A stretch of 62,946 nt of DNA from Pirellula sp. (lineage in GTDB: Bacteria; Planctomycetota; Planctomycetia; Pirellulales; Pirellulaceae), in the NCBI GenBank assembly GCA_031361585.1, contig JANLRK010000672.1, forward strand, positions 1-62,946. The letters are read 5' to 3'. The position numbers were made by a program, and so were the translations under genes. Positions 1-62,946 of the stretch are shown here, piece by piece; positions within the stretch are counted from its first letter, which is position 1; each line of letters starts with the position of its first letter. Under the pieces are notes generated by a model. The model searched no databases and was not told the DNA's origin. It saw only the letters and a program-made list of their open reading frames with translations.

Positions 1-105
1 AAAAGCATTTTGCTGCGGTCCGACTGTAAAGACATCGAGAACATATCAAATCTAAAGTGCATTTCGCCTAAGGACCGTTCGATCAATATCCGTCCGGTTT
101 TTCAA

Positions 106-143
106 GTGGGATAGGCTTCCAGCCTTTTTATACCCCACAAGTC
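106..143 (+). repeat. Left arm of a perfect 38-bp inverted repeat: REP-like half (GTGGGATAGGCTTCCAGCC) plus IS4 left terminal inverted repeat (TTTTTATACCCCACAAGTC)
   Basis: 106-143 is the exact reverse complement of 1668-1705. The inner part resembles the IS50 outer end CTGACTCTTATACACAAGT. Confidence 0.9.
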
Positions 144-1687
144 TGATCTATCCATTGGGGGCGTGAAACGCGACAAATGATCGCTTTGTTTCACGCTTTC
201 ACGGATGAGCATCGCGATGGATACGAATTGGGTCTTGGATGAGTTTGAAGCGGTCAACTTTGGCGACAAACGCCTCAACGATCGGTTAAAACTTTGTATA
301 TCGCAAGCGGCAGGTATCGGCGAGTCGACGCCCGATCGAGCGAAATCCAATGCCGACCTCAAAGCCACTTACCGTCTGGTCGATAATCCAAGGGTCAAAA
401 TGGACGAAATCCTTTCCTGTCACAACCAATCGACGATTGATCGCTGTCGCAAATTTGCTCGCGTCTACCTCGCCCAAGACACCACCGAAGTCGATCTGAC
501 CAAGCCCAAACAGCTCGTTCGTGGTGCCGGACCACTGGGTACCGACAAGCGGCAAGGCTTTTTCTATCACCCGCTTTACGCTATCGCCGAAGACGGATTG
601 CCTCTGGGCGTGGTCGATCAAGTGGTCTGGACTCGTGATCCCAAGTCGCTCGACATACCAGCCAAAGAACGCAAAGCCGAGCGAAAGAAAGCCTGCTTTG
701 AGGAAAAAGAAAGTCACCGCTGGTTGGACATGATGCAGAGCGGCGAGCAGATTGCCCGCAGCCTGCCGGAGACTCAGTTCGTGATGGTCGCCGACAGTGA
801 ATCGGACATTGGTGAAGTCTTCTGCGAAGCGTCCGAACTGCCCGGCAATTATGACTTTATCATCCGGCAAAGTCGCCAGCACTCGATCACCGCCGCAGCC
901 GATTCGGCCACCGGTGAAGAGATCACGGCGGATACGGTCGACGAAGCCTTATCGAAGGCGCTGTGGCGTGGCGAGCGGGTGGTCAGCGTCGGTGGTCGTG
1001 ACGCTCCGGTGCTTCCCGACGACAAGAAGCGCGTCCGCAAACAAGCTCGAGTCTCGCGTGAGGCGACGCTTTCCTTTCGTGCGATCACCGTTACGATTGC
1101 CGGGCCGCGTCGCAGCGGTGGTGGCTCTCTGGAGGACGTGAAGATCCACGTGGTCGAAGCACTCGAACTGAATCCACCGGACGGGGACGTGCCGATCCGC
1201 TGGGTTCTGTTGACGACCCTACCGATTGGCACGAACGAAGAAATTGTCGATGTCCTTGATGGATACGGTGTTCGGTGGGCAGTGGAGTTGTACTTCAAAA
1301 CACTCAAGAGTGGCTTGAAGATCGAAGACATGAAGTACGAAACTCTGGAGCGTTATGTGGTAGCGTTTTCAATGCTTACGGTGGTGGCTTGGCGAGTGGA
1401 ATACCTCAAAGGTGCGACTCGCAGCGACCCCGAAAGTAGCTGCGAAAAATACTTCGCCGCGGGAGAGTGGATGGCGATCATGGCGTTCCTTCGTCGGCCG
1501 GTGGATCGAACGAGGCCGCCAAGGATGCGGGAATTCATGATTTCGATCGCGCAACTGGGCGGCTACATCAATAAAAAATCGCAAGGCACCCCAGGCTCGA
1601 AGACGATATGGCGAGGCATGGCCCGCTTCGACACCATCGTCGAAGCCTTCGCCGCGTTTAACCAAATGACTTGTGGGGTATAAAAAG
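124..1687 (+). mobile_element. IS4-family (IS50/Tn5-like) insertion sequence; ends uncertain by a few bp
   Basis: Single transposase ORF bounded by TIRs; the transposase stop codon lies inside the right TIR. Confidence 0.85.
205..1683 (+). CDS. IS4-family transposase (Tn5/IS50-like, DDE)
   Basis: N-terminal W..EF...FGDKRL..RL motif, QDTT (first D), VADSESD (second D), Y..RW.VE.YFKTLKSG (YREK motif), C-terminal LGGY....Q..PG.KTIWRG. Confidence 0.95.
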   Translation: MSIAMDTNWVLDEFEAVNFGDKRLNDRLKLCISQAAGIGESTPDRAKSNADLKATYRLVDNPRVKMDEILSCHNQSTIDRCRKFARVYLAQDTTEVDLTKPKQLVRGAGPLGTDKRQGFFYHPLYAIAEDGLPLGVVDQVVWTRDPKSLDIPAKERKAERKKACFEEKESHRWLDMMQSGEQIARSLPETQFVMVADSESDIGEVFCEASELPGNYDFIIRQSRQHSITAAADSATGEEITADTVDEALSKALWRGERVVSVGGRDAPVLPDDKKRVRKQARVSREATLSFRAITVTIAGPRRSGGGSLEDVKIHVVEALELNPPDGDVPIRWVLLTTLPIGTNEEIVDVLDGYGVRWAVELYFKTLKSGLKIEDMKYETLERYVVAFSMLTVVAWRVEYLKGATRSDPESSCEKYFAAGEWMAIMAFLRRPVDRTRPPRMREFMISIAQLGGYINKKSQGTPGSKTIWRGMARFDTIVEAFAAFNQMTCGV

Positions 1688-1705
1688 GCTGGAAGCCTAT
1701 CCCAC
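1668..1705 (-). repeat. Right arm of the 38-bp inverted repeat (IS right TIR plus REP-like half GGCTGGAAGCCTATCCCAC)
   Basis: Exact reverse complement of 106-143. Confidence 0.9.
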
Positions 1706-1714
1706 GAGGCGTTT

Positions 1715-2563
1715 TTACTTGATTGGCGAGAACGCAGTCGGCTTGAGGAACAAGCTCTTGACTCCGTTTTTGACGGTCAATGATCCGCCCGCTGCGGCCT
1801 CGGAAGCTTTGTATGCCTTGGTCCAGTCCTCATCGGCCCCGAATTTTCCGAAGGATGCCTTCGCGGCCTCGGGTGAAGCGTGGGCGATGAAGTAAACCAA
1901 GCTATTGCCTGCGGCAGGCAGGTTTGCGTCGAGCTCTGCAGCACCTTTGCCTAAAGGGGAAACTGCTTCAAGCAATTTTGCAGCGGACAGCGGTTCAGCA
2001 TCCAGCACCGAGCAATACAAGATGTTGGTCATTCCGTGCTTACTAAAAAGACCCAAGGTATGATTCTTGAAGCGAGCATTGAGAGCGGCTAGGTTTCCCT
2101 TGGTTGCAACGTATGTACGCAACTCAAAAACTCGATTGCCCACATCTTTTACTTCCAATGCCGGACTGTAGTCATTGACGGTCAAGAAGATCCTTTCAAC
2201 CGACTTGACAGGCTTCTTGCCGTCAATGCTAGATTTTTGGAGGATCTCCTTCCAAGCGGGATCGTTTTGAAAGGCATTCTGAGCAGCCTCGGCTGACGCT
2301 TTGTCTTTATGGCCAATCAATGCAAACACTCGCTCATCGGATGCATCGACGTTGGTCCACGCCCCAGCCAGACTGAGGCCATGTTTCGTCATGATTGGGA
2401 TGCTGCCGTCGGATAGCAGTTTGAGAACATCGGATTGACGTCCTGGTTCTGAGACATAGGAACGCAATTCGTACAGCTTGCTTGTACTAGGCGATTGTGC
2501 AACTGCCAAGGTTCCAGCGATTAGGCAAACTACGATGCTAGATAGAAGAGTCTTGAGGGACAT
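1715..2563 (-). CDS. Exported tandem NIPSNAP-domain protein
   Basis: Signal-peptide-like N-terminus (..LAVA|Q); two repeats starting LYELRSY / VFELRTY and ending L....YSP / LKPTAFSPIK. Confidence 0.85.
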   Translation of the reverse strand: MSLKTLLSSIVVCLIAGTLAVAQSPSTSKLYELRSYVSEPGRQSDVLKLLSDGSIPIMTKHGLSLAGAWTNVDASDERVFALIGHKDKASAEAAQNAFQNDPAWKEILQKSSIDGKKPVKSVERIFLTVNDYSPALEVKDVGNRVFELRTYVATKGNLAALNARFKNHTLGLFSKHGMTNILYCSVLDAEPLSAAKLLEAVSPLGKGAAELDANLPAAGNSLVYFIAHASPEAAKASFGKFGADEDWTKAYKASEAAAGGSLTVKNGVKSLFLKPTAFSPIK

Positions 2564-2763
2564 GGCGACTGTTGATCCTTGAAATTAAAGTTGGGGAAAA
2601 TAAAGTTGGGAAACATTCTGCGATTCAAACGAAACGACAGTATACCAAGCCAACAGCTTGGGTGTTTCGTCTGCGTTGGGCTGTGTGAATAAGTCGATGA
2701 ACGATACAATTCGATTCTCAAAAGAGCAACCGCCAAGAATTACCAAATCCGATCCACGCATTA

Positions 2764-4659
2764 ATGCCGAAACCACTCGAAGCGCACTTCAATCAACTCC
2801 GCGAATGGCTTGACATGGAATCGGACGCCGAGCGCAAACGAATGATAGAGCGCAGGAAGGTGCGTGCTCAAAAGAACGCAGAATCCCGTGGCGATACGTT
2901 GGTCGATCTAGTCGTATCCGACCATCGAATGGGACTTGGTGGACGTTTTCTTTTAACCTTTGTGAAACGCAACCGAACCCTAGATCTCCCTTGGAATCGA
3001 TTGCGAGTCGGCTCACCCGTAATTGCAATGGAGGAATTGACCGAAGGAGATTGTGGTTATGGAATTGTTTGCGGGAAAGATGTAGGGTCGATCGAAGTTG
3101 CTTTTGATGAATGGCCTGAAGGTGAGCGATTCCGGCTGGACCTCTCCATGGACGAAATCACCCGAAATAGACAGCTAACAGCACTAAACTCTATACAAAA
3201 TGCTAGGGCTCGCGTAGCACAACTGCGTGACGTCCTTCTGGGAACACGAGAGCCCCGCTTTGATATTCCGTTGCTTCTCGAATTCGAATTGCATTTCAAC
3301 CAATCGCAACGTCAAGCCATCCAGTTTGCTATGTCTGCTCGAGACCTGGCGATCATCCACGGACCGCCTGGAACGGGAAAAACAACCACGGTGGTCGAAT
3401 TAATTCGGCAATCCGTTTTACGTGGGGCAAAAGTTCTCGCGTGCGCTCCAAGCAATACCGGCGTGGACAATCTACTCGAAAAACTCGTGGCCAATCGCGT
3501 TCGTGTCGTCCGGATTGGGCACCCTGCCCGCGTTCAGGAAGAATTGCAGCCCTTTACACTTGATGCCCAAGTGGAAGCGGATCCATCCATGAAAGTAGTC
3601 GGCGAAATGTTGCGGGAAGCGGAAAAGATTTCACGAAAGGCAAGCAAGTTTACTCGAGCTAAACCGTTGCCTGGTCAGCGAAATGAACTTCGCCAAGAGT
3701 CTAGACGTTTGCGGGACGACGCCAAGGTCTTTGAAAGGCAGGTCATCGCCAATATTCTTGACCGAGCTGACGTGATCTGCGCGACAACCAACTTCGATCC
3801 TGAAATTCTGGGAAATCGCCACTTCGATTTGGCGGTAATCGATGAGGCTTGCCAAAGCACGGAACCGGGTTGTTGGCCTGTAGTTCTACGGGCTGAGCGA
3901 ATCGTCCTGGCAGGTGACCACTGCCAACTTCCACCCACAATAATATCGTCCGAAGCTGCAGCACAAGGGTTTTCTGTCAGCCTTATGGAACGGCTAGTGG
4001 AATATTATGGCGAAACCATCACGAAACAGTTGATCGTGCAGTATCGAATGCACGAAGACATCATGCAGTATTCGTCGAGGTGTTTTTATGACGGAAACCT
4101 TCAGGCGGATGAAACGGTGAGAAGTCATTTGTTGACGGACTTGGTCGCCCCTCCTCACTTGGAGATGCTGCAATCTCCGGTGACGTTTGTCGACACGGCA
4201 GGCGCCGGCTGGGACGAAGAGCAAGAAGTCGATGGCGAGAGTCGCTTCAATCCCCAAGAAGCCAGTTGGATTCTCCAGCAAGTTCGAGAGTTATGCGGCA
4301 CGGGGATCGAGCCAAAGGACATCGCCATTATCGCACCTTACGCTGCCCAAGTCCGATGGCTCAGACAAAATTGCCCCTTCAAGTCAATCGAAATCGATAC
4401 GGTCGATGGATTTCAAGGCCGAGAAAAAGAAGCGATTTTGATTACGTTGGTTCGATCCAATGCGAATTCCGAAATTGGATTCCTCGGAGATACGCGCCGA
4501 ATGAACGTAGCACTTACGCGAGCGAAACGGAAATTGATAGTCATTGGTGATAGCGCGACCTTGGCTAACAACCTTTTTTATGCCGAAATGATCGGGTTCT
4601 TTGAATCGATAGCTGCCTACCGAACGATCTGGGAGTGGGACCCAGCCATGGAAAACTAA
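2764..4659 (+). CDS. SF1 Upf1/IGHMBP2-like helicase (AAA_11/AAA_12)
   Basis: GPPGTGKTT, CAPSNTGVDN, IDEACQ, LAGDHCQLPP, QYRMH, TVDGFQGREKE, RRMNVALTRAK. Confidence 0.93.
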   Translation: MPKPLEAHFNQLREWLDMESDAERKRMIERRKVRAQKNAESRGDTLVDLVVSDHRMGLGGRFLLTFVKRNRTLDLPWNRLRVGSPVIAMEELTEGDCGYGIVCGKDVGSIEVAFDEWPEGERFRLDLSMDEITRNRQLTALNSIQNARARVAQLRDVLLGTREPRFDIPLLLEFELHFNQSQRQAIQFAMSARDLAIIHGPPGTGKTTTVVELIRQSVLRGAKVLACAPSNTGVDNLLEKLVANRVRVVRIGHPARVQEELQPFTLDAQVEADPSMKVVGEMLREAEKISRKASKFTRAKPLPGQRNELRQESRRLRDDAKVFERQVIANILDRADVICATTNFDPEILGNRHFDLAVIDEACQSTEPGCWPVVLRAERIVLAGDHCQLPPTIISSEAAAQGFSVSLMERLVEYYGETITKQLIVQYRMHEDIMQYSSRCFYDGNLQADETVRSHLLTDLVAPPHLEMLQSPVTFVDTAGAGWDEEQEVDGESRFNPQEASWILQQVRELCGTGIEPKDIAIIAPYAAQVRWLRQNCPFKSIEIDTVDGFQGREKEAILITLVRSNANSEIGFLGDTRRMNVALTRAKRKLIVIGDSATLANNLFYAEMIGFFESIAAYRTIWEWDPAMEN

Positions 4660-4662
4660 ACC

Positions 4663-4684
4663 GACCGGTTGAAAGCCTATCCCA
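4663..4684 (-). repeat. Degenerate solo REP copy of the family flanking the IS4
   Basis: GACCGGTTGAAAGCCTATCCCA resembles ..AGGCTGGAAGCCTATCCCAC at 1686-1705; it lies between convergent genes. Confidence 0.6.
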
Positions 4685-5170
4685 TTATATCACCTCGATC
4701 ACCTCGCGGGATTCAGGCAGAATGGGTGCCCAAGCTTCGGCCGAAAGTCGACGTTCGAGCGCTTCGTGTTCCATGATTGCCTCGTACAGGCGTTTCATTT
4801 GATGCCAAATTCCAAGCGTTTCACTGGATAAAGTGCCGCAGTATTCCAGATCATCCAATTGCTCGCTTAATGCGACACACATCAACACGATTCCAAGATG
4901 CTGGTCAAGTGCCTTAGAGACGTTTCGATCTTGGTGTTGGCTCGGACCAGCGACAAATCCGAATGTCTCTTCCAAACGAAATTGGGCAGAAAGTTCCTCA
5001 CGAAGGCGCCGCAACAGTAAGCCAGCCTCTTGCTCAATCCAATCCCCGCAGAATGGTTCTTGGGTATAAGAGCCTAATGTGTTTACGTCTTCCCAGAGTG
5101 GCGAATTGCATTCTTTGAGCTCGTTCATGAATGCGCTATTTACCACCCGGACGTATCCAACTGAAGTCAT
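4685..5170 (-). CDS. Hypothetical helical protein, possibly hemerythrin-like fold
   Basis: GAGGTG RBS before the ATG; F..EE..G, QH and HE..E motifs reminiscent of hemerythrin/HHE domains. Confidence 0.55.
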   Translation of the reverse strand: MTSVGYVRVVNSAFMNELKECNSPLWEDVNTLGSYTQEPFCGDWIEQEAGLLLRRLREELSAQFRLEETFGFVAGPSQHQDRNVSKALDQHLGIVLMCVALSEQLDDLEYCGTLSSETLGIWHQMKRLYEAIMEHEALERRLSAEAWAPILPESREVIEVI

Positions 5171-5599
5171 CGCAACACCTCGCCATTAAGTTTGTGGGAG
5201 TTTGGTATCGAGCAATACAAATCGCAACCACCGAACGAGCTGACGCACGTTTCGAATTGCGAACGAAGATTTGAATACCTCAGGATGACGAGCGTTTTCG
5301 AAGGTAAAATCGCAAGGCGATTCTTCTTGTACAACGACTCCACTTGTTGCTTTTCATGAACGTAACATGTTTGCACGCCGCTCGCAACTTTTTTCTAAAA
5401 GTACTTTATCGAAGGGAAACGGCACCGTGCCCACATGCTCTTCAATGGAATCGGGGGTAGAATGTAGCCTATTGCAACAGACAATTTAAGATAATCCATC
5501 AACGCTCTAGCGAGCGTGGTTACGGTCGGCTTTGAAGTAACGATGGAGCTAGGCTTTTGTTGCTTGCTCACGTCCCAAATGAATTACGGATAATGCTTC

Positions 5600-6694
5600 G
5601 TGGCTGAACGATCAAAAAGCACTGATGTGCCAAAAGAACATGCGATTAACGAACTAGATGACTATGACTTTGAATTGCCCCGTGAACTAATTGCACAGGA
5701 GCCTACGCAAAAACGCACCGATTCGCGGATGATGGTGATTCACAGGTCCACGGGGCACATCGATCACGTTTCCGTTCGCGATCTACCCTCTTTTTTGCGT
5801 GCAGGTGACGCAATGGTCGTCAATGACTCAAAAGTAATACCTGCGCGCCTAGTCGGTTTTCGAGCCCAAACCCGCGGCCGCTGGGAGGGGCTTTTTCTTC
5901 GCGAAGAAAACGGAGTTGCAGAACTCATCTGCAAAACACGGGGCTACATTCAACCTGGTGAGGAGATCGTAATTCGCGATCCCGAAGGGCGGGAAACTCA
6001 AAAGCTTGTCGTCGTCGCTGGCTCGGAGAAGGGTCACATGCTGTTGAAACCAGATCCGGTTATTCCTTGGCAGGAATTGCTTGAGGCAAACGGGCGAGTT
6101 CCCTTGCCGCCTTACATTCGAGATGGGCTTATGACTACGCTAGATAAAGAACGCTATCAAACTGTTTACGCAAGAAACCCAGGTTCTGTTGCCGCCCCAA
6201 CTGCCGGACTTCACATCACACACGAACTCATTCAACGAATTCGCACAGCGGGAGTAGCTTTCGTATCTCTGACCTTGCATGTCGGACTAGGTACCTTTCG
6301 TCCAATTCAGTCGGCCAAATTGTCAGAGCATCAGATGCATAGCGAGTATGCACAAATCACTGAACCGGTGGTAAAACGTTTGGCTAGTTGTCGCTCGGAG
6401 GGTGGACGTATCATCGCCGTTGGAACGACCTCAGCGCGAACGCTCGAGACCGCAGTCCAAGCAGGCAACGGATCATTGGTACCCTGGAGTGGAAATACCG
6501 ATATCTTCATTCGTCCCGGGCACCCGTTTAAAGCGGTAGACATTTTGCTCACCAATTTCCATTTGCCTCGTAGTAGCCTTTTGGTGCTTGTCAGTGCATT
6601 TGCCACTCGGGAACTGATGCTTGAAGCATACCGCAAAGCCATTGAACATGAGTATCGGTTTTTCAGTTATGGCGATTGCATGCTGATCCTATAG
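5600..6694 (+). CDS. queA: S-adenosylmethionine:tRNA ribosyltransferase-isomerase QueA
   Basis: YDFELPRELIAQEP, NDSKVIPARL, PLPPYI, YQTVYA..PGSVAAPTAGLH, TLHVGLGTF, TNFHLPRS, YRFFSYGDCMLIL. Confidence 0.97.
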   Translation: MAERSKSTDVPKEHAINELDDYDFELPRELIAQEPTQKRTDSRMMVIHRSTGHIDHVSVRDLPSFLRAGDAMVVNDSKVIPARLVGFRAQTRGRWEGLFLREENGVAELICKTRGYIQPGEEIVIRDPEGRETQKLVVVAGSEKGHMLLKPDPVIPWQELLEANGRVPLPPYIRDGLMTTLDKERYQTVYARNPGSVAAPTAGLHITHELIQRIRTAGVAFVSLTLHVGLGTFRPIQSAKLSEHQMHSEYAQITEPVVKRLASCRSEGGRIIAVGTTSARTLETAVQAGNGSLVPWSGNTDIFIRPGHPFKAVDILLTNFHLPRSSLLVLVSAFATRELMLEAYRKAIEHEYRFFSYGDCMLIL

Positions 6695-7842
6695 TTCAAA
6701 TACTCTCGTGCCATTTGGCATCGATATGCATCGTGACCGCTCCTACTTCAAGCCCAATCATTCAGCCTGTGACTAATCAACTCGATCCTTGGGTAGGGCT
6801 GGACATCGGGGGCGCTAACCTCAAAGCGGCACATACGTCAGGTTGGTCGCAAAGCATAAGTTTCGCAATGTGGAAAGAGTGGCGAACACTCTCGCACTCG
6901 ATCGCCACATTACTCGACAATTGCCCGGCGTTCGTTGGCGTTGCAGTCACAATGACAGGAGAGCTTGCCGATTGCTTTGAGACGCGAGCCGAGGGAGTCG
7001 CTGTTATTTTGGAACAACTGACATCCATCCTTCCCGCTTCCATGGTAAGGGTCTATAGCGTGGACGGTACTTGGAAAACGGTCTCGCAATCGGCGCGGGT
7101 TCCGTGGAGTGTAGCGGCTTCCAACTGGCATGGGCTAGCGAGATTCGTGACTCGACTTGTTGGTAACAAGTCCTGTTTGCTTTTCGATGCAGGTTCCACG
7201 ACGACGGATCTTATACCTATTCAGGACGGTGAGATTTTCCTAGAGGCTCGAACTGACTCCCAACGTCTACAGGCAGGCGCCCTAGTCTACACTGGCGTCG
7301 AACGATCCAACATCGCAGGCATTGTTAATGAGGTTACTCTCTTCGGTCTTTCCTGTCCGGTCATGAATGAACATTTCGCTACCTCGCGCGATGTCTATAT
7401 GTGGTTAAAAAAGATGGAAGGCTCGCCAAACTGCTACGAAACTGCGGACAACCGGCCAGCCACGCGCGAGGCTGCTCGGTTTCGCTTGGCCCGTGTCGTG
7501 GGTGAGGACGGCTCAACACTTGCTGATTCCGACATCGATCTAGTTGCTGAACAAATAGCAAGCGCGCAAACACAATTGATTGCCAATGCATTTTCTAAGC
7601 TAGCAGCGAGCAGTGCTAAGAACCAATCCGCGCAGACCAAGAAATCTCGAGCGGGATTGCACGTGTTCGAATGTGTCGTCATCAGTGGACACGGCGATTT
7701 CCTAGTCGAGTCCGCTTTGGCTGCTGGTGGCTGGGTTGGCAAACGGATTCAATTGCGGGAGACGTTAGGCGTCGAGTTATCCCGGTGCGCTACCGCATAC
7801 GCGATTTCGGTACTGGCCTCCGAGGAGTTGCATAGGGACTAG
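6676..7842 (+). CDS. H4MPT/methanofuran-linked C1 pathway protein (Orf9/MfnF-like, hydantoinase/oxoprolinase family); true start probably a downstream GTG (~6733 or 6769)
   Basis: GLDIGGANLK, VTMTGELADCF, AASNW, DAGSTTTDLIPI, LVYTGV.R, E.FATSRD, TADNRP. Confidence 0.85.
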   Translation: MHADPIVQILSCHLASICIVTAPTSSPIIQPVTNQLDPWVGLDIGGANLKAAHTSGWSQSISFAMWKEWRTLSHSIATLLDNCPAFVGVAVTMTGELADCFETRAEGVAVILEQLTSILPASMVRVYSVDGTWKTVSQSARVPWSVAASNWHGLARFVTRLVGNKSCLLFDAGSTTTDLIPIQDGEIFLEARTDSQRLQAGALVYTGVERSNIAGIVNEVTLFGLSCPVMNEHFATSRDVYMWLKKMEGSPNCYETADNRPATREAARFRLARVVGEDGSTLADSDIDLVAEQIASAQTQLIANAFSKLAASSAKNQSAQTKKSRAGLHVFECVVISGHGDFLVESALAAGGWVGKRIQLRETLGVELSRCATAYAISVLASEELHRD

Positions 7843-7846
7843 TTTT

Positions 7847-8455
7847 ATGACGGAGCGGATCGTAATCAAAATCGGTGGAGCGACACTTTTCCAGCCCAAC
7901 GGCTTTGAAAAAGTGCTCAGGTCACTATTGAATCAAAATCAAAATGCACAAGTTTGGCTTTTGATTGGCGGCGGAGATTTGATTGAGTCGATGCGAACTA
8001 TTCATCAAATTTATCCCTCCCTAAACGACGAGGAACTTCACTGGCGATGTGTTGAGTTGTTGGACCATACGTGGGCCATCGCAAGGGAAATTGTTTCCTT
8101 GAGCCATTCAATCACCAACTGTGAGGAGTTGGATCGGGCATCCCTTGATCGAAGTACGACTTTTGTATGTTGGGTGCGAGTTCAGGCTTTCTACAACCGT
8201 AACAACTGCGACTTCATACCGAAAAAGTGGCTTCCGCAATCGAATTGGAACACCACCTCAGATGCTTTAGCGTGGCTGCTGGGAAAGATGATCGACGCGG
8301 ATCGAGTTATCCTCATTAAGAAATGCGAGTGCGATCCGAATTTGTCGATGGCGGAAGCTGCTAACCGCGGCATCATCGATTCGGAGTTGGCAAGACTCGT
8401 ACAGTCAAACCCTGGGGAGCGACCGATCGTAGACTTGCATCCTTCGATGCGATAA
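7847..8455 (+). CDS. Amino-acid-kinase-family protein (Orf21/MfnE-like)
   Basis: VIKIGG, LIGGG, E.LHW, LP.SNWNTTSDALA, GIID; adjacent to the MfnF-like gene. Confidence 0.75.
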   Translation: MTERIVIKIGGATLFQPNGFEKVLRSLLNQNQNAQVWLLIGGGDLIESMRTIHQIYPSLNDEELHWRCVELLDHTWAIAREIVSLSHSITNCEELDRASLDRSTTFVCWVRVQAFYNRNNCDFIPKKWLPQSNWNTTSDALAWLLGKMIDADRVILIKKCECDPNLSMAEAANRGIIDSELARLVQSNPGERPIVDLHPSMR

Positions 8456-8490
8456 CGCAGTTCGAGTGCGTCCAATGGAATGCCGAAGGC

Positions 8491-9075
8491 CTATGAGTCG
8501 ATCGAGTCGAGATCAAACTCAGAGATCGGCCTGTCGAGGCCCGAACCTTCCGACTTCGGTGGATCTTTTTGTTTAGACGATCGAATGGACGTGACGACCA
8601 ATCGACCGACATCCAGTCGGATCACACGCACCAATTTGCCAGCATCGATTGGACCGCTTTCGCTAAAAGCCTCGTAGCTCTGATTTCCGATTTGTACCAA
8701 GCCGCTGGGGATCATCTCACCCATAGCGATCCCCTCGGCGCCAATGAGCGAATGAAAGTCTTTTGATTTGGCTGCGTCCGACCATACAAATTCACCCGCG
8801 CGTTCCGGTGCACTAGTCATCCGACGTCCAATCGGCGTTCTTGGCCAGAGTTCCAAAAACCCCCAAATCATCAACGGAGCGGCCCCAAGTGTTGCAATCA
8901 ACATCCAAACGCCAGCATTGGTGCTATAACGAAACGCCACTAAGACTGCGGCAAAAGCAAAACAAGCCGTCACACCAATCAATACACCGCCCGTTGGGAT
9001 CATTAGATCGATAGCAAAGATAACCAAAGCGGCGATGAACAACAAGATTGCAATCGCAAGGAGTGACAAGTCCAA
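8491..9075 (-). CDS. NfeD-like membrane protein (short form)
   Basis: Three hydrophobic helices (IPTGGVL), then an OB-fold pattern LIGAEG.....PSG.V.I....YEA.S....I..G..VRV. Confidence 0.8.
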   Translation of the reverse strand: MDLSLLAIAILLFIAALVIFAIDLMIPTGGVLIGVTACFAFAAVLVAFRYSTNAGVWMLIATLGAAPLMIWGFLELWPRTPIGRRMTSAPERAGEFVWSDAAKSKDFHSLIGAEGIAMGEMIPSGLVQIGNQSYEAFSESGPIDAGKLVRVIRLDVGRLVVTSIRSSKQKDPPKSEGSGLDRPISEFDLDSIDS

Positions 9076-9103
9076 AACCTCTCGAAAAACATGGAAGATT
9101 AAT

Positions 9104-10882
9104 CTACTTCAGAATCATATCCTCTACCGTCTTACCACCTGGAATCATGGGCAATACATGCTCCTGGAAAGGGACCTCGACATCCAAAACAAACGGCCCT
9201 GGGTAGCTGATCATTTCCTGCAACGCGGCGTCCAAGTCCTTCTTTTTGCTGACCGTGGCAGCACCGCAACCGTATCCCTTCGCAATCTGGACAAAGTTGG
9301 GGTATCGCTTGGCGGCATAGGAATGGGCTACCGTCGATCCTGGCCCACGCGCTTCTTCGTCATCGATAGGTCCCAAATAAGTATGAGCTCGATTGGAGCC
9401 TTCGAATCGATCCTCCCACTGCACCACCATACCTAGGTGCTGATTGTTTAACAGCAACACCTTCACCGGCAACTTTTCGCAATGCAACGTTGCCAGCTCT
9501 TGTATATTCATTTGGAAGGAACCGTCCCCGTCGATATCGATCACCAATGCCCCCGGATGCGCGGCTTGGATTCCCATAGCGGCAGGCAACCCAAATCCCA
9601 TCGTTCCAAGTCCGCTACTGCTCATCCACGTACGGGGCTTTCGGAACTGAAAGAACTGTGCAGCCCACATTTGATGCTGGCCTACTCCGACCGAAACGAA
9701 CGTATCTCGGTTTTTGGTCATATTCGACAACGTTCGAATCGCATGCTGTTGAAGAATACCGTCAAACGCTTCGTCGTAGGCAAATGGATGTTTGGCTTTT
9801 TGAGCTTTGCATGTTGCCACCCAGGCCGAAATTTCGTCCGGCTTCTCGACGATTTTATTCAATTCCTTGAGCACGTATTTAACATCACTTCGAACCGATA
9901 TGTGAGCAACTTTATTCTTGTTTAGCTCAGAAGCGTCGATGTCGACGTGAATGATTTTTGCGTTCTTAGCAAACGAAGCCAATTGTCCAGTGACGCGATC
10001 ATCGAATCGAACACCCAATGCAATCAGAAGATCACAATCTCTAACCGAATAATTAGCGTAAGCGCTTCCATGCATACCGAGCATGTCCAACGACAATGGG
10101 CCATCTGCTGGATAAAGCCCAAGCCCCATTACGGTCATCGTGATTGGAATGCCTGTCTTTTCAATCAGCTCGCGTAGTTCTAGGTGAGCTTCACCGGTGA
10201 CAAGTCCACCACCGCAATAAAGTACCGGGCGCTTACTATGCTTGATCGCTGCAGCTATTTGCCTGATTTGCTCCGCTTTTGCGTTCGGGTACTTGGAGGG
10301 TTGATAGCCAGGCAAATCCATCGGAACATCCCAGTCTACCTCGCAGCTACTCATTTGAACGTCTTTAGGCATATCTACTAAAACCGGCCCAGGTCGGCCT
10401 GTGGTCGCGATATGGAATGCCTCCTTCATAACGCGAGGAACGTCTTCCACCCGGGTTACTAGGTAGTGGTGTTTGGTAATGCCCCGGCAAACCTCAACAA
10501 TCGGCGTCTCTTGAAATGCATCCGTGCCGATTACCTTGGTAGGAACTTGGCCGGTTATGGCCAACAAAGGGATACTGTCGAGTTTCGCATCCGCGATGCT
10601 CGTCACCAAATTGGTCGCACCCGGACCACTTGTCGCCATCACTACGCCGATTTTACCGGTCGATCTGGCATATCCCTGTGCCGCAAAAGCGCCCCCTTGC
10701 TCGTGACGCGGGAGAATGGTCCTTAGCCGATCTTCATAGCGTGTAAGTGCTTGATGCATCGGCATGCTGCACCCTCCAGGGTACGCGAAAATGACTTCAA
10801 CGCCATGATCCACTAGGGATTTAACCACAATTTCGGCACCGGTCATGACTGTGGTTGATTGGCGGTTGGAAACGGAAGCCAT
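9104..10882 (-). CDS. ilvB: Acetolactate synthase large subunit (biosynthetic)
   Basis: [51 protein letters not shown], ThDP motif [14 protein letters not shown]; AGGAG RBS. Confidence 0.95.
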
Positions 10883-11007
10883 TCGCTTTCTCTCCTAAAA
10901 CTGTTTTCTAACAGTCTGAAAAAATGGGGTCGTCTGAAATGAACTCGCGGCTTCGAACCGTGAATCGTCGATTTTGCAAGGATTTCTCAATGTATCTACG
11001 ACAACGA

Positions 11008-11016
11008 AGTATAGCA
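11008..11016 (-). promoter_or_regulatory. Candidate extended -10 sigma70 promoter (TGcTATACT) for ilvB
   Basis: The minus strand reads TGCTATACT about 125 bp upstream of the ilvB start. Confidence 0.4.
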
Positions 11017-11363
11017 CGGGGTTCGGTGATCGTCGATTGAACACAAGGCTGCATTAGCATGTTTAATGACGGTCTCGACAATGTTCCTATTACGGCCTCG
11101 CGACGAGAAGGAGGAGCTATTACCAAGTTTGGCAGAAAAATGGCAGGTAAAAAATGGCTCCGAAGATTTCTTTGCTTTGGCTCCTGCGTTTGCCAACTAT
11201 CTTGTATCGATGCGGAGCCATCCTTGGCGATCGACGCTTCGATCACGTCTTTGTTTATCACAATGGAAGCCCAGTCATACTATGGTGCTAGGGGATTCCG
11301 AGGCTCGCTAAGGGTCTAGGTTCGCGCCGATCAAAGAGCCTCAGTTGCCATGCGGTTCGAGTT

Positions 11364-12053
11364 TCATAGTTTTGCATGAGGCAGAATAAGTGTCTTTCCA
11401 TCGAAACTGGATACCAAGCTTCGAATTGCATTCTCCTGCTCCTCTAGAGACTTTTCGGCAGCCTTTTTTACGCGTGCTTCGGCTTGCGAGAGAAAGATAC
11501 GTGAAATTAAAACATCCACAGTCATAGCCATTGATAGCTTCACTTCCGTCCCATGACTCGCTCGTACGGAATCCAGTGTTGTGTTGTAAGCTTTCAGTTC
11601 ACCAGCCGGTTGATCCGATACGGTATGAACTTGAATGCTATCTTGGTGGATTTGGCAGTCTTGACTTAGCAACAATTCGGTGGCGTTCACTTGTGGGTCG
11701 TTTAGTTGCACCGTTAGGCGTTTGATCGCGGAAACATTCGCTTTTGATTTGCCCCGTAACGCATTTCGGAGTGGACGGGAGTCATTTGACAGGTCAATGT
11801 CAACGGCATCGGTGTTTTCATGGATGAGTTTCATCCCGCTGTGTTCGAGTATGGCAGCGGTTGCATCTGTCCGAACGAGGATTTGCCGGAACTTATCGAA
11901 ATCAATGTCCATCGTAAAACTTCTTTCGGCGACGCCATGAACGGCATGTTCACTTCTGGAAAGCACCCATACAGCGAAGCCGATACCGCCTATGAGAGCG
12001 ATTGCAATCCACCAGCCGATGCCAATCGCGGCATTTCGAATCGGACTAATCAT
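11364..12053 (-). CDS. Hypothetical membrane-anchored protein
   Basis: 229-aa ORF with one N-terminal TM helix; preceded by a sigma54 motif. Confidence 0.7.
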   Translation of the reverse strand: MISPIRNAAIGIGWWIAIALIGGIGFAVWVLSRSEHAVHGVAERSFTMDIDFDKFRQILVRTDATAAILEHSGMKLIHENTDAVDIDLSNDSRPLRNALRGKSKANVSAIKRLTVQLNDPQVNATELLLSQDCQIHQDSIQVHTVSDQPAGELKAYNTTLDSVRASHGTEVKLSMAMTVDVLISRIFLSQAEARVKKAAEKSLEEQENAIRSLVSSFDGKTLILPHAKL

Positions 12054-12100
12054 AATTCACTTCTGACATTAACGTTAAGATTTGACTTGAGCGTTTTGAG

Positions 12101-12247
12101 CGTCGATCTTAAGCTCGGCCGCGAGACACTTTCGCTAGCGTTCCCTGGTCGCGGAATGCGTCAAGCATTTCGTTGGCGTCCAGCATTCACGAAAGCTTTG
12201 ACAGCTTCCGTTACGATTTAAATCGGCCCGCCTTAAGATCGACGCCG
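12101..12247 (-). repeat. 147-bp nested-palindrome (MITE/REPIN-like) element, copy 1
   Basis: Reverse complement of 60338-60484 with 5 mismatches by manual alignment; terminal GCGTCGATCTTAAG...CTTAAGATCGACGC. Confidence 0.9.
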
Positions 12248-12264
12248 CGTGCCCCCTTAACAAA

Positions 12265-12279
12265 GCGATTCGCGTGCCA
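12265..12279 (-). promoter_or_regulatory. sigma54 -24/-12 promoter motif
   Basis: Minus strand TGGCACGCGAATCGC = GG-N10-GC, pointing at 11364-12053. Confidence 0.7.
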
Positions 12280-12411
12280 TCACTGAGATCTCGATTCCAT
12301 TTTGTTAGGAATTGTCAGTGTCCGATGATTTTTAGACGGTATTTTCCTGAGGTATGAAATAGAACCGTTTTAGCGAGTCGTCAGAAATCAAGATGATCGC
12401 AAATCGAACGA

Positions 12412-14151
12412 TTACATCGCGCCCGGAACGGACAATCGCGATGTCGAAAGAAGAATGTACTTTCGTTGAATGGCGGCGAGAATCAGTGTTTTAGATTCCG
12501 CTACCGACATTTCGCCACGGCCTGCAATCAATTCCGTTTCTGCAGCGAGGTTCTCATCGTTAATACAATCCCGAAACCAATGGCTAAAGTCATTTCTCCC
12601 AAAGTGAAAAAGCCATGTCTCGTCGTCTATGCCCTCGGCCAATTGACAAAAGACAATTAGATTTTGAGCTCGTAGATTGAGCGACCCATTCGGACCTCGG
12701 AAGTAGAAGCATTTTTCAGCCGACAACTGCCCTTCCGCATACTTCCTACGATGTCTGTTATGTTCACGGTCACTCTTGAATGCGCGAAGCCGAAGTGGGC
12801 ATTTCGAATCGGCTATTTTCCAAAACCACACTTCGCCCACCTCCAAATGGGGCTCCGATAAATGAGGAGTATCCCTATTAGACCCAATTCCAAAATCAAG
12901 CATCGTTTGTTCAGCGTCTTGTCCTACAATCGCAACCACTTCGACACGTTGAACCACGGCCATCGGGAGCGAACTAGCATTGAGAGTAATAAGTACCACG
13001 TTTGTCCAATCGGCCGGCAGCAGTTCGGTCGGAGGTTTCCAATTAGCAGGCATCAAATGATGTGCTTCGTCTAAAATTAGCCAATGCGGTCGACCAGTTT
13101 TTGTTCGAAGCTGATTCAGTTGTCCGAGAAGTTGTAAGAAAAAGGTGGGGCGATCAGGGATTGCAATGCCGGTTAAGCAAATCACAACATTGGAATCGGG
13201 CCGTTCCAGAGCATGCATGGCCTCGTCAATTTGTGGCGCCGCGTTTGGCCCGCCCAATACGACTGCACCTTGGAATGATTCGAAGTCGCCCTCTGGGTCT
13301 ACGAGACAGAACTGACATTCATTCTCCATTACTGCATCAACAACTCGATTAGCCAACGTGGATTTTCCACTCCCTGAGGGCCCACAAATCAACACGGGAC
13401 CTCCAAAGGACGGTAAACACACTTCTTGATTATCACAAGTCCCAACCAACAGGCGGCGATTTCCAGTCAACTGTGGAAAGGAACTAAGATCACTATCGAT
13501 GATGTGATCGATCAGTTCAACAACTCCAGATCCATGGTCCTTCGTCAAAACGAGGTCCACAGCCGTCTTAAGCGCAGGCAGAGCATTTGCGGTGACCGCT
13601 GAGAACTCGCATTCTTTCAAAAACGCGTGGTCATTTTCCGCGTCCCCTACTCCGACCGTATTGTGGGTCGACAAACCCATCTCGAACAATACGCGGCGAA
13701 GCCCAGATGCTTTGTTTATTCCGGGAGGCAGGACCATGACAGCCCCTTTATTGAAAACGACATGAAGTTCCAAACCCAGATCGCGAATTGTATCCAAGAC
13801 AATGTTCTCGTGGGGGTGCCACGTAGCCACGATACACTGCCCGACGGAAATTCCGGCGACGCCTCGTTGCTTAAGCCTTTCAACAAAGGAGAGTGGTGCA
13901 GCTGCGCCCAGCAAGATTTCGCGATCCGTTGAGGGGTCGTACAATAAACCTCCATTTTCTGCGACGACCCAGTGAAATAAATTTAGCTCGACAAAGACTG
14001 CCTTGAGCGCGGGTAGTTCCCGCCCTGTAACCAATACCATTTTTCGACCTGAGTCCGCCAGTCGGTGTAGGGCGCTGACGGTGTCTTTATCTACGCGCCC
14101 GTTGTGCGCTAAGGTGCCATCAAAGTCCGTGGCTAATACGTGGTAGCGCAT
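12412..14151 (-). CDS. HAD-IIB hydrolase / P-loop ATPase (HerA/DUF87-like) / C-terminal DUF5752-like fusion; start reassigned to ATG 14151
   Basis: DFDGTL, VTGR, GINKASG, GVGDAEND (HAD); GPSGSGKST, VDPEGDF, LILDEAHH (ATPase); FYF...A.NL..F.......FH..RNDFS.W C-terminus; GGAG RBS before 14151. Confidence 0.85.
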   Translation of the reverse strand: MRYHVLATDFDGTLAHNGRVDKDTVSALHRLADSGRKMVLVTGRELPALKAVFVELNLFHWVVAENGGLLYDPSTDREILLGAAAPLSFVERLKQRGVAGISVGQCIVATWHPHENIVLDTIRDLGLELHVVFNKGAVMVLPPGINKASGLRRVLFEMGLSTHNTVGVGDAENDHAFLKECEFSAVTANALPALKTAVDLVLTKDHGSGVVELIDHIIDSDLSSFPQLTGNRRLLVGTCDNQEVCLPSFGGPVLICGPSGSGKSTLANRVVDAVMENECQFCLVDPEGDFESFQGAVVLGGPNAAPQIDEAMHALERPDSNVVICLTGIAIPDRPTFFLQLLGQLNQLRTKTGRPHWLILDEAHHLMPANWKPPTELLPADWTNVVLITLNASSLPMAVVQRVEVVAIVGQDAEQTMLDFGIGSNRDTPHLSEPHLEVGEVWFWKIADSKCPLRLRAFKSDREHNRHRRKYAEGQLSAEKCFYFRGPNGSLNLRAQNLIVFCQLAEGIDDETWLFHFGRNDFSHWFRDCINDENLAAETELIAGRGEMSVAESKTLILAAIQRKYILLSTSRLSVPGAM

Positions 14152-14345
14152 TTTAATTCTCCCAGTTTGACCAACTAACGTCATGCAACATTGGTCCGTA
14201 TTTGGACGCATGCTGCAACCACAGTGAAGGGTTCGCGTGTCAAACACCAAATGCATCTCGCGGACCATTCGACAAAGAAAGATAGATCTTCGTTTTTTTT
14301 GGACGAACAAACCATTGCGCGTGCTTCAGAAGAATAGGTAGTACT

Positions 14346-14360
14346 CGGCACAACGGTTGC
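14346..14360 (+). promoter_or_regulatory. sigma54 -24/-12 promoter motif
   Basis: CGGCACAACGGTTGC = GG-N10-GC, 60 bp upstream of 14421. Confidence 0.7.
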
Positions 14361-14420
14361 TTAGTCGGTAGAGTAGACCTTTTTTCTTTTTTTAACCTAA
14401 ATTCAACAGCGAGATGACTG

Positions 14421-14906
14421 ATGAGCGACCACAATGCGACCGAATTTTTAGACTTCTGTCGGAAATTCGACCATGCCATGCTGGTCACTCATAGCCCCCA
14501 AGGCCTCATTGCCAGACCGATGATGATTGCTGAAATTGATCCACTTGGTTACTTCTGGTTTTCCACGGACGTAGCTTCGGGAAAGGTGGAAGAAATCAAG
14601 AGCAATCCAGAAGTCTGCATCACTATGTCTGGAGCAACGGGACACGCAACGGTTCGCGGCAATGCGATTGTCGTTCAAGATCTAGCGAAGATCGTAGACC
14701 TATGGAGCGAAACCTGGCGCGTTTGGTTTCCCAACGGTCCCATTGATTCTAGCTTGGTCTTGATTAAAGTTGATGCAATGGAGGGGGAATTCTGGGCCAC
14801 TTCAGGCATTCAAGGATGGAAGTACCTATTTACAATGGTGAAGTCATACGTGCGGGGCGAACGACCAAAGGTGGATACTAGTGTGCATCGAGCAGTTAAA
14901 CTTTGA
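14421..14906 (+). CDS. General stress protein 26 / pyridoxamine-5'-phosphate-oxidase-like FMN-binding protein
   Basis: AMLVT, ARPM, WF.T...SGKVEEI..NPEV, LWS..W.VWFP.GP.D..LVLIKV....GEFW. Confidence 0.88.
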   Translation: MSDHNATEFLDFCRKFDHAMLVTHSPQGLIARPMMIAEIDPLGYFWFSTDVASGKVEEIKSNPEVCITMSGATGHATVRGNAIVVQDLAKIVDLWSETWRVWFPNGPIDSSLVLIKVDAMEGEFWATSGIQGWKYLFTMVKSYVRGERPKVDTSVHRAVKL

Positions 14907-14912
14907 TCGTTG

Positions 14913-17252
14913 TCAGTCAACTTTTAATAAATGTCCTGACGAGAGTCTTTCAAAAAAGTCTCGCAGTTTCGCGATGTCGACCGGCTTAACCATATGTTCG
15001 TTGAATCCCGAATCTCGGGATTGCTTACGATCCGACAACTGCCCATAACCCGACATTGCTACGAGGTATGTATTCGCAAGATTTGGCTGACTTCGAATCC
15101 TTGTCGCTAAGTCGTATCCCGTCATACCAGGCATTGAGATATCTGAAAAAACTACCTCGGGAGTAACCTCGGTTATCGACTCCAACGCGGAGAGACCGTC
15201 TTCCGCAACTCTTACGCGGTGCCCAAGTTTTTCTAAGAGTCGGGCCATAATCGTTCGCAATGCCCTCATGTCCTCAACGACGAGTACTTGGAAAGTGCGG
15301 TTAGCAATGGGCCATTCCTTTGTCGGCTCCTCTTCAATCGGCTCTACATGTACGTCTACCAGCGGAATCCGGACCGTAAAAAGACTACCCTGTCCAACTC
15401 CCTTGCTTTCCGCGATGACAGTACCGCGATGCAGCTCAACAAGTGTCTTGACAAGCGTCAATCCGATTCCAAGTCCGGCCTGACCACGGCCAAGTGAATC
15501 ATCTACTTGAGCAAACATTTGGAAAATCTCATCCAATCGGTCGGCTGAGATACCGATTCCATTGTCACTTATCGACAAGACGGCAGAGCCATGTTCGCCA
15601 TCCTCAGAGTCGACTGCCAGTGTTAGGTGTATGTCACCACCCGGATCAGTGTACCTCGATGAGTTGTTCAACAGATTTGTGACAACTTGAGTTATTCTGG
15701 CCGGATCAACGTTGACTTGCACTTCTCGGTCACAAATGTCCAGTTGCAGTTTCTGCCCTTTATCTTGAATGAACGTGCCGGATGCCTCGATCGCCGACTG
15801 GATAGCGGTACGTAAATCAACTATCTCTCGGTGGAGAATGATCTTTCCACGACCAATTCGCGATACGTCTAACAAATCATCGATCAACCGAATTACGTGG
15901 ACCACTTGGCGATCCAGCAACGCTCGTAACTCTTCATTCTCTGGGCTTAGCGAGGACATTGCCAGCAGATCAATTGCGTTTCGAATTGGAGCCAGCGGGT
16001 TTCTCAATTCATGTGCCAGAGTGGCCATAAACTCACTCATGCGACGACTCGATTCCGATTGCTTTGCAGCTAAGGCCACTAATTCATCCTCATCTCGCTT
16101 TTGTTCGGTAAGGTCTCGCATCACCTTACTAAAACCAACAACGTTACCCTGGCCGTCTCTGACCGCGCTCGTTATCCCCGACGCCCAAAAACGCGTTCCC
16201 CCTTTTCGCATCATCCAGCGGTCGTCGCTTGCGCTCCCTAACTCGGCTGCCGTTTCAAATTCAGTCCTGGGAATGCCCAGCTCGATCGCTTCGGGAACGA
16301 AAATCAATTGACGAATATCCTGGCCAATGAAGTCCGCTTCTTCGAATCCAAGAACTTCTAACACGCCGTTGTTCCAAGTGGTCGCGCGACAGTTCTCATC
16401 CATTGCAAAGATAGCATAGTCTTTCACTTGCTCGACGAACGAACGCATGTATTGATCCATGCGTCTGTTGTCTATTTCGAGACGGCGAATTCGATCCAAA
16501 CTAGCTTGCAATCGCATTTGTTCCGCGCGGATAATGTCCGCCGCTCGCTCAGCCCGTCTCCGATTATGTTGCAGTAGGTACACAACGCTAACTACCAAAG
16601 CTAGTCCTGCAATCGTTGAGACCATCCCCACCGCGAGAGCTGTCCAGTACGTTGCCGCTGCTGCCACCTCGCGTTCGGCCACGGAACGCATTTCCAATGC
16701 ACGGATGTCGCTAATTGAGGCATGAATCGAATCCATGGTTCCTTTTTCCAAATTGTTAGAAAAAAGCGATTGTGCCGCCGTGAAGCCTTCATTGCGACGA
16801 ACATCCATGGTCGTGTTGAGCTCCGTAAGTTTTTGCTCAATTTGCCCTTTCAAAGTCGCTAACTTGGACGACTCGAGTGGGCTAGTTCGCGTCAAGAGAA
16901 TTAATTCCGCTAGCTTCCCATTTATTCTCGGAACAGTCTCGCGATCGCGATCTGACAAAAATTCGCCGCCGATTAAAATGTATCCCCTTTGCCCGGATTC
17001 CGCGGACTGGAGCATCGATTCGATATTTTCAAGATTGGTTAGAAGTTTGTGCGACTCCTCGACTAAGTTCGTGTGCGATCGAAGTTGCTGTGTGTAATAC
17101 GAACCCGCGATTCCACTTCCAACTAGCAGTAAGACTACAGCACCGAGAGCAATGCGGTCACCCACGACACGACGCTGTTCGCCCCGAAGAAGATCTTCCG
17201 AAAGCTCAGCAGCCGTACTTGGCTCGCCTTGAGTTATTTTTGGATTTACCAT
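14913..17252 (-). CDS. Hybrid sensor histidine kinase (TM-CHASE3-TM-PAS-HisKA-HATPase-REC); start reassigned to ATG 17252
   Basis: SAESGQRGY (CHASE3), LAHELRNPLAPI, NLLNNS.RY, DNGIG, GLGIGL, VEDM/FSDISMPGMTG/KP; AGGAGG RBS. Confidence 0.92.
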   Translation of the reverse strand: MVNPKITQGEPSTAAELSEDLLRGEQRRVVGDRIALGAVVLLLVGSGIAGSYYTQQLRSHTNLVEESHKLLTNLENIESMLQSAESGQRGYILIGGEFLSDRDRETVPRINGKLAELILLTRTSPLESSKLATLKGQIEQKLTELNTTMDVRRNEGFTAAQSLFSNNLEKGTMDSIHASISDIRALEMRSVAEREVAAAATYWTALAVGMVSTIAGLALVVSVVYLLQHNRRRAERAADIIRAEQMRLQASLDRIRRLEIDNRRMDQYMRSFVEQVKDYAIFAMDENCRATTWNNGVLEVLGFEEADFIGQDIRQLIFVPEAIELGIPRTEFETAAELGSASDDRWMMRKGGTRFWASGITSAVRDGQGNVVGFSKVMRDLTEQKRDEDELVALAAKQSESSRRMSEFMATLAHELRNPLAPIRNAIDLLAMSSLSPENEELRALLDRQVVHVIRLIDDLLDVSRIGRGKIILHREIVDLRTAIQSAIEASGTFIQDKGQKLQLDICDREVQVNVDPARITQVVTNLLNNSSRYTDPGGDIHLTLAVDSEDGEHGSAVLSISDNGIGISADRLDEIFQMFAQVDDSLGRGQAGLGIGLTLVKTLVELHRGTVIAESKGVGQGSLFTVRIPLVDVHVEPIEEEPTKEWPIANRTFQVLVVEDMRALRTIMARLLEKLGHRVRVAEDGLSALESITEVTPEVVFSDISMPGMTGYDLATRIRSQPNLANTYLVAMSGYGQLSDRKQSRDSGFNEHMVKPVDIAKLRDFFERLSSGHLLKVD

Positions 17253-17482
17253 GCGAAGCCTCCTTTTTGTTTTTCGTAAGAACCGGCAAAAAAATGCTTG
17301 CCACTGAGTCGTGAAAGGTCGAACCATCCAAGGAATGGCAGATAATTTTGACACTTCTCGGCGAACGCCACCTCGGTGAAGCGGTTGTTGCGGACTAAGT
17401 CAAGCATTTCGTTGGTTGCCGAAGTAGGCAACACCTCCCTCGAAACCTTTACGAATAGCCATGTGAGATTCAAAATTAGGTG

Positions 17483-19390
17483 TCAAGGCATGACCGAGGC
17501 TAGTTCGTGTATCTCATTCTTTCCAATTGGATCAGCATCTGCAGCTCCTACGCTTTCAACAATCGCACTCGGAGATTGTATTGGATTCTCATCAGGCTCG
17601 TGAAGTGATAAAGCAGCATAACTGACAATGCGACACACGGAATGCAGGCGGTGCGAAGCGTATTCTACACCTGCCTCCTTTAGCCTCGTTCGCAGGCTGC
17701 CTGGGAGCGTCCGAACTCGCCAATTTCCGACTGCAATCCATCCAGTGAAACCCTCTTTTCGGAGTCTTTTGGCGAATCGTTCGATGAGTTCCCAAGGATT
17801 GTTCGGCAGTGAACTTATAAGAACAATGGAATAGTTGCCTTTCAATATCTGAAAGACCGTCTTTGCATCGAGGCTGTGGCCAAGTGACCACTTTATTTTA
17901 TGGTCAGAGACTTCTATCGCTCGGAGAGCTGCGTCGGTTCTGTTGCCGCATAGACTTATGCCAAAAGCCAGTGGTCCCTTTTGAAGTCTGGCCCCATCCT
18001 TTGATTCTTCTGGCTTGACTTCAGCGTTTGCTTGTGTGGAGACTGCAACTGCGTCATCCATCAGTTTCCAAATCAAACAATCATTGCGTTGATTCACTTG
18101 GCGATGCAATTCTGAAGTGATTACATTGCTCTTTAGCTCGCGGTCCGCATGAGCCATGCTTCGAATCGCAACTTTGTCTACCACAAACGGCAAGCCTCGT
18201 TTACTGCAGACCGATTTCAAAAGCGACTCAGCTTCATTGATATCGTTCGCCAATAGGCGTTGGAAATAGGCCAAATGATCGGGCAACGCCCGCGCATCCC
18301 CCAACAGAAAATCGAGCGATCGCAAATACGGTAGATGCCTCCCGAGTGTTGCAAGCATAAGGCTCAGCGGTGTAGCCATCATTAAACCGAGTGGTCCCCA
18401 GGCCCAAGTCCAGAACATAATTGCAATCAACAACGCAAATGGATTCATTCCGACGGATTTACCAAAGAGCAATGGCTCCACTAGATTGCATGTGATTACC
18501 TCCAAAGTTAAGTAGACCACCACGACGACCAGCGGTACGAGCCATCCCGGTAAAAAAAGGAGACTTACCGACAGCGGCAGAAGCATTGAGACAAAGCTGC
18601 CAAGCACTGGTACAAAACGAAAAACAAAGGTTACTGCGCCCCAGACGGCTGCATAGGGGACTCCCAAGGCAAACAACACAATTCCAAAGCAAACGGCAAA
18701 ACCAAAATTGACAGACACGAGACCTAAAAGATAGTTGCTCAATCGGCTCGAAGTCTCATTCACGATTTTCGTTACGCTCGTTAGGTGATGATTGCCAAAC
18801 ACCGCCAAGAAGCGGTTTCTGAGGTCCTCTCGGGAAATGAGCATGAATACAACCAAAACAATAACGACAACGGCGGAGGCGATTGGCTCCACGATCGGCA
18901 AAATGATGCTCGGAATGGATGTCAGCCAAGGCATCGTAGAATTTCCCTCAACGAGTGTCACCTTTTGAACATCGTTTGGTTCAACGGATGGATCGTTAAC
19001 ATCAATACTCCCCAACACTTCCTTGGAAATGTCGATGATTTGGCCGACTGTTGAACTTGACCCAGTTCGAAACCCCGACAACTTGGCTTCTATCTCGTGC
19101 TTGTGCTGTGGAAGTTCAGTAACAAGGCGATTCAATTGCGAAGCCAATTGCGCGCCCAAGAGCAAAGTGAGGCACGTGAGAAGTGTGACAATCAGACCAA
19201 CCGCCGTAATTCGACCCACCCCATGTCGTTCAAGCCAACGAACCACTGGCGTTAGAACAAATGCCAGGATGAAACTCAATGACAATGGTGCAAGCAAAGG
19301 CTTTCCCAAAAGTATGATGGAAATGGCCATGCAAAATATTGCCAATACAAGGAAGCTTCTACAAAGCGTTGAGTTTGCCGAGATTTTCAT
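17483..19390 (-). CDS. AI-2E family transporter with C-terminal soluble extension
   Basis: PL.LS.ILAFVLTPVV.WL, REDLRNR, RFVPVLG, NLVEPLLFG.SVG, W.W.WGPLGL..ATP. Confidence 0.88.
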   Translation of the reverse strand: MKISANSTLCRSFLVLAIFCMAISIILLGKPLLAPLSLSFILAFVLTPVVRWLERHGVGRITAVGLIVTLLTCLTLLLGAQLASQLNRLVTELPQHKHEIEAKLSGFRTGSSSTVGQIIDISKEVLGSIDVNDPSVEPNDVQKVTLVEGNSTMPWLTSIPSIILPIVEPIASAVVVIVLVVFMLISREDLRNRFLAVFGNHHLTSVTKIVNETSSRLSNYLLGLVSVNFGFAVCFGIVLFALGVPYAAVWGAVTFVFRFVPVLGSFVSMLLPLSVSLLFLPGWLVPLVVVVVYLTLEVITCNLVEPLLFGKSVGMNPFALLIAIMFWTWAWGPLGLMMATPLSLMLATLGRHLPYLRSLDFLLGDARALPDHLAYFQRLLANDINEAESLLKSVCSKRGLPFVVDKVAIRSMAHADRELKSNVITSELHRQVNQRNDCLIWKLMDDAVAVSTQANAEVKPEESKDGARLQKGPLAFGISLCGNRTDAALRAIEVSDHKIKWSLGHSLDAKTVFQILKGNYSIVLISSLPNNPWELIERFAKRLRKEGFTGWIAVGNWRVRTLPGSLRTRLKEAGVEYASHRLHSVCRIVSYAALSLHEPDENPIQSPSAIVESVGAADADPIGKNEIHELASVMP

Positions 19391-19483
19391 TAGACGATAC
19401 GGTTAAGGCTATGCATTGATCGATTTACCACCACCCTTGTTGTAACCAGGGGGTGGTATGTACCAATAAATGTCGGCAATCGA

Positions 19484-19657
19484 TTAAACTCCAGACCTTC
19501 TTCGCCCAGCGCCCGCGATCAAACTGACCGCAAACAGCACCAAGAAAAGAACAAACAGGATTTTCCCAATCGATGCTGCGCCTGCAGCGATTCCACCGAA
19601 TCCAAGTACAGCCGCGACGATCGCTAAGATAAAAAACGTGAGTGCCCAGTTTAACAT
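19484..19657 (-). CDS. DUF1328 (UPF0391/YtjA-like) small membrane protein; start reassigned to ATG 19657
   Basis: [35 protein letters not shown]; GGAG RBS. Confidence 0.92.
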
Positions 19658-19721
19658 TTGAGGCTCCAATACCAGTAAGGATAGTGTTCTTGAAACATTG
19701 ATTACCACCTCTACACGTAAG

Positions 19722-19736
19722 GCAATCGTCGTACCA
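19722..19736 (-). promoter_or_regulatory. sigma54 -24/-12 promoter motif
   Basis: Minus strand TGGTACGACGATTGC = GG-N10-GC, 65 bp upstream of DUF1328. Confidence 0.75.
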
Positions 19737-19888
19737 AGAGTAGACTAGAACCATTATTTGATTTGGTTGCATGATCATCGCACGTTTTGGTCAACGTTCT
19801 TCCTCGCTCGAAGTAAAAATGGTCGTTCATCGCGCACTTCGCTAGTTCTGGCACTGTTTTGCGACGTCGTTCCACCAACTGCCATTTA

Positions 19889-19903
19889 TGGCACGTCGAT
19901 TGC
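19889..19903 (+). promoter_or_regulatory. sigma54 -24/-12 promoter motif (consensus match)
   Basis: TGGCACGTCGATTGC matches TGGCACG-N4-TTGC; upstream of the csbD-like operon. Confidence 0.8.
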
Positions 19904-19996
19904 GATGAATGCTCATTGTGTGACCTACTGATTCGAAGTTACAAGAAATCGGATCAATACTGAATCAATACCAAGTTCAACGCAGGAGACATAGAG

Positions 19997-20422
19997 ATGA
20001 TTAATCGAGAACAGCTAATGGGCAATTGGAACGGCGTCGTTGGCTCAATCAAGGAGAAATTCGGTGAGTTTACGAAGGATGAATTGGCCAGGGTTGAAGG
20101 GAATTTTGAACAACTGGTTGGTCTCATTCAACGAAAGACAGGGAATAGTCGGGAGCAGATTTCCTCCTTTATTTCTGAATGCTGTGAGTCGGCCGGTACG
20201 ACATACAGCCAAGTTGCTAATCGCGCATCTCACTATGCGGACGCAGCAGGAGAAATCATTCGAGACAATTACGACCGGGTTGCCAATGAAGCCAAAAAGG
20301 GATTAGATTACACGGCTCAGAATGTCGGTCGTAGACCATTGGAGTCACTTGCGATTGCTGTTGGGTCTGGAATCTTGGCGGGACTCGTTCTTGGGATTTC
20401 CATGACAAGTCGAAAGCGATAG
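19997..20422 (+). CDS. CsbD-family stress protein with ElaB/DUF883-like C-terminal anchor
   Basis: GNW..V.G.IKEKFGE.T.DEL..VEG..EQLVG.IQRKTG; C-terminal RP..SLAIAVG.G.L.GL helix; AGGAG RBS. Confidence 0.88.
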   Translation: MINREQLMGNWNGVVGSIKEKFGEFTKDELARVEGNFEQLVGLIQRKTGNSREQISSFISECCESAGTTYSQVANRASHYADAAGEIIRDNYDRVANEAKKGLDYTAQNVGRRPLESLAIAVGSGILAGLVLGISMTSRKR

Positions 20423-20424
20423 CA

Positions 20425-20865
20425 ATGGAACCATCGAAGCCGACAGGCGATGTGGATGAACTGCTTGCCCGTATGCACCGAGTTCGTGCATCTGGCTACA
20501 ACCATGCCGGCGAGCTTCAAGGTGAAGCGATGCGTTTGGTGGATTGGAAGGAGTACGTTCGCTCCAAACCCCTGATGTCAATAGCGGTCGCTTCACTCGT
20601 TGGTTTTAGTGTTGTTCGGAGCACGCTTGGAACGACATCGCAGGTGAATCCTGCTTTTGCCAACAGCAACAGCACTTTAGAGAATTCAAAGCCAAGTAGA
20701 TCAAGTTGGAAAAGTGCAGCAATTGGCTTGATTGCGAATGTTGCGTCCACTGCCGCGAAACACTACTTGGCATCGTTTTTACAACCGCACAAATCAGAGG
20801 GAGGTTTCAATGATCGATTTCGCAACACAGGTTCGAAAGAACAGAGTATTCGATCCGCCCCGTAA
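20425..20865 (+). CDS. Hypothetical protein (stress operon)
   Basis: Starts 2 bp after the csbD stop; DWKEYVRSKP plus a hydrophobic helix. Confidence 0.65.
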   Translation: MEPSKPTGDVDELLARMHRVRASGYNHAGELQGEAMRLVDWKEYVRSKPLMSIAVASLVGFSVVRSTLGTTSQVNPAFANSNSTLENSKPSRSSWKSAAIGLIANVASTAAKHYLASFLQPHKSEGGFNDRFRNTGSKEQSIRSAP

Positions 20866-21031
20866 AGAAGAAGACAAACAATTAGATTCTGTGGTCTCAA
20901 GCGAAAATGACAGCGCCAAGTCGGACCTTTCGGATGTGGCGAGACGAGTTGTTTCGTCTAGTCCAGCAGCATGTGTTGCGTTGGCTTTCGTGTTTGGAGG
21001 GATCTTAGGATGGTTGACATGGAGAAGATAA
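20810..21031 (+). CDS. Small tail-anchored membrane protein (ElaB/YqjD-like C-terminus); start reassigned to ATG 20810
   Basis: GGAGG RBS; C-terminal P.ACVALAFVFGGILGWLTWRR. Confidence 0.7.
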   Translation: MIDFATQVRKNRVFDPPRKEEDKQLDSVVSSENDSAKSDLSDVARRVVSSSPAACVALAFVFGGILGWLTWRR

Positions 21032-21453
21032 ACCAAAAGTACCGACATGCAGATCCCGTGACTCAATTCACGGAAACGGCTGGTCGGTTTGCATGTGATC
21101 TTATGGAATTGACGGAACTCCAGGCTCGATTGTTCAAGGCGGACGCACGCTCCGTTTTAAGCAAGTCGCTTGGTGCTATCGCTCTGGGAGTGGTTGGATG
21201 CTCGCTATTGTTGGGTTCCATCCCAGTTGTTGTATACGGTTTATCATCAGCTGCTGCCTACTACTTGCAGATTGATGAGTGGGCAGCGCAACTTGCGGTT
21301 GGTGGCGGACTAGCATTATTGAGCTTAATACTCATTGTTGTGTCGTTCAGGATTTTGTCGAAATCCACAATGCAATTCCACCGCAGTACTGCTGAATTTT
21401 CGAAAAATATGGAATGGACAAAGGACGTCATTCGAAACGTCTCTGCAAAATAG
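21010..21453 (+). CDS. YqjE-like / 'phage holin family' two-TM membrane protein
   Basis: DL.EL.ELQARLFKAD followed by two TM helices; typical position in csbD/elaB clusters. Confidence 0.7.
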   Translation: MVDMEKINQKYRHADPVTQFTETAGRFACDLMELTELQARLFKADARSVLSKSLGAIALGVVGCSLLLGSIPVVVYGLSSAAAYYLQIDEWAAQLAVGGGLALLSLILIVVSFRILSKSTMQFHRSTAEFSKNMEWTKDVIRNVSAK

Positions 21454-21493
21454 TGTCTGTTTTTTTACTGTTAACTACTAGGAGTCAATTGAA

Positions 21494-21718
21494 ATGGCAA
21501 GATCTGCTAACGAACAGCGTATGGCTAAGTATCCCAGCAACATGGGAGACCACAAAGTCGTGACGAATTCATGTGAGACACAACTCGAAGACTTCGAGGT
21601 GCTTGTAGGAGACCTACGAGACTCGTTAGGAGAGTACTTGAAAAAACGTCCGCTTGTCTCCTCGGGACTGGTGTTTCTGGCAGGATTCTATGTTGGTTGG
21701 AAAATCAAACCTTGGTAG
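21494..21718 (+). CDS. Small ElaB/DUF883-like tail-anchored protein
   Basis: AGGAG RBS; EY.KKRP....LVFLAGFYVGWKIKPW tail. Confidence 0.7.
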   Translation: MARSANEQRMAKYPSNMGDHKVVTNSCETQLEDFEVLVGDLRDSLGEYLKKRPLVSSGLVFLAGFYVGWKIKPW

Positions 21719-21777
21719 TTCGCAATTAGCGAGCAACGATAACGAACCGCAGGGTAACGCGGTAACGCTGCGGTACT

Positions 21778-23688
21778 TTGCATCAGTTCAACCGAGGAGT
21801 TTTGACTTTGTGGCCTTGGATTGGATTTCTAATCTTCATTGTACTGATGCTGGCATTGGACCTTGGCTTGTTCAATCGCCGGCCACACGTTATCGGAATG
21901 AAAGAGGCACTTGCCTGGTTCGGTGTCTGGATAGGCCTAGCGATAGTTTTCAATATCGGCCTGGTGATATTCCATGAACGTGGCTTGGAGGCGGGACTGG
22001 AGTTTTTCACTGGATTTCTCGTTGAGAAATCCCTAAGTATCGACAATGTTTTTGTTTTCGTTCTCATCTTCAACTACTTTCAGGTGCCGCCTGTTTTCCA
22101 GCATAAAATCCTTTCGTTAGGGATTGTTGGTGCCATTGTTTTACGGCTGATCTTTATTATTGGAGGACTAGCACTTCTCCATCGATTCCACTGGACCATA
22201 TATCTCTTCGGTCTGTTCTTGCTTGGGACCGGACTGATGATGATGGTCCGACAGGAGAAAGAAATTGATCCGGGAAAAAACTGGGCTATCCGGACACTTC
22301 GCCGCTTTGTTTCGGTGACCGAAGGTTACGAGAACGCTAGTTTTTTCATTCGCAAAAACGGACGGCTATGGGCGACTCCTATGTTCATCGCGCTGCTGTC
22401 CATTGAAACTTCCGATATCGTTTTTGCCACGGATTCCATCCCAGCTATCTTCGCGATCACATCAGACCCCTTCATTGTGTTCACCTCGAATCTCTTTGCA
22501 ATGCTGGGGCTGCGGGCATTGTACTTTGCCGTCCAAGACTTCATGAAAATGTTTCATTTCTTGAACAAGGGATTCGCATTGATCATCATTGTCCTTGGCG
22601 TCAAGATGTTGATAAGCGATATTTACGAATTCCCTATTTCCTTCTCGCTTGTATTGATCGTATTCATTCTTTTGAGTTGCGTCATTGCATCGATTCTGCG
22701 GCCTCGCAAGTCGGATCTGAAGCAACTATTTGAACGAACAGAACAACTAGGTCTGATTCCATTTCGGCGACTGTTGTTGATCGAGAATATCATCGACCTC
22801 GGCGAACGCAAGGTAAGTGGTTCAATGCGATGCAAAAGTGGCGTGCACGTAATTCGTCTCGATGTTCCCTGGGCCGAAAATCTCCGAATGATCAGGGAAA
22901 CACACTATTCGCGATACCCTCTGGTTGAGGAATTAGGCAGTAAGCCGTTAGGTTTTATCCACATTAAGAGCATATCGTTCGACGACGCATTGGAATTCGC
23001 TTCCGCGGATCGACTGGTTCCTTTGGCTCGCAAATGCCTAGAAATGCCAGACGATTTGCCGCTTGAGGAAGCGCTGGGACTGTTCCAACGACGGTACGAT
23101 CGGTTGGCGCTCGTGGTCAATGCCAGTGGAGATTGGACAGGCATCCTGACTTTTGAAGATGTGGTACAAGAGATCATCGGTAACATGGGGGACGAATTCG
23201 ATCGAGCGCGTGCGGGCGATTTTGTATCGTTGGTCGACGCTCTAAGCCCTGGGCGCATCGTACTTGGTCTGCGAGCTGATTCAATGACCGAGGCGGTTCA
23301 AGAGTTCCTTGCATGCATCCCGAGGGAAGAACTTCCAATAGACGCCGCCGCAATTTCTCGAATCGTAATGCAGCGCAAAAAATTCATGCCAATGTATGTT
23401 GGAAATGGATTGGCTATTCCCCACGGGCGTTTCGACGGAATCGAACGTCCAGTGCTTGCCTTTGCGCGCTGCGATGAAGGGATACCAATTGAAGACTCGA
23501 ATGAGCGTGCAAGTCTGATCTTTCTGCTGTTGACACCAAGCCGATCAGCTCGACTGCAAACTCGTTTGATTGCTAATATCAACGGCCTATTCAAAAGCGA
23601 ATATGTCTCGGAACGCCTTCGCAAAGCACAGACCCCCGAAGCAGTAATAGAAGCAATCCATGCCGGCCAGCAGGTAGCCTTGGACTAG
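21778..23688 (+). CDS. TerC(Alx-type)-CBS pair-PTS EIIA domain fusion; start probably TTG 21802/21808
   Basis: LALDLG, EFFTGFLVEKSLSIDNVFVF, ETSDIVFATDSIPAIFAIT.DPFIVFTSN (TerC); HYSRYPL...GILTFEDVVQEIIG..DEFD (CBS); GNGLAIPHGR (EIIA phospho-His). Confidence 0.9.
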   Translation: MHQFNRGVLTLWPWIGFLIFIVLMLALDLGLFNRRPHVIGMKEALAWFGVWIGLAIVFNIGLVIFHERGLEAGLEFFTGFLVEKSLSIDNVFVFVLIFNYFQVPPVFQHKILSLGIVGAIVLRLIFIIGGLALLHRFHWTIYLFGLFLLGTGLMMMVRQEKEIDPGKNWAIRTLRRFVSVTEGYENASFFIRKNGRLWATPMFIALLSIETSDIVFATDSIPAIFAITSDPFIVFTSNLFAMLGLRALYFAVQDFMKMFHFLNKGFALIIIVLGVKMLISDIYEFPISFSLVLIVFILLSCVIASILRPRKSDLKQLFERTEQLGLIPFRRLLLIENIIDLGERKVSGSMRCKSGVHVIRLDVPWAENLRMIRETHYSRYPLVEELGSKPLGFIHIKSISFDDALEFASADRLVPLARKCLEMPDDLPLEEALGLFQRRYDRLALVVNASGDWTGILTFEDVVQEIIGNMGDEFDRARAGDFVSLVDALSPGRIVLGLRADSMTEAVQEFLACIPREELPIDAAAISRIVMQRKKFMPMYVGNGLAIPHGRFDGIERPVLAFARCDEGIPIEDSNERASLIFLLLTPSRSARLQTRLIANINGLFKSEYVSERLRKAQTPEAVIEAIHAGQQVALD

Positions 23689-23990
23689 ACTTTGCCGAAT
23701 ATAGCGCCTAAGGCGAGCGGCAGGAGTTGGTTTACCGTAGCTTTGGCCGCTGGCCCGAGTTTCGCACGGCCCAGGGGGCTAGGCTTCTGTACCAAATAGG
23801 AGAGTACGAGCAGGGCGAGTACTAGAGATCCTCATTTTTTCTTGAGTCACAAATAGTCCTAGGAGAAGGAATTTTTGCATTTGTAGTTGACGTCCCCCCG
23901 AGGATGTTTGTTACTCTGGATACCAGTAGAACTTAAAAACAGTCAGCTCTCCTCGCTTCGACAGACTTCACCTCGAGTCGATTAAGTAAA

Positions 23991-26657
23991 ATGCAGCCAA
24001 GCAAACAAAATAAATCTTGGGGCGCTAGTAAGATTGTTACCTACGTCGTAACGGTTGCCGCAGTGGCTGTGGCGGGTCTAATTCGCTGGCAGCTTGATCC
24101 ACTGTTGGAAGTCCGTCTCCCGTTCGCCACTTTCTTCGTCGCCATTATTTTTTCCGCCTGGTACGGTGGGCTTCCCCACGCACTTCTTTCCACCGTGCTG
24201 GGCTCCTTTGTCGTAATGTACTTTTTTATTCCTCCACGCTTTGCGTTGCCGTTTATGACGGCGGCGGATTTGGGAGACTTGGCCGTTTACTACATAGTCG
24301 GGCTTTCGATCGCCGGCTTCGCGGAGGCGCTGCGAATTTCGCAGCACGGATTCGCCGAGCAAGCGGAGCAAGTTAGGACGACGCTTGCCAGTATCGGCGA
24401 TGCGGTCATCACAACAGACATCAAAGTACGCATCACGAATATGAACGCCGTCGCCGAGTCGCTAACAGAATGGACCAACGCCAACGCGATTGGTCAACCT
24501 CTCGAAAAGGTGTTTCATATCTTAGATGCTGTCACGCGGAAGACGCTTGAGAACCCTGCCATCAGGGCATTGAGGGAAGGCGTCACCGTCGGTTTGGCGA
24601 ACCACACGATTCTCGTAGCCAAGGGTGGCAAGGAATATTACATTGATGATAGCGCCGCCCCGATCATAAATAAAGATGGCGAAGTCCGTGGCTGCGTGCT
24701 CGTTTTCAAGGACATAAGTCATCGCATGCAGGCCGAAAAGTTGATGCGAGAAAGCGAAGCCCGGAAGACAGCGATGTTCGAGGCCGCCCTGGACGGTATT
24801 ATAAGCATCAGTCAAGAAGGAACAATCATCGAGTTCAACGCTGCCGCAGAGCGCATTTTTGGTTTCCAACGCGCTGAGGCGATTGGTAAGGAACTCGCAG
24901 GGCTGATCATTCCGCCTGCGTATCGGGAACGTCATCGAAAAGGCCTTGCCCAATACCTCATTACCCATCAAGGATCGGTATTCAACCAACGACTTGAACT
25001 ATCCGCGATCCGTGCAAATGGTGAAGAGTTTCCTGTCGAATTAACGGTGACACCCATTCCCGTTGACGGCCCAGCTCAGTTTACCGCATACTTGCGTGAC
25101 ATAACGCAACGTAAACAATTCGAGAAAGCGCTTCGCGAAAGCGAAGAACGATTTCGCGCACTCGCTGACAATATTCCTCAGCTCGCTTGGATCGCTGATG
25201 CAGATACCGACGGTCAGATCCATTGGTTCAACCGAAACTGGTTCGAGTACACCGGGACCAATCTAGAGGAAATGAGAGGCCGTGGATGGATTGCGGTTCA
25301 TCATCCCGATCATGTCGATAGGGTGGTCCAGAAATTTTCACATCACGTCAGGGAAGGATTGGACTGGGAGGATACATTCCCATTGCGTGGCAAGGATGGC
25401 CAGTACGTTTGGTTCCTGTCACGTATGAAGGTCATTCGCGATAAATTCGGCCGGGTCGTGCGGATCTTTGGCACCAACACGGATATCACCGAAGCAAGGC
25501 GAACAGGTGAGGAACTGCGAAAGCTCACAGCCGAACTTTCGGAGGCCGATCAACGTAAGGATGAATTCTTGGCAACCTTGGCTCACGAACTTCGTAACCC
25601 ACTAGCGCCTATCCGCAATGGTTTGCAAGTTCTCGGTCTTGCGGGAGACGACAAAGTGACAAGCGAGGTTGTCCGCACGATGATGGAACGGCAGCTCGAG
25701 CAGATGGTGCGGTTGGTCGATGACCTTATGGATGTGAGCCGTATCTCTACCGGAAAAGTCGAACTCAGGAAAGAAATCGTATCACTGGCCACGATCGTGA
25801 ACAACGCCGTGGAAACCAGCCATCCACTAGTTGAGGAAATGCGACACGAACTCACTATCCAACTACCTGAAGCCACGATTCTGGTTGATGTCGACTCGAT
25901 CAGGCTGTCTCAAGTCATCATGAACCTGCTGAACAACGCCGCCAAGTACAGCGATCCTGGAAGTTGCATCCAGCTAACTTCCGAACGATCCGGAGGCGTT
26001 GTGGTGGTTTCGATCCGGGACACAGGCATTGGTATTGCAGCTGACCAGATACCCCATCTTTTCGATATGTTCTCTCAGGTAGATCACTCGATGGAGAAGT
26101 CGCAAGGCGGGCTAGGGATCGGACTCTGCTTGGCGAAGCGAATCGTAGAGATGCACGGCGGTACAATCGAAGCACGCAGCGACGGACTTGGCAAGGGAGC
26201 CGAGTTTCTCGTCCGACTCCCTGTTGTTGTTGAGAATACCGCGACGCATTTGCATTCAGAAGAACAAAAGCAAGTTATAAAATCAAATTTTCGCATTTTA
26301 ATTGTTGATGACAACAAAGACGGTGCAGGCACGTTATCCATGATGCTGAAGATCCTCGGCAACGACACACGCACCGCTTATGATGGCGAAGACGCGGTCA
26401 ATACAGCGATCGCATTTCAGCCCGATGTCATCTTGCTCGACATTGGTCTTCCAAAGTTGAACGGCTACGAAGTTTGCCGCCGCATCAGAGAACAAAAGAA
26501 CGGGCACAACATACTCGTTATCGCCCAAACCGGCTGGGGGCAGGAGGAGGATCGTCAACGCACACGCGACGCTGGATTCGATCATCACCTGGTTAAGCCG
26601 GTAGACATGGCCGTTTTGAGTAAAATACTTGCAGAATTTCAAAGCCAGAAATCATGA
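23991..26657 (+). CDS. Hybrid sensor histidine kinase (DUF4118-like TM, 3xPAS, HisKA, HATPase, REC)
   Basis: TM helices with AWYGG; SIGDAVITTD, FNAAAERIFG, HPD PAS motifs; LAHELRNPL, NLLNNAAKYS, GLGIGL, LDIGLPKLNG. Confidence 0.93.
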   Translation: MQPSKQNKSWGASKIVTYVVTVAAVAVAGLIRWQLDPLLEVRLPFATFFVAIIFSAWYGGLPHALLSTVLGSFVVMYFFIPPRFALPFMTAADLGDLAVYYIVGLSIAGFAEALRISQHGFAEQAEQVRTTLASIGDAVITTDIKVRITNMNAVAESLTEWTNANAIGQPLEKVFHILDAVTRKTLENPAIRALREGVTVGLANHTILVAKGGKEYYIDDSAAPIINKDGEVRGCVLVFKDISHRMQAEKLMRESEARKTAMFEAALDGIISISQEGTIIEFNAAAERIFGFQRAEAIGKELAGLIIPPAYRERHRKGLAQYLITHQGSVFNQRLELSAIRANGEEFPVELTVTPIPVDGPAQFTAYLRDITQRKQFEKALRESEERFRALADNIPQLAWIADADTDGQIHWFNRNWFEYTGTNLEEMRGRGWIAVHHPDHVDRVVQKFSHHVREGLDWEDTFPLRGKDGQYVWFLSRMKVIRDKFGRVVRIFGTNTDITEARRTGEELRKLTAELSEADQRKDEFLATLAHELRNPLAPIRNGLQVLGLAGDDKVTSEVVRTMMERQLEQMVRLVDDLMDVSRISTGKVELRKEIVSLATIVNNAVETSHPLVEEMRHELTIQLPEATILVDVDSIRLSQVIMNLLNNAAKYSDPGSCIQLTSERSGGVVVVSIRDTGIGIAADQIPHLFDMFSQVDHSMEKSQGGLGIGLCLAKRIVEMHGGTIEARSDGLGKGAEFLVRLPVVVENTATHLHSEEQKQVIKSNFRILIVDDNKDGAGTLSMMLKILGNDTRTAYDGEDAVNTAIAFQPDVILLDIGLPKLNGYEVCRRIREQKNGHNILVIAQTGWGQEEDRQRTRDAGFDHHLVKPVDMAVLSKILAEFQSQKS

Positions 26658-26796
26658 CGATTTCCCCATCTGTGCGCGGTAGATGAGACTGCTGCGATGA
26701 TCGAATGTCTACCAAGTTGGACTTAAAACTTCCAAAGAAGCGTTCCTGTTACTGATCCAATTGAAACAACCGTACAGCCCGACAGTGCCATTGTCT

Positions 26797-26829
26797 ATTC
26801 GAGAAGACCATTCGAGAAGACCATTCGAG
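26797..26829. repeat. 13-bp tandem repeat x2.5 (ATTCGAGAAGACC)
   Basis: attcgagaagacc attcgagaagacc attcgag read directly. Confidence 0.85.
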
Positions 26830-26865
26830 TGACCTTATTAAGTTTGGTTGAAATCGGATGGAATT

Positions 26866-26880
26866 TGGCGCAGCTTTTGC
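26866..26880 (+). promoter_or_regulatory. sigma54 -24/-12 promoter motif
   Basis: TGGCGCAGCTTTTGC = GG-N10-GC, 76 bp upstream of the yciF-like gene. Confidence 0.75.
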
Positions 26881-26956
26881 TTTCCACGGCAGCAGGCGAG
26901 TCTACTAGTTTACGTGGTCGCCAAGAACACAAATCCCTTTCAATCGGAGTTTACCA

Positions 26957-27445
26957 ATGCCACTTAACGACCTCGCGGACCTTTTTCAGGATGAATTGCG
27001 TGACATCTTGAGCGCAGAACGCCAACTTATCGAGGCTCTGCCAAAGATGGTGCAAAAGGCATCAAGCGATGATTTGAAACAAGCATTCGAAAAACATCTT
27101 GAGCAAACGCGCGTTCAAGCGACTCGAGTCGAGAATGCGTTTGCCGATACAGGCAAGTCTGCACGAGCTAAGACATGTGAGGCCATGAAGGGTCTGATCA
27201 AAGAAGCATCGTCCATGATGGAGGAAAAAGCCGCTGCAGACGTAATGGACGCCGCCTTAATTGCTTGCGCCCAAAAGGTTGAACACTACGAGATTGCAAC
27301 GTACGGGACTCTTTGCACTTGGGCGCGGCTTCTCGGCTACACGGAAGCTCTTGAATTGCTCAAGCTGAATCTTAACGAAGAAGAAGAAACGGACGAAGCC
27401 CTATCAGCACTCGCTGAGACCATCAATTCTGAAGCTCGAGCTTAG
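26957..27445 (+). CDS. YciE/YciF ferritin-like protein (DUF892)
   Basis: [56 protein letters not shown]. Confidence 0.93.
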
Positions 27446-27547
27446 CCACGGTTCAGCGATGCTGTTGAAAAGTTAATTGACAAGCTAGCTTGGAGCGAAC
27501 CTTTTATCATGTTCCGATATTTTCGTAAGGGATGGAAGAATGCCATA

Positions 27548-27706
27548 ATGGAGCTTCCATTACCGAAAGAAGCGACGCATTCCGAAGCTGGCAGCGCCGG
27601 AAAGATTGGAGTCATGCGTGCTCGTCTGGAACAGGGGGAACACCTTCACCATGAAAACGACGAAATACGAAAAACCGATAATGGTAATCCGGAGCAACGA
27701 GACTGA
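27548..27706 (+). CDS. Small hypothetical protein
   Basis: Short ORF with P.....T....GS..KI.VM..R...G..L.H..D pattern; start uncertain (27509 or 27548). Confidence 0.45.
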   Translation: MELPLPKEATHSEAGSAGKIGVMRARLEQGEHLHHENDEIRKTDNGNPEQRD

Positions 27707-28068
27707 TCCAAATCGAGATCCCCATCAAAATGCTTCATCCGACCCGTCGTCCTTGAGCCAAAGAACGGAACCTCGCAAGTCCATCAAGAAGCAGCGGACA
27801 TGAACGTCCCACATCTCCGAATCGCCGAATTCGGAAATCTTCATGGCACAATGAGAGGCAATTTCGTCTCGCAACTGAAATGCGAATTTACGATGGTCCT
27901 CTTCTTCTCGTTTTAACTCGATGGGAGTATCACCGTATTTCCATCGTCGATTTTCGTGTAGCGGCGAGGGCGAATTGTGTTCTAATCTGTCGAGGTGACG
28001 CCATGGACTTGCAAAGATGAATTCATGGGAATTCAATCTAAACTATTGCGATAGCCTGCAATATCACC

Positions 28069-29091
28069 GTGTGGAGTTTACCATCCTTGTCTGACCTATC
28101 AAAAGCCGACCGACGGCGTTTGACCGATATTCTGGCGCCGTGGATGTTCGGTTGCTCGCTGGCTTTTTTAGCTCTTGTAGCGGCGATTGTTGTTTTAGTG
28201 ATCGATGTCCCTCGCGTCAATGAGGCAATTTCCAACAGCGAAGAGCCTATGAAACTGGTAGAGATCGAACAATTGGCGCTCGATCGCGAATTGGCCTATG
28301 AAGCCTTGTCGCATCGATGGGGAACCCCAATTGGCATGGTTATGCTTTGCTTGTGGCCCGTGTTCGTGGTGGAATTGGTGAAAGACTTCTGGCTACGCGA
28401 TAGAAGCCAATCTTTTCTAGAACAACATAAATTCGCATGGCTATTTTGCCTTTTCCCGCCCTTCCGGCTTTGTCGACGTGACCAAAACCAAACGGGGCAA
28501 ATTTGGTTTCCAATTTGGGGCTGGCAGAAAGTCGACTATTATCTCCGCAAGAGGCTTGAACGGGCGTTCAGCGTCCCAATGATTTTTGTTGCAATACTAA
28601 TTTTGCCAGTGTTGATATTGCAATTTTTTTACGCACAACACGTCGCAGAATACCCATGGCTTAGATTCGTTTTGCATTTCAGCGCGGGGCTAATTTGGTA
28701 CTGCTTTGTGTTGGAATTCATCGTTATGGTCTCGGTCTCGCAAAGCAAGTTCAAGTACTGCAAACAGCATTGGCTTGATCTGTTGATTATCCTCCTACCG
28801 CTGGTCTCCTTCCTTCGGACGCTTCAATCGATAAGGACGTTGAAGCTTATGAAAGCTGCCAAGTTGCAGCAGGTCGCCAGACTCGTTCGGGTTTATCGTC
28901 TACGTGGACTCTCGATGCGTGGTTTCCGTGCCCTGCTGCTGCTTGAAGTTGTGAATCGCGTGGTACCTACATCCAACAAGAAACGCCTTGCGCGCCTTCG
29001 GGACGAACTCGAGGAGAAAGAACACGAAATCGAAGACCTTCGAAAGCAGATAGCGGCGTTGGAATTGACTTCCGAGCGGGCGAAAACATAA
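28069..29091 (+). CDS. Voltage-sensor-like (Ion_trans S1-S4) membrane protein without a pore domain, with C-terminal coiled coil
   Basis: S2-like W..F..EF, S3-like HWLDLLII, basic residue at every third position in S4; no TxGYG filter; heptad-like C-terminus. Confidence 0.75.
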   Translation: MWSLPSLSDLSKADRRRLTDILAPWMFGCSLAFLALVAAIVVLVIDVPRVNEAISNSEEPMKLVEIEQLALDRELAYEALSHRWGTPIGMVMLCLWPVFVVELVKDFWLRDRSQSFLEQHKFAWLFCLFPPFRLCRRDQNQTGQIWFPIWGWQKVDYYLRKRLERAFSVPMIFVAILILPVLILQFFYAQHVAEYPWLRFVLHFSAGLIWYCFVLEFIVMVSVSQSKFKYCKQHWLDLLIILLPLVSFLRTLQSIRTLKLMKAAKLQQVARLVRVYRLRGLSMRGFRALLLLEVVNRVVPTSNKKRLARLRDELEEKEHEIEDLRKQIAALELTSERAKT

Positions 29092-29181
29092 AGACCTCCA
29101 ATAGTCCTTCGTGTGCAATTGCATTCCAACAACCGTGTACAATGCGAGCTTCTATATCAAACCTAGGCAACCAACAATTCG

Positions 29182-30759
29182 ATGACAGACCCAGCGCCAG
29201 CCAATGAGAAACAATCATTTATGGACGTGGCCACGGTTCGACCTGGTGCCTCAAACGACTACATTGCTATAGGTCGCGGACTCTCGCCGGGGAAGAAAGT
29301 CAATGGTTACACAATTCTCTCAGAAGTCGCTCGAGGCGGAATGGGCGTCGTCTTTGTAGCACAACATGACAAGATGGAGCGACGCGTTGGGATCAAGACG
29401 ATGTTGATCAGCGCACACGGCCAATCATGTGATCGACAAAGATTCGACGTTGAAGCACAGGCGGCCGCTAAATTGGATCATCCGGGAATCGTCGCCATTT
29501 TTGAAGTGGGCGAATATGATTGTGACCCGTATTTGGTGATGGAATGGATAGAGGGCGACAATCTGGCGACGCGTTTGAATAAAGGTCCTCTCTCAGTTGA
29601 AGGCACAATCCGAATCGGGATCGAAGTTGCCGATGCCATTTCGCATGCCCATCTCCGCGGGGTAGTGCATCGTGACTTAAAGCCGGCGAACATTATTTTG
29701 GACCGCCAACAAAACGATCGGGCGATCATCACGGACTTTGGAGTCGCTAAGTGTATCGAGACTGTACGAGGAGGATTGACAACCGCGGGCGAACCAATAG
29801 GAACGCCACACTACATGCCCCCAGAACAAGCCGATAGTTCGCGAGGCGTCGTCGGACCGGCCTCCGATATCTATTCGCTGGGTGGATTAATGTATGCAAT
29901 GCTCACTGGCCGCCCTCCCTTCCAGGCAGCTTCGTCAATCGACGTGATTCTTCAAGTTTTGTCGAACGACCCAGTACCGTTGCGAAAACTTAATCCGACG
30001 CTGCCGGCCGGATTAGAAGCCATCGTCATGAAGTGCCTCCAAAAGGATGCAAGAAGAAGGTACAAGTCTGCCGCCGAGCTATCGCTGGACATCCAGCATT
30101 TTCGAGATGGCAAACCAACCCTTGCTCGCCCACTAAATTCATGGCGTTGGTTAGGGTATCAAATCCGGCACCATGTTTTGTTTGCAACGGTATCCGGTTC
30201 CAGTGTGTTATTGTTGCTTCTCGCAACGGTGGCGATGGCGTTTGCGTACGCAACGTCCCTGGCGGAGCTTAGGACGCTCCGAGTGGAATTGATAATGCTC
30301 CAAGAGGAAAAAAAAGGATTAAACGATGTGATTCAAAACGAAAGAAAAAACTTTCGAATGCAATTGTCGCGACTGCAAAATCGTGAAGTTACAGAAGCCG
30401 AGTTCCATCTGGAACGGCAATCGAAGTATGCGGAGTCCATTTCAATAAAGGACCCAAACCTAGCAACGCGTTTATGCATTGAAACGATAAGACTGGCTGA
30501 AAAAGAAAGGCTGGCACCGCCAGCGTTTTGTGTTGAATGGCTTCGAAGCATTTTACCTCAAGGAAGTGAGGTTCTTCTTGCGAACGCGATCAAGAACGCG
30601 TCGCCAATGGAATTGGCAACCCTTGCTGAAGCGAGGCTAAAAGCAACACTCAGTTTAGAGTCCCAACGAACGCATGAAATTACCGTTGCCGGCGTAGTAC
30701 CGTCGTTCGAACCTCCCCGTCCGCCTTCGGACGCAAATCAAAGCGTGAAGCCGCAATAA
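29182..30759 (+). CDS. Membrane-anchored Hanks-type Ser/Thr protein kinase
   Basis: RGGMGVV, VGIK, HRDLKPAN, DFG, GTPHYMPPEQ, SDIYSLG; TM segment then coiled coil. Confidence 0.93.
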   Translation: MTDPAPANEKQSFMDVATVRPGASNDYIAIGRGLSPGKKVNGYTILSEVARGGMGVVFVAQHDKMERRVGIKTMLISAHGQSCDRQRFDVEAQAAAKLDHPGIVAIFEVGEYDCDPYLVMEWIEGDNLATRLNKGPLSVEGTIRIGIEVADAISHAHLRGVVHRDLKPANIILDRQQNDRAIITDFGVAKCIETVRGGLTTAGEPIGTPHYMPPEQADSSRGVVGPASDIYSLGGLMYAMLTGRPPFQAASSIDVILQVLSNDPVPLRKLNPTLPAGLEAIVMKCLQKDARRRYKSAAELSLDIQHFRDGKPTLARPLNSWRWLGYQIRHHVLFATVSGSSVLLLLLATVAMAFAYATSLAELRTLRVELIMLQEEKKGLNDVIQNERKNFRMQLSRLQNREVTEAEFHLERQSKYAESISIKDPNLATRLCIETIRLAEKERLAPPAFCVEWLRSILPQGSEVLLANAIKNASPMELATLAEARLKATLSLESQRTHEITVAGVVPSFEPPRPPSDANQSVKPQ

Positions 30760-30833
30760 GGCGAGCGTTGGCATCATCTGTGCCTACTGAGCCTGAGGCG
30801 CTAGCCGAGCCACTTTAGCTTGGAAGCAGAACA

Positions 30834-30888
30834 ATCCAGCAGGACAAGCCTGCGGTATTTCCGTATCCCACCGGCTTGACCGGCTGAT
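30834..30888. repeat. Degenerate REP-like inverted doublet
   Basis: ATCCAGCAGGACAAGCCTGCGGTAT ... ATCCCACCGGCTTGACCGGCTGAT form an imperfect inverted pair. Confidence 0.4.
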
Positions 30889-31009
30889 CTTTCGGGCTTT
30901 TTGGCTACCCCCGGTAGCGCAAGAGCTATCAACACCGGCTACCTTAGGAAGTACTCATTTTGCCGTTCGCCTATCGATCGAAATTGGGTAAAACAAGAGA
31001 TATAGTGAA

Positions 31010-31267
31010 ATGTTGAAGACCAAATCAAACCCGGAAATCGAAATGTCTATGAGCCGCTTCGCCATGCCTCTGCTTTTTTTCGCCTCGCTCCCTGGTGTAG
31101 CCGCAGCCCACCCTGGACACGGAAACCATCGCGATGGAAATAGTTTTCTTCACTATGCGACTAGCCCAATTCACTTGCTGCCTTTGTTAGCTGCCGCGGT
31201 CGTAGTCGCGTGCTTGGCATTCTGTTTCCGCAGTCTCATCGGCAAAGCAGCGAGGATAATCCTCTAA
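31010..31267 (+). CDS. Small exported/membrane His-rich protein (AHPGHG motif); start probably 31043/31049
   Basis: Signal-like segment, then AHPGHG..., HY...P.H and a TM helix. Confidence 0.6.
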   Translation: MLKTKSNPEIEMSMSRFAMPLLFFASLPGVAAAHPGHGNHRDGNSFLHYATSPIHLLPLLAAAVVVACLAFCFRSLIGKAARIIL

Positions 31268-31315
31268 GATTCTATTGCTTGCGTCCACCTTATGGCATGC
31301 GTTATTACGCTAACC

Positions 31316-31795
31316 CTATTGCGGTTTGCGTGGGGGAGCAAATTTGATGCGCTCGACGAGACGCTTGATCTCATCCCCTTGGCGTTGGCCAGTTACTGCA
31401 GTAATCGCACGAATGACGTTTTCGTATCGTAAGTTGTAGTCCAAATCGATTTCAACTTCGGGTCCATCCTCAGGTGTTGGTGGCGCATTTCCGCCGGTAC
31501 GCTCCAAGATAAAAGCCCGGAGTTTGGTCCAATCATTGCCAAAGGATAGGCTTTCGTTGACGACGATGTCGACCAACTCACCGTCAGCGTTTGAGCGCAG
31601 TCGCAACTTGATTGGAATGTTTGCCGAATCCGACGGTCCAGCACCGCCTATCGGCATCTTGACACTAAAGTCCCCCTCTTGCGCGGCAATCTTAAAGGTC
31701 ATTACGAAAAAGATGAGCAGCAGAAAAATCACGTCAATCATAGACGTCAGTTGCAACTCAGCCTTGTCCATCCCTCTTTTTGATTCGAATTTCAT
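31316..31795 (-). CDS. exbD: ExbD/TolR family protein
   Basis: LTSMIDVIFLLLIFFVMT with the essential TM Asp. Confidence 0.88.
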   Translation of the reverse strand: MKFESKRGMDKAELQLTSMIDVIFLLLIFFVMTFKIAAQEGDFSVKMPIGGAGPSDSANIPIKLRLRSNADGELVDIVVNESLSFGNDWTKLRAFILERTGGNAPPTPEDGPEVEIDLDYNLRYENVIRAITAVTGQRQGDEIKRLVERIKFAPPRKPQ

Positions 31796-31816
31796 GTTTT
31801 GGGCTCGTCGATTGGG

Positions 31817-32257
31817 CTAGATCTGTGCTTCACGAACACGCAAGGCAAATTTCTCAAATCCGAGTTCTTGGCACTTTTTGATTAGGTCTTGAACAACGCC
31901 GCCAGGTGTATTTTGATGTCCGCGTATGACGATATTGGCGTCCCTCGCCGTTTGATTCCTTGAGACCAACAATTGTATTTCGGTCCGTAATAGGGGAGCG
32001 ATGGAATCTACCGTCACTACATTGGCACCCATGTAAATGGTCGCATTTGAATCCAGGTTCAAAATGATCGGAAAAGTCAAAGGAGCATCAGGCGGCTTCG
32101 CCAGTTCGCTCGAGGGCAATTTTATTTTGTCATTCTGGTCATCTTGCGAAAAGTTAATGAGCACCATGAAAAAGATGATCAACTGAAACACCATATCGAT
32201 CATAGCCGTCATGTCCCCTTCGGCCATTTTCGAATCAAACGTCTTTCGAATTTTCAT
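31817..32257 (-). CDS. exbD: ExbD/TolR family protein
   Basis: DMTAMIDMVFQLIIFFMV; IVIRG.....G.VQ..I..C...GF..F. Confidence 0.9.
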   Translation of the reverse strand: MKIRKTFDSKMAEGDMTAMIDMVFQLIIFFMVLINFSQDDQNDKIKLPSSELAKPPDAPLTFPIILNLDSNATIYMGANVVTVDSIAPLLRTEIQLLVSRNQTARDANIVIRGHQNTPGGVVQDLIKKCQELGFEKFALRVREAQI

Positions 32258-32275
32258 TCTGCACCAATCTCAGCC

Positions 32276-33022
32276 TTAGGCTTTAACAAAGGCTTGAAAT
32301 TTCTCTAACATTTCCTCACTTTGAGTACCAGCGCTCAAAATGAAACGCTGAACGCGATTTCGGAGGACATTGTAAATCGTAATTGCAGGTATTGCGAGGA
32401 ACAGGCCGAACAAAGTTGTATAGAGCGCTTGCTCAATACCGCCCGCTAGTTCGGATGGCTTAATCGTCGTGGTGCTACTCGCGATCTGTCCAAAGGATGT
32501 GACCATCCCCTGTACGGTCCCCAACAATCCAACCATCGGAGCAATGTTTCCGATCAATGCAAGGTAACTTATCAAATGCTCAATCTTCATCGTTTCCGAT
32601 TCGCCAACGATTTGCATTGCTTCCAAAGCTGCATCTTTACCACCCTGCAGTTTTCCTAGGCCTGCAGACACTACTTGTCCGAGGAAACTTTCATCGGCTC
32701 GAACCAATTCCACGGCGGCTTGGGCGTTTTTTTCCCCAAGACTGGCATCGACTCCTTGTATCAGGTCATCCGGCACAAAGTTGTTTTTTTGAACCGCGAG
32801 CAGAGAACGAACAACTAAAGCCACCATGATGATGCTCATCACCAAGAAGATGATCGCATACATGGTTCCGAGAGCATTCCAGGTCTTGACCAGCAGGTTT
32901 ACCGACTTGGGAGCATCCTGAGCGAACAAATCATTGCACAGAAACGAAGCCACGAACAACAATGCGACAGCGGGTAGTGAAATTGCAATGAGGGACCGCG
33001 CGCGTCGAAAACAAGATTGCAT
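32276..33022 (-). CDS. exbB: MotA/TolQ/ExbB proton-channel protein; start reassigned to ATG 33022
   Basis: IAPMVGLLGTVQGM, LAGGIEQALYTTLFGLFLAIPA; GGAG RBS. Confidence 0.9.
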   Translation of the reverse strand: MQSCFRRARSLIAISLPAVALLFVASFLCNDLFAQDAPKSVNLLVKTWNALGTMYAIIFLVMSIIMVALVVRSLLAVQKNNFVPDDLIQGVDASLGEKNAQAAVELVRADESFLGQVVSAGLGKLQGGKDAALEAMQIVGESETMKIEHLISYLALIGNIAPMVGLLGTVQGMVTSFGQIASSTTTIKPSELAGGIEQALYTTLFGLFLAIPAITIYNVLRNRVQRFILSAGTQSEEMLEKFQAFVKA

Positions 33023-33184
33023 GGCTTCTCCGTGAATACGTCTAGCGATATAGGAAGAGGGTAAAAACTGCGTTTGCCTTTCAAACGCACCGAATATGTT
33101 TATCGTACTCAACCAATCCCGGAAAGAGATTGGTGGGAGGCTCAAATGCGGAGCATTTTTTTTCTGGTTGTTCGGATTACGAGC

Positions 33185-34237
33185 TTATTTCTTGAGCCAA
33201 GGTGAAGTTGGGTAAAGTTTGGCCAGCCGACTCTTGGTTTCAGTTCCGCGTTGGTTCTCCCCTATCAGTGGCCAAAGCTGCGAAAGATAGTACAGGGCCT
33301 CCGCATGGGCATCGGGTTCGCTGGCATAGAGTAAATCGGTCTTCAAATAGGCAAGGATTGCTTCATCGTTGTTGCCAGCCCCCTTTAAGATCCCGCCAAG
33401 TGCATTAAACAATTCCGAAAACAACTCCGCATCGGTCGAATCACCTTCGTCGACCATTTTTTCCAAAGCTTCGATGGCTTTGGGAGTTTTTCCCTCTGCA
33501 GCATCGCAACGAATGGCGGCAAGGCTGGCCAATTTCTTGAACTTGAGGGAAGCCGCATCCGCGACTTGAGCCTGAGTGACTGCAGCGAATTTTGCTCTCG
33601 CTTCGGCTGTTTGTTTGCTTTCAAGCAAAGCTTTACCGGTCAAGTAATTTCCCTTCACTTTTAGTTCGGCAAATGGCGACGATGCTAATACATCAAAGTA
33701 CTTGGAAGCCTTTTCCGGTATGCCGGTTGCCAATGCCAACTCGCCTAGCTTTTCCAAGGCCAAATAATAGCAGTGGGAATCCCTATTCTTTGGGGCCCAT
33801 TCGAGAAGGAGCTTACTTGCTGCGGCGGCGTCCCCTTTGCCTCGAAGTGCATTGAGGGCAGCCAGATATCCTCTGTAGAAGTTATAGTCTTGAAGTTTCG
33901 TTTCGTCGTTCTTGATGGATGCAACGTCGATCTTCTTGAAATCCTCGATGGCTTGGTCCAATTGTCCTGTCAGGATGGAATCCTTGGCCCTCGTCAGCAT
34001 TGGCGATTCGCCTTCGAATACCACGCGAGCAACTAAATTAGTATCGATGCTTTGATTAGTACCGCGAACTTCGATGACCACTTTGTCTTTCGTTCGCTCG
34101 ACGATCTTTCCGTTGATGCTGGCTCCTCCGGATAGAAGCCAGATTTTGTCTTGCGACCATGCTGGATGGACGGCCAATCCAACGAACATAAGAACAACTT
34201 CCAAGACTATAAAAAGCAACGTGTTCGAGGATCGCAT
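33185..34237 (-). CDS. Exported TPR-like helical-repeat protein
   Basis: Signal peptide; repeated A..Y.G motifs; C-terminal AILAYL..DLLY...AEALY.L..LW....YPTSPW. Confidence 0.8.
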   Translation of the reverse strand: MRSSNTLLFIVLEVVLMFVGLAVHPAWSQDKIWLLSGGASINGKIVERTKDKVVIEVRGTNQSIDTNLVARVVFEGESPMLTRAKDSILTGQLDQAIEDFKKIDVASIKNDETKLQDYNFYRGYLAALNALRGKGDAAAASKLLLEWAPKNRDSHCYYLALEKLGELALATGIPEKASKYFDVLASSPFAELKVKGNYLTGKALLESKQTAEARAKFAAVTQAQVADAASLKFKKLASLAAIRCDAAEGKTPKAIEALEKMVDEGDSTDAELFSELFNALGGILKGAGNNDEAILAYLKTDLLYASEPDAHAEALYYLSQLWPLIGENQRGTETKSRLAKLYPTSPWLKK

Positions 34238-34310
34238 GGGTCGTATGAAGTGTCTATAAAAAGTGGATTGGTTTCGTTTTTTTTAAGCCCGCTGGTGGCT
34301 TTCGATGTCG

Positions 34311-37300
34311 CTATTTAAACTCTTGTAATCCAGTGACTGGCTTGCCTAAGTCTTGTTGAATTTCGCGAAGGAGTTTTTCGAAACTGGCTCTTAGCTCGGG
34401 TGAACCAAGCTCCGGATAGAATTGATAGGTTTCGCGAATTTTGCTCAATGCCCGTTCGAGTCCCTGTTTCTTTTTTTCTGCGGTCGACTCGACTAAAGCT
34501 ATCGATCTCCATGCTTTCGCGATGCTAAGCTGTGCTTCGAAAAAAACTTCCTTGAAGTCATTAACACGAGCCGCCGTTTGGTTGTTTATTTTTGCCCAAC
34601 CCCAGATGACATTGACTTTTTTAGCGTCGGGCTCGGCGCCACCAACTGCCTTACGAAGCAAATCGACATCTTTTCCGTTTGACCAAGCCTGAAGATTCCT
34701 GGCTGCCTCGACTTGGAATCGGATGTTCTTTGGATTCGTAGCAAGCGATTGCGAAAACAATGCGTGAGCTTCTTCGAATTTACCCGCACCGCTTTTGGCT
34801 AGTGCAAGCTTGAGCTTCAACTCCTCGGGTTTACGTTTGGCGTCTACTAGTTCGGCGTCAGGCTTGGCCGAAATCTTGCTAAAGGCCGCTTCAGCGATCG
34901 CCATCAGGGGCTTAACATTGGTCGCTAAACCAGGATCCTTTTGCATCTTGATAGCGAGCGACAAAATGGAACTGCCCACCGAATCGAGGGTCGAAACATC
35001 GGAGCTGACCTCGATCAACTGCTGAATCAAAACGCCAAAAGCAGCCCCCAACTTGGACTGCTCCTCCATGTTCTTGCTCGTCTCGAGTTTTGATTGGAGT
35101 TTCACGGCTAGATTATTAAGTGCGTTGGTCAGAAGATGGTCATCAGCACCTGACAACTCCTTCATTTTCTGGACCACAGGCGAAACGTTTTCGGTCGAAA
35201 GAGAAAGCTTTCCGCTACCCGCCGCTTGGACCATGGCTTGCAGCTTAAGCCGATAGGCTTCGAGCTTAATGCTAGGCTCCAAATCTTGGACGGAATTGGT
35301 CAGCGCAATCGCCCCCTTGGACGGTGCCTCGATAATTTTTAGAGCTTCATCTACCCGATCCGAAAGCAAGTAAATGCCGGCCAAGGCATTGACGCCTGTC
35401 ACCATGTATTTGTCGGTTTTGTCGACAGCCATCGCATCCCACGTAGACCTCAAGAAACGTTCCGCCCGTTCCTTTAGGCCTTGTTCCTCTGGCGTTTCTT
35501 CGGTCTTGTTCTTTCGGTGCTCGATTGCTGCCTGCTGGTATTCGCCCCACAGAATTTGTCCAAGCAAACTAGCACCGCCGCCGCTATTGTTGCCTTTACC
35601 AAGCGCGATGTGCATGGTGGCGTCATCGTAGCGCTTATGGATCAAATCCAATTTGACAAGATAATCCACTGCGCTTTGTGCTTCTTTCGAGCTCGGATCG
35701 ACTTGGTTAAGCTGTGTTACGAGACGAACCAGCGGCGACACAAATGAGAGTTGACGCTGTGGAGGCAACTCAGAAATAATCTTTCCGAACCCCGTCAATG
35801 CAAATCCGCCGCTCTTGAGTGCTTTGTCTGTCCCTTTGCCGGAAACCATTAATTCTTGAGATAGGGCGATGGCTTCCCAATACAGTTCGGTTTTTAGATG
35901 GAGATACGATAACAAGAATTTTACGTCAAGAAGTTCTTCTCGCGAATCCGAGTCGCGAAACATCCTTAGTGCGCGTTGGTATAGTTCGATAGACTGCTTA
36001 CGGTCTCGCGACGCTGAATCTTGGATGGTTTGGATTTGAGCTTGAATGGGTGCAGCGTTGCCGCCATTCTCAGCCGCGAGTTGCTGTTGCAAAACAGAGA
36101 GTCTCGATTCGGACGATTCCGCTCGATCCAATCTTTCTCGGGCCACTTTGATCGTGTCAACCCAAGCCTTGGTTATCGGCAATTTTTCATCTACCTTCTC
36201 AGCCGTTTCAATCCCTAATTCGCTCTTGCACTTTTCGGCCCTAGCTTGGTGTGTGCCTTTCTTCTTCAGAATCGCTTGAAGCAATTCACGAGCGGCCTTG
36301 CGATTGTTTCGGAATTTGTTGTCTTCTTTCTTTTCATCTTGAGTTTTACCCCAAGCCAAGCGAGCTTCCGCGATAGCCAATTGCAGATCAATCCATTCTG
36401 GTTCATCGCGATCTTTTGGCGTAGAACCTTTAAGAGCGTCGTCGCCTCGCTGAATTGCGGCTTCGTATTTTGCTACTTTTTCCGACGAGTCCAATCTAAC
36501 AATCCCAGCAATAGATTGGACTCGCCATGTACGAAAAATCCCTTCTCCTTCATTTTCCGCAACTCGAATGTAGCTATTGCGGGCTTCGTCAATCTTGCCG
36601 AGCTGCAATTGGACTTTGGCAAGGTACGTTAGGCTAAGCATTCTAGGACCTGGCTGCCCGATCGATTTATCGACAACCCCGCTGAAGCTAGCTTCAGACT
36701 TTTCGAGCCATGTGCGCCATTCGGGTGCTCGCGAATCGTAAGTCAGCGCGATAAACTCCATCGTTTTCGCTTGAAGGATTTGCGATTGACGATAATCCTG
36801 TTGGTATTGCTCCCTCAGAGTTTTTAGTTCATTCAAGTCCTTTCCTTCAACCTTGATGGTCTTTATCTTGTCTCCTTCCATCGAAACGATGATGGGTTTT
36901 AGTTCCTCAGTGACTTGGTTATAGAGCTCGAGAGCTTCGGTGTATGCTTGACGCGCTTTCGAACGCCAGCTCTCGGATGAAACCACGTTTTCTGGTTTTT
37001 TACTCTCATCTAGAGCTGATTGAGCACGAGCCAGGAATAGATCGCCCAGTTTGGTTTGAGTTTCGCTGCGTCTGGAATGCGATGGAGCTGAGGCAAGAAA
37101 TTCTTTGTAACCCTTTTCAATTGCTGCAATTCGCTCATCGCGTTGTTGCGGAGTTTTGACGCTTTGTAGTGACTCTTGCATCAAAATGACTTTTTCGAGC
37201 GGGAGATCCGCCATCATATTGGCCGGCAAGCGGTTCTTGGCGGCACTAATTTCCAAGTACTTGAGACCTTGTTCGTAGTATCCTTCCTCGCGCAATCGAT

Positions 37301-37427
37301 TGAGAAACCGCTTGGCAGGTTCGTCGGCGCTGGCATTGGAAATTACTGCGAAAAACGTCCAAGTAGAGAGAATAGCCGCAGTGCAATTCCAATGGAGCGA
37401 TGGCATGAGAGAAACCCTAAATTGCAA
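34311..37427 (-). CDS. Large exported alpha-solenoid/TPR-like protein (1038 aa)
   Basis: Signal peptide (ASA|DE), F...LR..GY, Ala/Leu-rich helical repeats, YPELG near the C-terminus. Confidence 0.8.
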   Translation of the reverse strand: MQFRVSLMPSLHWNCTAAILSTWTFFAVISNASADEPAKRFLNRLREEGYYEQGLKYLEISAAKNRLPANMMADLPLEKVILMQESLQSVKTPQQRDERIAAIEKGYKEFLASAPSHSRRSETQTKLGDLFLARAQSALDESKKPENVVSSESWRSKARQAYTEALELYNQVTEELKPIIVSMEGDKIKTIKVEGKDLNELKTLREQYQQDYRQSQILQAKTMEFIALTYDSRAPEWRTWLEKSEASFSGVVDKSIGQPGPRMLSLTYLAKVQLQLGKIDEARNSYIRVAENEGEGIFRTWRVQSIAGIVRLDSSEKVAKYEAAIQRGDDALKGSTPKDRDEPEWIDLQLAIAEARLAWGKTQDEKKEDNKFRNNRKAARELLQAILKKKGTHQARAEKCKSELGIETAEKVDEKLPITKAWVDTIKVARERLDRAESSESRLSVLQQQLAAENGGNAAPIQAQIQTIQDSASRDRKQSIELYQRALRMFRDSDSREELLDVKFLLSYLHLKTELYWEAIALSQELMVSGKGTDKALKSGGFALTGFGKIISELPPQRQLSFVSPLVRLVTQLNQVDPSSKEAQSAVDYLVKLDLIHKRYDDATMHIALGKGNNSGGGASLLGQILWGEYQQAAIEHRKNKTEETPEEQGLKERAERFLRSTWDAMAVDKTDKYMVTGVNALAGIYLLSDRVDEALKIIEAPSKGAIALTNSVQDLEPSIKLEAYRLKLQAMVQAAGSGKLSLSTENVSPVVQKMKELSGADDHLLTNALNNLAVKLQSKLETSKNMEEQSKLGAAFGVLIQQLIEVSSDVSTLDSVGSSILSLAIKMQKDPGLATNVKPLMAIAEAAFSKISAKPDAELVDAKRKPEELKLKLALAKSGAGKFEEAHALFSQSLATNPKNIRFQVEAARNLQAWSNGKDVDLLRKAVGGAEPDAKKVNVIWGWAKINNQTAARVNDFKEVFFEAQLSIAKAWRSIALVESTAEKKKQGLERALSKIRETYQFYPELGSPELRASFEKLLREIQQDLGKPVTGLQEFK

Positions 37428-37518
37428 TCGGTATTTTGCCGCATGTTGGTTGGCCGCAGCAAGACGAGACGAGATCGACCAACCTCATTATAGCCAATTA
37501 CGGCCAAAGCATAGGACA

Positions 37519-39096
37519 CTATTCGGAATCCCATTCCCGTGACAAAGGGTATTCTCGATCGGTGCTCTCTGTTGGAATGGACGAGGTCGAATCGGAAAGG
37601 AGCGGAGAAACAGTCCATGGAGAACTGTCCCAGCGATAGAAGCCTTCTTGCTTATCCTTGGTAATTGGCGAAACCATTGGCTCCGTCTCCTGCGGTTCCG
37701 CTTTCGCTGCGACAGTCGCCGATTCGGTCTCGCAAATATTTTCCAATGCGACTCGGCTGCTTGCAACCGAATCAAACTCGTCCTCTATTGCCGCTTGTCG
37801 AAAGACTGCATTGACGTGATCGAGTGCCACGACGCAATCGATCCATTCGGAAGCGCCGTCTAGAACGGGCGCGTCTACGACATCGACCGCGGATGACAAA
37901 GAGTCTGAAAAATCAGCTGGCTTGCAATTGTCGCGATAACAAGACTCAACTTTGTCGAAGACCTCCGCCAGTCGCAATCCGAGGCGAGCCGCAATCTTGC
38001 TACAGTCGTCAAACTCGGGCGAAAAGTGGATGGCTCCCGACGGTAATTCTGAAACTTTGCCTTTCACGACACCCCAGGGAGTTTGAACATCGACGGCCGC
38101 CCGGGGCAAAACCGTTCGAGCTTGCTTGCGATAACGAATTCCAAGCGTTCCGGTCTGTTGAAACAAAATAAACTCCATCGCCGTTCGGTCATTCGGTTTT
38201 GCGATCACGGTCAACAAGGTCCCTGGGCGGTTCTTTTTCATCTGGATGGGAACGGTGAATACGTCAAGCGCTCCCGCCTTCCAAAGTCGCTCAATGGCAA
38301 ATCCTATTTGCTCTCCAGTAACATCGTCTAGATTGGACTCCATCACCAAGATGGAATCATCGTCCTGCTTCCTTGGCGTGAGTGCGTGTCCGAGTAAGAT
38401 TCGGAGTAGATTGGGGCGATCTGGCATTTCTTTTCGACCGGCTCCGTAACCGATGCGTCCAACTTGCATTGGCGGTATGGATCCAAATTCGGTTGCCAAT
38501 TCAGTAACTATGGCCGCACCGGTAGGTGTTGTCATTTCAATGGGGATTTGCGTCGGGGCGATCGGTACACCCACTAATAATTCGGCTGTCGCAGGGGCTG
38601 GGACACTTACCAATCCGTGAGCGATACGGATCTGCCCCGTTCCCGTTGGAACTGGCGACGCATAGGCTCGCTCGATTTTCAGCATGTCCCATGCGATGGC
38701 AACGCCCAGGATGTCAACTATGGAATCGATTGCCCCCACCTCATGAAACTGCACTCGATCGACGGTTGTGCCATGCACCTTGGCTTCAGCTCTTGCGATT
38801 CTTTCAAAAAGCCGCATCGCCAAGTCCCTTGCTCCAGACGAGATTTGCGCCTTTCGAAGCAGGGATACGATGTCCCGCAAATATCGGTGTGCATGTTCAG
38901 GGGGATGGTCGATTGATAAAAGTTTGCCTCGAAAGCCTTTCCTTGCGGTGTCCGCGACAGAAATTCGAACATCTCCTAAACCCATCGACACAATGGCCGC
39001 TTGCACTGACGATAGATCCGCGCCCGCATCGATTAGCGCCGCTAAAGTCATATCGCCGCTAATGCCGCTAAAGCAATCAAAATACGCAATCTGCAT
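37519..39096 (-). CDS. larC: Nickel insertase LarC with acidic C-terminal extension; start reassigned to ATG 39096
   Basis: YFDCFSGISGDMTLAAL, AEAKVHG, FHEVGAIDSIVD, AHG...VPAPAT, TPTGAA, ESNLDD, MKKNRPG, GTLGIR, PEFDD. Confidence 0.93.
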   Translation of the reverse strand: MQIAYFDCFSGISGDMTLAALIDAGADLSSVQAAIVSMGLGDVRISVADTARKGFRGKLLSIDHPPEHAHRYLRDIVSLLRKAQISSGARDLAMRLFERIARAEAKVHGTTVDRVQFHEVGAIDSIVDILGVAIAWDMLKIERAYASPVPTGTGQIRIAHGLVSVPAPATAELLVGVPIAPTQIPIEMTTPTGAAIVTELATEFGSIPPMQVGRIGYGAGRKEMPDRPNLLRILLGHALTPRKQDDDSILVMESNLDDVTGEQIGFAIERLWKAGALDVFTVPIQMKKNRPGTLLTVIAKPNDRTAMEFILFQQTGTLGIRYRKQARTVLPRAAVDVQTPWGVVKGKVSELPSGAIHFSPEFDDCSKIAARLGLRLAEVFDKVESCYRDNCKPADFSDSLSSAVDVVDAPVLDGASEWIDCVVALDHVNAVFRQAAIEDEFDSVASSRVALENICETESATVAAKAEPQETEPMVSPITKDKQEGFYRWDSSPWTVSPLLSDSTSSIPTESTDREYPLSREWDSE

Positions 39097-39356
39097 GATG
39101 AAACTCGTGGACTGATTCGTTTTTTCGTATTCGATGGTCGAAGATTCAAGCATTTTTGGCGTTGCCACCGCGACGGCCACCGATATACTACGCGATTCCC
39201 GAAACCTACAAGATAGTCGAAAACACGTTGAAGATCATACAAGGCAATTCCACTGTTCAAACAGTCGGAAATTGGCCTGAACAGATCGAAACCTGCCGGT
39301 TGGTTGGCGACGGTCCGTTTTGGGGTTCATCCGTCTAAAACTTGGAGTTAGTTAAA

Positions 39357-39509
39357 ATGAAAGTCGTTTCGTCCATTGGGGCGTTAAAATATCGCCATCC
39401 CGATTGCCAAGTGGTTCGCCGCCGTGGTCGTATCTACGTGATTTGCAAAAGCAATCCACGATACAAGGTTCGACAAGGCATCGCGAAGAGCAAACGACGC
39501 AAACGCTAA
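39357..39509 (+). CDS. rpmJ: 50S ribosomal protein L36, type B (C-minus, YkgO-like); not in the ORF track
   Basis: Manual translation: [50 protein letters not shown]; GGAG RBS. Confidence 0.95.
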
Positions 39510-39571
39510 TGACCCGATCTTTCAACAGCTAGCGCCCTCAAGTTCGCCAGCGCCGTGAAGTTGAGAATCAA

Positions 39572-40591
39572 ATGAAATTAAGAATCGGAGTTATTGGGCG
39601 AGGTCGCGACTGGCAGTCACGTTACCTACCTGCTCTCCGATCCATGCGAGATCGATTTCAGGTCGTCGGTGTCTACAATAGCGTATCGGTTCTCGCCGAC
39701 TCGGCGGCCCGCGACCTTGACGCAGAGAGATTCGATAGTTTCCGCGCAATTACGGAGAGCCCAGGTCTCGACGCAGTTCTCGTGCTTGAGGACGATTGGT
39801 ACCGGCTGATGCCTTTGATTGCTGCCTGCGATTATGGTAAAGGGGTCTTTTGTGGGGCTGAGCTGAATTTGGATTTTGGTACAGCCAATTTGATTCGCGA
39901 TAAAATCTATTCTTCAGGTATCGCGTTCATGACGGAATTTCCGAGACGCTTTGCTCCGGCCACGCTCCGCCTCAAAGAATTGATTGCGACCAGACTAGGC
40001 AGGCCTAGATTGTTGTTCTGCCATCGACGACTTGCTTGTGAAAGCCATGAACTTCGCAATACGAAATCCCTCGACGCACGGTCACAAAGGGAACTCATCG
40101 AATTAGTGGATTGGTGCAGTTACATAGTTGCAGATGAGCCATGTTGGGTTCAAGCGATTCGCCATTGTCGAGCACACTCCATCCAAAGCGCCGACTATCA
40201 AATACTAAGTCTTGGATTCGGCTCGCCCGAAACCGACCCAAAGGGAATCCTCGCACAGATCAGCTGCGGTGCTTACATTCCGGAAGTTTGGCATGAAGCC
40301 ATTGCGTATCGACCACCGGCAGCAATTCAAGTATGCTGCGAAAAAGGGGTTGCTTTCGTCGATTTACCAAGCACGCTGGTGTGGTTCGATGAAGCCGGTC
40401 GGCATCAAGAATCGCTCGATACGGAACTTCCTGTCGGTCAACAAATGCTTGGTCAGTTCCATCGCGCGATTACGGCACTCGTTCGGAAAGCAAACGATCT
40501 TGAGGACACGTGCAGAGCACTCCGAATTCTAGACTCTGCAAAGAAGAGCACGGAGACGCAGTCCCGCGTTGTACTTGGAAACTCTCTGTAG
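39572..40591 (+). CDS. Gfo/Idh/MocA-family protein (degenerate motifs)
   Basis: KLRIGVIG.G..W...Y.PAL; LDAV; the EKP motif position reads GAE. Confidence 0.8.
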   Translation: MKLRIGVIGRGRDWQSRYLPALRSMRDRFQVVGVYNSVSVLADSAARDLDAERFDSFRAITESPGLDAVLVLEDDWYRLMPLIAACDYGKGVFCGAELNLDFGTANLIRDKIYSSGIAFMTEFPRRFAPATLRLKELIATRLGRPRLLFCHRRLACESHELRNTKSLDARSQRELIELVDWCSYIVADEPCWVQAIRHCRAHSIQSADYQILSLGFGSPETDPKGILAQISCGAYIPEVWHEAIAYRPPAAIQVCCEKGVAFVDLPSTLVWFDEAGRHQESLDTELPVGQQMLGQFHRAITALVRKANDLEDTCRALRILDSAKKSTETQSRVVLGNSL

Positions 40592-40615
40592 AAAATTCAT
40601 TAAAGCCCGAAGGAT

Positions 40616-41821
40616 TCACCGTTCGAACTGCGGTAGCAACGAATGAACCTGCAGTATCATCTTCGGCTGGGACAGTTGTGGGTCCGTTTGCGAGGGATCT
40701 CTGTCTACCAATTTGCCTAATACCAAGCAACTTACAGGAAGAGTTGCAGCGTCTGCACGCCACGCGCCTGGTAATACTTCAATGGTGAGTTTTGCTGCGC
40801 CGAATGGCCATTTCTCGTGAACAATCCAAGAGGTGTTGGGCGAAGGTTCATTCTCCGCTTCTAGAATGATCACAGTAGCAACATAGTCATACATGGATGC
40901 CGAGGAAATGGTGGGCAACTCTCCAATTGCGCCACGTTTAATAGCCTTCTGGATATTCGGATCAGTCAAAATCTCTTTCGAAAGAGACTCGAGCTCCCGT
41001 CGCCAAACTGCCGCAGAGCGACCAGAAAGCGTGGATGATTGTTCTGACAATTGCCGTATCGCAGTATAGTATTCTCCGACCATTTGAGGTCGGCTAAGCT
41101 CCGGGGTATCGTACCATTTTTTTTGGAGGGACCTCAATTGCGCTATGGTTTCGGAAATGGAGTTTGCGCTGGTCTCCGGAGGAGCGACTGCGACGGACTC
41201 AGATTTCAAATTGCTGGATTCTTCCCTGAGTGCTTTCGCTGCTTTTTTTGAATGGATGTCCGACGAGATTTCTCTGTCTAGACTTGGAAAACTTTTGTTC
41301 GGCCACGTTGTGGATCGATTGCGAAGCTCACGCGAATCTTGAGATGAATTTCCAATCGGGGTATTCCTAAGCTTCTCAGGCACAATCCATGGGACATACT
41401 CCGCGACAACAGGCCCAGCCGAACCGATGTCCTTGCCGAATCCATACCACATGATCGACGTGGCGATCGGAAGCGCGGCCAAACCACCTAGTACCGGCGG
41501 GATGATTTTACGAAAGGCGGAAACTTCTCGCGGCCTAGGTCGACGCAAGGTCGATTCGAGAACGCTCCAGTCTGGCCCACGCAACAGCTCACCATCGGTA
41601 CCGGGGTCTTCGTGTTCGATTTCCAATTCCAATTGCGGAATCGGAATTTGCTGCAATGAGCATTCCTCGCCTTTCATCTCCTCATCCATCGCGCTCGGAT
41701 CCCAAATCCACTCTTCCCCACAATTGGGGCAGTGAATAGCGACCGGAACGGAGTCGTCTTCCAATCGTTCCGGTTCAATAAAATGGGTCCCGCAAACTTT
41801 GCAGAGTTCGAACTGCCGCAT
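40616..41821 (-). CDS. Zn-ribbon / single-TM hypothetical protein
   Basis: CKVC...CPNC at the N-terminus, acidic linker, TM (PPVLGGLAALPIA..IMWYGFG). Confidence 0.7.
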   Translation of the reverse strand: MRQFELCKVCGTHFIEPERLEDDSVPVAIHCPNCGEEWIWDPSAMDEEMKGEECSLQQIPIPQLELEIEHEDPGTDGELLRGPDWSVLESTLRRPRPREVSAFRKIIPPVLGGLAALPIATSIMWYGFGKDIGSAGPVVAEYVPWIVPEKLRNTPIGNSSQDSRELRNRSTTWPNKSFPSLDREISSDIHSKKAAKALREESSNLKSESVAVAPPETSANSISETIAQLRSLQKKWYDTPELSRPQMVGEYYTAIRQLSEQSSTLSGRSAAVWRRELESLSKEILTDPNIQKAIKRGAIGELPTISSASMYDYVATVIILEAENEPSPNTSWIVHEKWPFGAAKLTIEVLPGAWRADAATLPVSCLVLGKLVDRDPSQTDPQLSQPKMILQVHSLLPQFER

Positions 41822-42009
41822 GGAAGAGCACCGAAAAAGTGAATTAGACGAAATTACTCAGCGACATTTTAGATCTCGCGAGTCCGGTCGCTGTTCTCAT
41901 TAAGAATAGCAACCAAAATTTTGATTTGCATGCGTAAAGCTCCGAAAACCTATTGGTTCTGCCCGAGTGCTTCGTCATGACTAAAAAATAGGACCGGGAT
42001 CAAATTGGT

Positions 42010-42166
42010 GCTCGGCACTCCGCGCCGAAAACTACGGCTTAAAGTGTAGCTCGGCACTAAGTGCCGAAAACTACGGCACGGAGTGTAGCTCGGCACTCCG
42101 TGCCGAAAACTACGGCACGGAGTGCCGTGCTACACTGAAAACTACGGCACGAGTGCCCTGCTACAC
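42010..42166. repeat. REP-type cluster: 39-bp tandem unit x3 plus terminal REP halves
   Basis: GCTCGGCAC at 42010, 42049 and 42088; each unit holds CGGCACTCCGTGCCG and ACGGCACGGAGT; ends ...GCTACAC. Confidence 0.88.
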
Positions 42167-42394
42167 CGGAAATACAGCCCCCCCTAAGAATTAGACTTGA
42201 AGCCGCTTTGGCTGCAAAAACGAAGCGATTGAAGAAGGATTTGGAATGGCTATCAATTACCGAATTACGAATGAGACTTGGCTGATGGGAGAATTTGGAA
42301 CATACTCTGTGAATGGCGGCATTTAATTAGCGGTAATTAATTGTTTCGTTGCCGCGGTCCCACCCAATTGACCACCCCTTACGATCCCCTCCTT

Positions 42395-43363
42395 ATGCTT
42401 CTACGCAACGCGCGGCTCGGCTTTATTGCCATAATCGCCTTGGTTTCTCTCCGTTTTGTGATTGGCTTTCACTTCTATATGGAGGGATCAACTAAGGTTC
42501 GAGAAGGTGGGTTTTCGTCCACTGGTTTTTTGACTTCAGCCAAGGGGCCGTTTGCAAAAAGATTCCAATCGATGGTTGCTGATTTCGACGGCTCCATTCG
42601 CTTGGACACTGGCAAGGACAAGGAAAAGCCTGAAACGAAGGACGATTATAAATACGGTGCCCTTAAACAAGCCTACGATGGATTCGCCGCAGAGGCAGCC
42701 GCGTTGTACAAGTTTACGGAGGAACAATCGGCCGACTCCAAGAAGATTATCGAAGAGTGCCGAAAAGAACTTGTAGAGACTTACACCAACTACAAGTCGG
42801 AAATAGACGAATACAAAAACGGTATGCCACGTATCGCTTCACTCGAAAAGGATGAGATGCGATCCAATGTCGCGTCGATGCGCAAACAAAGGGATGAGAT
42901 AGAGTCAAAATGGAAATCGCTGCCCAAACTGGCTTTAAACGACATCGACAAGATTAGCAATGAACTAGAAAGACGAATCAATTCTCTGGCCACGGAACAG
43001 CAATCTACGTTCGACACGAAGAAGATCTATGCCAGTTTCAGGCTGCCGAGCAATGCGCCAATCGATGTTAAACTCATCGACAAGTATCTACCCATATTCG
43101 ATATGAGCGTAGGAATCCTGTTGATGCTGGGACTGCTGACTCCGCTGGCGGGATTGGCTGCAGGGATCTTCCTTGGTTCAGTAGTCTTGACACAGTTCCC
43201 AGGCAGCCACGGATCACTGCCAACCTACTATCAGGCAATCGAGATGGTTGCCTGCTTCTTCCTGGCGTTTTCCGACGCTGGGCGATACGCTGGATTAGAC
43301 TTTTTCCCTTGGAGTTTTTGGCATCGTAACCAGAAGTCTCCTCGGGCTAGACTTAAATACTAA
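42395..43363 (+). CDS. DoxX-family membrane protein with large helical insertion
   Basis: LRFVIGFHFYMEG..K, FSS.GFL..AKGP, GILLMLGLLT, AGRYAGLD. Confidence 0.85.
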   Translation: MLLRNARLGFIAIIALVSLRFVIGFHFYMEGSTKVREGGFSSTGFLTSAKGPFAKRFQSMVADFDGSIRLDTGKDKEKPETKDDYKYGALKQAYDGFAAEAAALYKFTEEQSADSKKIIEECRKELVETYTNYKSEIDEYKNGMPRIASLEKDEMRSNVASMRKQRDEIESKWKSLPKLALNDIDKISNELERRINSLATEQQSTFDTKKIYASFRLPSNAPIDVKLIDKYLPIFDMSVGILLMLGLLTPLAGLAAGIFLGSVVLTQFPGSHGSLPTYYQAIEMVACFFLAFSDAGRYAGLDFFPWSFWHRNQKSPRARLKY

Positions 43364-43432
43364 TCAAGTACTTGTCCCCCAATTGATTGACAATAAAACC
43401 CTAACTATCCGATCACGATAGGAGTATTCAAA

Positions 43433-45244
43433 ATGACCCCGTTAAGCCCAGAAGATCGCACTACCGGAAAAAACAATTTTGATGAAGCGGTAGGCTTCAC
43501 TCGTCGCGAGTTCATGCAAGGTGTAGTAGCTGCGGGCGCCGTTTCCGGAGGCGGACTCGGTGCAATGTATTTTGGTTATGAGAAGGTCAATAATCCAGTC
43601 CGAATTGGCATCATTGGGACCGGCGATGAAGGAAATGTACTGATCGGTGGTTGTACACCGGACTACGTCCAGGTCACTGCCATCGCAGACATTCGACCTT
43701 ACAGTATTTATCGTGCGTTTCATGGCGACTGGTCGTCTCCTGCCGCCAACGCGGCTCGCCCCGGATTGATTAAGCAATACAAATACGCGAGCGAAGCCGA
43801 GGCTCGGAAGAATGTAAAGGTCTATGACGCTAGCAACGGTGGCATTGAAGCTTTGCTCGACGACGATTCCATTGAAGGCGTGATAATCGCTTTGCCACTT
43901 CACTTGCATGCTCCCATCGCTGTGCAAGCGATGAACCGTGGCTTACACGTTTTGACAGAGAAATTGATGGCTCATAACGTGGCACAGTGCAAGGTTATGG
44001 CGAGAGTGGCTGGAATGAAAAACGACAAAAATGGAAAACCCATCCATTGTGCGACGGGTCACCAACGCCATTACAGCGTGCTTTACGACAACGCGGTCCA
44101 CATGCTGCGATGGGGCATGATTGGTCAGTTGCATCATATTCGCGCCCAGTGGCATCGAGGCAATCTACCGGGCAAGGATTCCTGGCAGCCGCCGATTCCT
44201 GGCACTGACGGTGGCAAACCTGGCAAAATCGAAGCCGAATTAGCTAAATTCGAAAAGGATTTGGCTGCAGCGTCAAGTCCGTCTGAGAAAGACTTGCTCT
44301 TGAAGAAAGTTTCGCAATGGGCTGCGTGGACAAAGGATATTGTAGATGCTGCCAGATTCGGATATGTAGAAAAGCAGATGGGAAGTTATACGCGATCGGC
44401 TATCGAGGAGTTGATTCGATGGCGGACCTTTGACAGGACGGGTGGCGGTCTGATGGCCGAACTGGGTAGCCATCAATTGGATGCCTCAACCATTTTCTGC
44501 AGCGCTCTGCGAACCGACGGAAAGAAGGCGCACCCGCTCACGGTTCACGCCGTCGGTGGTCGACATATCTTCCCGGCAGACCGCGATGCAGAAGACCACG
44601 TCTACTGTTCATTCGAGTTCCCGGGCCCTGACTATAGCGAAACGTTCGACGCTGGTTACAAAATTCCTAATGTAAAAAAGATACCGTCCTATAAAGAAGA
44701 CCCGAACAAAAAAATCGTGGTCAATTATTCGTCGATCAACGGCAATGGTTTTGGTGGCTATGGCGAAGTCGTGTTGGGCACCAAGGGCACGATGATCATC
44801 GACCAAGAGAAAGAGGTCATGCTGTACGCGGGCTCCGACTCCTCGGCATCAGCCGGCGTGAAATCCAACAAGGGCGGCTACGCTCTCGATACGCAATCGA
44901 GCGGCGGTGCGGCCGCCCCGATCGCAAAAGCCGCCTCGGGCGGTGGACCTCCGAGCAAGGGTTACACCGAAGAAATTGAACACTGGGCTTACTGCATACG
45001 CAATCCTGACCCTGCAAATCGTCCCAAGTGCTATCCTGAAGTTGCCATGGCTGATGCGGTCATCGCCTTGACCACGAACGTCGCAATGAAAAGGGGTGCG
45101 CGGGGCGAAGCCGGTTGGATCAAATTCGATGAAGCATGGTTCGATACCAAGTCGGACGAAACTCCGGACGGGAGTAGCGTGGTTGAGGAAAAGTCGAGGC
45201 TCGAGAAATATGAGATACACGGCGGTAAGTCCTCTACTGCTTAG
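43433..45244 (+). CDS. Tat-exported Gfo/Idh/MocA oxidoreductase
   Basis: TRREF Tat motif, IGIIGTGDEG, ALPLHLHA, LTEKLMA, GHQRHY, GGGLMAELGSHQLD; AGGAG RBS. Confidence 0.9.
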   Translation: MTPLSPEDRTTGKNNFDEAVGFTRREFMQGVVAAGAVSGGGLGAMYFGYEKVNNPVRIGIIGTGDEGNVLIGGCTPDYVQVTAIADIRPYSIYRAFHGDWSSPAANAARPGLIKQYKYASEAEARKNVKVYDASNGGIEALLDDDSIEGVIIALPLHLHAPIAVQAMNRGLHVLTEKLMAHNVAQCKVMARVAGMKNDKNGKPIHCATGHQRHYSVLYDNAVHMLRWGMIGQLHHIRAQWHRGNLPGKDSWQPPIPGTDGGKPGKIEAELAKFEKDLAAASSPSEKDLLLKKVSQWAAWTKDIVDAARFGYVEKQMGSYTRSAIEELIRWRTFDRTGGGLMAELGSHQLDASTIFCSALRTDGKKAHPLTVHAVGGRHIFPADRDAEDHVYCSFEFPGPDYSETFDAGYKIPNVKKIPSYKEDPNKKIVVNYSSINGNGFGGYGEVVLGTKGTMIIDQEKEVMLYAGSDSSASAGVKSNKGGYALDTQSSGGAAAPIAKAASGGGPPSKGYTEEIEHWAYCIRNPDPANRPKCYPEVAMADAVIALTTNVAMKRGARGEAGWIKFDEAWFDTKSDETPDGSSVVEEKSRLEKYEIHGGKSSTA

Positions 45245-45289
45245 CTTCCAGGCTAGTCTAAACATTTCCCCGACTGGCAAGGCAACCAA

Positions 45290-45817
45290 GTGACGGCAGA
45301 TCTGATTTTGAACGATAAGAAACATCCCGGAAGCCTATCTGGCCGAATGTTTGTTGTCCCATTCGTTCTTGTGCTCGTGGTCTTGGGAGGACTCATGTTT
45401 GCAGTGGCTGCACGCTTTCAATCCATCATGGCGCAATTAGAAGAATCCAGGTCGCTTTGGCCAACTGCTTCTCAAGAACTCGGACTGCGATACGATCGAA
45501 TGAACGATTTTTTTAATAATGTATCTGTAGCCGATGCGGTCAAACAAGATTGGATGAATTGTCAGACGGAGTTCAGGGCTTCGAGCCAGTTTGATCGGCA
45601 ATCGATCGCGTCGCAACGGATCGAGAATCGGATCCGGCAATCCCTCGATGAGCTTCAGCGAAACTTTACAGATTTCGAAAAGCCTGAAATTCTTAAACTG
45701 ACAAAAATGGAAGGCCGTCGAAAGAAATCTCAGGAAGGTATCGTTGGTTGGTTGACGGTTCAGGGATTAAGGCTCAAGTTGCCACCCATTTACGATCCAA
45801 TAGTGAAGAACAAATAG
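45290..45817 (+). CDS. Hypothetical single-TM helical protein (faint LemA-like resemblance)
   Basis: N-terminal TM, then W.....L..RY; packed against holB. Confidence 0.55.
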   Translation: MTADLILNDKKHPGSLSGRMFVVPFVLVLVVLGGLMFAVAARFQSIMAQLEESRSLWPTASQELGLRYDRMNDFFNNVSVADAVKQDWMNCQTEFRASSQFDRQSIASQRIENRIRQSLDELQRNFTDFEKPEILKLTKMEGRRKKSQEGIVGWLTVQGLRLKLPPIYDPIVKNK

Positions 45818-45825
45818 ACAGAGAG

Positions 45826-46875
45826 ATGGATTGGAATAGCTACCTAGGTCACGAACGACAGAGAAGTTGGTTTCGGAACGCAATTCAAAAAAATCGACTT
45901 GCGAGCACGTTCCTCATGGTCGGCCCAGATGGAATCGGCAAGAGGACATTTGCGAGGTTGATCGCGAAGACCATGCTGTGTACAGGGTCTGAGCCGTCTG
46001 CATTCGCTCCCTGCGGCCGATGCGAAGCGTGTGCGCAAATCGAAGCCAGTTCGCATCCCGACCTCATCGAAATCGCTAGACGTCCGGACAAGACCGGCTT
46101 GGTTCTAGAACAATTAGTGGGCGAAGGGGAAAGGCGGATGCGCGAAGGGTTGTGCTACGAACTTCGTATGAAACCCTATTCCGGACGACGCAAGATCGCC
46201 ATCGTGGACGACGCAGACACGATCGCAGAGGAAGGAGCTAATAGTTTGCTCAAGACCCTGGAGGAACCTCCGGCGGGTTCCCTCATCTTTCTGATTAGTA
46301 CCAGCGTTCAACGGCAGCTTCCGACGATACGATCGCGATGCCAAATGGCTCGCTTCCAACCTTTGACCGTGGATTGCTTGGCGCAATTGATCTTGCGAAT
46401 GGGATTGGCGGAGAATCCAGTTATCGCAATGAATTTGGCCGCTCAAGCTGGCGGTTCCATGGCTACCGTCGCGAACTGGACAAACGACGAACTCAATTCG
46501 TTTCGTTTAGAATTATTTCACCAGCTTGTTCAGCGTCCGCTAGACTTTACCAAGCTCGCCAAAGCAGTTCAGGGCAATATGGAGTCGGTTGGAGCGGACT
46601 CGCAACCGAGGCGAGAACGGCTCAAGGTCATCTTGGATTTCGCATTGCAGTTTTATCGATCTGGAATGCAATCACGATTAAGAGCTCAATCGGCTCAAGC
46701 GGACAACGCGACTGACATCGTGCGTTATGGTCACCTGATGTCTTTGCATTCCGATGTATTTGTCACTGCCATTAATCGCTGCTTGGAGGCCCGCGAGCAT
46801 TTGGACCGAATGGTTAGCCCGGCGTCACTCATCGAAGCCTGGGCAGCCGACCTCGCAGTCATCTCACAAGCGTAA
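45826..46875 (+). CDS. holB: DNA polymerase III subunit delta'; start reassigned to ATG 45826
   Basis: GH, GPDGIGK, C..PCG.C..C Zn module, HPD, DDAD....GANSLLKTLEEPP, LPTIRSRCQ. Confidence 0.92.
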   Translation: MDWNSYLGHERQRSWFRNAIQKNRLASTFLMVGPDGIGKRTFARLIAKTMLCTGSEPSAFAPCGRCEACAQIEASSHPDLIEIARRPDKTGLVLEQLVGEGERRMREGLCYELRMKPYSGRRKIAIVDDADTIAEEGANSLLKTLEEPPAGSLIFLISTSVQRQLPTIRSRCQMARFQPLTVDCLAQLILRMGLAENPVIAMNLAAQAGGSMATVANWTNDELNSFRLELFHQLVQRPLDFTKLAKAVQGNMESVGADSQPRRERLKVILDFALQFYRSGMQSRLRAQSAQADNATDIVRYGHLMSLHSDVFVTAINRCLEAREHLDRMVSPASLIEAWAADLAVISQA

Positions 46876-46939
46876 ATCGATCAACCGAGAGCCGCAAGCC
46901 TCACCCTTACCCACAGCTTTTTTTGGCTTCCTCAAACGA

Positions 46940-47896
46940 TTATGCTTTTTGTTCCTCGAGTGTTGGAACAGCAATCTCTGCGACGATACTATCTAGTATC
47001 TGCTCGCTTGTCATGCGACGCAAACGGCTTTCTGGTCGCAATATCAAGCGATGCGCCATCACGGGCGCAATCGTTTTTTTAACATCATCGGGTTGCACAT
47101 AGTTTCGACCACGAATCGCTGCCATCGCCTGAGAGGCGCGAAAAATTGCGATTGTGGCTCTTGGTCCGCCCCCCAGAGCTAAATCGGAATGCGAGCGTGT
47201 CTCATGCACGATTTGCAGCATATAGTGCCGAACTTTCGGGTCGACATACACTTGCTTGACCAGCTGCTGAACCTGAACAATCTCTTCTGCCGAAACGACG
47301 CTCGTCAATGAATGAATCGGGTGCTCGCGTTCGAGCATTTGCATCATGCGCAGTTCCTCTTCCATTGATGGATATCCCAACGAGAACTTCATAAAGAAGC
47401 GATCTAGCTGAGCCTCTGGCAACGGGAAAGTCCCTTCATGATCGATTGGGTTTTGCGTAGCAATAACAAGGAAGGGGTTCGGCAGTCTGTGTGTGACTCC
47501 ATCGATAGTAGCACACGATTCCGCCATGGCTTCCAACAACGCTGATTGAGCTCGTGGAGTCGTGCGATTGATCTCGTCGGCTAGCAGGATGTTGGTGAAC
47601 AAAGGGCCTGGCCGGAACTCGAATTCGCTCGTCTTCTGATTGAATATGGCAGCACCTGTGATGTCGCTCGGCAGCAAGTCAGGGGTGCACTGTACGCGTT
47701 TGAAGGTACAGCCTACGCTTGCTGCCAAGGCTCGAGCGAGCATGGTCTTTGCCACCCCAGGCACATCCTCCAGCAAGATATGTCCGCCGGAGAACCATGA
47801 CACCAAAGACAAGACTAACTGCTTTCGTTTGCCGACAATTGCCTTTTCGATGTTGGCAATGATCCGCTTGGATGACTCATGAACCAGCTGCGACAT
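46940..47896 (-). CDS. MoxR-family AAA+ ATPase
   Basis: EDVPGVAKT, RVQCTPDLLPSDITG, LADEINRTTPRAQSALLEAM, ATQNP, LPEAQLDRF. Confidence 0.95.
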   Translation of the reverse strand: MSQLVHESSKRIIANIEKAIVGKRKQLVLSLVSWFSGGHILLEDVPGVAKTMLARALAASVGCTFKRVQCTPDLLPSDITGAAIFNQKTSEFEFRPGPLFTNILLADEINRTTPRAQSALLEAMAESCATIDGVTHRLPNPFLVIATQNPIDHEGTFPLPEAQLDRFFMKFSLGYPSMEEELRMMQMLEREHPIHSLTSVVSAEEIVQVQQLVKQVYVDPKVRHYMLQIVHETRSHSDLALGGGPRATIAIFRASQAMAAIRGRNYVQPDDVKKTIAPVMAHRLILRPESRLRRMTSEQILDSIVAEIAVPTLEEQKA

Positions 47897-47902
47897 GTTT
47901 TT

Positions 47903-48010
47903 GTAAGGAGTAAGGAGTAAGCCATTTGCTTAGTAGCAAATAACGCAAATCGCAAATAACAAATGGCAAATAACAAATGGCAAATATAGCTTATAGCTTA
48001 CAGCTTATAG
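47903..48010. repeat. Heptamer short tandem repeats (STRR-like)
   Basis: (GTAAGGA)x2.7, alternating GCAAATA/ACAAATG, (TAGCTTA)x3 filling the tsaE-moxR gap. Confidence 0.8.
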
Positions 48011-48535
48011 CTTTCTCCACAGTGGGACCAAATTTCTAAGAATCGCCGTCGCTCGCTCGCCATTGGGTTTAAGTTGCACATGTCGATTTGCGGGTAGCTC
48101 GCCAAGCTCCATGTGGACTCGCAATGTGTTGCGGGGTAGTAGACTTGGGAATTTATCCGCCCACTCGACAATCGTAACTGCGTCGGCATCGAACATTTCC
48201 TCAATGCCCAGCTCTAGCATTTCGTCTACGTCTCCAATTCGGTACGCGTCCAGATGGAAAATTGGGGGCTGGCTGTCGTACTCGTGAACCAACATAAACG
48301 TTGGACTACTGACAGCTTCCGGCCGAGCACCAATTGAAATGGCAAAAAATCGAGTCCACTGGGTTTTTCCCGCCCCAAGTGTACCTGACAAAGCGATGGC
48401 TAGAGGAACGGTTATTAGACTCGCTACTTGCTCCGCTAACAACCGACAGTCGGCTAGGTCCTCTATGCTGATTTCGCAATGCAACGGTTCGAGGTTCAGT
48501 GATAATAACTTGATGGTCACGTGACTATTCAACAA
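48005..48535 (-). CDS. tsaE: tRNA t6A biosynthesis ATPase TsaE
   Basis: LSGTLGAGKT, VSSPTF.LV.EY, HLDAYR, VEWA. Confidence 0.95.
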   Translation of the reverse strand: MLNSHVTIKLLSLNLEPLHCEISIEDLADCRLLAEQVASLITVPLAIALSGTLGAGKTQWTRFFAISIGARPEAVSSPTFMLVHEYDSQPPIFHLDAYRIGDVDEMLELGIEEMFDADAVTIVEWADKFPSLLPRNTLRVHMELGELPANRHVQLKPNGERATAILRNLVPLWRKL

Positions 48536-48544
48536 GGACTTTGG

Positions 48545-50566
48545 CTATCTTCGGTCGGGCCATCCCAGACCTAGCATTACGTCGGGATCGCTCAATTGAC
48601 TTGCATTTGGGCTGCAGATTCTGGCAAAAAAGAGATCTTCGGTCCCGGGAATTGGCACAACTTTGAACTTCGAGAGTTCATCGACAACCGGACCGAGGAG
48701 ACGTAACGACTGTCTGAGATCGTCGACCTTGAAGTTCTTTGGCAACCGAACTGGTACCACGCGAATTAGCTTGCGACGAACTTCGCGGGTTGTTAGCCAA
48801 ACCGTGTCATCGCTGATTGGGACGAGTTCTAGGGCGAAATCGGTCAGAAATCGCTTAGCAACCTGAGGGAATGTTCTGCCGGCCAAGACAATCGCGGCTA
48901 ACTCATTTGGGGTCAAGCCATGTCTCCACGCGTTTTGCCAATCGATTACGAGATTCAAATTGGTCTCAGCCGCGGCGGTCATTAGAAGATCCGGGATCGG
49001 CCTTCTTTCGGGTGCATGGACAGTCGGGCGTATTCGACGCTCGAACGCAGTGGAACTCTTGTTCCATTGACTTGTGGAAAAGATCCGCCCTGACTCGGGT
49101 GTTTTATACCAAGGATTCGCATCATCCAATTTTCGGACACTCGCTAATTCGGCAAGTGATGCTTGCATGTTTGCTTTTTCGATCGCAGTGGCTTGTTCCG
49201 TCCATTTCAACTGTCCTTCGGAAAAACTGCACACATCATCGCACCCCCACAATTTAATCAGAGTACCGCAACCGGCTTGTTCAGCCCCCTCTGGGAAAAG
49301 ACCTACGATGGACCAATCGATTTGCATCTTTAAATCCATCCTCTTTTTTGGGGCGGAAATAACCGGCAATCGAAGATCACCCAATGTCCATTCCAATCCT
49401 TGGCTTTGGACGATCTCTTCCACTATGGCTGCAACAGATTTGTTTTCCGCGTCGATTTCAATCTTCTGCGTAATGTCGATTCCCGCAACTCGGCAGGATT
49501 GCCAATCGACAGTGATTCCAATTCCGGATAGCCTTCCGAACAAATCGATACACCGGAGTAAACTAGTGTTGCGATCTTTGACCGCAGCCAAAACCATTTT
49601 ATCGCTTTTGTCCCAACTTGGAATCGGATGCGGCTTGGGGTGTATTTCCATTTCCTGGTAGACATCAGCCTCTTCGATGATCAACTCGGTCGAATCATTG
49701 TTCGTGGTCAAAATCTCGCCCAGGGTATTGTTCCCGCCTAGAATCCAAGGAAGTGGACTGTCGAATGCAGAAAGTTGTGAATCATCATCCAGCGGTGCGC
49801 CTGCTACCAAGGGTTTGCCGCCAGAGGCGGAGTCTAGATTTGGAAGTGTGGGGGCATCGAAGGGTGGAAGAGTTTTCTCTTGGGACATTTCAATGAGAGG
49901 ATGATTATCGTCCTGAGTCGCTGGAGTAGCTTCGGAAGAAGAATTCAGATCCAATTCCTTTAGCGCATTCGAGTCTGGCTTGTCGATGGCAGGCAGTGAG
50001 CTTGCAACGGTTGGGGTTTCTGCAATTGGTTTGCTCTTACTGCCAACCATTTGTAGGAACACTACAAAGCCCCCAATCGCGCAAAGAGAGCCGGAAATCG
50101 CGATGGTAGCAAGTGTCAGCCATTGCCTGCGTTTGGCCAAAGCATTACTTTGCCAAGCTTGACGGTGAATCGGCCTATCCGCGGCCGAAGCAACCATTGG
50201 AGTGATAGGATTTAATGTTGATGGAATAGGAATGAAGTCAGGCTCGTTGGCGGATTTGAATCGCAAGCCTGAATCACCTTGGTGTTCGGACCGAGAGGAG
50301 ACATCCTCGTTTGGCAATATCTCATTCCAGTCAAAGTCCCCTACCTTAGTCATCGCAGTTGAGTCAACGATTGGCGCACTTGCTCGTGGCCCAGTCGTCG
50401 GTGCGGGCCTAGCCGCCGTCTTGTTGGCAGGGGAGATCGCTGGGACGGCGATCGGCCCTTTGCATTTTGGGCAAGGCAAAGTCTGTCCGAGCATTGGCTC
50501 GTGGCGCACGATGATTTTGCTTGAGCAATGGGGGCAAGCGAGTCGAAAAGGGTCCACGGGTGGCAC
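48545..50566 (-). CDS. Zn-ribbon / Pro-rich linker / single-TM protein with secretin-N (STN)-like periplasmic repeats
   Basis: CPHC...CPKC, TM WLTLATIA..FVVFL, two I.VDW repeats. Confidence 0.65.
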   Translation of the reverse strand: MPPVDPFRLACPHCSSKIIVRHEPMLGQTLPCPKCKGPIAVPAISPANKTAARPAPTTGPRASAPIVDSTAMTKVGDFDWNEILPNEDVSSRSEHQGDSGLRFKSANEPDFIPIPSTLNPITPMVASAADRPIHRQAWQSNALAKRRQWLTLATIAISGSLCAIGGFVVFLQMVGSKSKPIAETPTVASSLPAIDKPDSNALKELDLNSSSEATPATQDDNHPLIEMSQEKTLPPFDAPTLPNLDSASGGKPLVAGAPLDDDSQLSAFDSPLPWILGGNNTLGEILTTNNDSTELIIEEADVYQEMEIHPKPHPIPSWDKSDKMVLAAVKDRNTSLLRCIDLFGRLSGIGITVDWQSCRVAGIDITQKIEIDAENKSVAAIVEEIVQSQGLEWTLGDLRLPVISAPKKRMDLKMQIDWSIVGLFPEGAEQAGCGTLIKLWGCDDVCSFSEGQLKWTEQATAIEKANMQASLAELASVRKLDDANPWYKTPESGRIFSTSQWNKSSTAFERRIRPTVHAPERRPIPDLLMTAAAETNLNLVIDWQNAWRHGLTPNELAAIVLAGRTFPQVAKRFLTDFALELVPISDDTVWLTTREVRRKLIRVVPVRLPKNFKVDDLRQSLRLLGPVVDELSKFKVVPIPGTEDLFFARICSPNASQLSDPDVMLGLGWPDRR

Positions 50567-50680
50567 CGAACCTAGGCAATGGAAAAAGCAGTCGCGACAA
50601 TATTCCTATAATATCCCGGCTAGGACACAACAAGCAAAGGCGGCTTCTCTTTCGGACGGGAATTCCCTATCTTTAGTCCT

Positions 50681-51508
50681 ATGCTGCTACCGATTTTCCC
50701 ATCCGTCCTTGATTTTTGCCTGTTTGCCTCTACAACTTCGTTGGATGGTAGTTTAAGCGGCAATTTGATTGCCCTGATCGCTTTATGCGCTATGGAGATC
50801 GTGCTCGGCATCGACAATTTGGTTTTCCTGTCCGTCTTGTCTAGCAAATTGCCGAAAGAACAACAAAAGTCAGCTCGGCTTTTTGGGCTCGCGTTGGCGA
50901 TGGGAATGCGGATCGCGTTACTCGCCACTTTATTCTTGATCATGAAATTGAAAGATCCGATTTTTTCATTGGACATTATTCCGTTAGGCCCTGCCGCATT
51001 AGAATGGTTAGCAGACCATCCCGAGATTAATAGCGTTTCAATCAAAGACCTGATTTTGATTGCTGGCGGATTGTTTTTGCTTTGGAAAAGTGTTAAAGAA
51101 ATTCATCACCTGGTAGACCGGCAGCATTCGGAGCATTCAATAAAACCTCCGCCAAGCTATGCATCCGTGCTTGTTCAAGTGATGGTGTTGGACATCGTGT
51201 TTTCGTTGGATTCCGTGATCACAGCGGTTGGAATGGCCGACCAACTTTGGGTCATGATAACGGCTGTCATCGTTTCCGTAATCATCATGATGTTGTTTTC
51301 GACTAGGGTAGCCGTCTTTGTCGAGCAGAACCCAACCGTCAAGATGCTTGCCGTAGCGTTTCTGGTCATGATAGGTGCCATGCTGGTGGCAGATGGGTGC
51401 GGAACACACGTAAGCAAAGGTTATGTCTATTTCGCAATGTTGTTTGCGCTCGGCGTGGAGATCTTGAATCTGCGAGCACGTGGAAAGAGTGAGGAAGTCA
51501 CGTATTAG
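50681..51508 (+). CDS. TerC-family membrane protein
   Basis: MEIVLGIDNLVF, GGLFLLWKSVKEIH, LDIVFSLDSVITAVGM, KGYVYFAM.F. Confidence 0.93.
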   Translation: MLLPIFPSVLDFCLFASTTSLDGSLSGNLIALIALCAMEIVLGIDNLVFLSVLSSKLPKEQQKSARLFGLALAMGMRIALLATLFLIMKLKDPIFSLDIIPLGPAALEWLADHPEINSVSIKDLILIAGGLFLLWKSVKEIHHLVDRQHSEHSIKPPPSYASVLVQVMVLDIVFSLDSVITAVGMADQLWVMITAVIVSVIIMMLFSTRVAVFVEQNPTVKMLAVAFLVMIGAMLVADGCGTHVSKGYVYFAMLFALGVEILNLRARGKSEEVTY

Positions 51509-52613
51509 AAGCGTTGATTTGATTGTACTAGGCGCGGGCTTGGCTGGATCAGCCATGGCTTGGCAAGCGCATTGGCGAGGGTGGTCCGTCGCACTCATCG
51601 ATAGGCTTGATGTTCAGACTTCTTCGAGGGTGGCTGCTGGCTTAGTGACTCCCATTACCGGTTCTCGCGCCGCTGCTAGCTGGCGATGGAATGAGTTTTA
51701 TTCAGTCGCGGAACATTTTTACACTCAAGTCGAGCATGCTACAGCGGCTTCTATCTGGCACGTAGAGCCAGCCCTACGCGTTTTTCGAAGCGAAAAGGAA
51801 AAGGCCCTATTTGAAAACAAGTGGATCGAACCGAGGCCTTCTGCGGATACGGTCTCGATTCGCGCGAAATCGGTTTTGCATCCTAGAACCATTGGCTGGA
51901 AGGCACCGTTTGGAATGTCTAGTATGGAACCCGCTGCGAGAATCGATACAGCCGCATATTTATCTGCAACCCAGCGTTTCTTTGAAGGGCGAGATGCGTT
52001 CATCAAGTTCAACCTCAACTGCGATAGGGACATCGTTTTCGATTCTCAAAATGTTGAATATCCATTGACGATTGCGACTCTTCAGATAGCTGGAAAGCGC
52101 ATCGTTTTTTGCCAGGGAATTGCAGCGAGGGAAAACCGTGTTTTTAATGATTTGCCACTGCATCCAGCTCGCGGCGACATTCTAGTTGTGTTGAGTCCGA
52201 ACGTGCTTATCGATCAAGTAATTCACCACGACGCTTGGGTAGTTCCATTCGGAGCAGGACGATTCGTAGTGGGCGCGACATATGATCGCGCGTTGTTGGT
52301 GGATCAGGACGAACACAACCAAGAAAGAGCGAAGCAATTTCGAGACGAGCTCATGCGGCGTTGGGAATCGCTGACTGAAGGTTCGTTCCTTGGTGGGCAG
52401 CACGTCGTCCAGGAACAGCGTTGGGCAATTCGACCTGCGAGTTATGATCGCCATCCCTTGATAGGTCCACACGAATTACATAGAAACGTTTTCTGTTTGA
52501 ATGGATTGGGGTCAAAGGGTACGCTTATGGCGCCTCTCTTGGCCGAGATGCTTATCGATGCGATGGGTGGGGAGCCGATCGATCCAGCGTTGTTGAGGTC
52601 GCGTCGAAAGTAG
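51480..52613 (+). CDS. FAD-dependent oxidoreductase (DAO family; stand-alone MnmC oxidase-like)
   Basis: GAGLAG, SSRVAAGL..P.TG, RG..L, GATYD, RP...R.PLIG, NGLGSKG..MAP. Confidence 0.85.
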   Translation: MERVRKSRIRSVDLIVLGAGLAGSAMAWQAHWRGWSVALIDRLDVQTSSRVAAGLVTPITGSRAAASWRWNEFYSVAEHFYTQVEHATAASIWHVEPALRVFRSEKEKALFENKWIEPRPSADTVSIRAKSVLHPRTIGWKAPFGMSSMEPAARIDTAAYLSATQRFFEGRDAFIKFNLNCDRDIVFDSQNVEYPLTIATLQIAGKRIVFCQGIAARENRVFNDLPLHPARGDILVVLSPNVLIDQVIHHDAWVVPFGAGRFVVGATYDRALLVDQDEHNQERAKQFRDELMRRWESLTEGSFLGGQHVVQEQRWAIRPASYDRHPLIGPHELHRNVFCLNGLGSKGTLMAPLLAEMLIDAMGGEPIDPALLRSRRK

Positions 52614-52616
52614 ATC

Positions 52617-53219
52617 ATGCACTTCACAGTGGAAGCCCAGAAATTTGCGATGCCCTATCTGACGGTTGGATCGATTGCGATCGACGCTACATGCGGCAAC
52701 GGATTTGATACTCTGTTCCTCGCTGAACAGGTTGGAAGAACGGGCGTTGTGTACGGTATTGATATTCAGGAACGCTCCATCGAAACGGTTCGTGGAAAGT
52801 TGCTCGAAAGGGGCGAGCAGTCGCAGTGCCGATTGTTTGTTGGGTCCCATGAACATTTGAGCACGATGGTTGAACCTGTTCACGCAGGTTTGGTATCAGT
52901 CGTAATGTTCAATTTGGGATACCTACCAACTGGGGACAAATCCATCGTCACGGGGTCGGAAACCACATTGAAGGGTCTTCAACAGGCATTCGAATTGATC
53001 CGGACAGGCGGGCTTATTAGTGTTTTGGCTTACCCTGGCCATCCGGGTGGATGGGAGGAAGTGCGAAGCGTTGCAAATTGGATTGAGCAAAATGCGTTTG
53101 CGATGCAAGTAGGAAAATTTCAAGACCCGAACAATGTCAATAGTCCTATTTTGTGGACGTTGAATAAGTCTGACGTACAGCCGACGCCTCCGACTAGAAT
53201 GTCATCCGCATTTACCTGA
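52617..53219 (+). CDS. mnmM: YtqB/MnmM-like tRNA (nm5s2U34) methyltransferase
   Basis: DATCGNGFDT, DIQ, SH, FNLGYLP.GDK, Y.GH.GG.EE signature of the YtqB family. Confidence 0.8.
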   Translation: MHFTVEAQKFAMPYLTVGSIAIDATCGNGFDTLFLAEQVGRTGVVYGIDIQERSIETVRGKLLERGEQSQCRLFVGSHEHLSTMVEPVHAGLVSVVMFNLGYLPTGDKSIVTGSETTLKGLQQAFELIRTGGLISVLAYPGHPGGWEEVRSVANWIEQNAFAMQVGKFQDPNNVNSPILWTLNKSDVQPTPPTRMSSAFT

Positions 53220-53222
53220 CGA

Positions 53223-54374
53223 ATGAGTATTTCCTCACGACGATTCTTTCATCCTATGGTGCGATCTACTAAGTTTCCGTTTGATTTGATTCATTCGGAC
53301 AGCAAAACACTAGCGCGACGAGGTCGATTGCATTTGCCACATGGCGTGGTGGAAACTCCTGCATTCATGCCTGTCGGCACTCAAGCCACGGTCAAAGGGC
53401 TGACTGTCGATCAAGTTGCGAAAACCGGCGCATCTATTTTGCTCGGCAACACGTACCACCTGTCGTTGCGACCGGGCAGTTCGTTGATTGCGGAACTGGG
53501 CGGCTTGCATCGATTCATGGGTTGGCATCAACCTATTTTGACAGACAGTGGAGGTTTCCAAATCTTTTCTCTTGGGGACATGAATCAAGTTACGGAGAAA
53601 GGTGCAACCTTCAAGTCGCATTTAGATGGCTCAACGATTCATCTTCGGCCAGAGGATTCGATACGTATTCAGGAAGAGTTGGGCAGCGATATTGCCATGG
53701 TATTGGACCACGTCATCGGTTTACCTGCGACCGACGAAGCAGTCAAAGACGCAAGCGATCGAAGCGTTCGTTGGGCCCAGAGATGCAAGGATGTAGCGGT
53801 ACGCAGTGACCAAGCTAAATTTGCCATCGTTCAGGGAGGCCTCAACCCAGATTTGAGAACCCAATGTGCAGAGCAGCTGATTCAAATAGGGTTCGATGGT
53901 TATGCCGTCGGTGGGTTGAGTGTGGGTGAACCGCCTCCAGAAATGTACCTAATCCTCGATAGGATTTGTCCGGTCTTGCCGACAGATCAGCCACGTTACT
54001 TGATGGGGGTTGGCCGACCCATCGACTTGGTTGAGGGAATCGCACGAGGAATCGATATGTTTGATTGTGTTATGCCCACCCGCAATGGTCGCAATGCTTC
54101 GGCGTTTACCGCCAACGGGCCGCTGAAAATGCGAAATCAATGCCATGCCAAAGACGAATCTCCCATCGAGGCGGATTGTCCTTGCTTGGCATGCAAACAC
54201 AGTCGGGCCTACATTCGACATCTTTTCCAAGCTGATGAAATGCTCGGCCCAACGTTGTTGTCGATTCACAATCTGACGTTTTATCAGCGTCTAATGGGTT
54301 GGGCAAGGCTGGCCATCGAACAAGATCGATTCGATGCTTTTCTGACGGAACAGCGCGAAAAACTGGCGATGTAA
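53223..54374 (+). CDS. tgt: tRNA-guanine transglycosylase
   Basis: [57 protein letters not shown] Zn site. Confidence 0.97.
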
Positions 54375-54413
54375 TTCGGTCCCTTGAGGCAACGCTGCAA
54401 CGCAGGAGCCAAT

Positions 54414-55022
54414 CTACATGTAGAGGTGCTTCATGCAGATTTGCGACCAGTTCTCAAGACGCTCCATTTCGGACTTGATTGTTTCAATGGATTGAAAACC
54501 GCTGTCCTCGAGATGATCCTCACGCGTTTGAACTTTGCAGGAGGCAAGCTGCATGATGTGGACTATTCCCAAGTGTACGCGGCCAACTTCGGTCGAATCG
54601 TCATAGATTAAGCCAACGATTCGATGTTGCCCGTTGCACTCGATCGCAACTTCTTCATCGAGTTCACGCTGCATGCCAGTGCGGTACCAATCCTCACCCG
54701 TTGCGTCCTCAATCGAAATGTGACCGCCGATACCAATGGAACGTAGAGCATGCAGCCTTTTTTCTCCTTGCCCTTTTCCGCGAGTATATTGAAAGACTCG
54801 AGTTCCATTCGCGTCGCTACATTCAAGAATCACGTAGGGAATCAGTTGTTTAAAGGATGGATCGGTTTCAACCAAACTTCTTGGTCGAAACGACTGATTT
54901 TGACGGTCTAAAATGGTCGAAAGGTAACGATCGACATTGGGTTGGAAGCCAGAAAAAGGTCCAAGCTGATCAAGCAATTGAGCAGGAATTACGAGAACTT
55001 CTTCGTCTTTGGACATATGCAA
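54414..55022 (-). CDS. NUDIX-like phosphoesterase
   Basis: E.DPSFKQLIPY, EKRLH...SIGIGGHI, RELDEE, VGRVHLG, LENWS. Confidence 0.85.
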   Translation of the reverse strand: MHMSKDEEVLVIPAQLLDQLGPFSGFQPNVDRYLSTILDRQNQSFRPRSLVETDPSFKQLIPYVILECSDANGTRVFQYTRGKGQGEKRLHALRSIGIGGHISIEDATGEDWYRTGMQRELDEEVAIECNGQHRIVGLIYDDSTEVGRVHLGIVHIMQLASCKVQTREDHLEDSGFQSIETIKSEMERLENWSQICMKHLYM

Positions 55023-55194
55023 CGGCGTTTTCTACGGGATTTAGTCGAATTTGGAGAGCTGCCCTCGGGAAAACAGGGTTCCCTTGACCTGTTGATTTCC
55101 GATACCATACACGGTTTGGCAAACGCTGCCTATTCGCTTTTTCAACCAATTTGCAACCCAAATCCACTCCTTCAACAGCCGACCAAGAGCAAGC

Positions 55195-57102
55195 ATGAGT
55201 GCACTTTTCCTTTCATATGTTTCACGTGTTGGATACTTAAGGTATTTGGCGGCTTTGCTGGTGACTGCATTTCCTCTCGGAGTTACGGCATTGGCAGAGG
55301 AAAAGCCGTTGCCTGCCAGCAAACTCTTCCCAGCTGATACACAAGCGCTATTCTCGTTGCCAAATTCCGAGGGTTTCTTGGAAGGCTGGAACAAAACTCA
55401 ACTCGGCAAATTAGCCGCCGACGAAAAACTAAAGGATTTTTGGGCTACCCAACGTCAAGAGATTCAAAATCGCTTTAGCGAGGCCGGATGGCAACTCAAT
55501 TTGGAAATCGAAGACCTAAATGAAATTGCAGGTGGACAAACAAGTTTGGGGTGGATATCGCGGATAAAAGATTCGAACAAACCCTTTTCAATTGCGATGG
55601 TGATCGATGTCTTAGACCGAAGCGACGCCGCAGAGCGCTTTCTGAAGAGGATCGATACGGAACTAAAGGAAAGAAAAGCGACGCCTAAGTCGATCGCAGT
55701 TTCTGGAGCAAAGGTGGTCCAATACACGCTTCCAAAATTCGCAGGCGACGTTCGCGCTAACGAATCCTTCTATTGTATTTCGAAAAACCAACTTCTTGCG
55801 TCAGACGATCTTGTCACGATGACTGAGTTGCTACAAGCCCAGGGCGGCACCAAAGAAGATTCACTTGCAAATTCGGACTTGTATAAACAAGTCCAGTCGA
55901 AAATACCATGCGAAGGGAACGAACCGGAAATAGAATACTTTTTGCGACCCATTGGATTTGCAAAACTGCTACGGTCCATATCAGGCAAGCCAACCAAAAA
56001 CCAATCGGATATTTTGCTGATCCTTGACAAAGAAGGCTTCAGTGATTTGCAGTGCGTTGCTGGCAATGTTCAGATATCAACCGAGAACTTTGACTTCTTG
56101 CACCATGCTCACATGGTTGCAAAGAAGCCCTCCACCAAAGCGGTGCAGATCCTAGACTTCCCAAATGTCTCCAAACTATTGGCACCCGAATGGATCAACA
56201 GAGAGACCGCTTCCGTTTTGTCATTGTCGTGGAATATCAAGGAAGCCTTTCCAAAGTTCCGCGGCATCGTAGACGCCTTGGTTAGTCCAGGTGCGTTTGA
56301 TGGAATGATCGAAGGCATGCGAGATGACCCGCAAGGTCCACAGATCGATATCGTAAAAGATGTGCTGCCATATTTGTCAACGGAGTTTCACGTCGTTACG
56401 GAAGTCGTTAAGCCTATCTCGCCCGATAGCAAGCGGTCTATGGTCATTTTGAAGCTAAACGATCCACAAACGAAATTACCAAAAATCTTAGATCGATATG
56501 GAAAAGGGGAACCCGATTCCAAACCGATCGATTTCGAAGGACATCGCATTTGGAGTTTCGAAAACAAAGAAGACGCTGAAATCGAGTTGGACTTTACCAG
56601 CAACAAAGATTCAAAGAAACAGGCAGAAAGCGATGACAACGAGCCGCTTCTCGACAAGTGGGCCATCAGCATATTTGCAGACTACTTCATTTTCGCTTCC
56701 GATGTCGAAATGATCAAAGATGCCATTATGAGAGCCAAAAACGGTATCGATATGAGATCATTTGAAACAGAAACCGATGTTGCCAAGGTGACCGAAATGC
56801 TTGAAAAAGTTTCGGGAAAGGACGGCAGAAGCATGAATCAAATAACAAGGTCGGACCGTGCCTTTGAAATGCAGTACGAGCTATTCCGTCAGGACATACT
56901 CCCTGAGTCTCGAAGCATGTTGGCCACTGTCCTCGACAAGATTTTGAAGCCAAAGGACGGGCGACATACCCAAGTACAAAGAGTCAAGGGTGCTACGCTA
57001 CCGCCATTTGCGGCAATTCGTGACTACTTTACAGCGTCTGGCGGAATAGTCCGAACCGAAGAAGATGGCTGGTCCCTTCAGGGGTTTATTTTGAACAACT
57101 AA
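55195..57102 (+). CDS. Exported hypothetical protein (DUF3352-like resemblance)
   Basis: Signal peptide (ALA|EE), L.P..T...., DPQGPQID, LPPF..IRDYF. Confidence 0.7.
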   Translation: MSALFLSYVSRVGYLRYLAALLVTAFPLGVTALAEEKPLPASKLFPADTQALFSLPNSEGFLEGWNKTQLGKLAADEKLKDFWATQRQEIQNRFSEAGWQLNLEIEDLNEIAGGQTSLGWISRIKDSNKPFSIAMVIDVLDRSDAAERFLKRIDTELKERKATPKSIAVSGAKVVQYTLPKFAGDVRANESFYCISKNQLLASDDLVTMTELLQAQGGTKEDSLANSDLYKQVQSKIPCEGNEPEIEYFLRPIGFAKLLRSISGKPTKNQSDILLILDKEGFSDLQCVAGNVQISTENFDFLHHAHMVAKKPSTKAVQILDFPNVSKLLAPEWINRETASVLSLSWNIKEAFPKFRGIVDALVSPGAFDGMIEGMRDDPQGPQIDIVKDVLPYLSTEFHVVTEVVKPISPDSKRSMVILKLNDPQTKLPKILDRYGKGEPDSKPIDFEGHRIWSFENKEDAEIELDFTSNKDSKKQAESDDNEPLLDKWAISIFADYFIFASDVEMIKDAIMRAKNGIDMRSFETETDVAKVTEMLEKVSGKDGRSMNQITRSDRAFEMQYELFRQDILPESRSMLATVLDKILKPKDGRHTQVQRVKGATLPPFAAIRDYFTASGGIVRTEEDGWSLQGFILNN

Positions 57103-57106
57103 ACAA

Positions 57107-57352
57107 ATGACAAATCGACAGGGGCAAGTAACCGATCAAGTTCGTCAAGAAGGGCGAATCCAAGAGTTGGAATTCGTGGTTACGCATATTCAAAAGACCG
57201 TCGAAGAGCTCAATACCGCAATGCTCTTACAGCAAAAGACAATCGATGTGCTTTGTCGGCAACTTGAGCAAGCCAAGTCCGACGTTCGATCGATGCTAGG
57301 CGTTGACAATTCGCCACGATCGTTAGCCGACGATAAACCGCCGCACTACTAA
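57107..57352 (+). CDS. slyX: SlyX family protein
   Basis: RIQELE...H....EELN....Q coiled coil, C-terminal KPPHY. Confidence 0.9.
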   Translation: MTNRQGQVTDQVRQEGRIQELEFVVTHIQKTVEELNTAMLLQQKTIDVLCRQLEQAKSDVRSMLGVDNSPRSLADDKPPHY

Positions 57353-57364
57353 CTGTCTAGTACT

Positions 57365-57404
57365 GACGCTAGCAGCGTCAGCAACGTAGGACGCTGCTAG
57401 CGTC
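57365..57404. terminator. 15-bp perfect hairpin (REP-like doublet / bidirectional terminator) between convergent genes
   Basis: GACGCTAGCAGCGTC-N10-GACGCTGCTAGCGTC. Confidence 0.6.
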
Positions 57405-57436
57405 CTTACCCGAACAACAATAATCTGAGCAAAGTT

Positions 57437-59239
57437 CTAGGTGTCGACACCAGAACTATTGGGTGCAAGCGGTACTTTGTTTTGTTTGGTTTCGGTCTTT
57501 TCACGCCAAGGTTCTTTTTTGCGATAGCTTTCAAGTTCAGCTTCCAATTGTTCCAGTTGTGCTTCGTGGCTTTCTCGACCAAGCTCCACAGCTTTTTCCG
57601 ACCATTCCACTGCCTTGTCGAATTGACCTGTTTCGGCGTAGGCAGCGGCGAGGGTACTCAGAATATGTGGTCTCTTGTAGTCGGTCAGCATGCATGCTTC
57701 TAATCCGAGTTCCAATGCCCGCTTGCCGTCTCGGACATCAGGTACAAGGCTCGTCGATAGCGTCCATGACAAGTTGTTTAAAATGTCAGACCGCTCCTTA
57801 TTGTTGTCCTTTGGCAATAGTTCCAATGCTTTTTCAAAATCGGATATTGCCTTGGAGTAGTCTTTCATGGCTAGCAGCGTGTCTCCTCGCAGCGAATAGG
57901 CTAACCAATACTCCGAATCATGCTTGATTATCTGACTAAATACTTTGATCGCTTCGTTTTGGCGGTCATCCAGTGAGTAGAGCAGTCCAAGATCCAATAG
58001 CAGTTCCAGATTTGGCTCCTCCTTTGGTTGATTCTTTATAATCAGACGCATGTCTGCGATCGCGTCTCCGTACCGTTTCTGTTCCCGTGCAATAGTCGCT
58101 CGCAAGAGAATCGAACCGATTTTGTCTGGCGCCAATTCGATGGCTGTATCGACATCCTTTCGCGCCGCTTCGAGATCTTTGGCATCAAGGGCGACTTTCG
58201 CTCGCGTTAATAAACCGTCGATGTCATTTTTCGCCAATTCTAGGGCTCGGTCCAGATCTGCTTTTGCCAAGGCTGATTCCTTGTTCAGAGCGTGAACTTT
58301 TCCTCGCATCTTCAATAGCGCGGCAGAATTAGGTAGAAGCTTTAATTTGTCATTTAGCAAACCCAGGGCATCCTTGAACCGATCTGGGGTCGATGCCAAT
58401 AGTTCTGCAGTGCTTTGAATGATGAGTTCATTTTCGGGGTTCGAGTCAAGCACTTTTTGAAAGAACTCCAATGCCTCATCTGTCTGGTCATTTCGAGCCA
58501 TGCTTTGCACCAGAATCGCAATGCCGGCTTGATTGTTTGGGTTGTAGTTGATGGATTTCTTCAAGTCTGAAATAGCTTCATCGGAATCGGGTTGCAGACC
58601 TGCTCGCATCATCAATAGTCTGCTTAATTTGGCTTTCACTTCGGGTTCGGCAAGTTTGGAATCAACCGTCGGCATCAACGCAGCAATCCCATCATTTGCG
58701 ACATCCCTAGCCGCAGCTGGATCTTTAAGCGAAGCATGCAATTCCACCTTCATCAAATATGCGTCAGCGAGCAATGGATCAAAATGGATTGCTTCGGCCA
58801 GATCTTGCAAAAAGTCGTTCAATCGCTTGTTGATCTTGGAACGCGGCATACCCGGCGCAATCGTGCGAATGCCTTCTTGGGTCTTCTGCAAATACGAAGC
58901 AGCAATCATCTTCTTTGCCGCCTCCAGATCATTCTTGTCGAGCCCTTTTTCAACCGCAGATTTTGCAAGAGAAATAATCTCTTTGAGCGTGTCGACGGAA
59001 TCGATATTCAATCTAAGCCGGCAGGCTTCTTCGAAGTCTTGATCGCCATCGAACGCTTTAGGTACTTCGATTTCCAGAGGCTTTTTGGTAACCGGGGCCT
59101 GCGTCGGTGGTTCTTGTGCGTGGACAGGGACAGCAATGAATAGCGTCCCGGTCAGCAAAATCCCAACCAGCCAACGTCGGCGTATTTTGATCAACTTGTG
59201 CTGAACCGTTAGCGGCAGATTATTCTTGCATTGCGTCAT
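57437..59239 (-). CDS. Exported TPR-repeat protein
   Basis: Signal peptide (VHA|Q), many A..D...AL.L.P repeats, NNLSW.L.T....RDG..A, STLAAAYAE.G.F..A. Confidence 0.88.
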   Translation of the reverse strand: MTQCKNNLPLTVQHKLIKIRRRWLVGILLTGTLFIAVPVHAQEPPTQAPVTKKPLEIEVPKAFDGDQDFEEACRLRLNIDSVDTLKEIISLAKSAVEKGLDKNDLEAAKKMIAASYLQKTQEGIRTIAPGMPRSKINKRLNDFLQDLAEAIHFDPLLADAYLMKVELHASLKDPAAARDVANDGIAALMPTVDSKLAEPEVKAKLSRLLMMRAGLQPDSDEAISDLKKSINYNPNNQAGIAILVQSMARNDQTDEALEFFQKVLDSNPENELIIQSTAELLASTPDRFKDALGLLNDKLKLLPNSAALLKMRGKVHALNKESALAKADLDRALELAKNDIDGLLTRAKVALDAKDLEAARKDVDTAIELAPDKIGSILLRATIAREQKRYGDAIADMRLIIKNQPKEEPNLELLLDLGLLYSLDDRQNEAIKVFSQIIKHDSEYWLAYSLRGDTLLAMKDYSKAISDFEKALELLPKDNNKERSDILNNLSWTLSTSLVPDVRDGKRALELGLEACMLTDYKRPHILSTLAAAYAETGQFDKAVEWSEKAVELGRESHEAQLEQLEAELESYRKKEPWREKTETKQNKVPLAPNSSGVDT

Positions 59240-59371
59240 TTCGAAACCTGGTCGTTCAAAGAATGTCGATTGAGTGCATTCGCTCGAGAAATTCTCGCGG
59301 TTGATGCTACTGGTGATTCAACTAGCATTGTAGCGTCTAGGCTATGACGAAAGAAAGTTCGGATTGGATGA

Positions 59372-59845
59372 CTATTCTTCAGAAAAACTTGCAGGTACGT
59401 TGGCTCTAGCATCAGGCCAGGCCGCAACCGGTCTGCCTAAAAACTCCAAAAAGGGCTTAATTTTCCTAGCAACTTCTAACTGTTTGGGTTGAGCCGCGAA
59501 ATATGCGTACGCTCTTATTTGCATCGGCGAGGACTCTGGCCCCATAAATTCCGCATTCACTATTTGCCGAATGTATTCGTTGTTTTCCCTTGAACTAACG
59601 TATCCTTCAATCTGGTCCAGCTCAACAATCGTCGGTTCCATGTCCTTTTGATTGAATTCCCATATTTCACCAAGGACCCAATGCTTGCCTGGCGTTGCTG
59701 CGGGATAAGGACCAAGATCAAACAAGTCCGACTGAATGGAACCAACCATTATTCGGAGGGGTTTACAGGGCCATAGCCCACCGCGAAGGTATGATTTCTT
59801 GAGGGTCCCATAAACGAAAAAGGCATTTACATCATGTCTCTCCAT
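59372..59845 (-). CDS. Gamma-glutamylcyclotransferase (AIG2-like)
   Basis: FVYGTLK, L.DLGPYPA, V.GE, LD.IEG, Y.R. Confidence 0.9.
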   Translation of the reverse strand: MERHDVNAFFVYGTLKKSYLRGGLWPCKPLRIMVGSIQSDLFDLGPYPAATPGKHWVLGEIWEFNQKDMEPTIVELDQIEGYVSSRENNEYIRQIVNAEFMGPESSPMQIRAYAYFAAQPKQLEVARKIKPFLEFLGRPVAAWPDARANVPASFSEE

Positions 59846-59850
59846 GTTGA

Positions 59851-60078
59851 CTAAGCCCGCTGCGTTCGCAAATCACAATCGCGGCGAGATAATAGAGTAC
59901 GCACGATTTCGTCGGCAGACGAGCCCATTTCTAGCATCTCCAACTTTACTTTATTGTCGGTTTTGTTCTTTTGCATTTTCAGCCAAAACTCGTACCCTTT
60001 TGGTGCGGCAGCCATAAGAACGATCATCGCAAAAAGCATCGCAAAGCCATGGTCTTGGATATTAGTAAATGGTTTCAT
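59851..60078 (-). CDS. Small membrane protein
   Basis: TM helix, then K.EML..G.SADEI.R.L. Confidence 0.6.
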   Translation of the reverse strand: MKPFTNIQDHGFAMLFAMIVLMAAAPKGYEFWLKMQKNKTDNKVKLEMLEMGSSADEIVRTLLSRRDCDLRTQRA

Positions 60079-60337
60079 CTCTCATTTCCTTGCACTTTGT
60101 ATTGCCGCGTAGTAACGTCGCGTAAAATCTGGTTTGAGCTCCACTCGGAATTCGCATTCAGCAAGCGAATATTGGTGCGGAATTATGCCTCTTGGAATGG
60201 CATCGCAAATCCCGAACCCAAGATGAACCGAACCATGCGCAATTTGTGTGACGCCCAATGTCGGATTGGACACTCGTTTTTTTCATCACTTTGTACGATA
60301 GAGTTTCCTAATGGTTACGAACATTTTGTTCAAATTT

Positions 60338-60484
60338 CGGCGTCGATCTTAAGGCGGGCCGATTTAAATCGTAGCGGAAGCTGTCAAAGCTTTCGTGAAT
60401 GCTGGACGCCAACGAAATGCTTGACGCATTCCGCTACCCGGGAACGCTAGCGAAAGTGTCTCGCGGCCCAGCTTAAGATTGACG
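60338..60484 (+). repeat. 147-bp nested-palindrome (MITE/REPIN-like) element, copy 2
   Basis: Outer arms 60341-60361 / 60464-60484; inner REP arms 60371-60395 / 60413-60437; inverted copy at 12101-12247. Confidence 0.9.
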
Positions 60485-60485
60485 T

Positions 60486-61085
60486 CTACAAACAATCTAC
60501 AAATCTGACGATCTGATGATGGATTTGCATTATGTCTTGGTCAGCATTGACGACCAGTGACTTGCCGCCGGCATTCAAGATTTGATGCAAGAAGCCGTTT
60601 CGGACGAGTCGAAAGTATTCGATGCCGCGTTTTTCAAGTCGATCAAGGCCCCGTTTCAATCGCTTCACCGCAATCTCGGGATCAATGTCGAGCACGATGG
60701 TTGCATCCGGTGCGAGGCCTCCTGTCGCACACTTGCCTACCGACCAGAGTTCGTCCACATCCAATCCGCCGGCGACACCTTGATACACAATATTTGCGAG
60801 CAGGAACCGATCGCAAATTACAGTGAAACCAGATCGGAGCGCAGGTCGAAGCTGTTCGTCAACAAGCTGCGCTCTGGCTGCCATGTAGAGAAGCATCTCC
60901 GATGTACTGGCAATCGGAATGTCCTCGCGATGCAACAGGATCTCTCGGATCGATTCGCCAAGTTTTGTTGAACCTGGATCGCGGAAGCAAACGACGTTTG
61001 CCCCCTTGGATTCAAGATACTGGCGTAGCAAATCTATTTGGGTCGATTTGCCCGCGCCGTCGATACCATCCAATGAAATAAACAT
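60486..61085 (-). CDS. tmk: Thymidylate kinase; start reassigned to ATG 61085
   Basis: FISLDGIDGAGKSTQ, RDPG.T, EMLLYMAARAQ, CDRF....YQG, PD.T.VLD. Confidence 0.95.
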   Translation of the reverse strand: MFISLDGIDGAGKSTQIDLLRQYLESKGANVVCFRDPGSTKLGESIREILLHREDIPIASTSEMLLYMAARAQLVDEQLRPALRSGFTVICDRFLLANIVYQGVAGGLDVDELWSVGKCATGGLAPDATIVLDIDPEIAVKRLKRGLDRLEKRGIEYFRLVRNGFLHQILNAGGKSLVVNADQDIMQIHHQIVRFVDCL

Positions 61086-62946
61086 TACAAAGCAAACGCT
61101 TCCGCATCTTCCTTGGGGGCAATTTGATATCCATGCGGTTCCATCGAGCAACCCGCACGGCCCTGGCTTAGCGAGCGGATCGCGCTAGAATATCCGAACA
61201 ATTCTTTGAGGGGGGCCAAGGCGGTAATGCTTGCGGTTGATCCACGCGTTTCAGTTCGCTCGATCAGTCCGCGACGCTGTTGAAGGTCTCCCACGATTTC
61301 TCCCATGTAGTCCGGGGGAGTCGTGATCTCCATCTTCATCACAGGCTCAAGCAAAGTGGGGCCTCCCGCTTTCAAGCCTTCGTCAAACGCATCATTCGCC
61401 GCGATCTTGAAAGCAACTTCATCGGAGCCCGCTTCGGCAATTTCGCCACCGAGAATGCTGATTCGCATACCAGTCAATGGGAACGAGCCAATTAGCCCGC
61501 CACCCTCGGATCGATTTTTGAGTTCTTCCAGTGCCGCTTGACGAAGGCTTTCGGGCAACATTTTTTCGATTGGGGTTCGATCGAGAACTATGACTTTAGC
61601 TGATACGTCTTCAAGTGGTTCAAATCGCACCTGCAATCTTGCAAACAATTGTTGCGAACCGACCTGTCGATTGCATTCTCCAGTCACTTCGGTAACACTT
61701 CCGACCGTTTCTCGGTAACTTACACGCGGTTTATAAAATTTGACGTTGAGATGGTAGTCGCGAACGAGGCTATTCTTGATTACCTCCAAATGCAGTTCTC
61801 CCATCCCGCTTATGAGTGTTTGTCCAGACTCTGCATTTTCAATCGCGTGGAACGTAGGGTCTTGTCGTTTCCGCATCTCCAGGACTTCTGCCAACTTCTT
61901 TCGCTCCGTTGCGTTTTCGGGCTCAATGGCCATCGAGATCACCGATTGAGCAAACTGGATTGATGGCAACTCGATCATGTCACGCGTGTCGCACAGAGTA
62001 TCACCTGTAATCGAATCGCGCGGGCCAATGATAAGAGCGATGTCGCCGCACTCAAGCGTCTCAATTTGTCCCTGACGTTCGCGTTTGGTTGCATGAATCT
62101 GCCATAATTGCGCTACGTTTTCTTTTTTGTCGCGATTGGGATTGTACACTCGCGAGTTCGAATCGAGCCGGCCGGAATAGACCCGTATCCAGAACATGTC
62201 ACCCGTCTTGGCCGGTAAGACCTTAAATACGAGAGCGCAAAAGGGGTCTTTGGGATCGGGTTTGCGTTGCAGCGTTTTGTCTCGTTTCTTAGGATCGACT
62301 CCCATTACGGGCGGTCGATCCAATGGACAGGGGAGATAGGATGCGACGCCGTCTAAGAGTGGCTGTACGCCCGCACCATGTAGCGCAGAGCCACAAAGAA
62401 CCGGCTGAAGCTTCAGCGATACGCACGCTTCTCTCAAGGCCTTGCGGATCAAGTCATTTGGAATTGGTTTTTCGTCCATTGCCAATTCCATCATCTCACT
62501 GTTGTGGAGATACAGTTTTTCAAGCAACACGTTTCGCCAATCCATCGCGTCGCTCAGGAGCTCCTTTGGAATATCCTCCACAAGTACCGTCTTGCCTTGA
62601 TCCTCTTTACTGAACCGAAGCAGCTTCAATTCGATAAGATCGATGATGCCTTGGAAGGGGTCGTTGGTATGACCGGGACCTTGGCCGACCGGAATCTGGA
62701 TCGCGACCGGGTCTGCATTGAGGCGTGGTCCAATCTCCTCTAGAACCCGATAGAAGTCGGCCCCTTCGCGATCTAGCTTGTTAATGAAAACGATGCGTGG
62801 GACCGCATACTTGTTGGCTTGTCTCCAGACGGTCTCGCTCTGTGCCTCGACCCCTTCTCGAGCGCTGAAAACCACCACCGCGCCATCCAGGACTCGCAAG
62901 CAACGTTCGACTTCGGCGGTGAAGTCAACGTGACCAGGCGTATCCA
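61085..62946 (-). CDS. fusA: Elongation factor G (5' end beyond the window)
   Basis: The frame continues to the window edge: DTPGHVDFTAEVERCLRVLDG, NKLDR, GMGELHLEV, P.VSYRET, LLEPVM, LFGYS..IRS.SQGR. Confidence 0.93.
   Translation of the reverse strand, partial: DTPGHVDFTAEVERCLRVLDGAVVVFSAREGVEAQSETVWRQANKYAVPRIVFINKLDREGADFYRVLEEIGPRLNADPVAIQIPVGQGPGHTNDPFQGIIDLIELKLLRFSKEDQGKTVLVEDIPKELLSDAMDWRNVLLEKLYLHNSEMMELAMDEKPIPNDLIRKALREACVSLKLQPVLCGSALHGAGVQPLLDGVASYLPCPLDRPPVMGVDPKKRDKTLQRKPDPKDPFCALVFKVLPAKTGDMFWIRVYSGRLDSNSRVYNPNRDKKENVAQLWQIHATKRERQGQIETLECGDIALIIGPRDSITGDTLCDTRDMIELPSIQFAQSVISMAIEPENATERKKLAEVLEMRKRQDPTFHAIENAESGQTLISGMGELHLEVIKNSLVRDYHLNVKFYKPRVSYRETVGSVTEVTGECNRQVGSQQLFARLQVRFEPLEDVSAKVIVLDRTPIEKMLPESLRQAALEELKNRSEGGGLIGSFPLTGMRISILGGEIAEAGSDEVAFKIAANDAFDEGLKAGGPTLLEPVMKMEITTPPDYMGEIVGDLQQRRGLIERTETRGSTASITALAPLKELFGYSSAIRSLSQGRAGCSMEPHGYQIAPKEDAEAFAL

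Follow-up and report, generated by a model that had tools for sequence, protein, structure and literature searches.

General stress regulons are governed by RpoS in Gammaproteobacteria, by SigB in Bacillota, and by EcfG–NepR–PhyR in Alphaproteobacteria. The window—the whole 62,946-nucleotide stretch of Pirellula DNA analyzed here—carries csbD, DUF1328, yciF, and GSP26-like genes behind -24/-12 motifs. A first-pass annotation had proposed that the general stress regulon of this lineage may be wired to RpoN and an enhancer-binding protein. Motif enrichment, conservation, an rpoN gene, and a candidate activator sustain the core of this proposal, but "the" regulon is somewhat too strong because a group-2 (RpoS-like) sigma factor is found in 101 of the 101 class genomes searched and only some sigma-54 stress promoters carry an upstream palindrome. 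On balance, the conserved sigma-54-type sites at the four genes appear to form part of a general stress regulon, which would be opened by one activator via this palindrome.

Sigma-54-type sites in the window and the genes behind them

Six 15-mers of the -24/-12 type—five strong and one weaker—lie at the coordinates and on the strands at which they had been annotated. Independent gene calls confirm that they are intergenic and oriented at gene starts, and both divergent pairs exist. Scores refer to a sigma-54 matrix trained solely on contigs other than the window's, and domain calls to Pfam cut-offs. The site at 12265–12279 (minus strand, 15.7 bits) is located 211 nt before a 229-aa ORF (11364–12053, minus strand), which features an N-terminal hydrophobic segment and no Pfam family. 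This ORF gives a weak lead, and a lead only, to START/polyketide-cyclase-like proteins (best named Atlas matches below 0.9). The weaker candidate at 14253–14267 (minus strand, 11.0 bits) lies approximately 100 nt ahead of a gene whose product, as judged by domain search, is a HAD-IIB hydrolase fused with a P-loop ATPase domain (12412–14151, minus strand). It diverges from the site at 14346–14360 (plus strand, 15.2 bits), which is positioned 60 nt before the GSP26-like gene (14421–14906, plus strand); the product is a PF16242 pyridoxamine-oxidase-like protein, taken here to be of the general stress protein 26 type.

The second divergent pair serves DUF1328 and csbD. The site at 19722–19736 (minus strand, 18.1 bits) lies 64 nt before the gene of a 57-aa DUF1328 (YtjA/UPF0391-type) membrane protein (19484–19657, minus strand); an AI-2E family transporter gene (17483–19330) follows downstream on the same strand and would be co-transcribed with it. 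The site at 19889–19903 (plus strand, 18.3 bits) is, as annotated, a full TGGCACG-N4-TTGC match—the sole one in the window—and is positioned 93 nt before csbD (19997–20422, plus strand), which encodes a 141-aa CsbD-domain protein with a weak DUF883-like C-terminus. The next three genes (20425–21718, plus strand) are a 146-aa ORF, a PF07332 membrane protein gene (21010–21453), presumably YqjE-type, and a 74-aa ORF. They travel with csbD, have no sigma-54 sites of their own, and are likely members of the csbD operon, which possibly ends with a TerC–CBS–PTS EIIA fusion (21808–23688, plus strand). The fifth strong site, at 26866–26880 (plus strand, 18.0 bits), precedes by 76 nt the gene of the YciF/DUF892 ferritin-like protein (26957–27445, plus strand). 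In addition, two hybrid histidine kinases are encoded: CHASE3–PAS–HisKA–HATPase–receiver (14913–17252, minus strand), without its own sigma-54 site, and DUF4118–PAS(x3)–HisKA–HATPase–receiver (23991–26657, plus strand). Both are possible phosphorelay inputs.

The annotated stress families hold for CsbD, DUF1328, DUF892/YciF, PF16242, and PF07332, all above Pfam cut-offs. The ElaB/YqjD label is weak; DUF883_C stays below cut-off in the CsbD C-terminus (E 0.005) and in the 146-aa ORF (E 0.06) and has no match in the 74-aa ORF. Two of the six downstream genes—the targets of the 12265 site (unknown family) and of the 14253 site (HAD hydrolase plus P-loop ATPase)—do not belong to classical general stress families.

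A scan of the whole window returns only the five strong motifs at 15 bits or above. Moving the matrix spacer by 1 or 2 positions gives a chance expectation of 0.36–0.41 such sites per 14.6 kb, and five in 14.6 kb have a Poisson P of approximately 5e-5 for an interval picked post hoc. The bare GG-N10-GC pattern, with 478 occurrences in the window, is uninformative by itself. Between candidate enhancer and promoter, where a bending site for IHF or another protein is frequent but not universal, the A+T content is 0.40–0.46, without a strong tract. As far as sequence can tell, the sites are very probably working sigma-54 promoters.

Conservation and genome-wide enrichment

The motif is conserved ahead of csbD, GSP26-like, yciF, and DUF1328 orthologues in related genomes, in locus counts that overstate the case because kin are not independent. 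For csbD, a site of at least 10 bits is present at 48 of 70 class loci (shifted-spacer controls: 2, 2, and 2), in 39 of 48 genomes, across loci of 40–70% GC, and at 29 of 30 loci within the genus; long-form csbD has it at 34 of 37 loci, short CsbD genes at only 14 of 33. GSP26-like genes carry the site at 22 of 25 class loci, the window's own among them (controls: 1, 0, and 0), yciF at 12 of 16 loci (11 of 16 among named Planctomycetia loci), and DUF1328 at 5 of 5 class loci versus 3 of 25 in other classes, again with shifted-spacer controls close to zero. Both orthologues seen for the 12265 target have a site (13.8 and 14.5 bits), and the 14253 site reaches at least 10 bits at 5 of the 9 loci of the genus, the window's included. 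Among eight genus sequences, the columns of the 19722 site have a conservation of 0.86 versus 0.60 for the remaining intergenic region. The internal operon genes lack sites (YqjE 0/12, 74-aa ORF 0/9, Hpt 0/18). When the csbD promoter region was aligned with that of yciF, nothing emerged.

Genome-wide, enrichment of the motif over shuffled background depends on exact spacing and orientation: TGGCAC-N5-TTGC is found upstream 18 times in the sense orientation, compared with 3 times antisense, 1.8 times in shuffles, and 0–1 times with other spacers. Since the sense sites also served to train the matrix, counting them with it is in part circular, which does not apply to the pattern counts and the relatives' loci; at 10–12 bits, about half of the genome-wide matches are background. 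Further strong sites in this genome precede PfpI, DUF3309, DUF4142, a BON–YflT–CsbD run, DUF2171, YihY, DUF1003, and Usp genes, and also chaperone, P-II, CsrA-like, and transport genes (P-II and CsrA labels by reading the sequence). The genome contains one rpoN and approximately 14 enhancer-binding proteins, with an exact GAFTGA in 7 of the 14 checked.

Candidate activator and upstream palindrome

The switch is likely the product of a receiver–AAA+–HTH gene on a contig separate from the window (G000:C316:11156-12706, G000 being this genome). Its architecture is that of the NtrC family: a receiver, a sigma-54 AAA+ domain with GAFTGA, and a Fis-type HTH (HTH_8). Orthology to NtrC, AtoC, ZraR, LuxO, or NtrX is not indicated, the protein scoring below all cut-offs among the best 25 NCBIfam models (ntrC: 458 of 559 bits). 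Misbinning of contig C316 was considered and set aside, with orthologues of 71–88% identity in four same-genus genomes and a split copy in a fifth. In G010, G021, and G009, orthologues lie near csbD. Stress genes of this kind are located within approximately 9 kb at 19 of 26 loci of the activator clade versus 0 of 15 outside it, on a quick tree in which basal support for the clade is weak (SH-aLRT 83–86) and one long branch falls inside it. An Hpt gene is a neighbor at 15 of 26 clade loci, and a CheB–CheR–PAS kinase adjoins the activator; kinase and Hpt presumably resemble the LuxU–LuxO relay. This clade probably drives the csbD/DUF1328/yciF group. A close orthologue was not found in G208, G231, G205, G243, G225, and G235, where csbD sites still score 14.5–18.4 bits.

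A candidate activator-binding palindrome, TG(A/G)TCG-N5-CGA(C/T)CA, is found mostly 60–200 nt upstream. It was recovered from random starts, with 11/25 and 15/46 in held-out sets, and occurs at 21 of 49 promoters with the activator present and at 0 of 10 for which this activator was not found. In the window, the copy at 19818–19838 (11 bits, from a matrix trained without those genus loci that could be assigned) is common to the divergent DUF1328 and csbD promoters, and its conservation, at 0.85, exceeds the 0.60 of the remaining intergenic sequence. A second copy (14413–14433, 13.9 bits), kept in one close relative and of putative function, overlaps the start codon of the GSP26-like gene and lies upstream of the 14253 site at a distance of 156 nt. 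The copy at 26696–26716 (10.1 bits), which precedes the yciF promoter by 160 nt, is not significant alone in a held-out test (p 0.13). The 12265 site has a weak palindrome, and none lies upstream of the 14346 site. Statistics and footprint back it as a candidate activator-binding site for csbD, DUF1328, and yciF.

As a mark of all sigma-54 stress promoters, the palindrome was rejected: At p ≤ 0.05, no more than 4 of 22 GSP26-like promoters have it, three of these belonging to a single genus, and it is found in 0 of 8 clpB promoters, 0 of 11 yciF promoters from other phyla or classes, and, for families f84/f86, 1 of 18 promoters. Among the G000 sigma-54 promoters (sites at 10 bits), 15 of 113 have it, against a background of 2.7%. 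The chaperone genes clpB, clpC, groEL, and hsp20 bear sigma-54 sites without the palindrome and, therefore, would represent a separate sigma-54 branch.

In this and many related planctomycetes, stress genes lie behind conserved sigma-54-type promoter sequences, and the general stress response is therefore likely switched by an ATP-driven activator and not, as in model bacteria, by a dedicated stress sigma factor. In the proposed mechanism, sigma-54 holoenzyme would wait at the sites as a closed complex. Hybrid kinases—the two of the window and the CheB–CheR–PAS kinase by the activator—would pass phosphate via the neighboring Hpt to the receiver domain of the activator, which, under osmotic, desiccation, or starvation stress, would bind the palindrome and open the promoters at the expense of ATP. 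Tentatively, this extends to Planctomycetia as a fourth kind of general stress response without a dedicated stress sigma factor: a multi-kinase Hpt phosphorelay would converge on one sigma-54 activator and preloaded csbD, ytjA, yciF, and dozens of small genes; sigma-54 would also feed the chaperone branch and an RpoD-like paralogue, and the logic may recur in scattered soil phyla. The circuit would be concrete for a whole class, with its parts named: promoters with predicted starts, one activator clade, an Hpt partner, and a candidate binding palindrome. Starts, 11–13 nt beyond the GC, would be expected near 14372, 19915, and 26892 on the plus strand and near 12253, 14241, and 19710 on the minus strand. 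If true, sigma-54 would go beyond switching individual pathways and act as a master of stress survival, and a sequence rule would be gained for assigning small unknown genes to the stress response. Several cultured planctomycetes are genetically tractable.

Competing drivers and known systems

That the motifs are chance matches, or sites of another DNA-binding protein resembling the sigma-54 consensus, is largely refuted and has next to no probability: GG-N10-GC is common and half of the low-scoring matches are background, but the signal depends on exact spacer and strand, leaves a footprint in the genus alignment, and persists across the GC range. A rather unlikely reading accepts the promoters as real but without a single stress switch, a broad-purpose sigma-54 having its genes split among several activators with different signals. 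The approximately 14 activators, the strong sites at chaperone, P-II, CsrA-like, and transport genes, the minority of promoters with a palindrome, the six genomes with promoters in which the activator was not found, and the wide in silico class regulon described in PMC12316311 fit such a split. Two observations speak for one switch instead: a single clade and none of its paralogues adjoins these genes, and the palindrome tracks this clade. There is a slim chance that the regulon belongs to a stage of the life cycle or of dormancy (e.g., settling or ageing cells) and not to a cross-protective stress response. The two nonstress targets, the RpoD-like paralogue preceded by a conserved sigma-54 site (28 of 29 loci), and the developmental programs driven by sigma-54 in Myxococcus and Chlamydia agree with this, whereas the csbD/DUF1328/yciF/GSP26-like gene set matches the RpoS, SigB, and EcfG regulons. 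Moreover, related Rhodopirellula baltica genes are up under three different stresses in PMC2754498. The csbD/DUF1328/yciF group is, judged from such comparisons, rather likely to represent a multistress response.

It is similarly improbable that the conserved group-2 or an ECF sigma factor is the main driver, with the sigma-54 sites secondary or occupied by silent or repressing closed complexes. No sigma factor of the genome passes the SigB, RpoH, or RpoS cut-off, and no NepR match does; the one PhyR_sigma2 match above cut-off falls within an ORF of 178 aa whose sequence resembles an ECF sigma factor. The group-2 sigma factor, with RpoS as best model (266 bits versus a cut-off of 378.7), is nevertheless universal in the class genomes searched, no site precedes csbD at 19 of the 33 short-form loci, G231 carries a second group-2 copy 2 kb away from a csbD without a site, and ECF sigma factors are stress-induced in R. 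baltica (PMC2754498). Against this, pattern searches of 89 promoters show no enrichment of RpoS-, SigB-, or EcfG-type elements: The RpoS-type -10 element is depleted (6 versus 18 in shuffles), and EcfG/ECF patterns do not exceed the shuffle maximum. In addition, the sites lie at typical start distance and are accompanied by the palindrome and the linked activator.

The switch favored here resembles the RpoS, SigB, and EcfG regulons in its genes: CsbD/YjbJ, YtjA/DUF1328, YciF, GSP26-like, YqjE-like, PfpI, BON/OsmY-like, YflT, and YihY. Those systems use a dedicated sigma-70-family factor under proteolysis or partner switching, whereas the promoters here are of the -24/-12 type and would need an AAA+ activator. 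A receiver–AAA+–HTH_8 protein with GAFTGA, -24/-12 sites, an upstream candidate palindrome, and an adjoining kinase and Hpt are shared with NtrBC, ZraSR, AtoSC, and LuxO; unlike in NtrC-family regulons, the targets are scattered general stress genes and not one pathway, and the palindrome is distinct. Borrelia Rrp2–RpoN–RpoS likewise places sigma-54 and an activator atop a global adaptive response, but RpoN there acts via rpoS, whereas the stress genes here bear sigma-54 sites directly. A Borrelia-like cascade was rejected because a sigma-54 site of at least 10 bits precedes the group-2 sigma gene at 0 of 25 loci.

The predicted-promoter list of Studholme and Dixon 2004 may already include some of these genes. 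In the accessible portions of the literature, only a passing suggestion from 2009 and an in silico regulon from 2025 (chaperones, Usp, MscS) were found in print. The latter, a wide Planctomycetia sigma-54 regulon by Carrera-Reyna, Cruz-Flores and Merino 2025 (PMC12316311), predicts sites before GroEL, IbpA, ATP-dependent protease, UspA, MscS, and CsrA genes, as is also the case in G000. Unlike here, it names no activator or palindrome for such genes in its accessible part; "general stress" and "CsbD" are absent from the main text, and CsbD, DUF1328, and YciF from its 11 supplementary files, as far as accessible. None of six COG numbers searched occurs in these supplements—a weak negative because the files may be without per-COG tables. 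Wecker et al. 2009 (PMC2754498), who cite Studholme and Dixon 2004, made the passing suggestion for the common stress response of R. baltica from one predicted promoter (thioredoxin RB10378), with no regulon, conservation, activator, or palindrome given in the available part. There, rpoN mRNA is down under salt stress and unchanged under heat, which speaks against the favored reading; in its favor, a Dps gene and a pyridoxamine-oxidase gene from a "general stress cluster" are induced by heat, cold, and salt.

Sigma-54 sites of the window and the genome

The genome of Pirellula sp. (G000) amounts to 7.56 Mb in 843 contigs, is rated 99% complete and 4.68% contaminated, and contains 6544 genes as predicted with a custom codon model; the window is its contig C762. 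Among named records, the best relatives of the window's YciF are from Pirellulaceae and Pirellula genomes, which suggests a planctomycete of Pirellulaceae type. All six -24/-12 motifs of the first-pass annotation were recovered as described. Judged by a matrix grown from consensus-type seeds on all G000 contigs except C762, the five strong ones score 15.7 (12265–12279, −), 15.2 (14346–14360, +), 18.1 (19722–19736, −), 18.3 (19889–19903, +) and 18.0 bits (26866–26880, +), and the weak one 11.0 bits (14253–14267, −). The five strong sites are the only ones of at least 15 bits in the window, at an expectation of 0.36–0.41 per 14.6 kb. By Pfam, four sites precede genes of the families CsbD, DUF1328, DUF892/YciF, PF16242 (GSP26-like) and PF07332, as had been proposed, but ElaB/YqjD is matched below threshold only. 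The targets of the other two, at 12265 and 14253, are a 229-aa protein without a Pfam family and a HAD-ATPase fusion, respectively. The latter (12412–14151) joins a HAD-IIB hydrolase to a P-loop ATPase, is patchy in the genus (10/60 genomes) and often lies near the csbD locus. Elsewhere in the window, a protein at 21808–23688 combines TerC with CBS and PTS EIIA domains, and a second ORF at about 50792–51508, TerC-like on reading its sequence only, is preceded at 19 nt by a site of 13 bits. At the contig end (205–1680), an ORF resembles an IS4-family transposase by sequence impression.

The sigma-54 promoter consensus is TGGCAC-N5-TTGC. In 4566 upstream regions of G000 it occurs 18 times in sense and 3 times in antisense orientation, against a mean of 1.8 in 10 shuffles, and with spacers of 3, 4, 6 and 7 it occurs 0, 1, 0 and 0 times; the motif thus exceeds background genome-wide. 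G000 carries one copy of rpoN and approximately 14 sigma-54 activators, 7 of the 14 with an exact GAFTGA. A survey of 20 stretches picked around strong sites, with 61 proteins annotated, places PfpI, DUF3309, DUF4142, a BON-YflT-CsbD run, DUF2171, YihY, DUF1003, AI-2E, Usp and Hpt genes behind such sites, along with the chaperone-type genes ClpB, ClpC, GroEL and Hsp20.

Conservation upstream of orthologues

The motif is kept upstream of orthologues, where a site counts if it reaches at least 10 bits and lies no further than about 300 nt from the start; kin are not independent, and all these counts are descriptive. For csbD, 48 of 70 loci (from 76 matches outside G000) carry a site, versus 2, 2 and 2 with the spacer lengthened by 1–3; by genome, the count is 39/48. 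The long form of csbD, as in the window, has a site in 34/37 loci and the short form in 14/33, and within the genus the count is 29/30 (controls 4, 3 and 0). GSP26-like genes carry it in 22/25 loci including G000 (controls 1, 0 and 0), and yciF in 12/16 including G000, at a limit of 400 nt and with three partial matches dropped. With 30 of 43 DUF1328 matches scored, the site occurs in 5/5 loci of the class—one a G000 paralogue—and in 3/25 of other classes of the phylum. In the DUF1328–csbD intergenic region, eight aligned genus sequences show a column conservation of 0.86 and 0.91 at the two sites and 0.60 elsewhere. A counterpart of the 12265 site precedes each of the two orthologues seen, 5/9 loci have the weak site at 14253, and operon-internal genes have no sites of their own.

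Among 80 named yciF loci, sites occur in Planctomycetia (11/16), Phycisphaerae (1/2), Chloroflexota (3/4), Gemmatimonadota (4/14) and Acidobacteriota (3/24), and not in Bacteroidota (0/7), Verrucomicrobiota (0/9) or four single loci. Some records of Chloroflexota, Acidobacteriota, Gemmatimonadota and Tepidisphaeraceae bear yciF sites of 12–17 bits without the planctomycete palindrome described below (L160, L191, L192, L198, L199, L201 and L217).

Candidate activator, palindrome and rival sigma factor

On contig C316 of G000, genes for a receiver-AAA+-HTH activator, for a hybrid kinase of CheB-CheR-PAS type and for Hpt are surrounded by eight sites of at least 14 bits in 30 kb. This second, denser island (L002, L003) also holds MscS, BON-YflT-CsbD, DUF4142, DUF2171 and AI-2E genes. 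The activator scores under the NCBIfam cut-offs for NtrC, AtoC, ZraR, NtrX and LuxO. Neighborhoods of about 19 kb were collected around 40 of its class matches and placed on a tree by a quick method (basal support 83–86; a long-branched paralogue inside the clade was left uncounted). In its clade, csbD, DUF1328, yciF, DUF3309 or Dps-type genes lie nearby at 19/26 loci, Hpt only at 2 and none of these at 5; outside it, 0/15 loci have any such neighbor. Hpt is among the neighbors at 15/26 clade loci, and three genomes of the genus have the activator and csbD roughly 5 kb apart. In six genomes with a strong csbD site, a search for the activator did not find it, so others must serve the sites there. 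In the quick tree, the C316 activator groups with proteins of family f18 and not with its own order, which may reflect transfer.

A candidate enhancer emerged when dyad counts and random-start EM were applied to 89 non-redundant promoters: the palindrome TG(A/G)TCG-N5-CGA(C/T)CA, mostly 60–200 nt upstream, with an EM log-likelihood of 113–131 versus 65–79 on shuffles. When relearned without a lineage and then tested on it (p ≤ 0.05), it is found in 11/25 promoters of f18, 15/46 of Pirellulales plus named loci and 1/18 of families f84/f86. It occurs in 21/49 promoters where the activator is present and in 0/10 where the activator was not found or only its sister clade placed, a split that leaves out 30 promoters of unclassifiable genomes. 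In G000, 15/113 sigma-54 promoters have it at 10 bits or more, versus 2.7% of 2079 background regions. Candidate copies in the window lie at 19818–19838, between the divergent promoters (conservation 0.85), at 26696–26716 and at 14413–14433. Its presence in only 4/22 GSP26-like promoters counts against it.

The main rival candidate as driver of these genes is a conserved 307-aa group-2 sigma factor (L074:1091-2014, G000:C415), one of five non-ECF sigma-70 proteins in G000 beside three RpoD-like proteins and one FliA. Its best model is RpoS, albeit under the cut-off, and it has matches in 101/101 class genomes searched, the best at about 67–77% identity. The stress promoters show no enrichment of RpoS-type -10 elements. 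Its own gene has no sigma-54 site upstream (0/25), and SigB and NepR gave no match over cut-off in G000. Family f84 frequently has a second, more distant group-2 copy, one of which sits 2 kb from csbD in genome G231.

Proposed wiring and further targets

Sigma-54 promoters stay closed until an upstream-bound AAA+ activator hydrolyses ATP. Comparative evidence, made up of the sites and their conservation, rpoN, the linkage of the activator and the palindrome, supports the first-pass proposal that general-stress genes may be wired to RpoN and an enhancer-binding protein in this lineage. Hybrid kinases would signal via Hpt to the activator, which would open the csbD, DUF1328 and yciF promoters under stress, a single palindrome possibly working for both arms of the divergent pair. 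Such a regulon would share its parts with NtrC-type sigma-54 regulons; in function it would resemble a general stress regulon, but it is not a member of the RpoS, SigB or EcfG systems.

None of the papers listed in a full-text literature search, with subscription papers mostly outside it, describes in its title or abstract a general stress regulon of these genes under sigma-54. In the accessible text of PMC2754498, a "general stress cluster" of R. baltica is induced by several stresses, rpoN control is suggested in one sentence, and rpoN itself is lowered by salt and unaffected by heat. Class-wide sigma-54 control was predicted for chaperones, Usp, MscS and CsrA (PMC12316311); the searchable text and 11 supplementary files of that paper, figures excluded, do not name the CsbD-type families. 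Planctomycetes are not mentioned in the accessible part of PMC3162934.

The chaperones would form a separate branch: hsp20, clpC, clpB and groEL (L005, L007, L010, L018) have sites of 16.8–22.3 bits, with low palindrome scores in G000. RpoH gave no match over cut-off in G000, and the clpB site is present in 8/30 class loci. One of the three RpoD-like paralogues (L071:1195-2853 = G000:C229:8186-9844, −) has a 17.0-bit sigma-54 site upstream. GG[CT][AG][CT]-N6-TGC precedes it in 28/29 loci of the order (L429–L457) versus 0–3 with other spacers, a pattern that suggests a conserved cascade from sigma-54 to the RpoD paralogue in Pirellulales. Several tiny charged low-complexity ORFs of about 60–100 aa lie behind strong sigma-54 sites on contigs C81, C316, C596, C79, C220 and C539 and may encode undescribed stress proteins. 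They occur as repeated paralogues, a Rho_N-like domain is present in some, and two of them (on C79 and C539) have the palindrome with a score of at least 11 bits.

Follow-up and report, generated by a model that had tools for sequence, protein, structure and literature searches.

In the excerpted text of PMC13095418 and PMC12332018, only eukaryotic uses of a voltage-sensor domain (VSD) without a pore are named, and the corresponding part of a 2023 review (PMC10377628) states that all prokaryotic VSDs are accompanied by a pore. Hv channels are likewise reported to be absent from prokaryotes (PMC10377628, PMC13095418). Hv1 itself lacks the S5-P-S6 region and carries a short coiled coil after its VSD; two of its features, the mid-S1 aspartate D112 (PMC13095418) and the S4 motif RxWRxxR (PMC10377628), were used here as tests. 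SLC9C1 and the voltage-sensing phosphatases also contain a VSD without a channel pore, and the long S4 of SLC9C1 ends in cytoplasmic helices (PMC13095418). TMEM266 (C15orf27/HVRP1) is described in excerpts of PMC6392501 as a non-conducting sensor with a valine (V111) at the D112 slot.

By analogy, it is TMEM266 that the family reported here most resembles in its presumed working plan. With TMEM266 as described there, the family has in common, by layout and residues, a pore-less S1–S4, the F/E/D triad, a non-polar D112 slot and a C-terminal coiled coil, whereas S4 of TMEM266 contains three charges (Arg) and its disordered tail comprises ~250 residues (PMC6392501), against mostly six to nine in-register charges and a median tail of 59 residues (maximum 190) in the family. 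Unlike TMEM266, the family is bacterial, possesses an extra degenerate VSD repeat with a hairpin, and has a coil that appears to be antiparallel.

The window, i.e. the whole 62,946-nucleotide stretch of Pirellula sp. DNA that was analysed, harbours one gene of this family. With a probability of about one half, its product is a non-conducting, TMEM266-like bacterial sensor of membrane voltage, in which the movement of S4 would be relayed to a coiled-coil oligomer predicted to be antiparallel. The family is conserved and apparently undescribed, and would represent a new prokaryotic pore-less voltage-sensor protein of tandem layout; judged by titles and the beginnings of abstracts, the full-text literature outside subscription journals on pore-less or prokaryotic VSDs yielded no earlier description of it.

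Gene, family and tandem layout

All motifs quoted in the preliminary description for the ORF at 28069–29091 were found in its translation. The features of the locus are listed below, with residues numbered, as throughout the text, from the GTG at 28069 and not from the TTG at 28087.

28069..29091, + strand: gene of the pore-less tandem voltage-sensor-domain protein, 340 aa counted from GTG
28073..28089, + strand: GGAG ribosome-binding-like site and likely true TTG start (sequence, 334-aa database entry, starts of relatives)
28108..28479, + strand: degenerate N-terminal VSD repeat, residues 14–137 (hhalign, NaChBac match, VIA, conservation)
28498..28530, + strand: WxPxxGW beta-hairpin linking the two units, residues 144–154 (conservation, model strands)
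28537..28809, + strand: S0–S3 of the complete VSD, residues 157–247 (conservation, hhalign, model comparisons)
28810..28899, + strand: long S4-type run, residues 248–277 (three-residue phase)
28900..28965, + strand: conserved helix R-x-R-G-x-x-x-R-x-x-R-A-L-L, residues 278–299 (conservation, homology alignment)
28975..29070, + strand: four-heptad coiled coil, residues 303–334 (heptads; presumably antiparallel, from the 311/332 charge swap)
29182..30759, + strand: Hanks Ser/Thr kinase (Pkinase match), an incidental neighbour outside the system

Since the GGAG (28073–28076) lies ahead of the TTG at 28087 and the database entry for the protein is 334 aa long, this TTG is probably the true start, giving 334 aa instead of 340; relatives begin at the TTG site too. 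No plasmid match was found for the sequence, and no RNA holder is listed for it.

The family is large, mostly single-copy and centred on Planctomycetota. A word-index search returned 444 relatives among 6690 candidates of 187–595 aa, while a complete HMMER run yielded 331 clusters at 50% identity with a cut-off of E≤1e-30, rising to 523 with 1e-10, the best 150 of 1288 matches (203–572 aa) being examined. In GTDB, 207 stretches encode a relative; 80 loci were kept, 78 of them labelled Planctomycetota and two unlabelled. Twenty of 301 evenly sampled Planctomycetota genomes carry the family, with one full-length copy each. Members beyond the phylum comprise a Verrucomicrobiota-dominated Atlas cluster, P0246 of Pseudomonadota and P0221 of Magnetococcales. 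In P0246 (572 aa) the whole unit is doubled again (profile 11–223, then 11–306), resulting in four S1–S3-type repeats and one coiled coil. The family matched no dedicated Pfam or NCBIfam model, and its members are labelled in the sources as hypothetical or as “potassium channel protein”. SLC9C1 and the voltage-sensing phosphatases carry a fused transporter or enzyme, whereas none was seen in the family members examined: enzyme fusions were absent from the 150 best representatives (203–572 aa) and, in what is a weak test, from 736–2100 aa (the word-index searches spanned 187–595 and 736–2100 aa, 596–735 aa being left out).

The earlier suspicion that the N-terminal half is a degenerate duplicate was borne out for S0–S3 by the hhalign comparison of the two halves (88.7%, E 2.6e-6), a value which drops to only 34% with a shallower alignment. 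The N-terminal half also aligns with the VSDs of bacterial 6TM channels (hhalign 94.8%, E 5.4e-8) and, weakly, with residues 3–95 of NaChBac (E 0.021). It consists of S1', a variable loop, S2' with W96/F99/E102, and a short S3' ending in PPxR133; position 102 is D/E in 99% and position 133 R/K in 100% of sequences. The S3 Asp is absent and S4' is a stub, ending after a single conserved Arg ahead of the WxPxxGW hairpin, whose strands span residues 144–147 and 151–154 in the AlphaFold model. Because the half ends after one Arg, the topology would require a re-entrant S3' stub. The weaker co-variation pairs D46-H203, L93-P196, F132-L238 and F129-L239 (DCA, z 4.4–6.1) suggest contacts of the first unit with S2 and S3 of the second, this packing being read from aligned ranges and co-variation only.

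The complete voltage-sensor domain and its S4

The C-terminal half matches the VSD group of bacterial 6TM channels with an hhalign value of 98.8% (E 8.5e-17; 98.4% in another alignment). At E≤0.05, Pfam Ion_trans recognises 49 of 150 members (lowest E 1.1e-5), and the nine next-best matches in the phylum sample are 6TM channels aligned over the VSD only. To judge from these profile comparisons, both halves are homologous to the voltage-sensor domains of bacterial 6TM channels, and the protein is a member of the VSD superfamily.

The closest VSD sequences among the 301 Planctomycetota genomes belong to the 6TM channels L103, L104, L106 and L107, with filters of the TLGSQ/TMGSE/TMGTD type, and to the RCK-type channels L105 and L108–L111. 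These channels share with the family the S0–S1 “LExPM” start and a long Arg-rich S4, but carry S5-P-S6, whereas the family has none and has S0–S3 duplicated. For L103 (1099–1983, − strand), L104, L106 and L107, with their non-canonical filters and long S4, there are at least 6549 homologues; in L105, L108, L109, L110 and L111 the 6TM part is joined to RCK, and the filter region is devoid of GYG (TLVSLQP, TVLAGEP, LVATEP).

In ~150 diverse members the charge-transfer triad is represented by F213 (100%), E216 (99%) and D237 (83%), the E-to-D spacing of 21 in the family being that of E746/D767 in SLC9C1 (PMC13095418, in excerpt). I178, Q185 and P244 are the other marked residues of the complete VSD. 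At position 185, 201 of the 345 sequences have E, 104 have Q and 19 have D. The D112 slot was assigned to position 178 by counting seven back from E185, in the manner of N691/E698 of SLC9C1, and is I or V in 337/345, in line with the previous remark that S1 has no equivalent of Hv1 D112. The copy in the window has Q185 and A206, both neutral, so that its own sensor would be left without an outer acidic counter-charge, a point that counts against a sensor function.

The S4-like run reported earlier was found as described: read by threes, residues 250–277 give R-Q-R-K-K-K-Q-R-R-R, and all eight basic residues of 248–277 fall in one three-residue phase (P about 2e-5). The periodicity is conserved in the family as well. 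Counted from P244 to R277, the spacing is divisible by three in 311 of the 321 sequences that could be parsed (29 others, of 350, could not), with classes of 24, 27, 30 and 33 residues. Basic residues occupy 73% of the in-phase S4 positions, as against 0.8% and 0.1% out of phase, and 300 of the 321 sequences have six to nine of them in phase. Insertions and deletions in threes, combined with in-phase charges, constitute the strongest argument that S4 still threads the charge-transfer centre.

Predicted structures are confident for S0–S3. The full-length AlphaFold model (pLDDT 85, pTM 0.82, residues 251–280 only 54–66) superposes on channel VSDs in S0–S3 only: VIA placed residues 154–255 on S0–S3 of Cav2.2 (Z 7.2, rmsd 3.0, 96 residues) and residues 8–148 on NavAb-VS2A (Z 6.6) and TPC1 (Z 6.4), with unrelated outer-membrane channels scoring higher (Z 7.3–7.4). 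Foldseek gave nothing relevant for this model, while for the model of the C-terminal half (pLDDT 79.5, but 57–66 from residue 263) 47 of the top 50 rows were VSD-bearing by title; neither model obtained a Foldseek match at E≤0.001. SLC9C1 was the best-fitting fold (Foldseek probability 0.87, rmsd 2.7, 82 columns; rmsd 2.7–2.9 over 82–107 residues overall). VIA aligned the C-half model end-to-end on Kv4.2 (Z 8.6, rmsd 5.0, 132 residues), with Z values of 8.0–8.6 for this half tied with those of unrelated helical hairpins. In the C-half model the S4 slot is filled by residues 269–298, a register ~13 or more residues later than homology suggests; homology places 278–299 at the S4–S5 linker of channels.

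The label “Hv1-like architecture” of the preliminary description holds in so far as there is no pore and the VSD is followed by a coiled coil; it fails in that there are two tandem VSD-derived units, the coil looks antiparallel, and the closest relatives found are bacterial 6TM channels. Membership in Hv1 was rejected: RxWRxxR occurs in 0/345 sequences, and D/E within residues 169–184 in 1/345, so the family differs from Hv1 by the missing S1 Asp and S4 motif as well as by its two units.

These residues also bear on the question of whether protons or cations pass through the sensor domain itself by way of a gating pore (omega-type current), for which in-register neutral gaps, Q253 and Q268 among them, might provide a path in one of the states. 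A VSD of Shaker without its pore gives omega currents and HCNL1 passes protons through its VSDs (PMC13095418, in excerpt), Q occupies position 268 in 54% of the diverse sequences, and the genome itself has no detectable intact K-channel pore gene. Nevertheless, the acidic residue in the S1 core and the RxWRxxR motif are missing as stated, the D112 slot is hydrophobic, as in the non-conducting TMEM266 (PMC6392501, in excerpt), and in most members S4, with six to nine basic residues in register, would be apt to block the gasket, which makes conduction unlikely.

Absence of a pore and genomic surroundings

As had been noted for this copy, S4 is followed not by S5-P-S6 but by a hydrophilic coiled coil, and the same is true of its homologues. 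A profile built from 16 channel pores matched 0/345 members, no flanking ORF of the 80 loci and none of the ORFs of the own genome; in a control it found 11 ORFs, most of them from its training set. TxGYGD was present in 0/82 matching ORFs (80 loci plus the window), whose tails past the profile are ≤90 aa, and a looser filter motif in one of 267 proteins. In 148 tails, hydrophobicity did not exceed 1.35 in any 19-residue window, and the chain is hydrophilic beyond residue 299. With no pore in 345 members, truncation of this one copy can be dismissed. A decaying truncated potassium channel might be suggested by two broken copies (L043 and G041) and by database names of the kind “potassium channel protein”; yet the same layout recurs in 331 clusters at 50% identity and invariant residues fall in both halves of the protein, and given this conservation across the family the idea is refuted, its chance being practically negligible. 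The claim of a stand-alone pore-less VSD with a coiled coil is thereby supported at the level of the whole family.

A pore could still be supplied in trans, the protein being the sensor half of a split channel that gates a separately encoded pore-only K+ channel. Split Eag1 and hERG still gate (PMC13095418, in excerpt), and an Ion_trans_2 gene occurs elsewhere in 33 of 34 tested carrier genomes, in some of them in short pore-only frames; in G023 and G117, both of one genus, the pore gene lies 8–9 kb from the family gene. However, pore genes are common anyway (104/121 genomes of the order; 3/5 of the further carriers checked) and none lies in the flanks of the 80 loci. The incomplete assemblies G394, G420 and G422 gave no pore-gene match, nor did the own genome (99% complete) match Ion_trans or Ion_trans_2. 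The latter retains a K-channel-like remnant (G000:C520:10030-10392) with an internal stop, cut before the pore, the small gene being intact in G418, G419 and G421. The sensor gene is intact in the own genome, in contrast to the pore-type gene, which is broken and without its pore half, and a split channel appears very unlikely.

The co-directional gene 90 bp downstream (ATG 29182) does encode a Hanks-type Ser/Thr kinase, as proposed (Pkinase, E 6e-43), and the arrangement is shared by L001 and L002. Signalling through this kinase, in the manner of a two-gene voltage-sensing phosphatase, had been put forward, with conservation of the linkage among homologues as a check. The linkage is not conserved: of the 72 loci with enough flank for the count, only 2 have a co-directional kinase as the next gene downstream, those of the relatives 89% and 92% identical, and a kinase of any position or strand occurs in the flanks of 8/80 loci. 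The own genome contains 77 kinase-motif ORFs. The partnership is largely refuted by these synteny counts and must be considered highly improbable. No other conserved neighbour emerged, the biggest cluster turning up in 17 of 81 regions (the window and 80 loci), with neither distance nor strand constant. Promoter-like sites are at chance level; terminator-like sites number 9, as compared with 4.8 ± 2.2 after shuffling, and the stretch separating gene and kinase contains none of them.

Upstream, at 19997–27445 of the window, lies what we take to be a stress-type cluster, presumably of small CsbD/DUF883-like genes, a TerC-CBS-PTS-EIIA-like fusion and a PAS hybrid histidine kinase. A DUF892 match was obtained within it, and the cluster is not syntenic with the gene in relatives. 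A 103-aa ORF (27725–28036, − strand), divergent from the gene and without a Pfam match, has a counterpart only in L002 among the five closest loci.

Coiled coil and proposed mode of action

Residues 307–331 form a clean a/d heptad. The top pair of a mean-field DCA (345 sequences, effective 269) is 311-332 (z 21), two positions 21 residues apart in one predicted helix, and the pairs 318-325 and 314-328 have the same index sum. Of the 238 sequences charged at both 311 and 332, 236 have opposite charges there, either way round (124 and 112 sequences), and on a tree computed with the coil left out the swap is borne out by 13 of 14 independent pairs (p 0.0002). Neither four parallel g-e' pairs, used as controls, nor intrahelical controls gave a charge signal, and charge pairing at 318/325 was not significant (median p 0.18). 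By the rules of coiled coils, charge pairing of two e positions indicates an antiparallel oligomer. The coil is therefore inferred to be an antiparallel (head-to-tail) oligomer, on the strength of one strongly supported pair, 311/332; a staggered filament would be another reading of the same pairing. The coiled coil of Hv1, by comparison, is parallel, and matches to it (3vmx, E 1.8; 3wkv, E 0.13) ranked below unrelated coiled coils and are regarded as compositional. Comparison with the post-S6 coil of the channels likewise showed no significant homology (hhalign 5.4%), so that a loss of the pore by simple internal deletion is not proven.

An antiparallel coil would also suit a membrane scaffold or tether that does not sense voltage: the coil would connect subunits, or membranes facing each other, and the basic run would attach to anionic lipid. 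Membranes of Planctomycetes are extensively invaginated, and S4 is poorly placed in both models. Lipid binding, however, needs neither indels in exact threes (311/321) nor a near-invariant F213/E216/D237, and such a role is quite unlikely.

For the non-conducting voltage sensor, the following scheme may be proposed. A 6TM channel would have lost S5-P-S6 and duplicated S0–S3, after which the first unit, packed on the second in place of the pore, could serve as a fixed buttress, with R133 of its re-entrant S3' stub held by E102. Upon a change in membrane potential the long S4 would slide through F213/E216/D237 and pull on helix 278–299, thereby altering the coiled coil or a partner bound there; such a partner, if any, is not encoded nearby. 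Helix 278–299, at the place of the S4–S5 linker, is the likely output element, and voltage is likely to be reported via the predicted head-to-tail coiled coil rather than by the neighbouring kinase. It is a tentative proposal, with odds somewhat below even, that the family is a prokaryotic stand-alone sensor: a pore-less tandem-VSD protein, descended from a bacterial 6TM channel by a route separate from Hv1 and TMEM266, which converts potential into a mechanical change of an antiparallel coiled-coil oligomer. If true, Planctomycetes could couple membrane voltage directly, with no channel involved, to cell signalling or to the organisation of their membranes.

The hundreds of members filed under labels like “potassium channel protein” constitute a counter-example to the notion that prokaryotic VSDs are pore-bound. 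Should they sense voltage, bacteria could read their membrane potential without passing ions, a small expressible model would become available for the unexplained vertebrate sensor TMEM266, and the S4 spacing classes would provide a natural length series (24, 27, 30, 33 residues) for the scaling of gating charge with S4 length.

A further planctomycete protein, of 1363 aa (L082:4468–8559, + strand), contains a VSD-like segment (Ion_trans profile positions 4–122 only, E 0.0023), no pore match and a large unannotated remainder. Its relatives, mostly in frames of 1300–1600 aa, were found in 23 of 151 genomes belonging to the class. This type, in which L082 itself was checked for a pore, is possibly a second pore-less VSD family, and its presence in the same class would suggest that such proteins have originated repeatedly.
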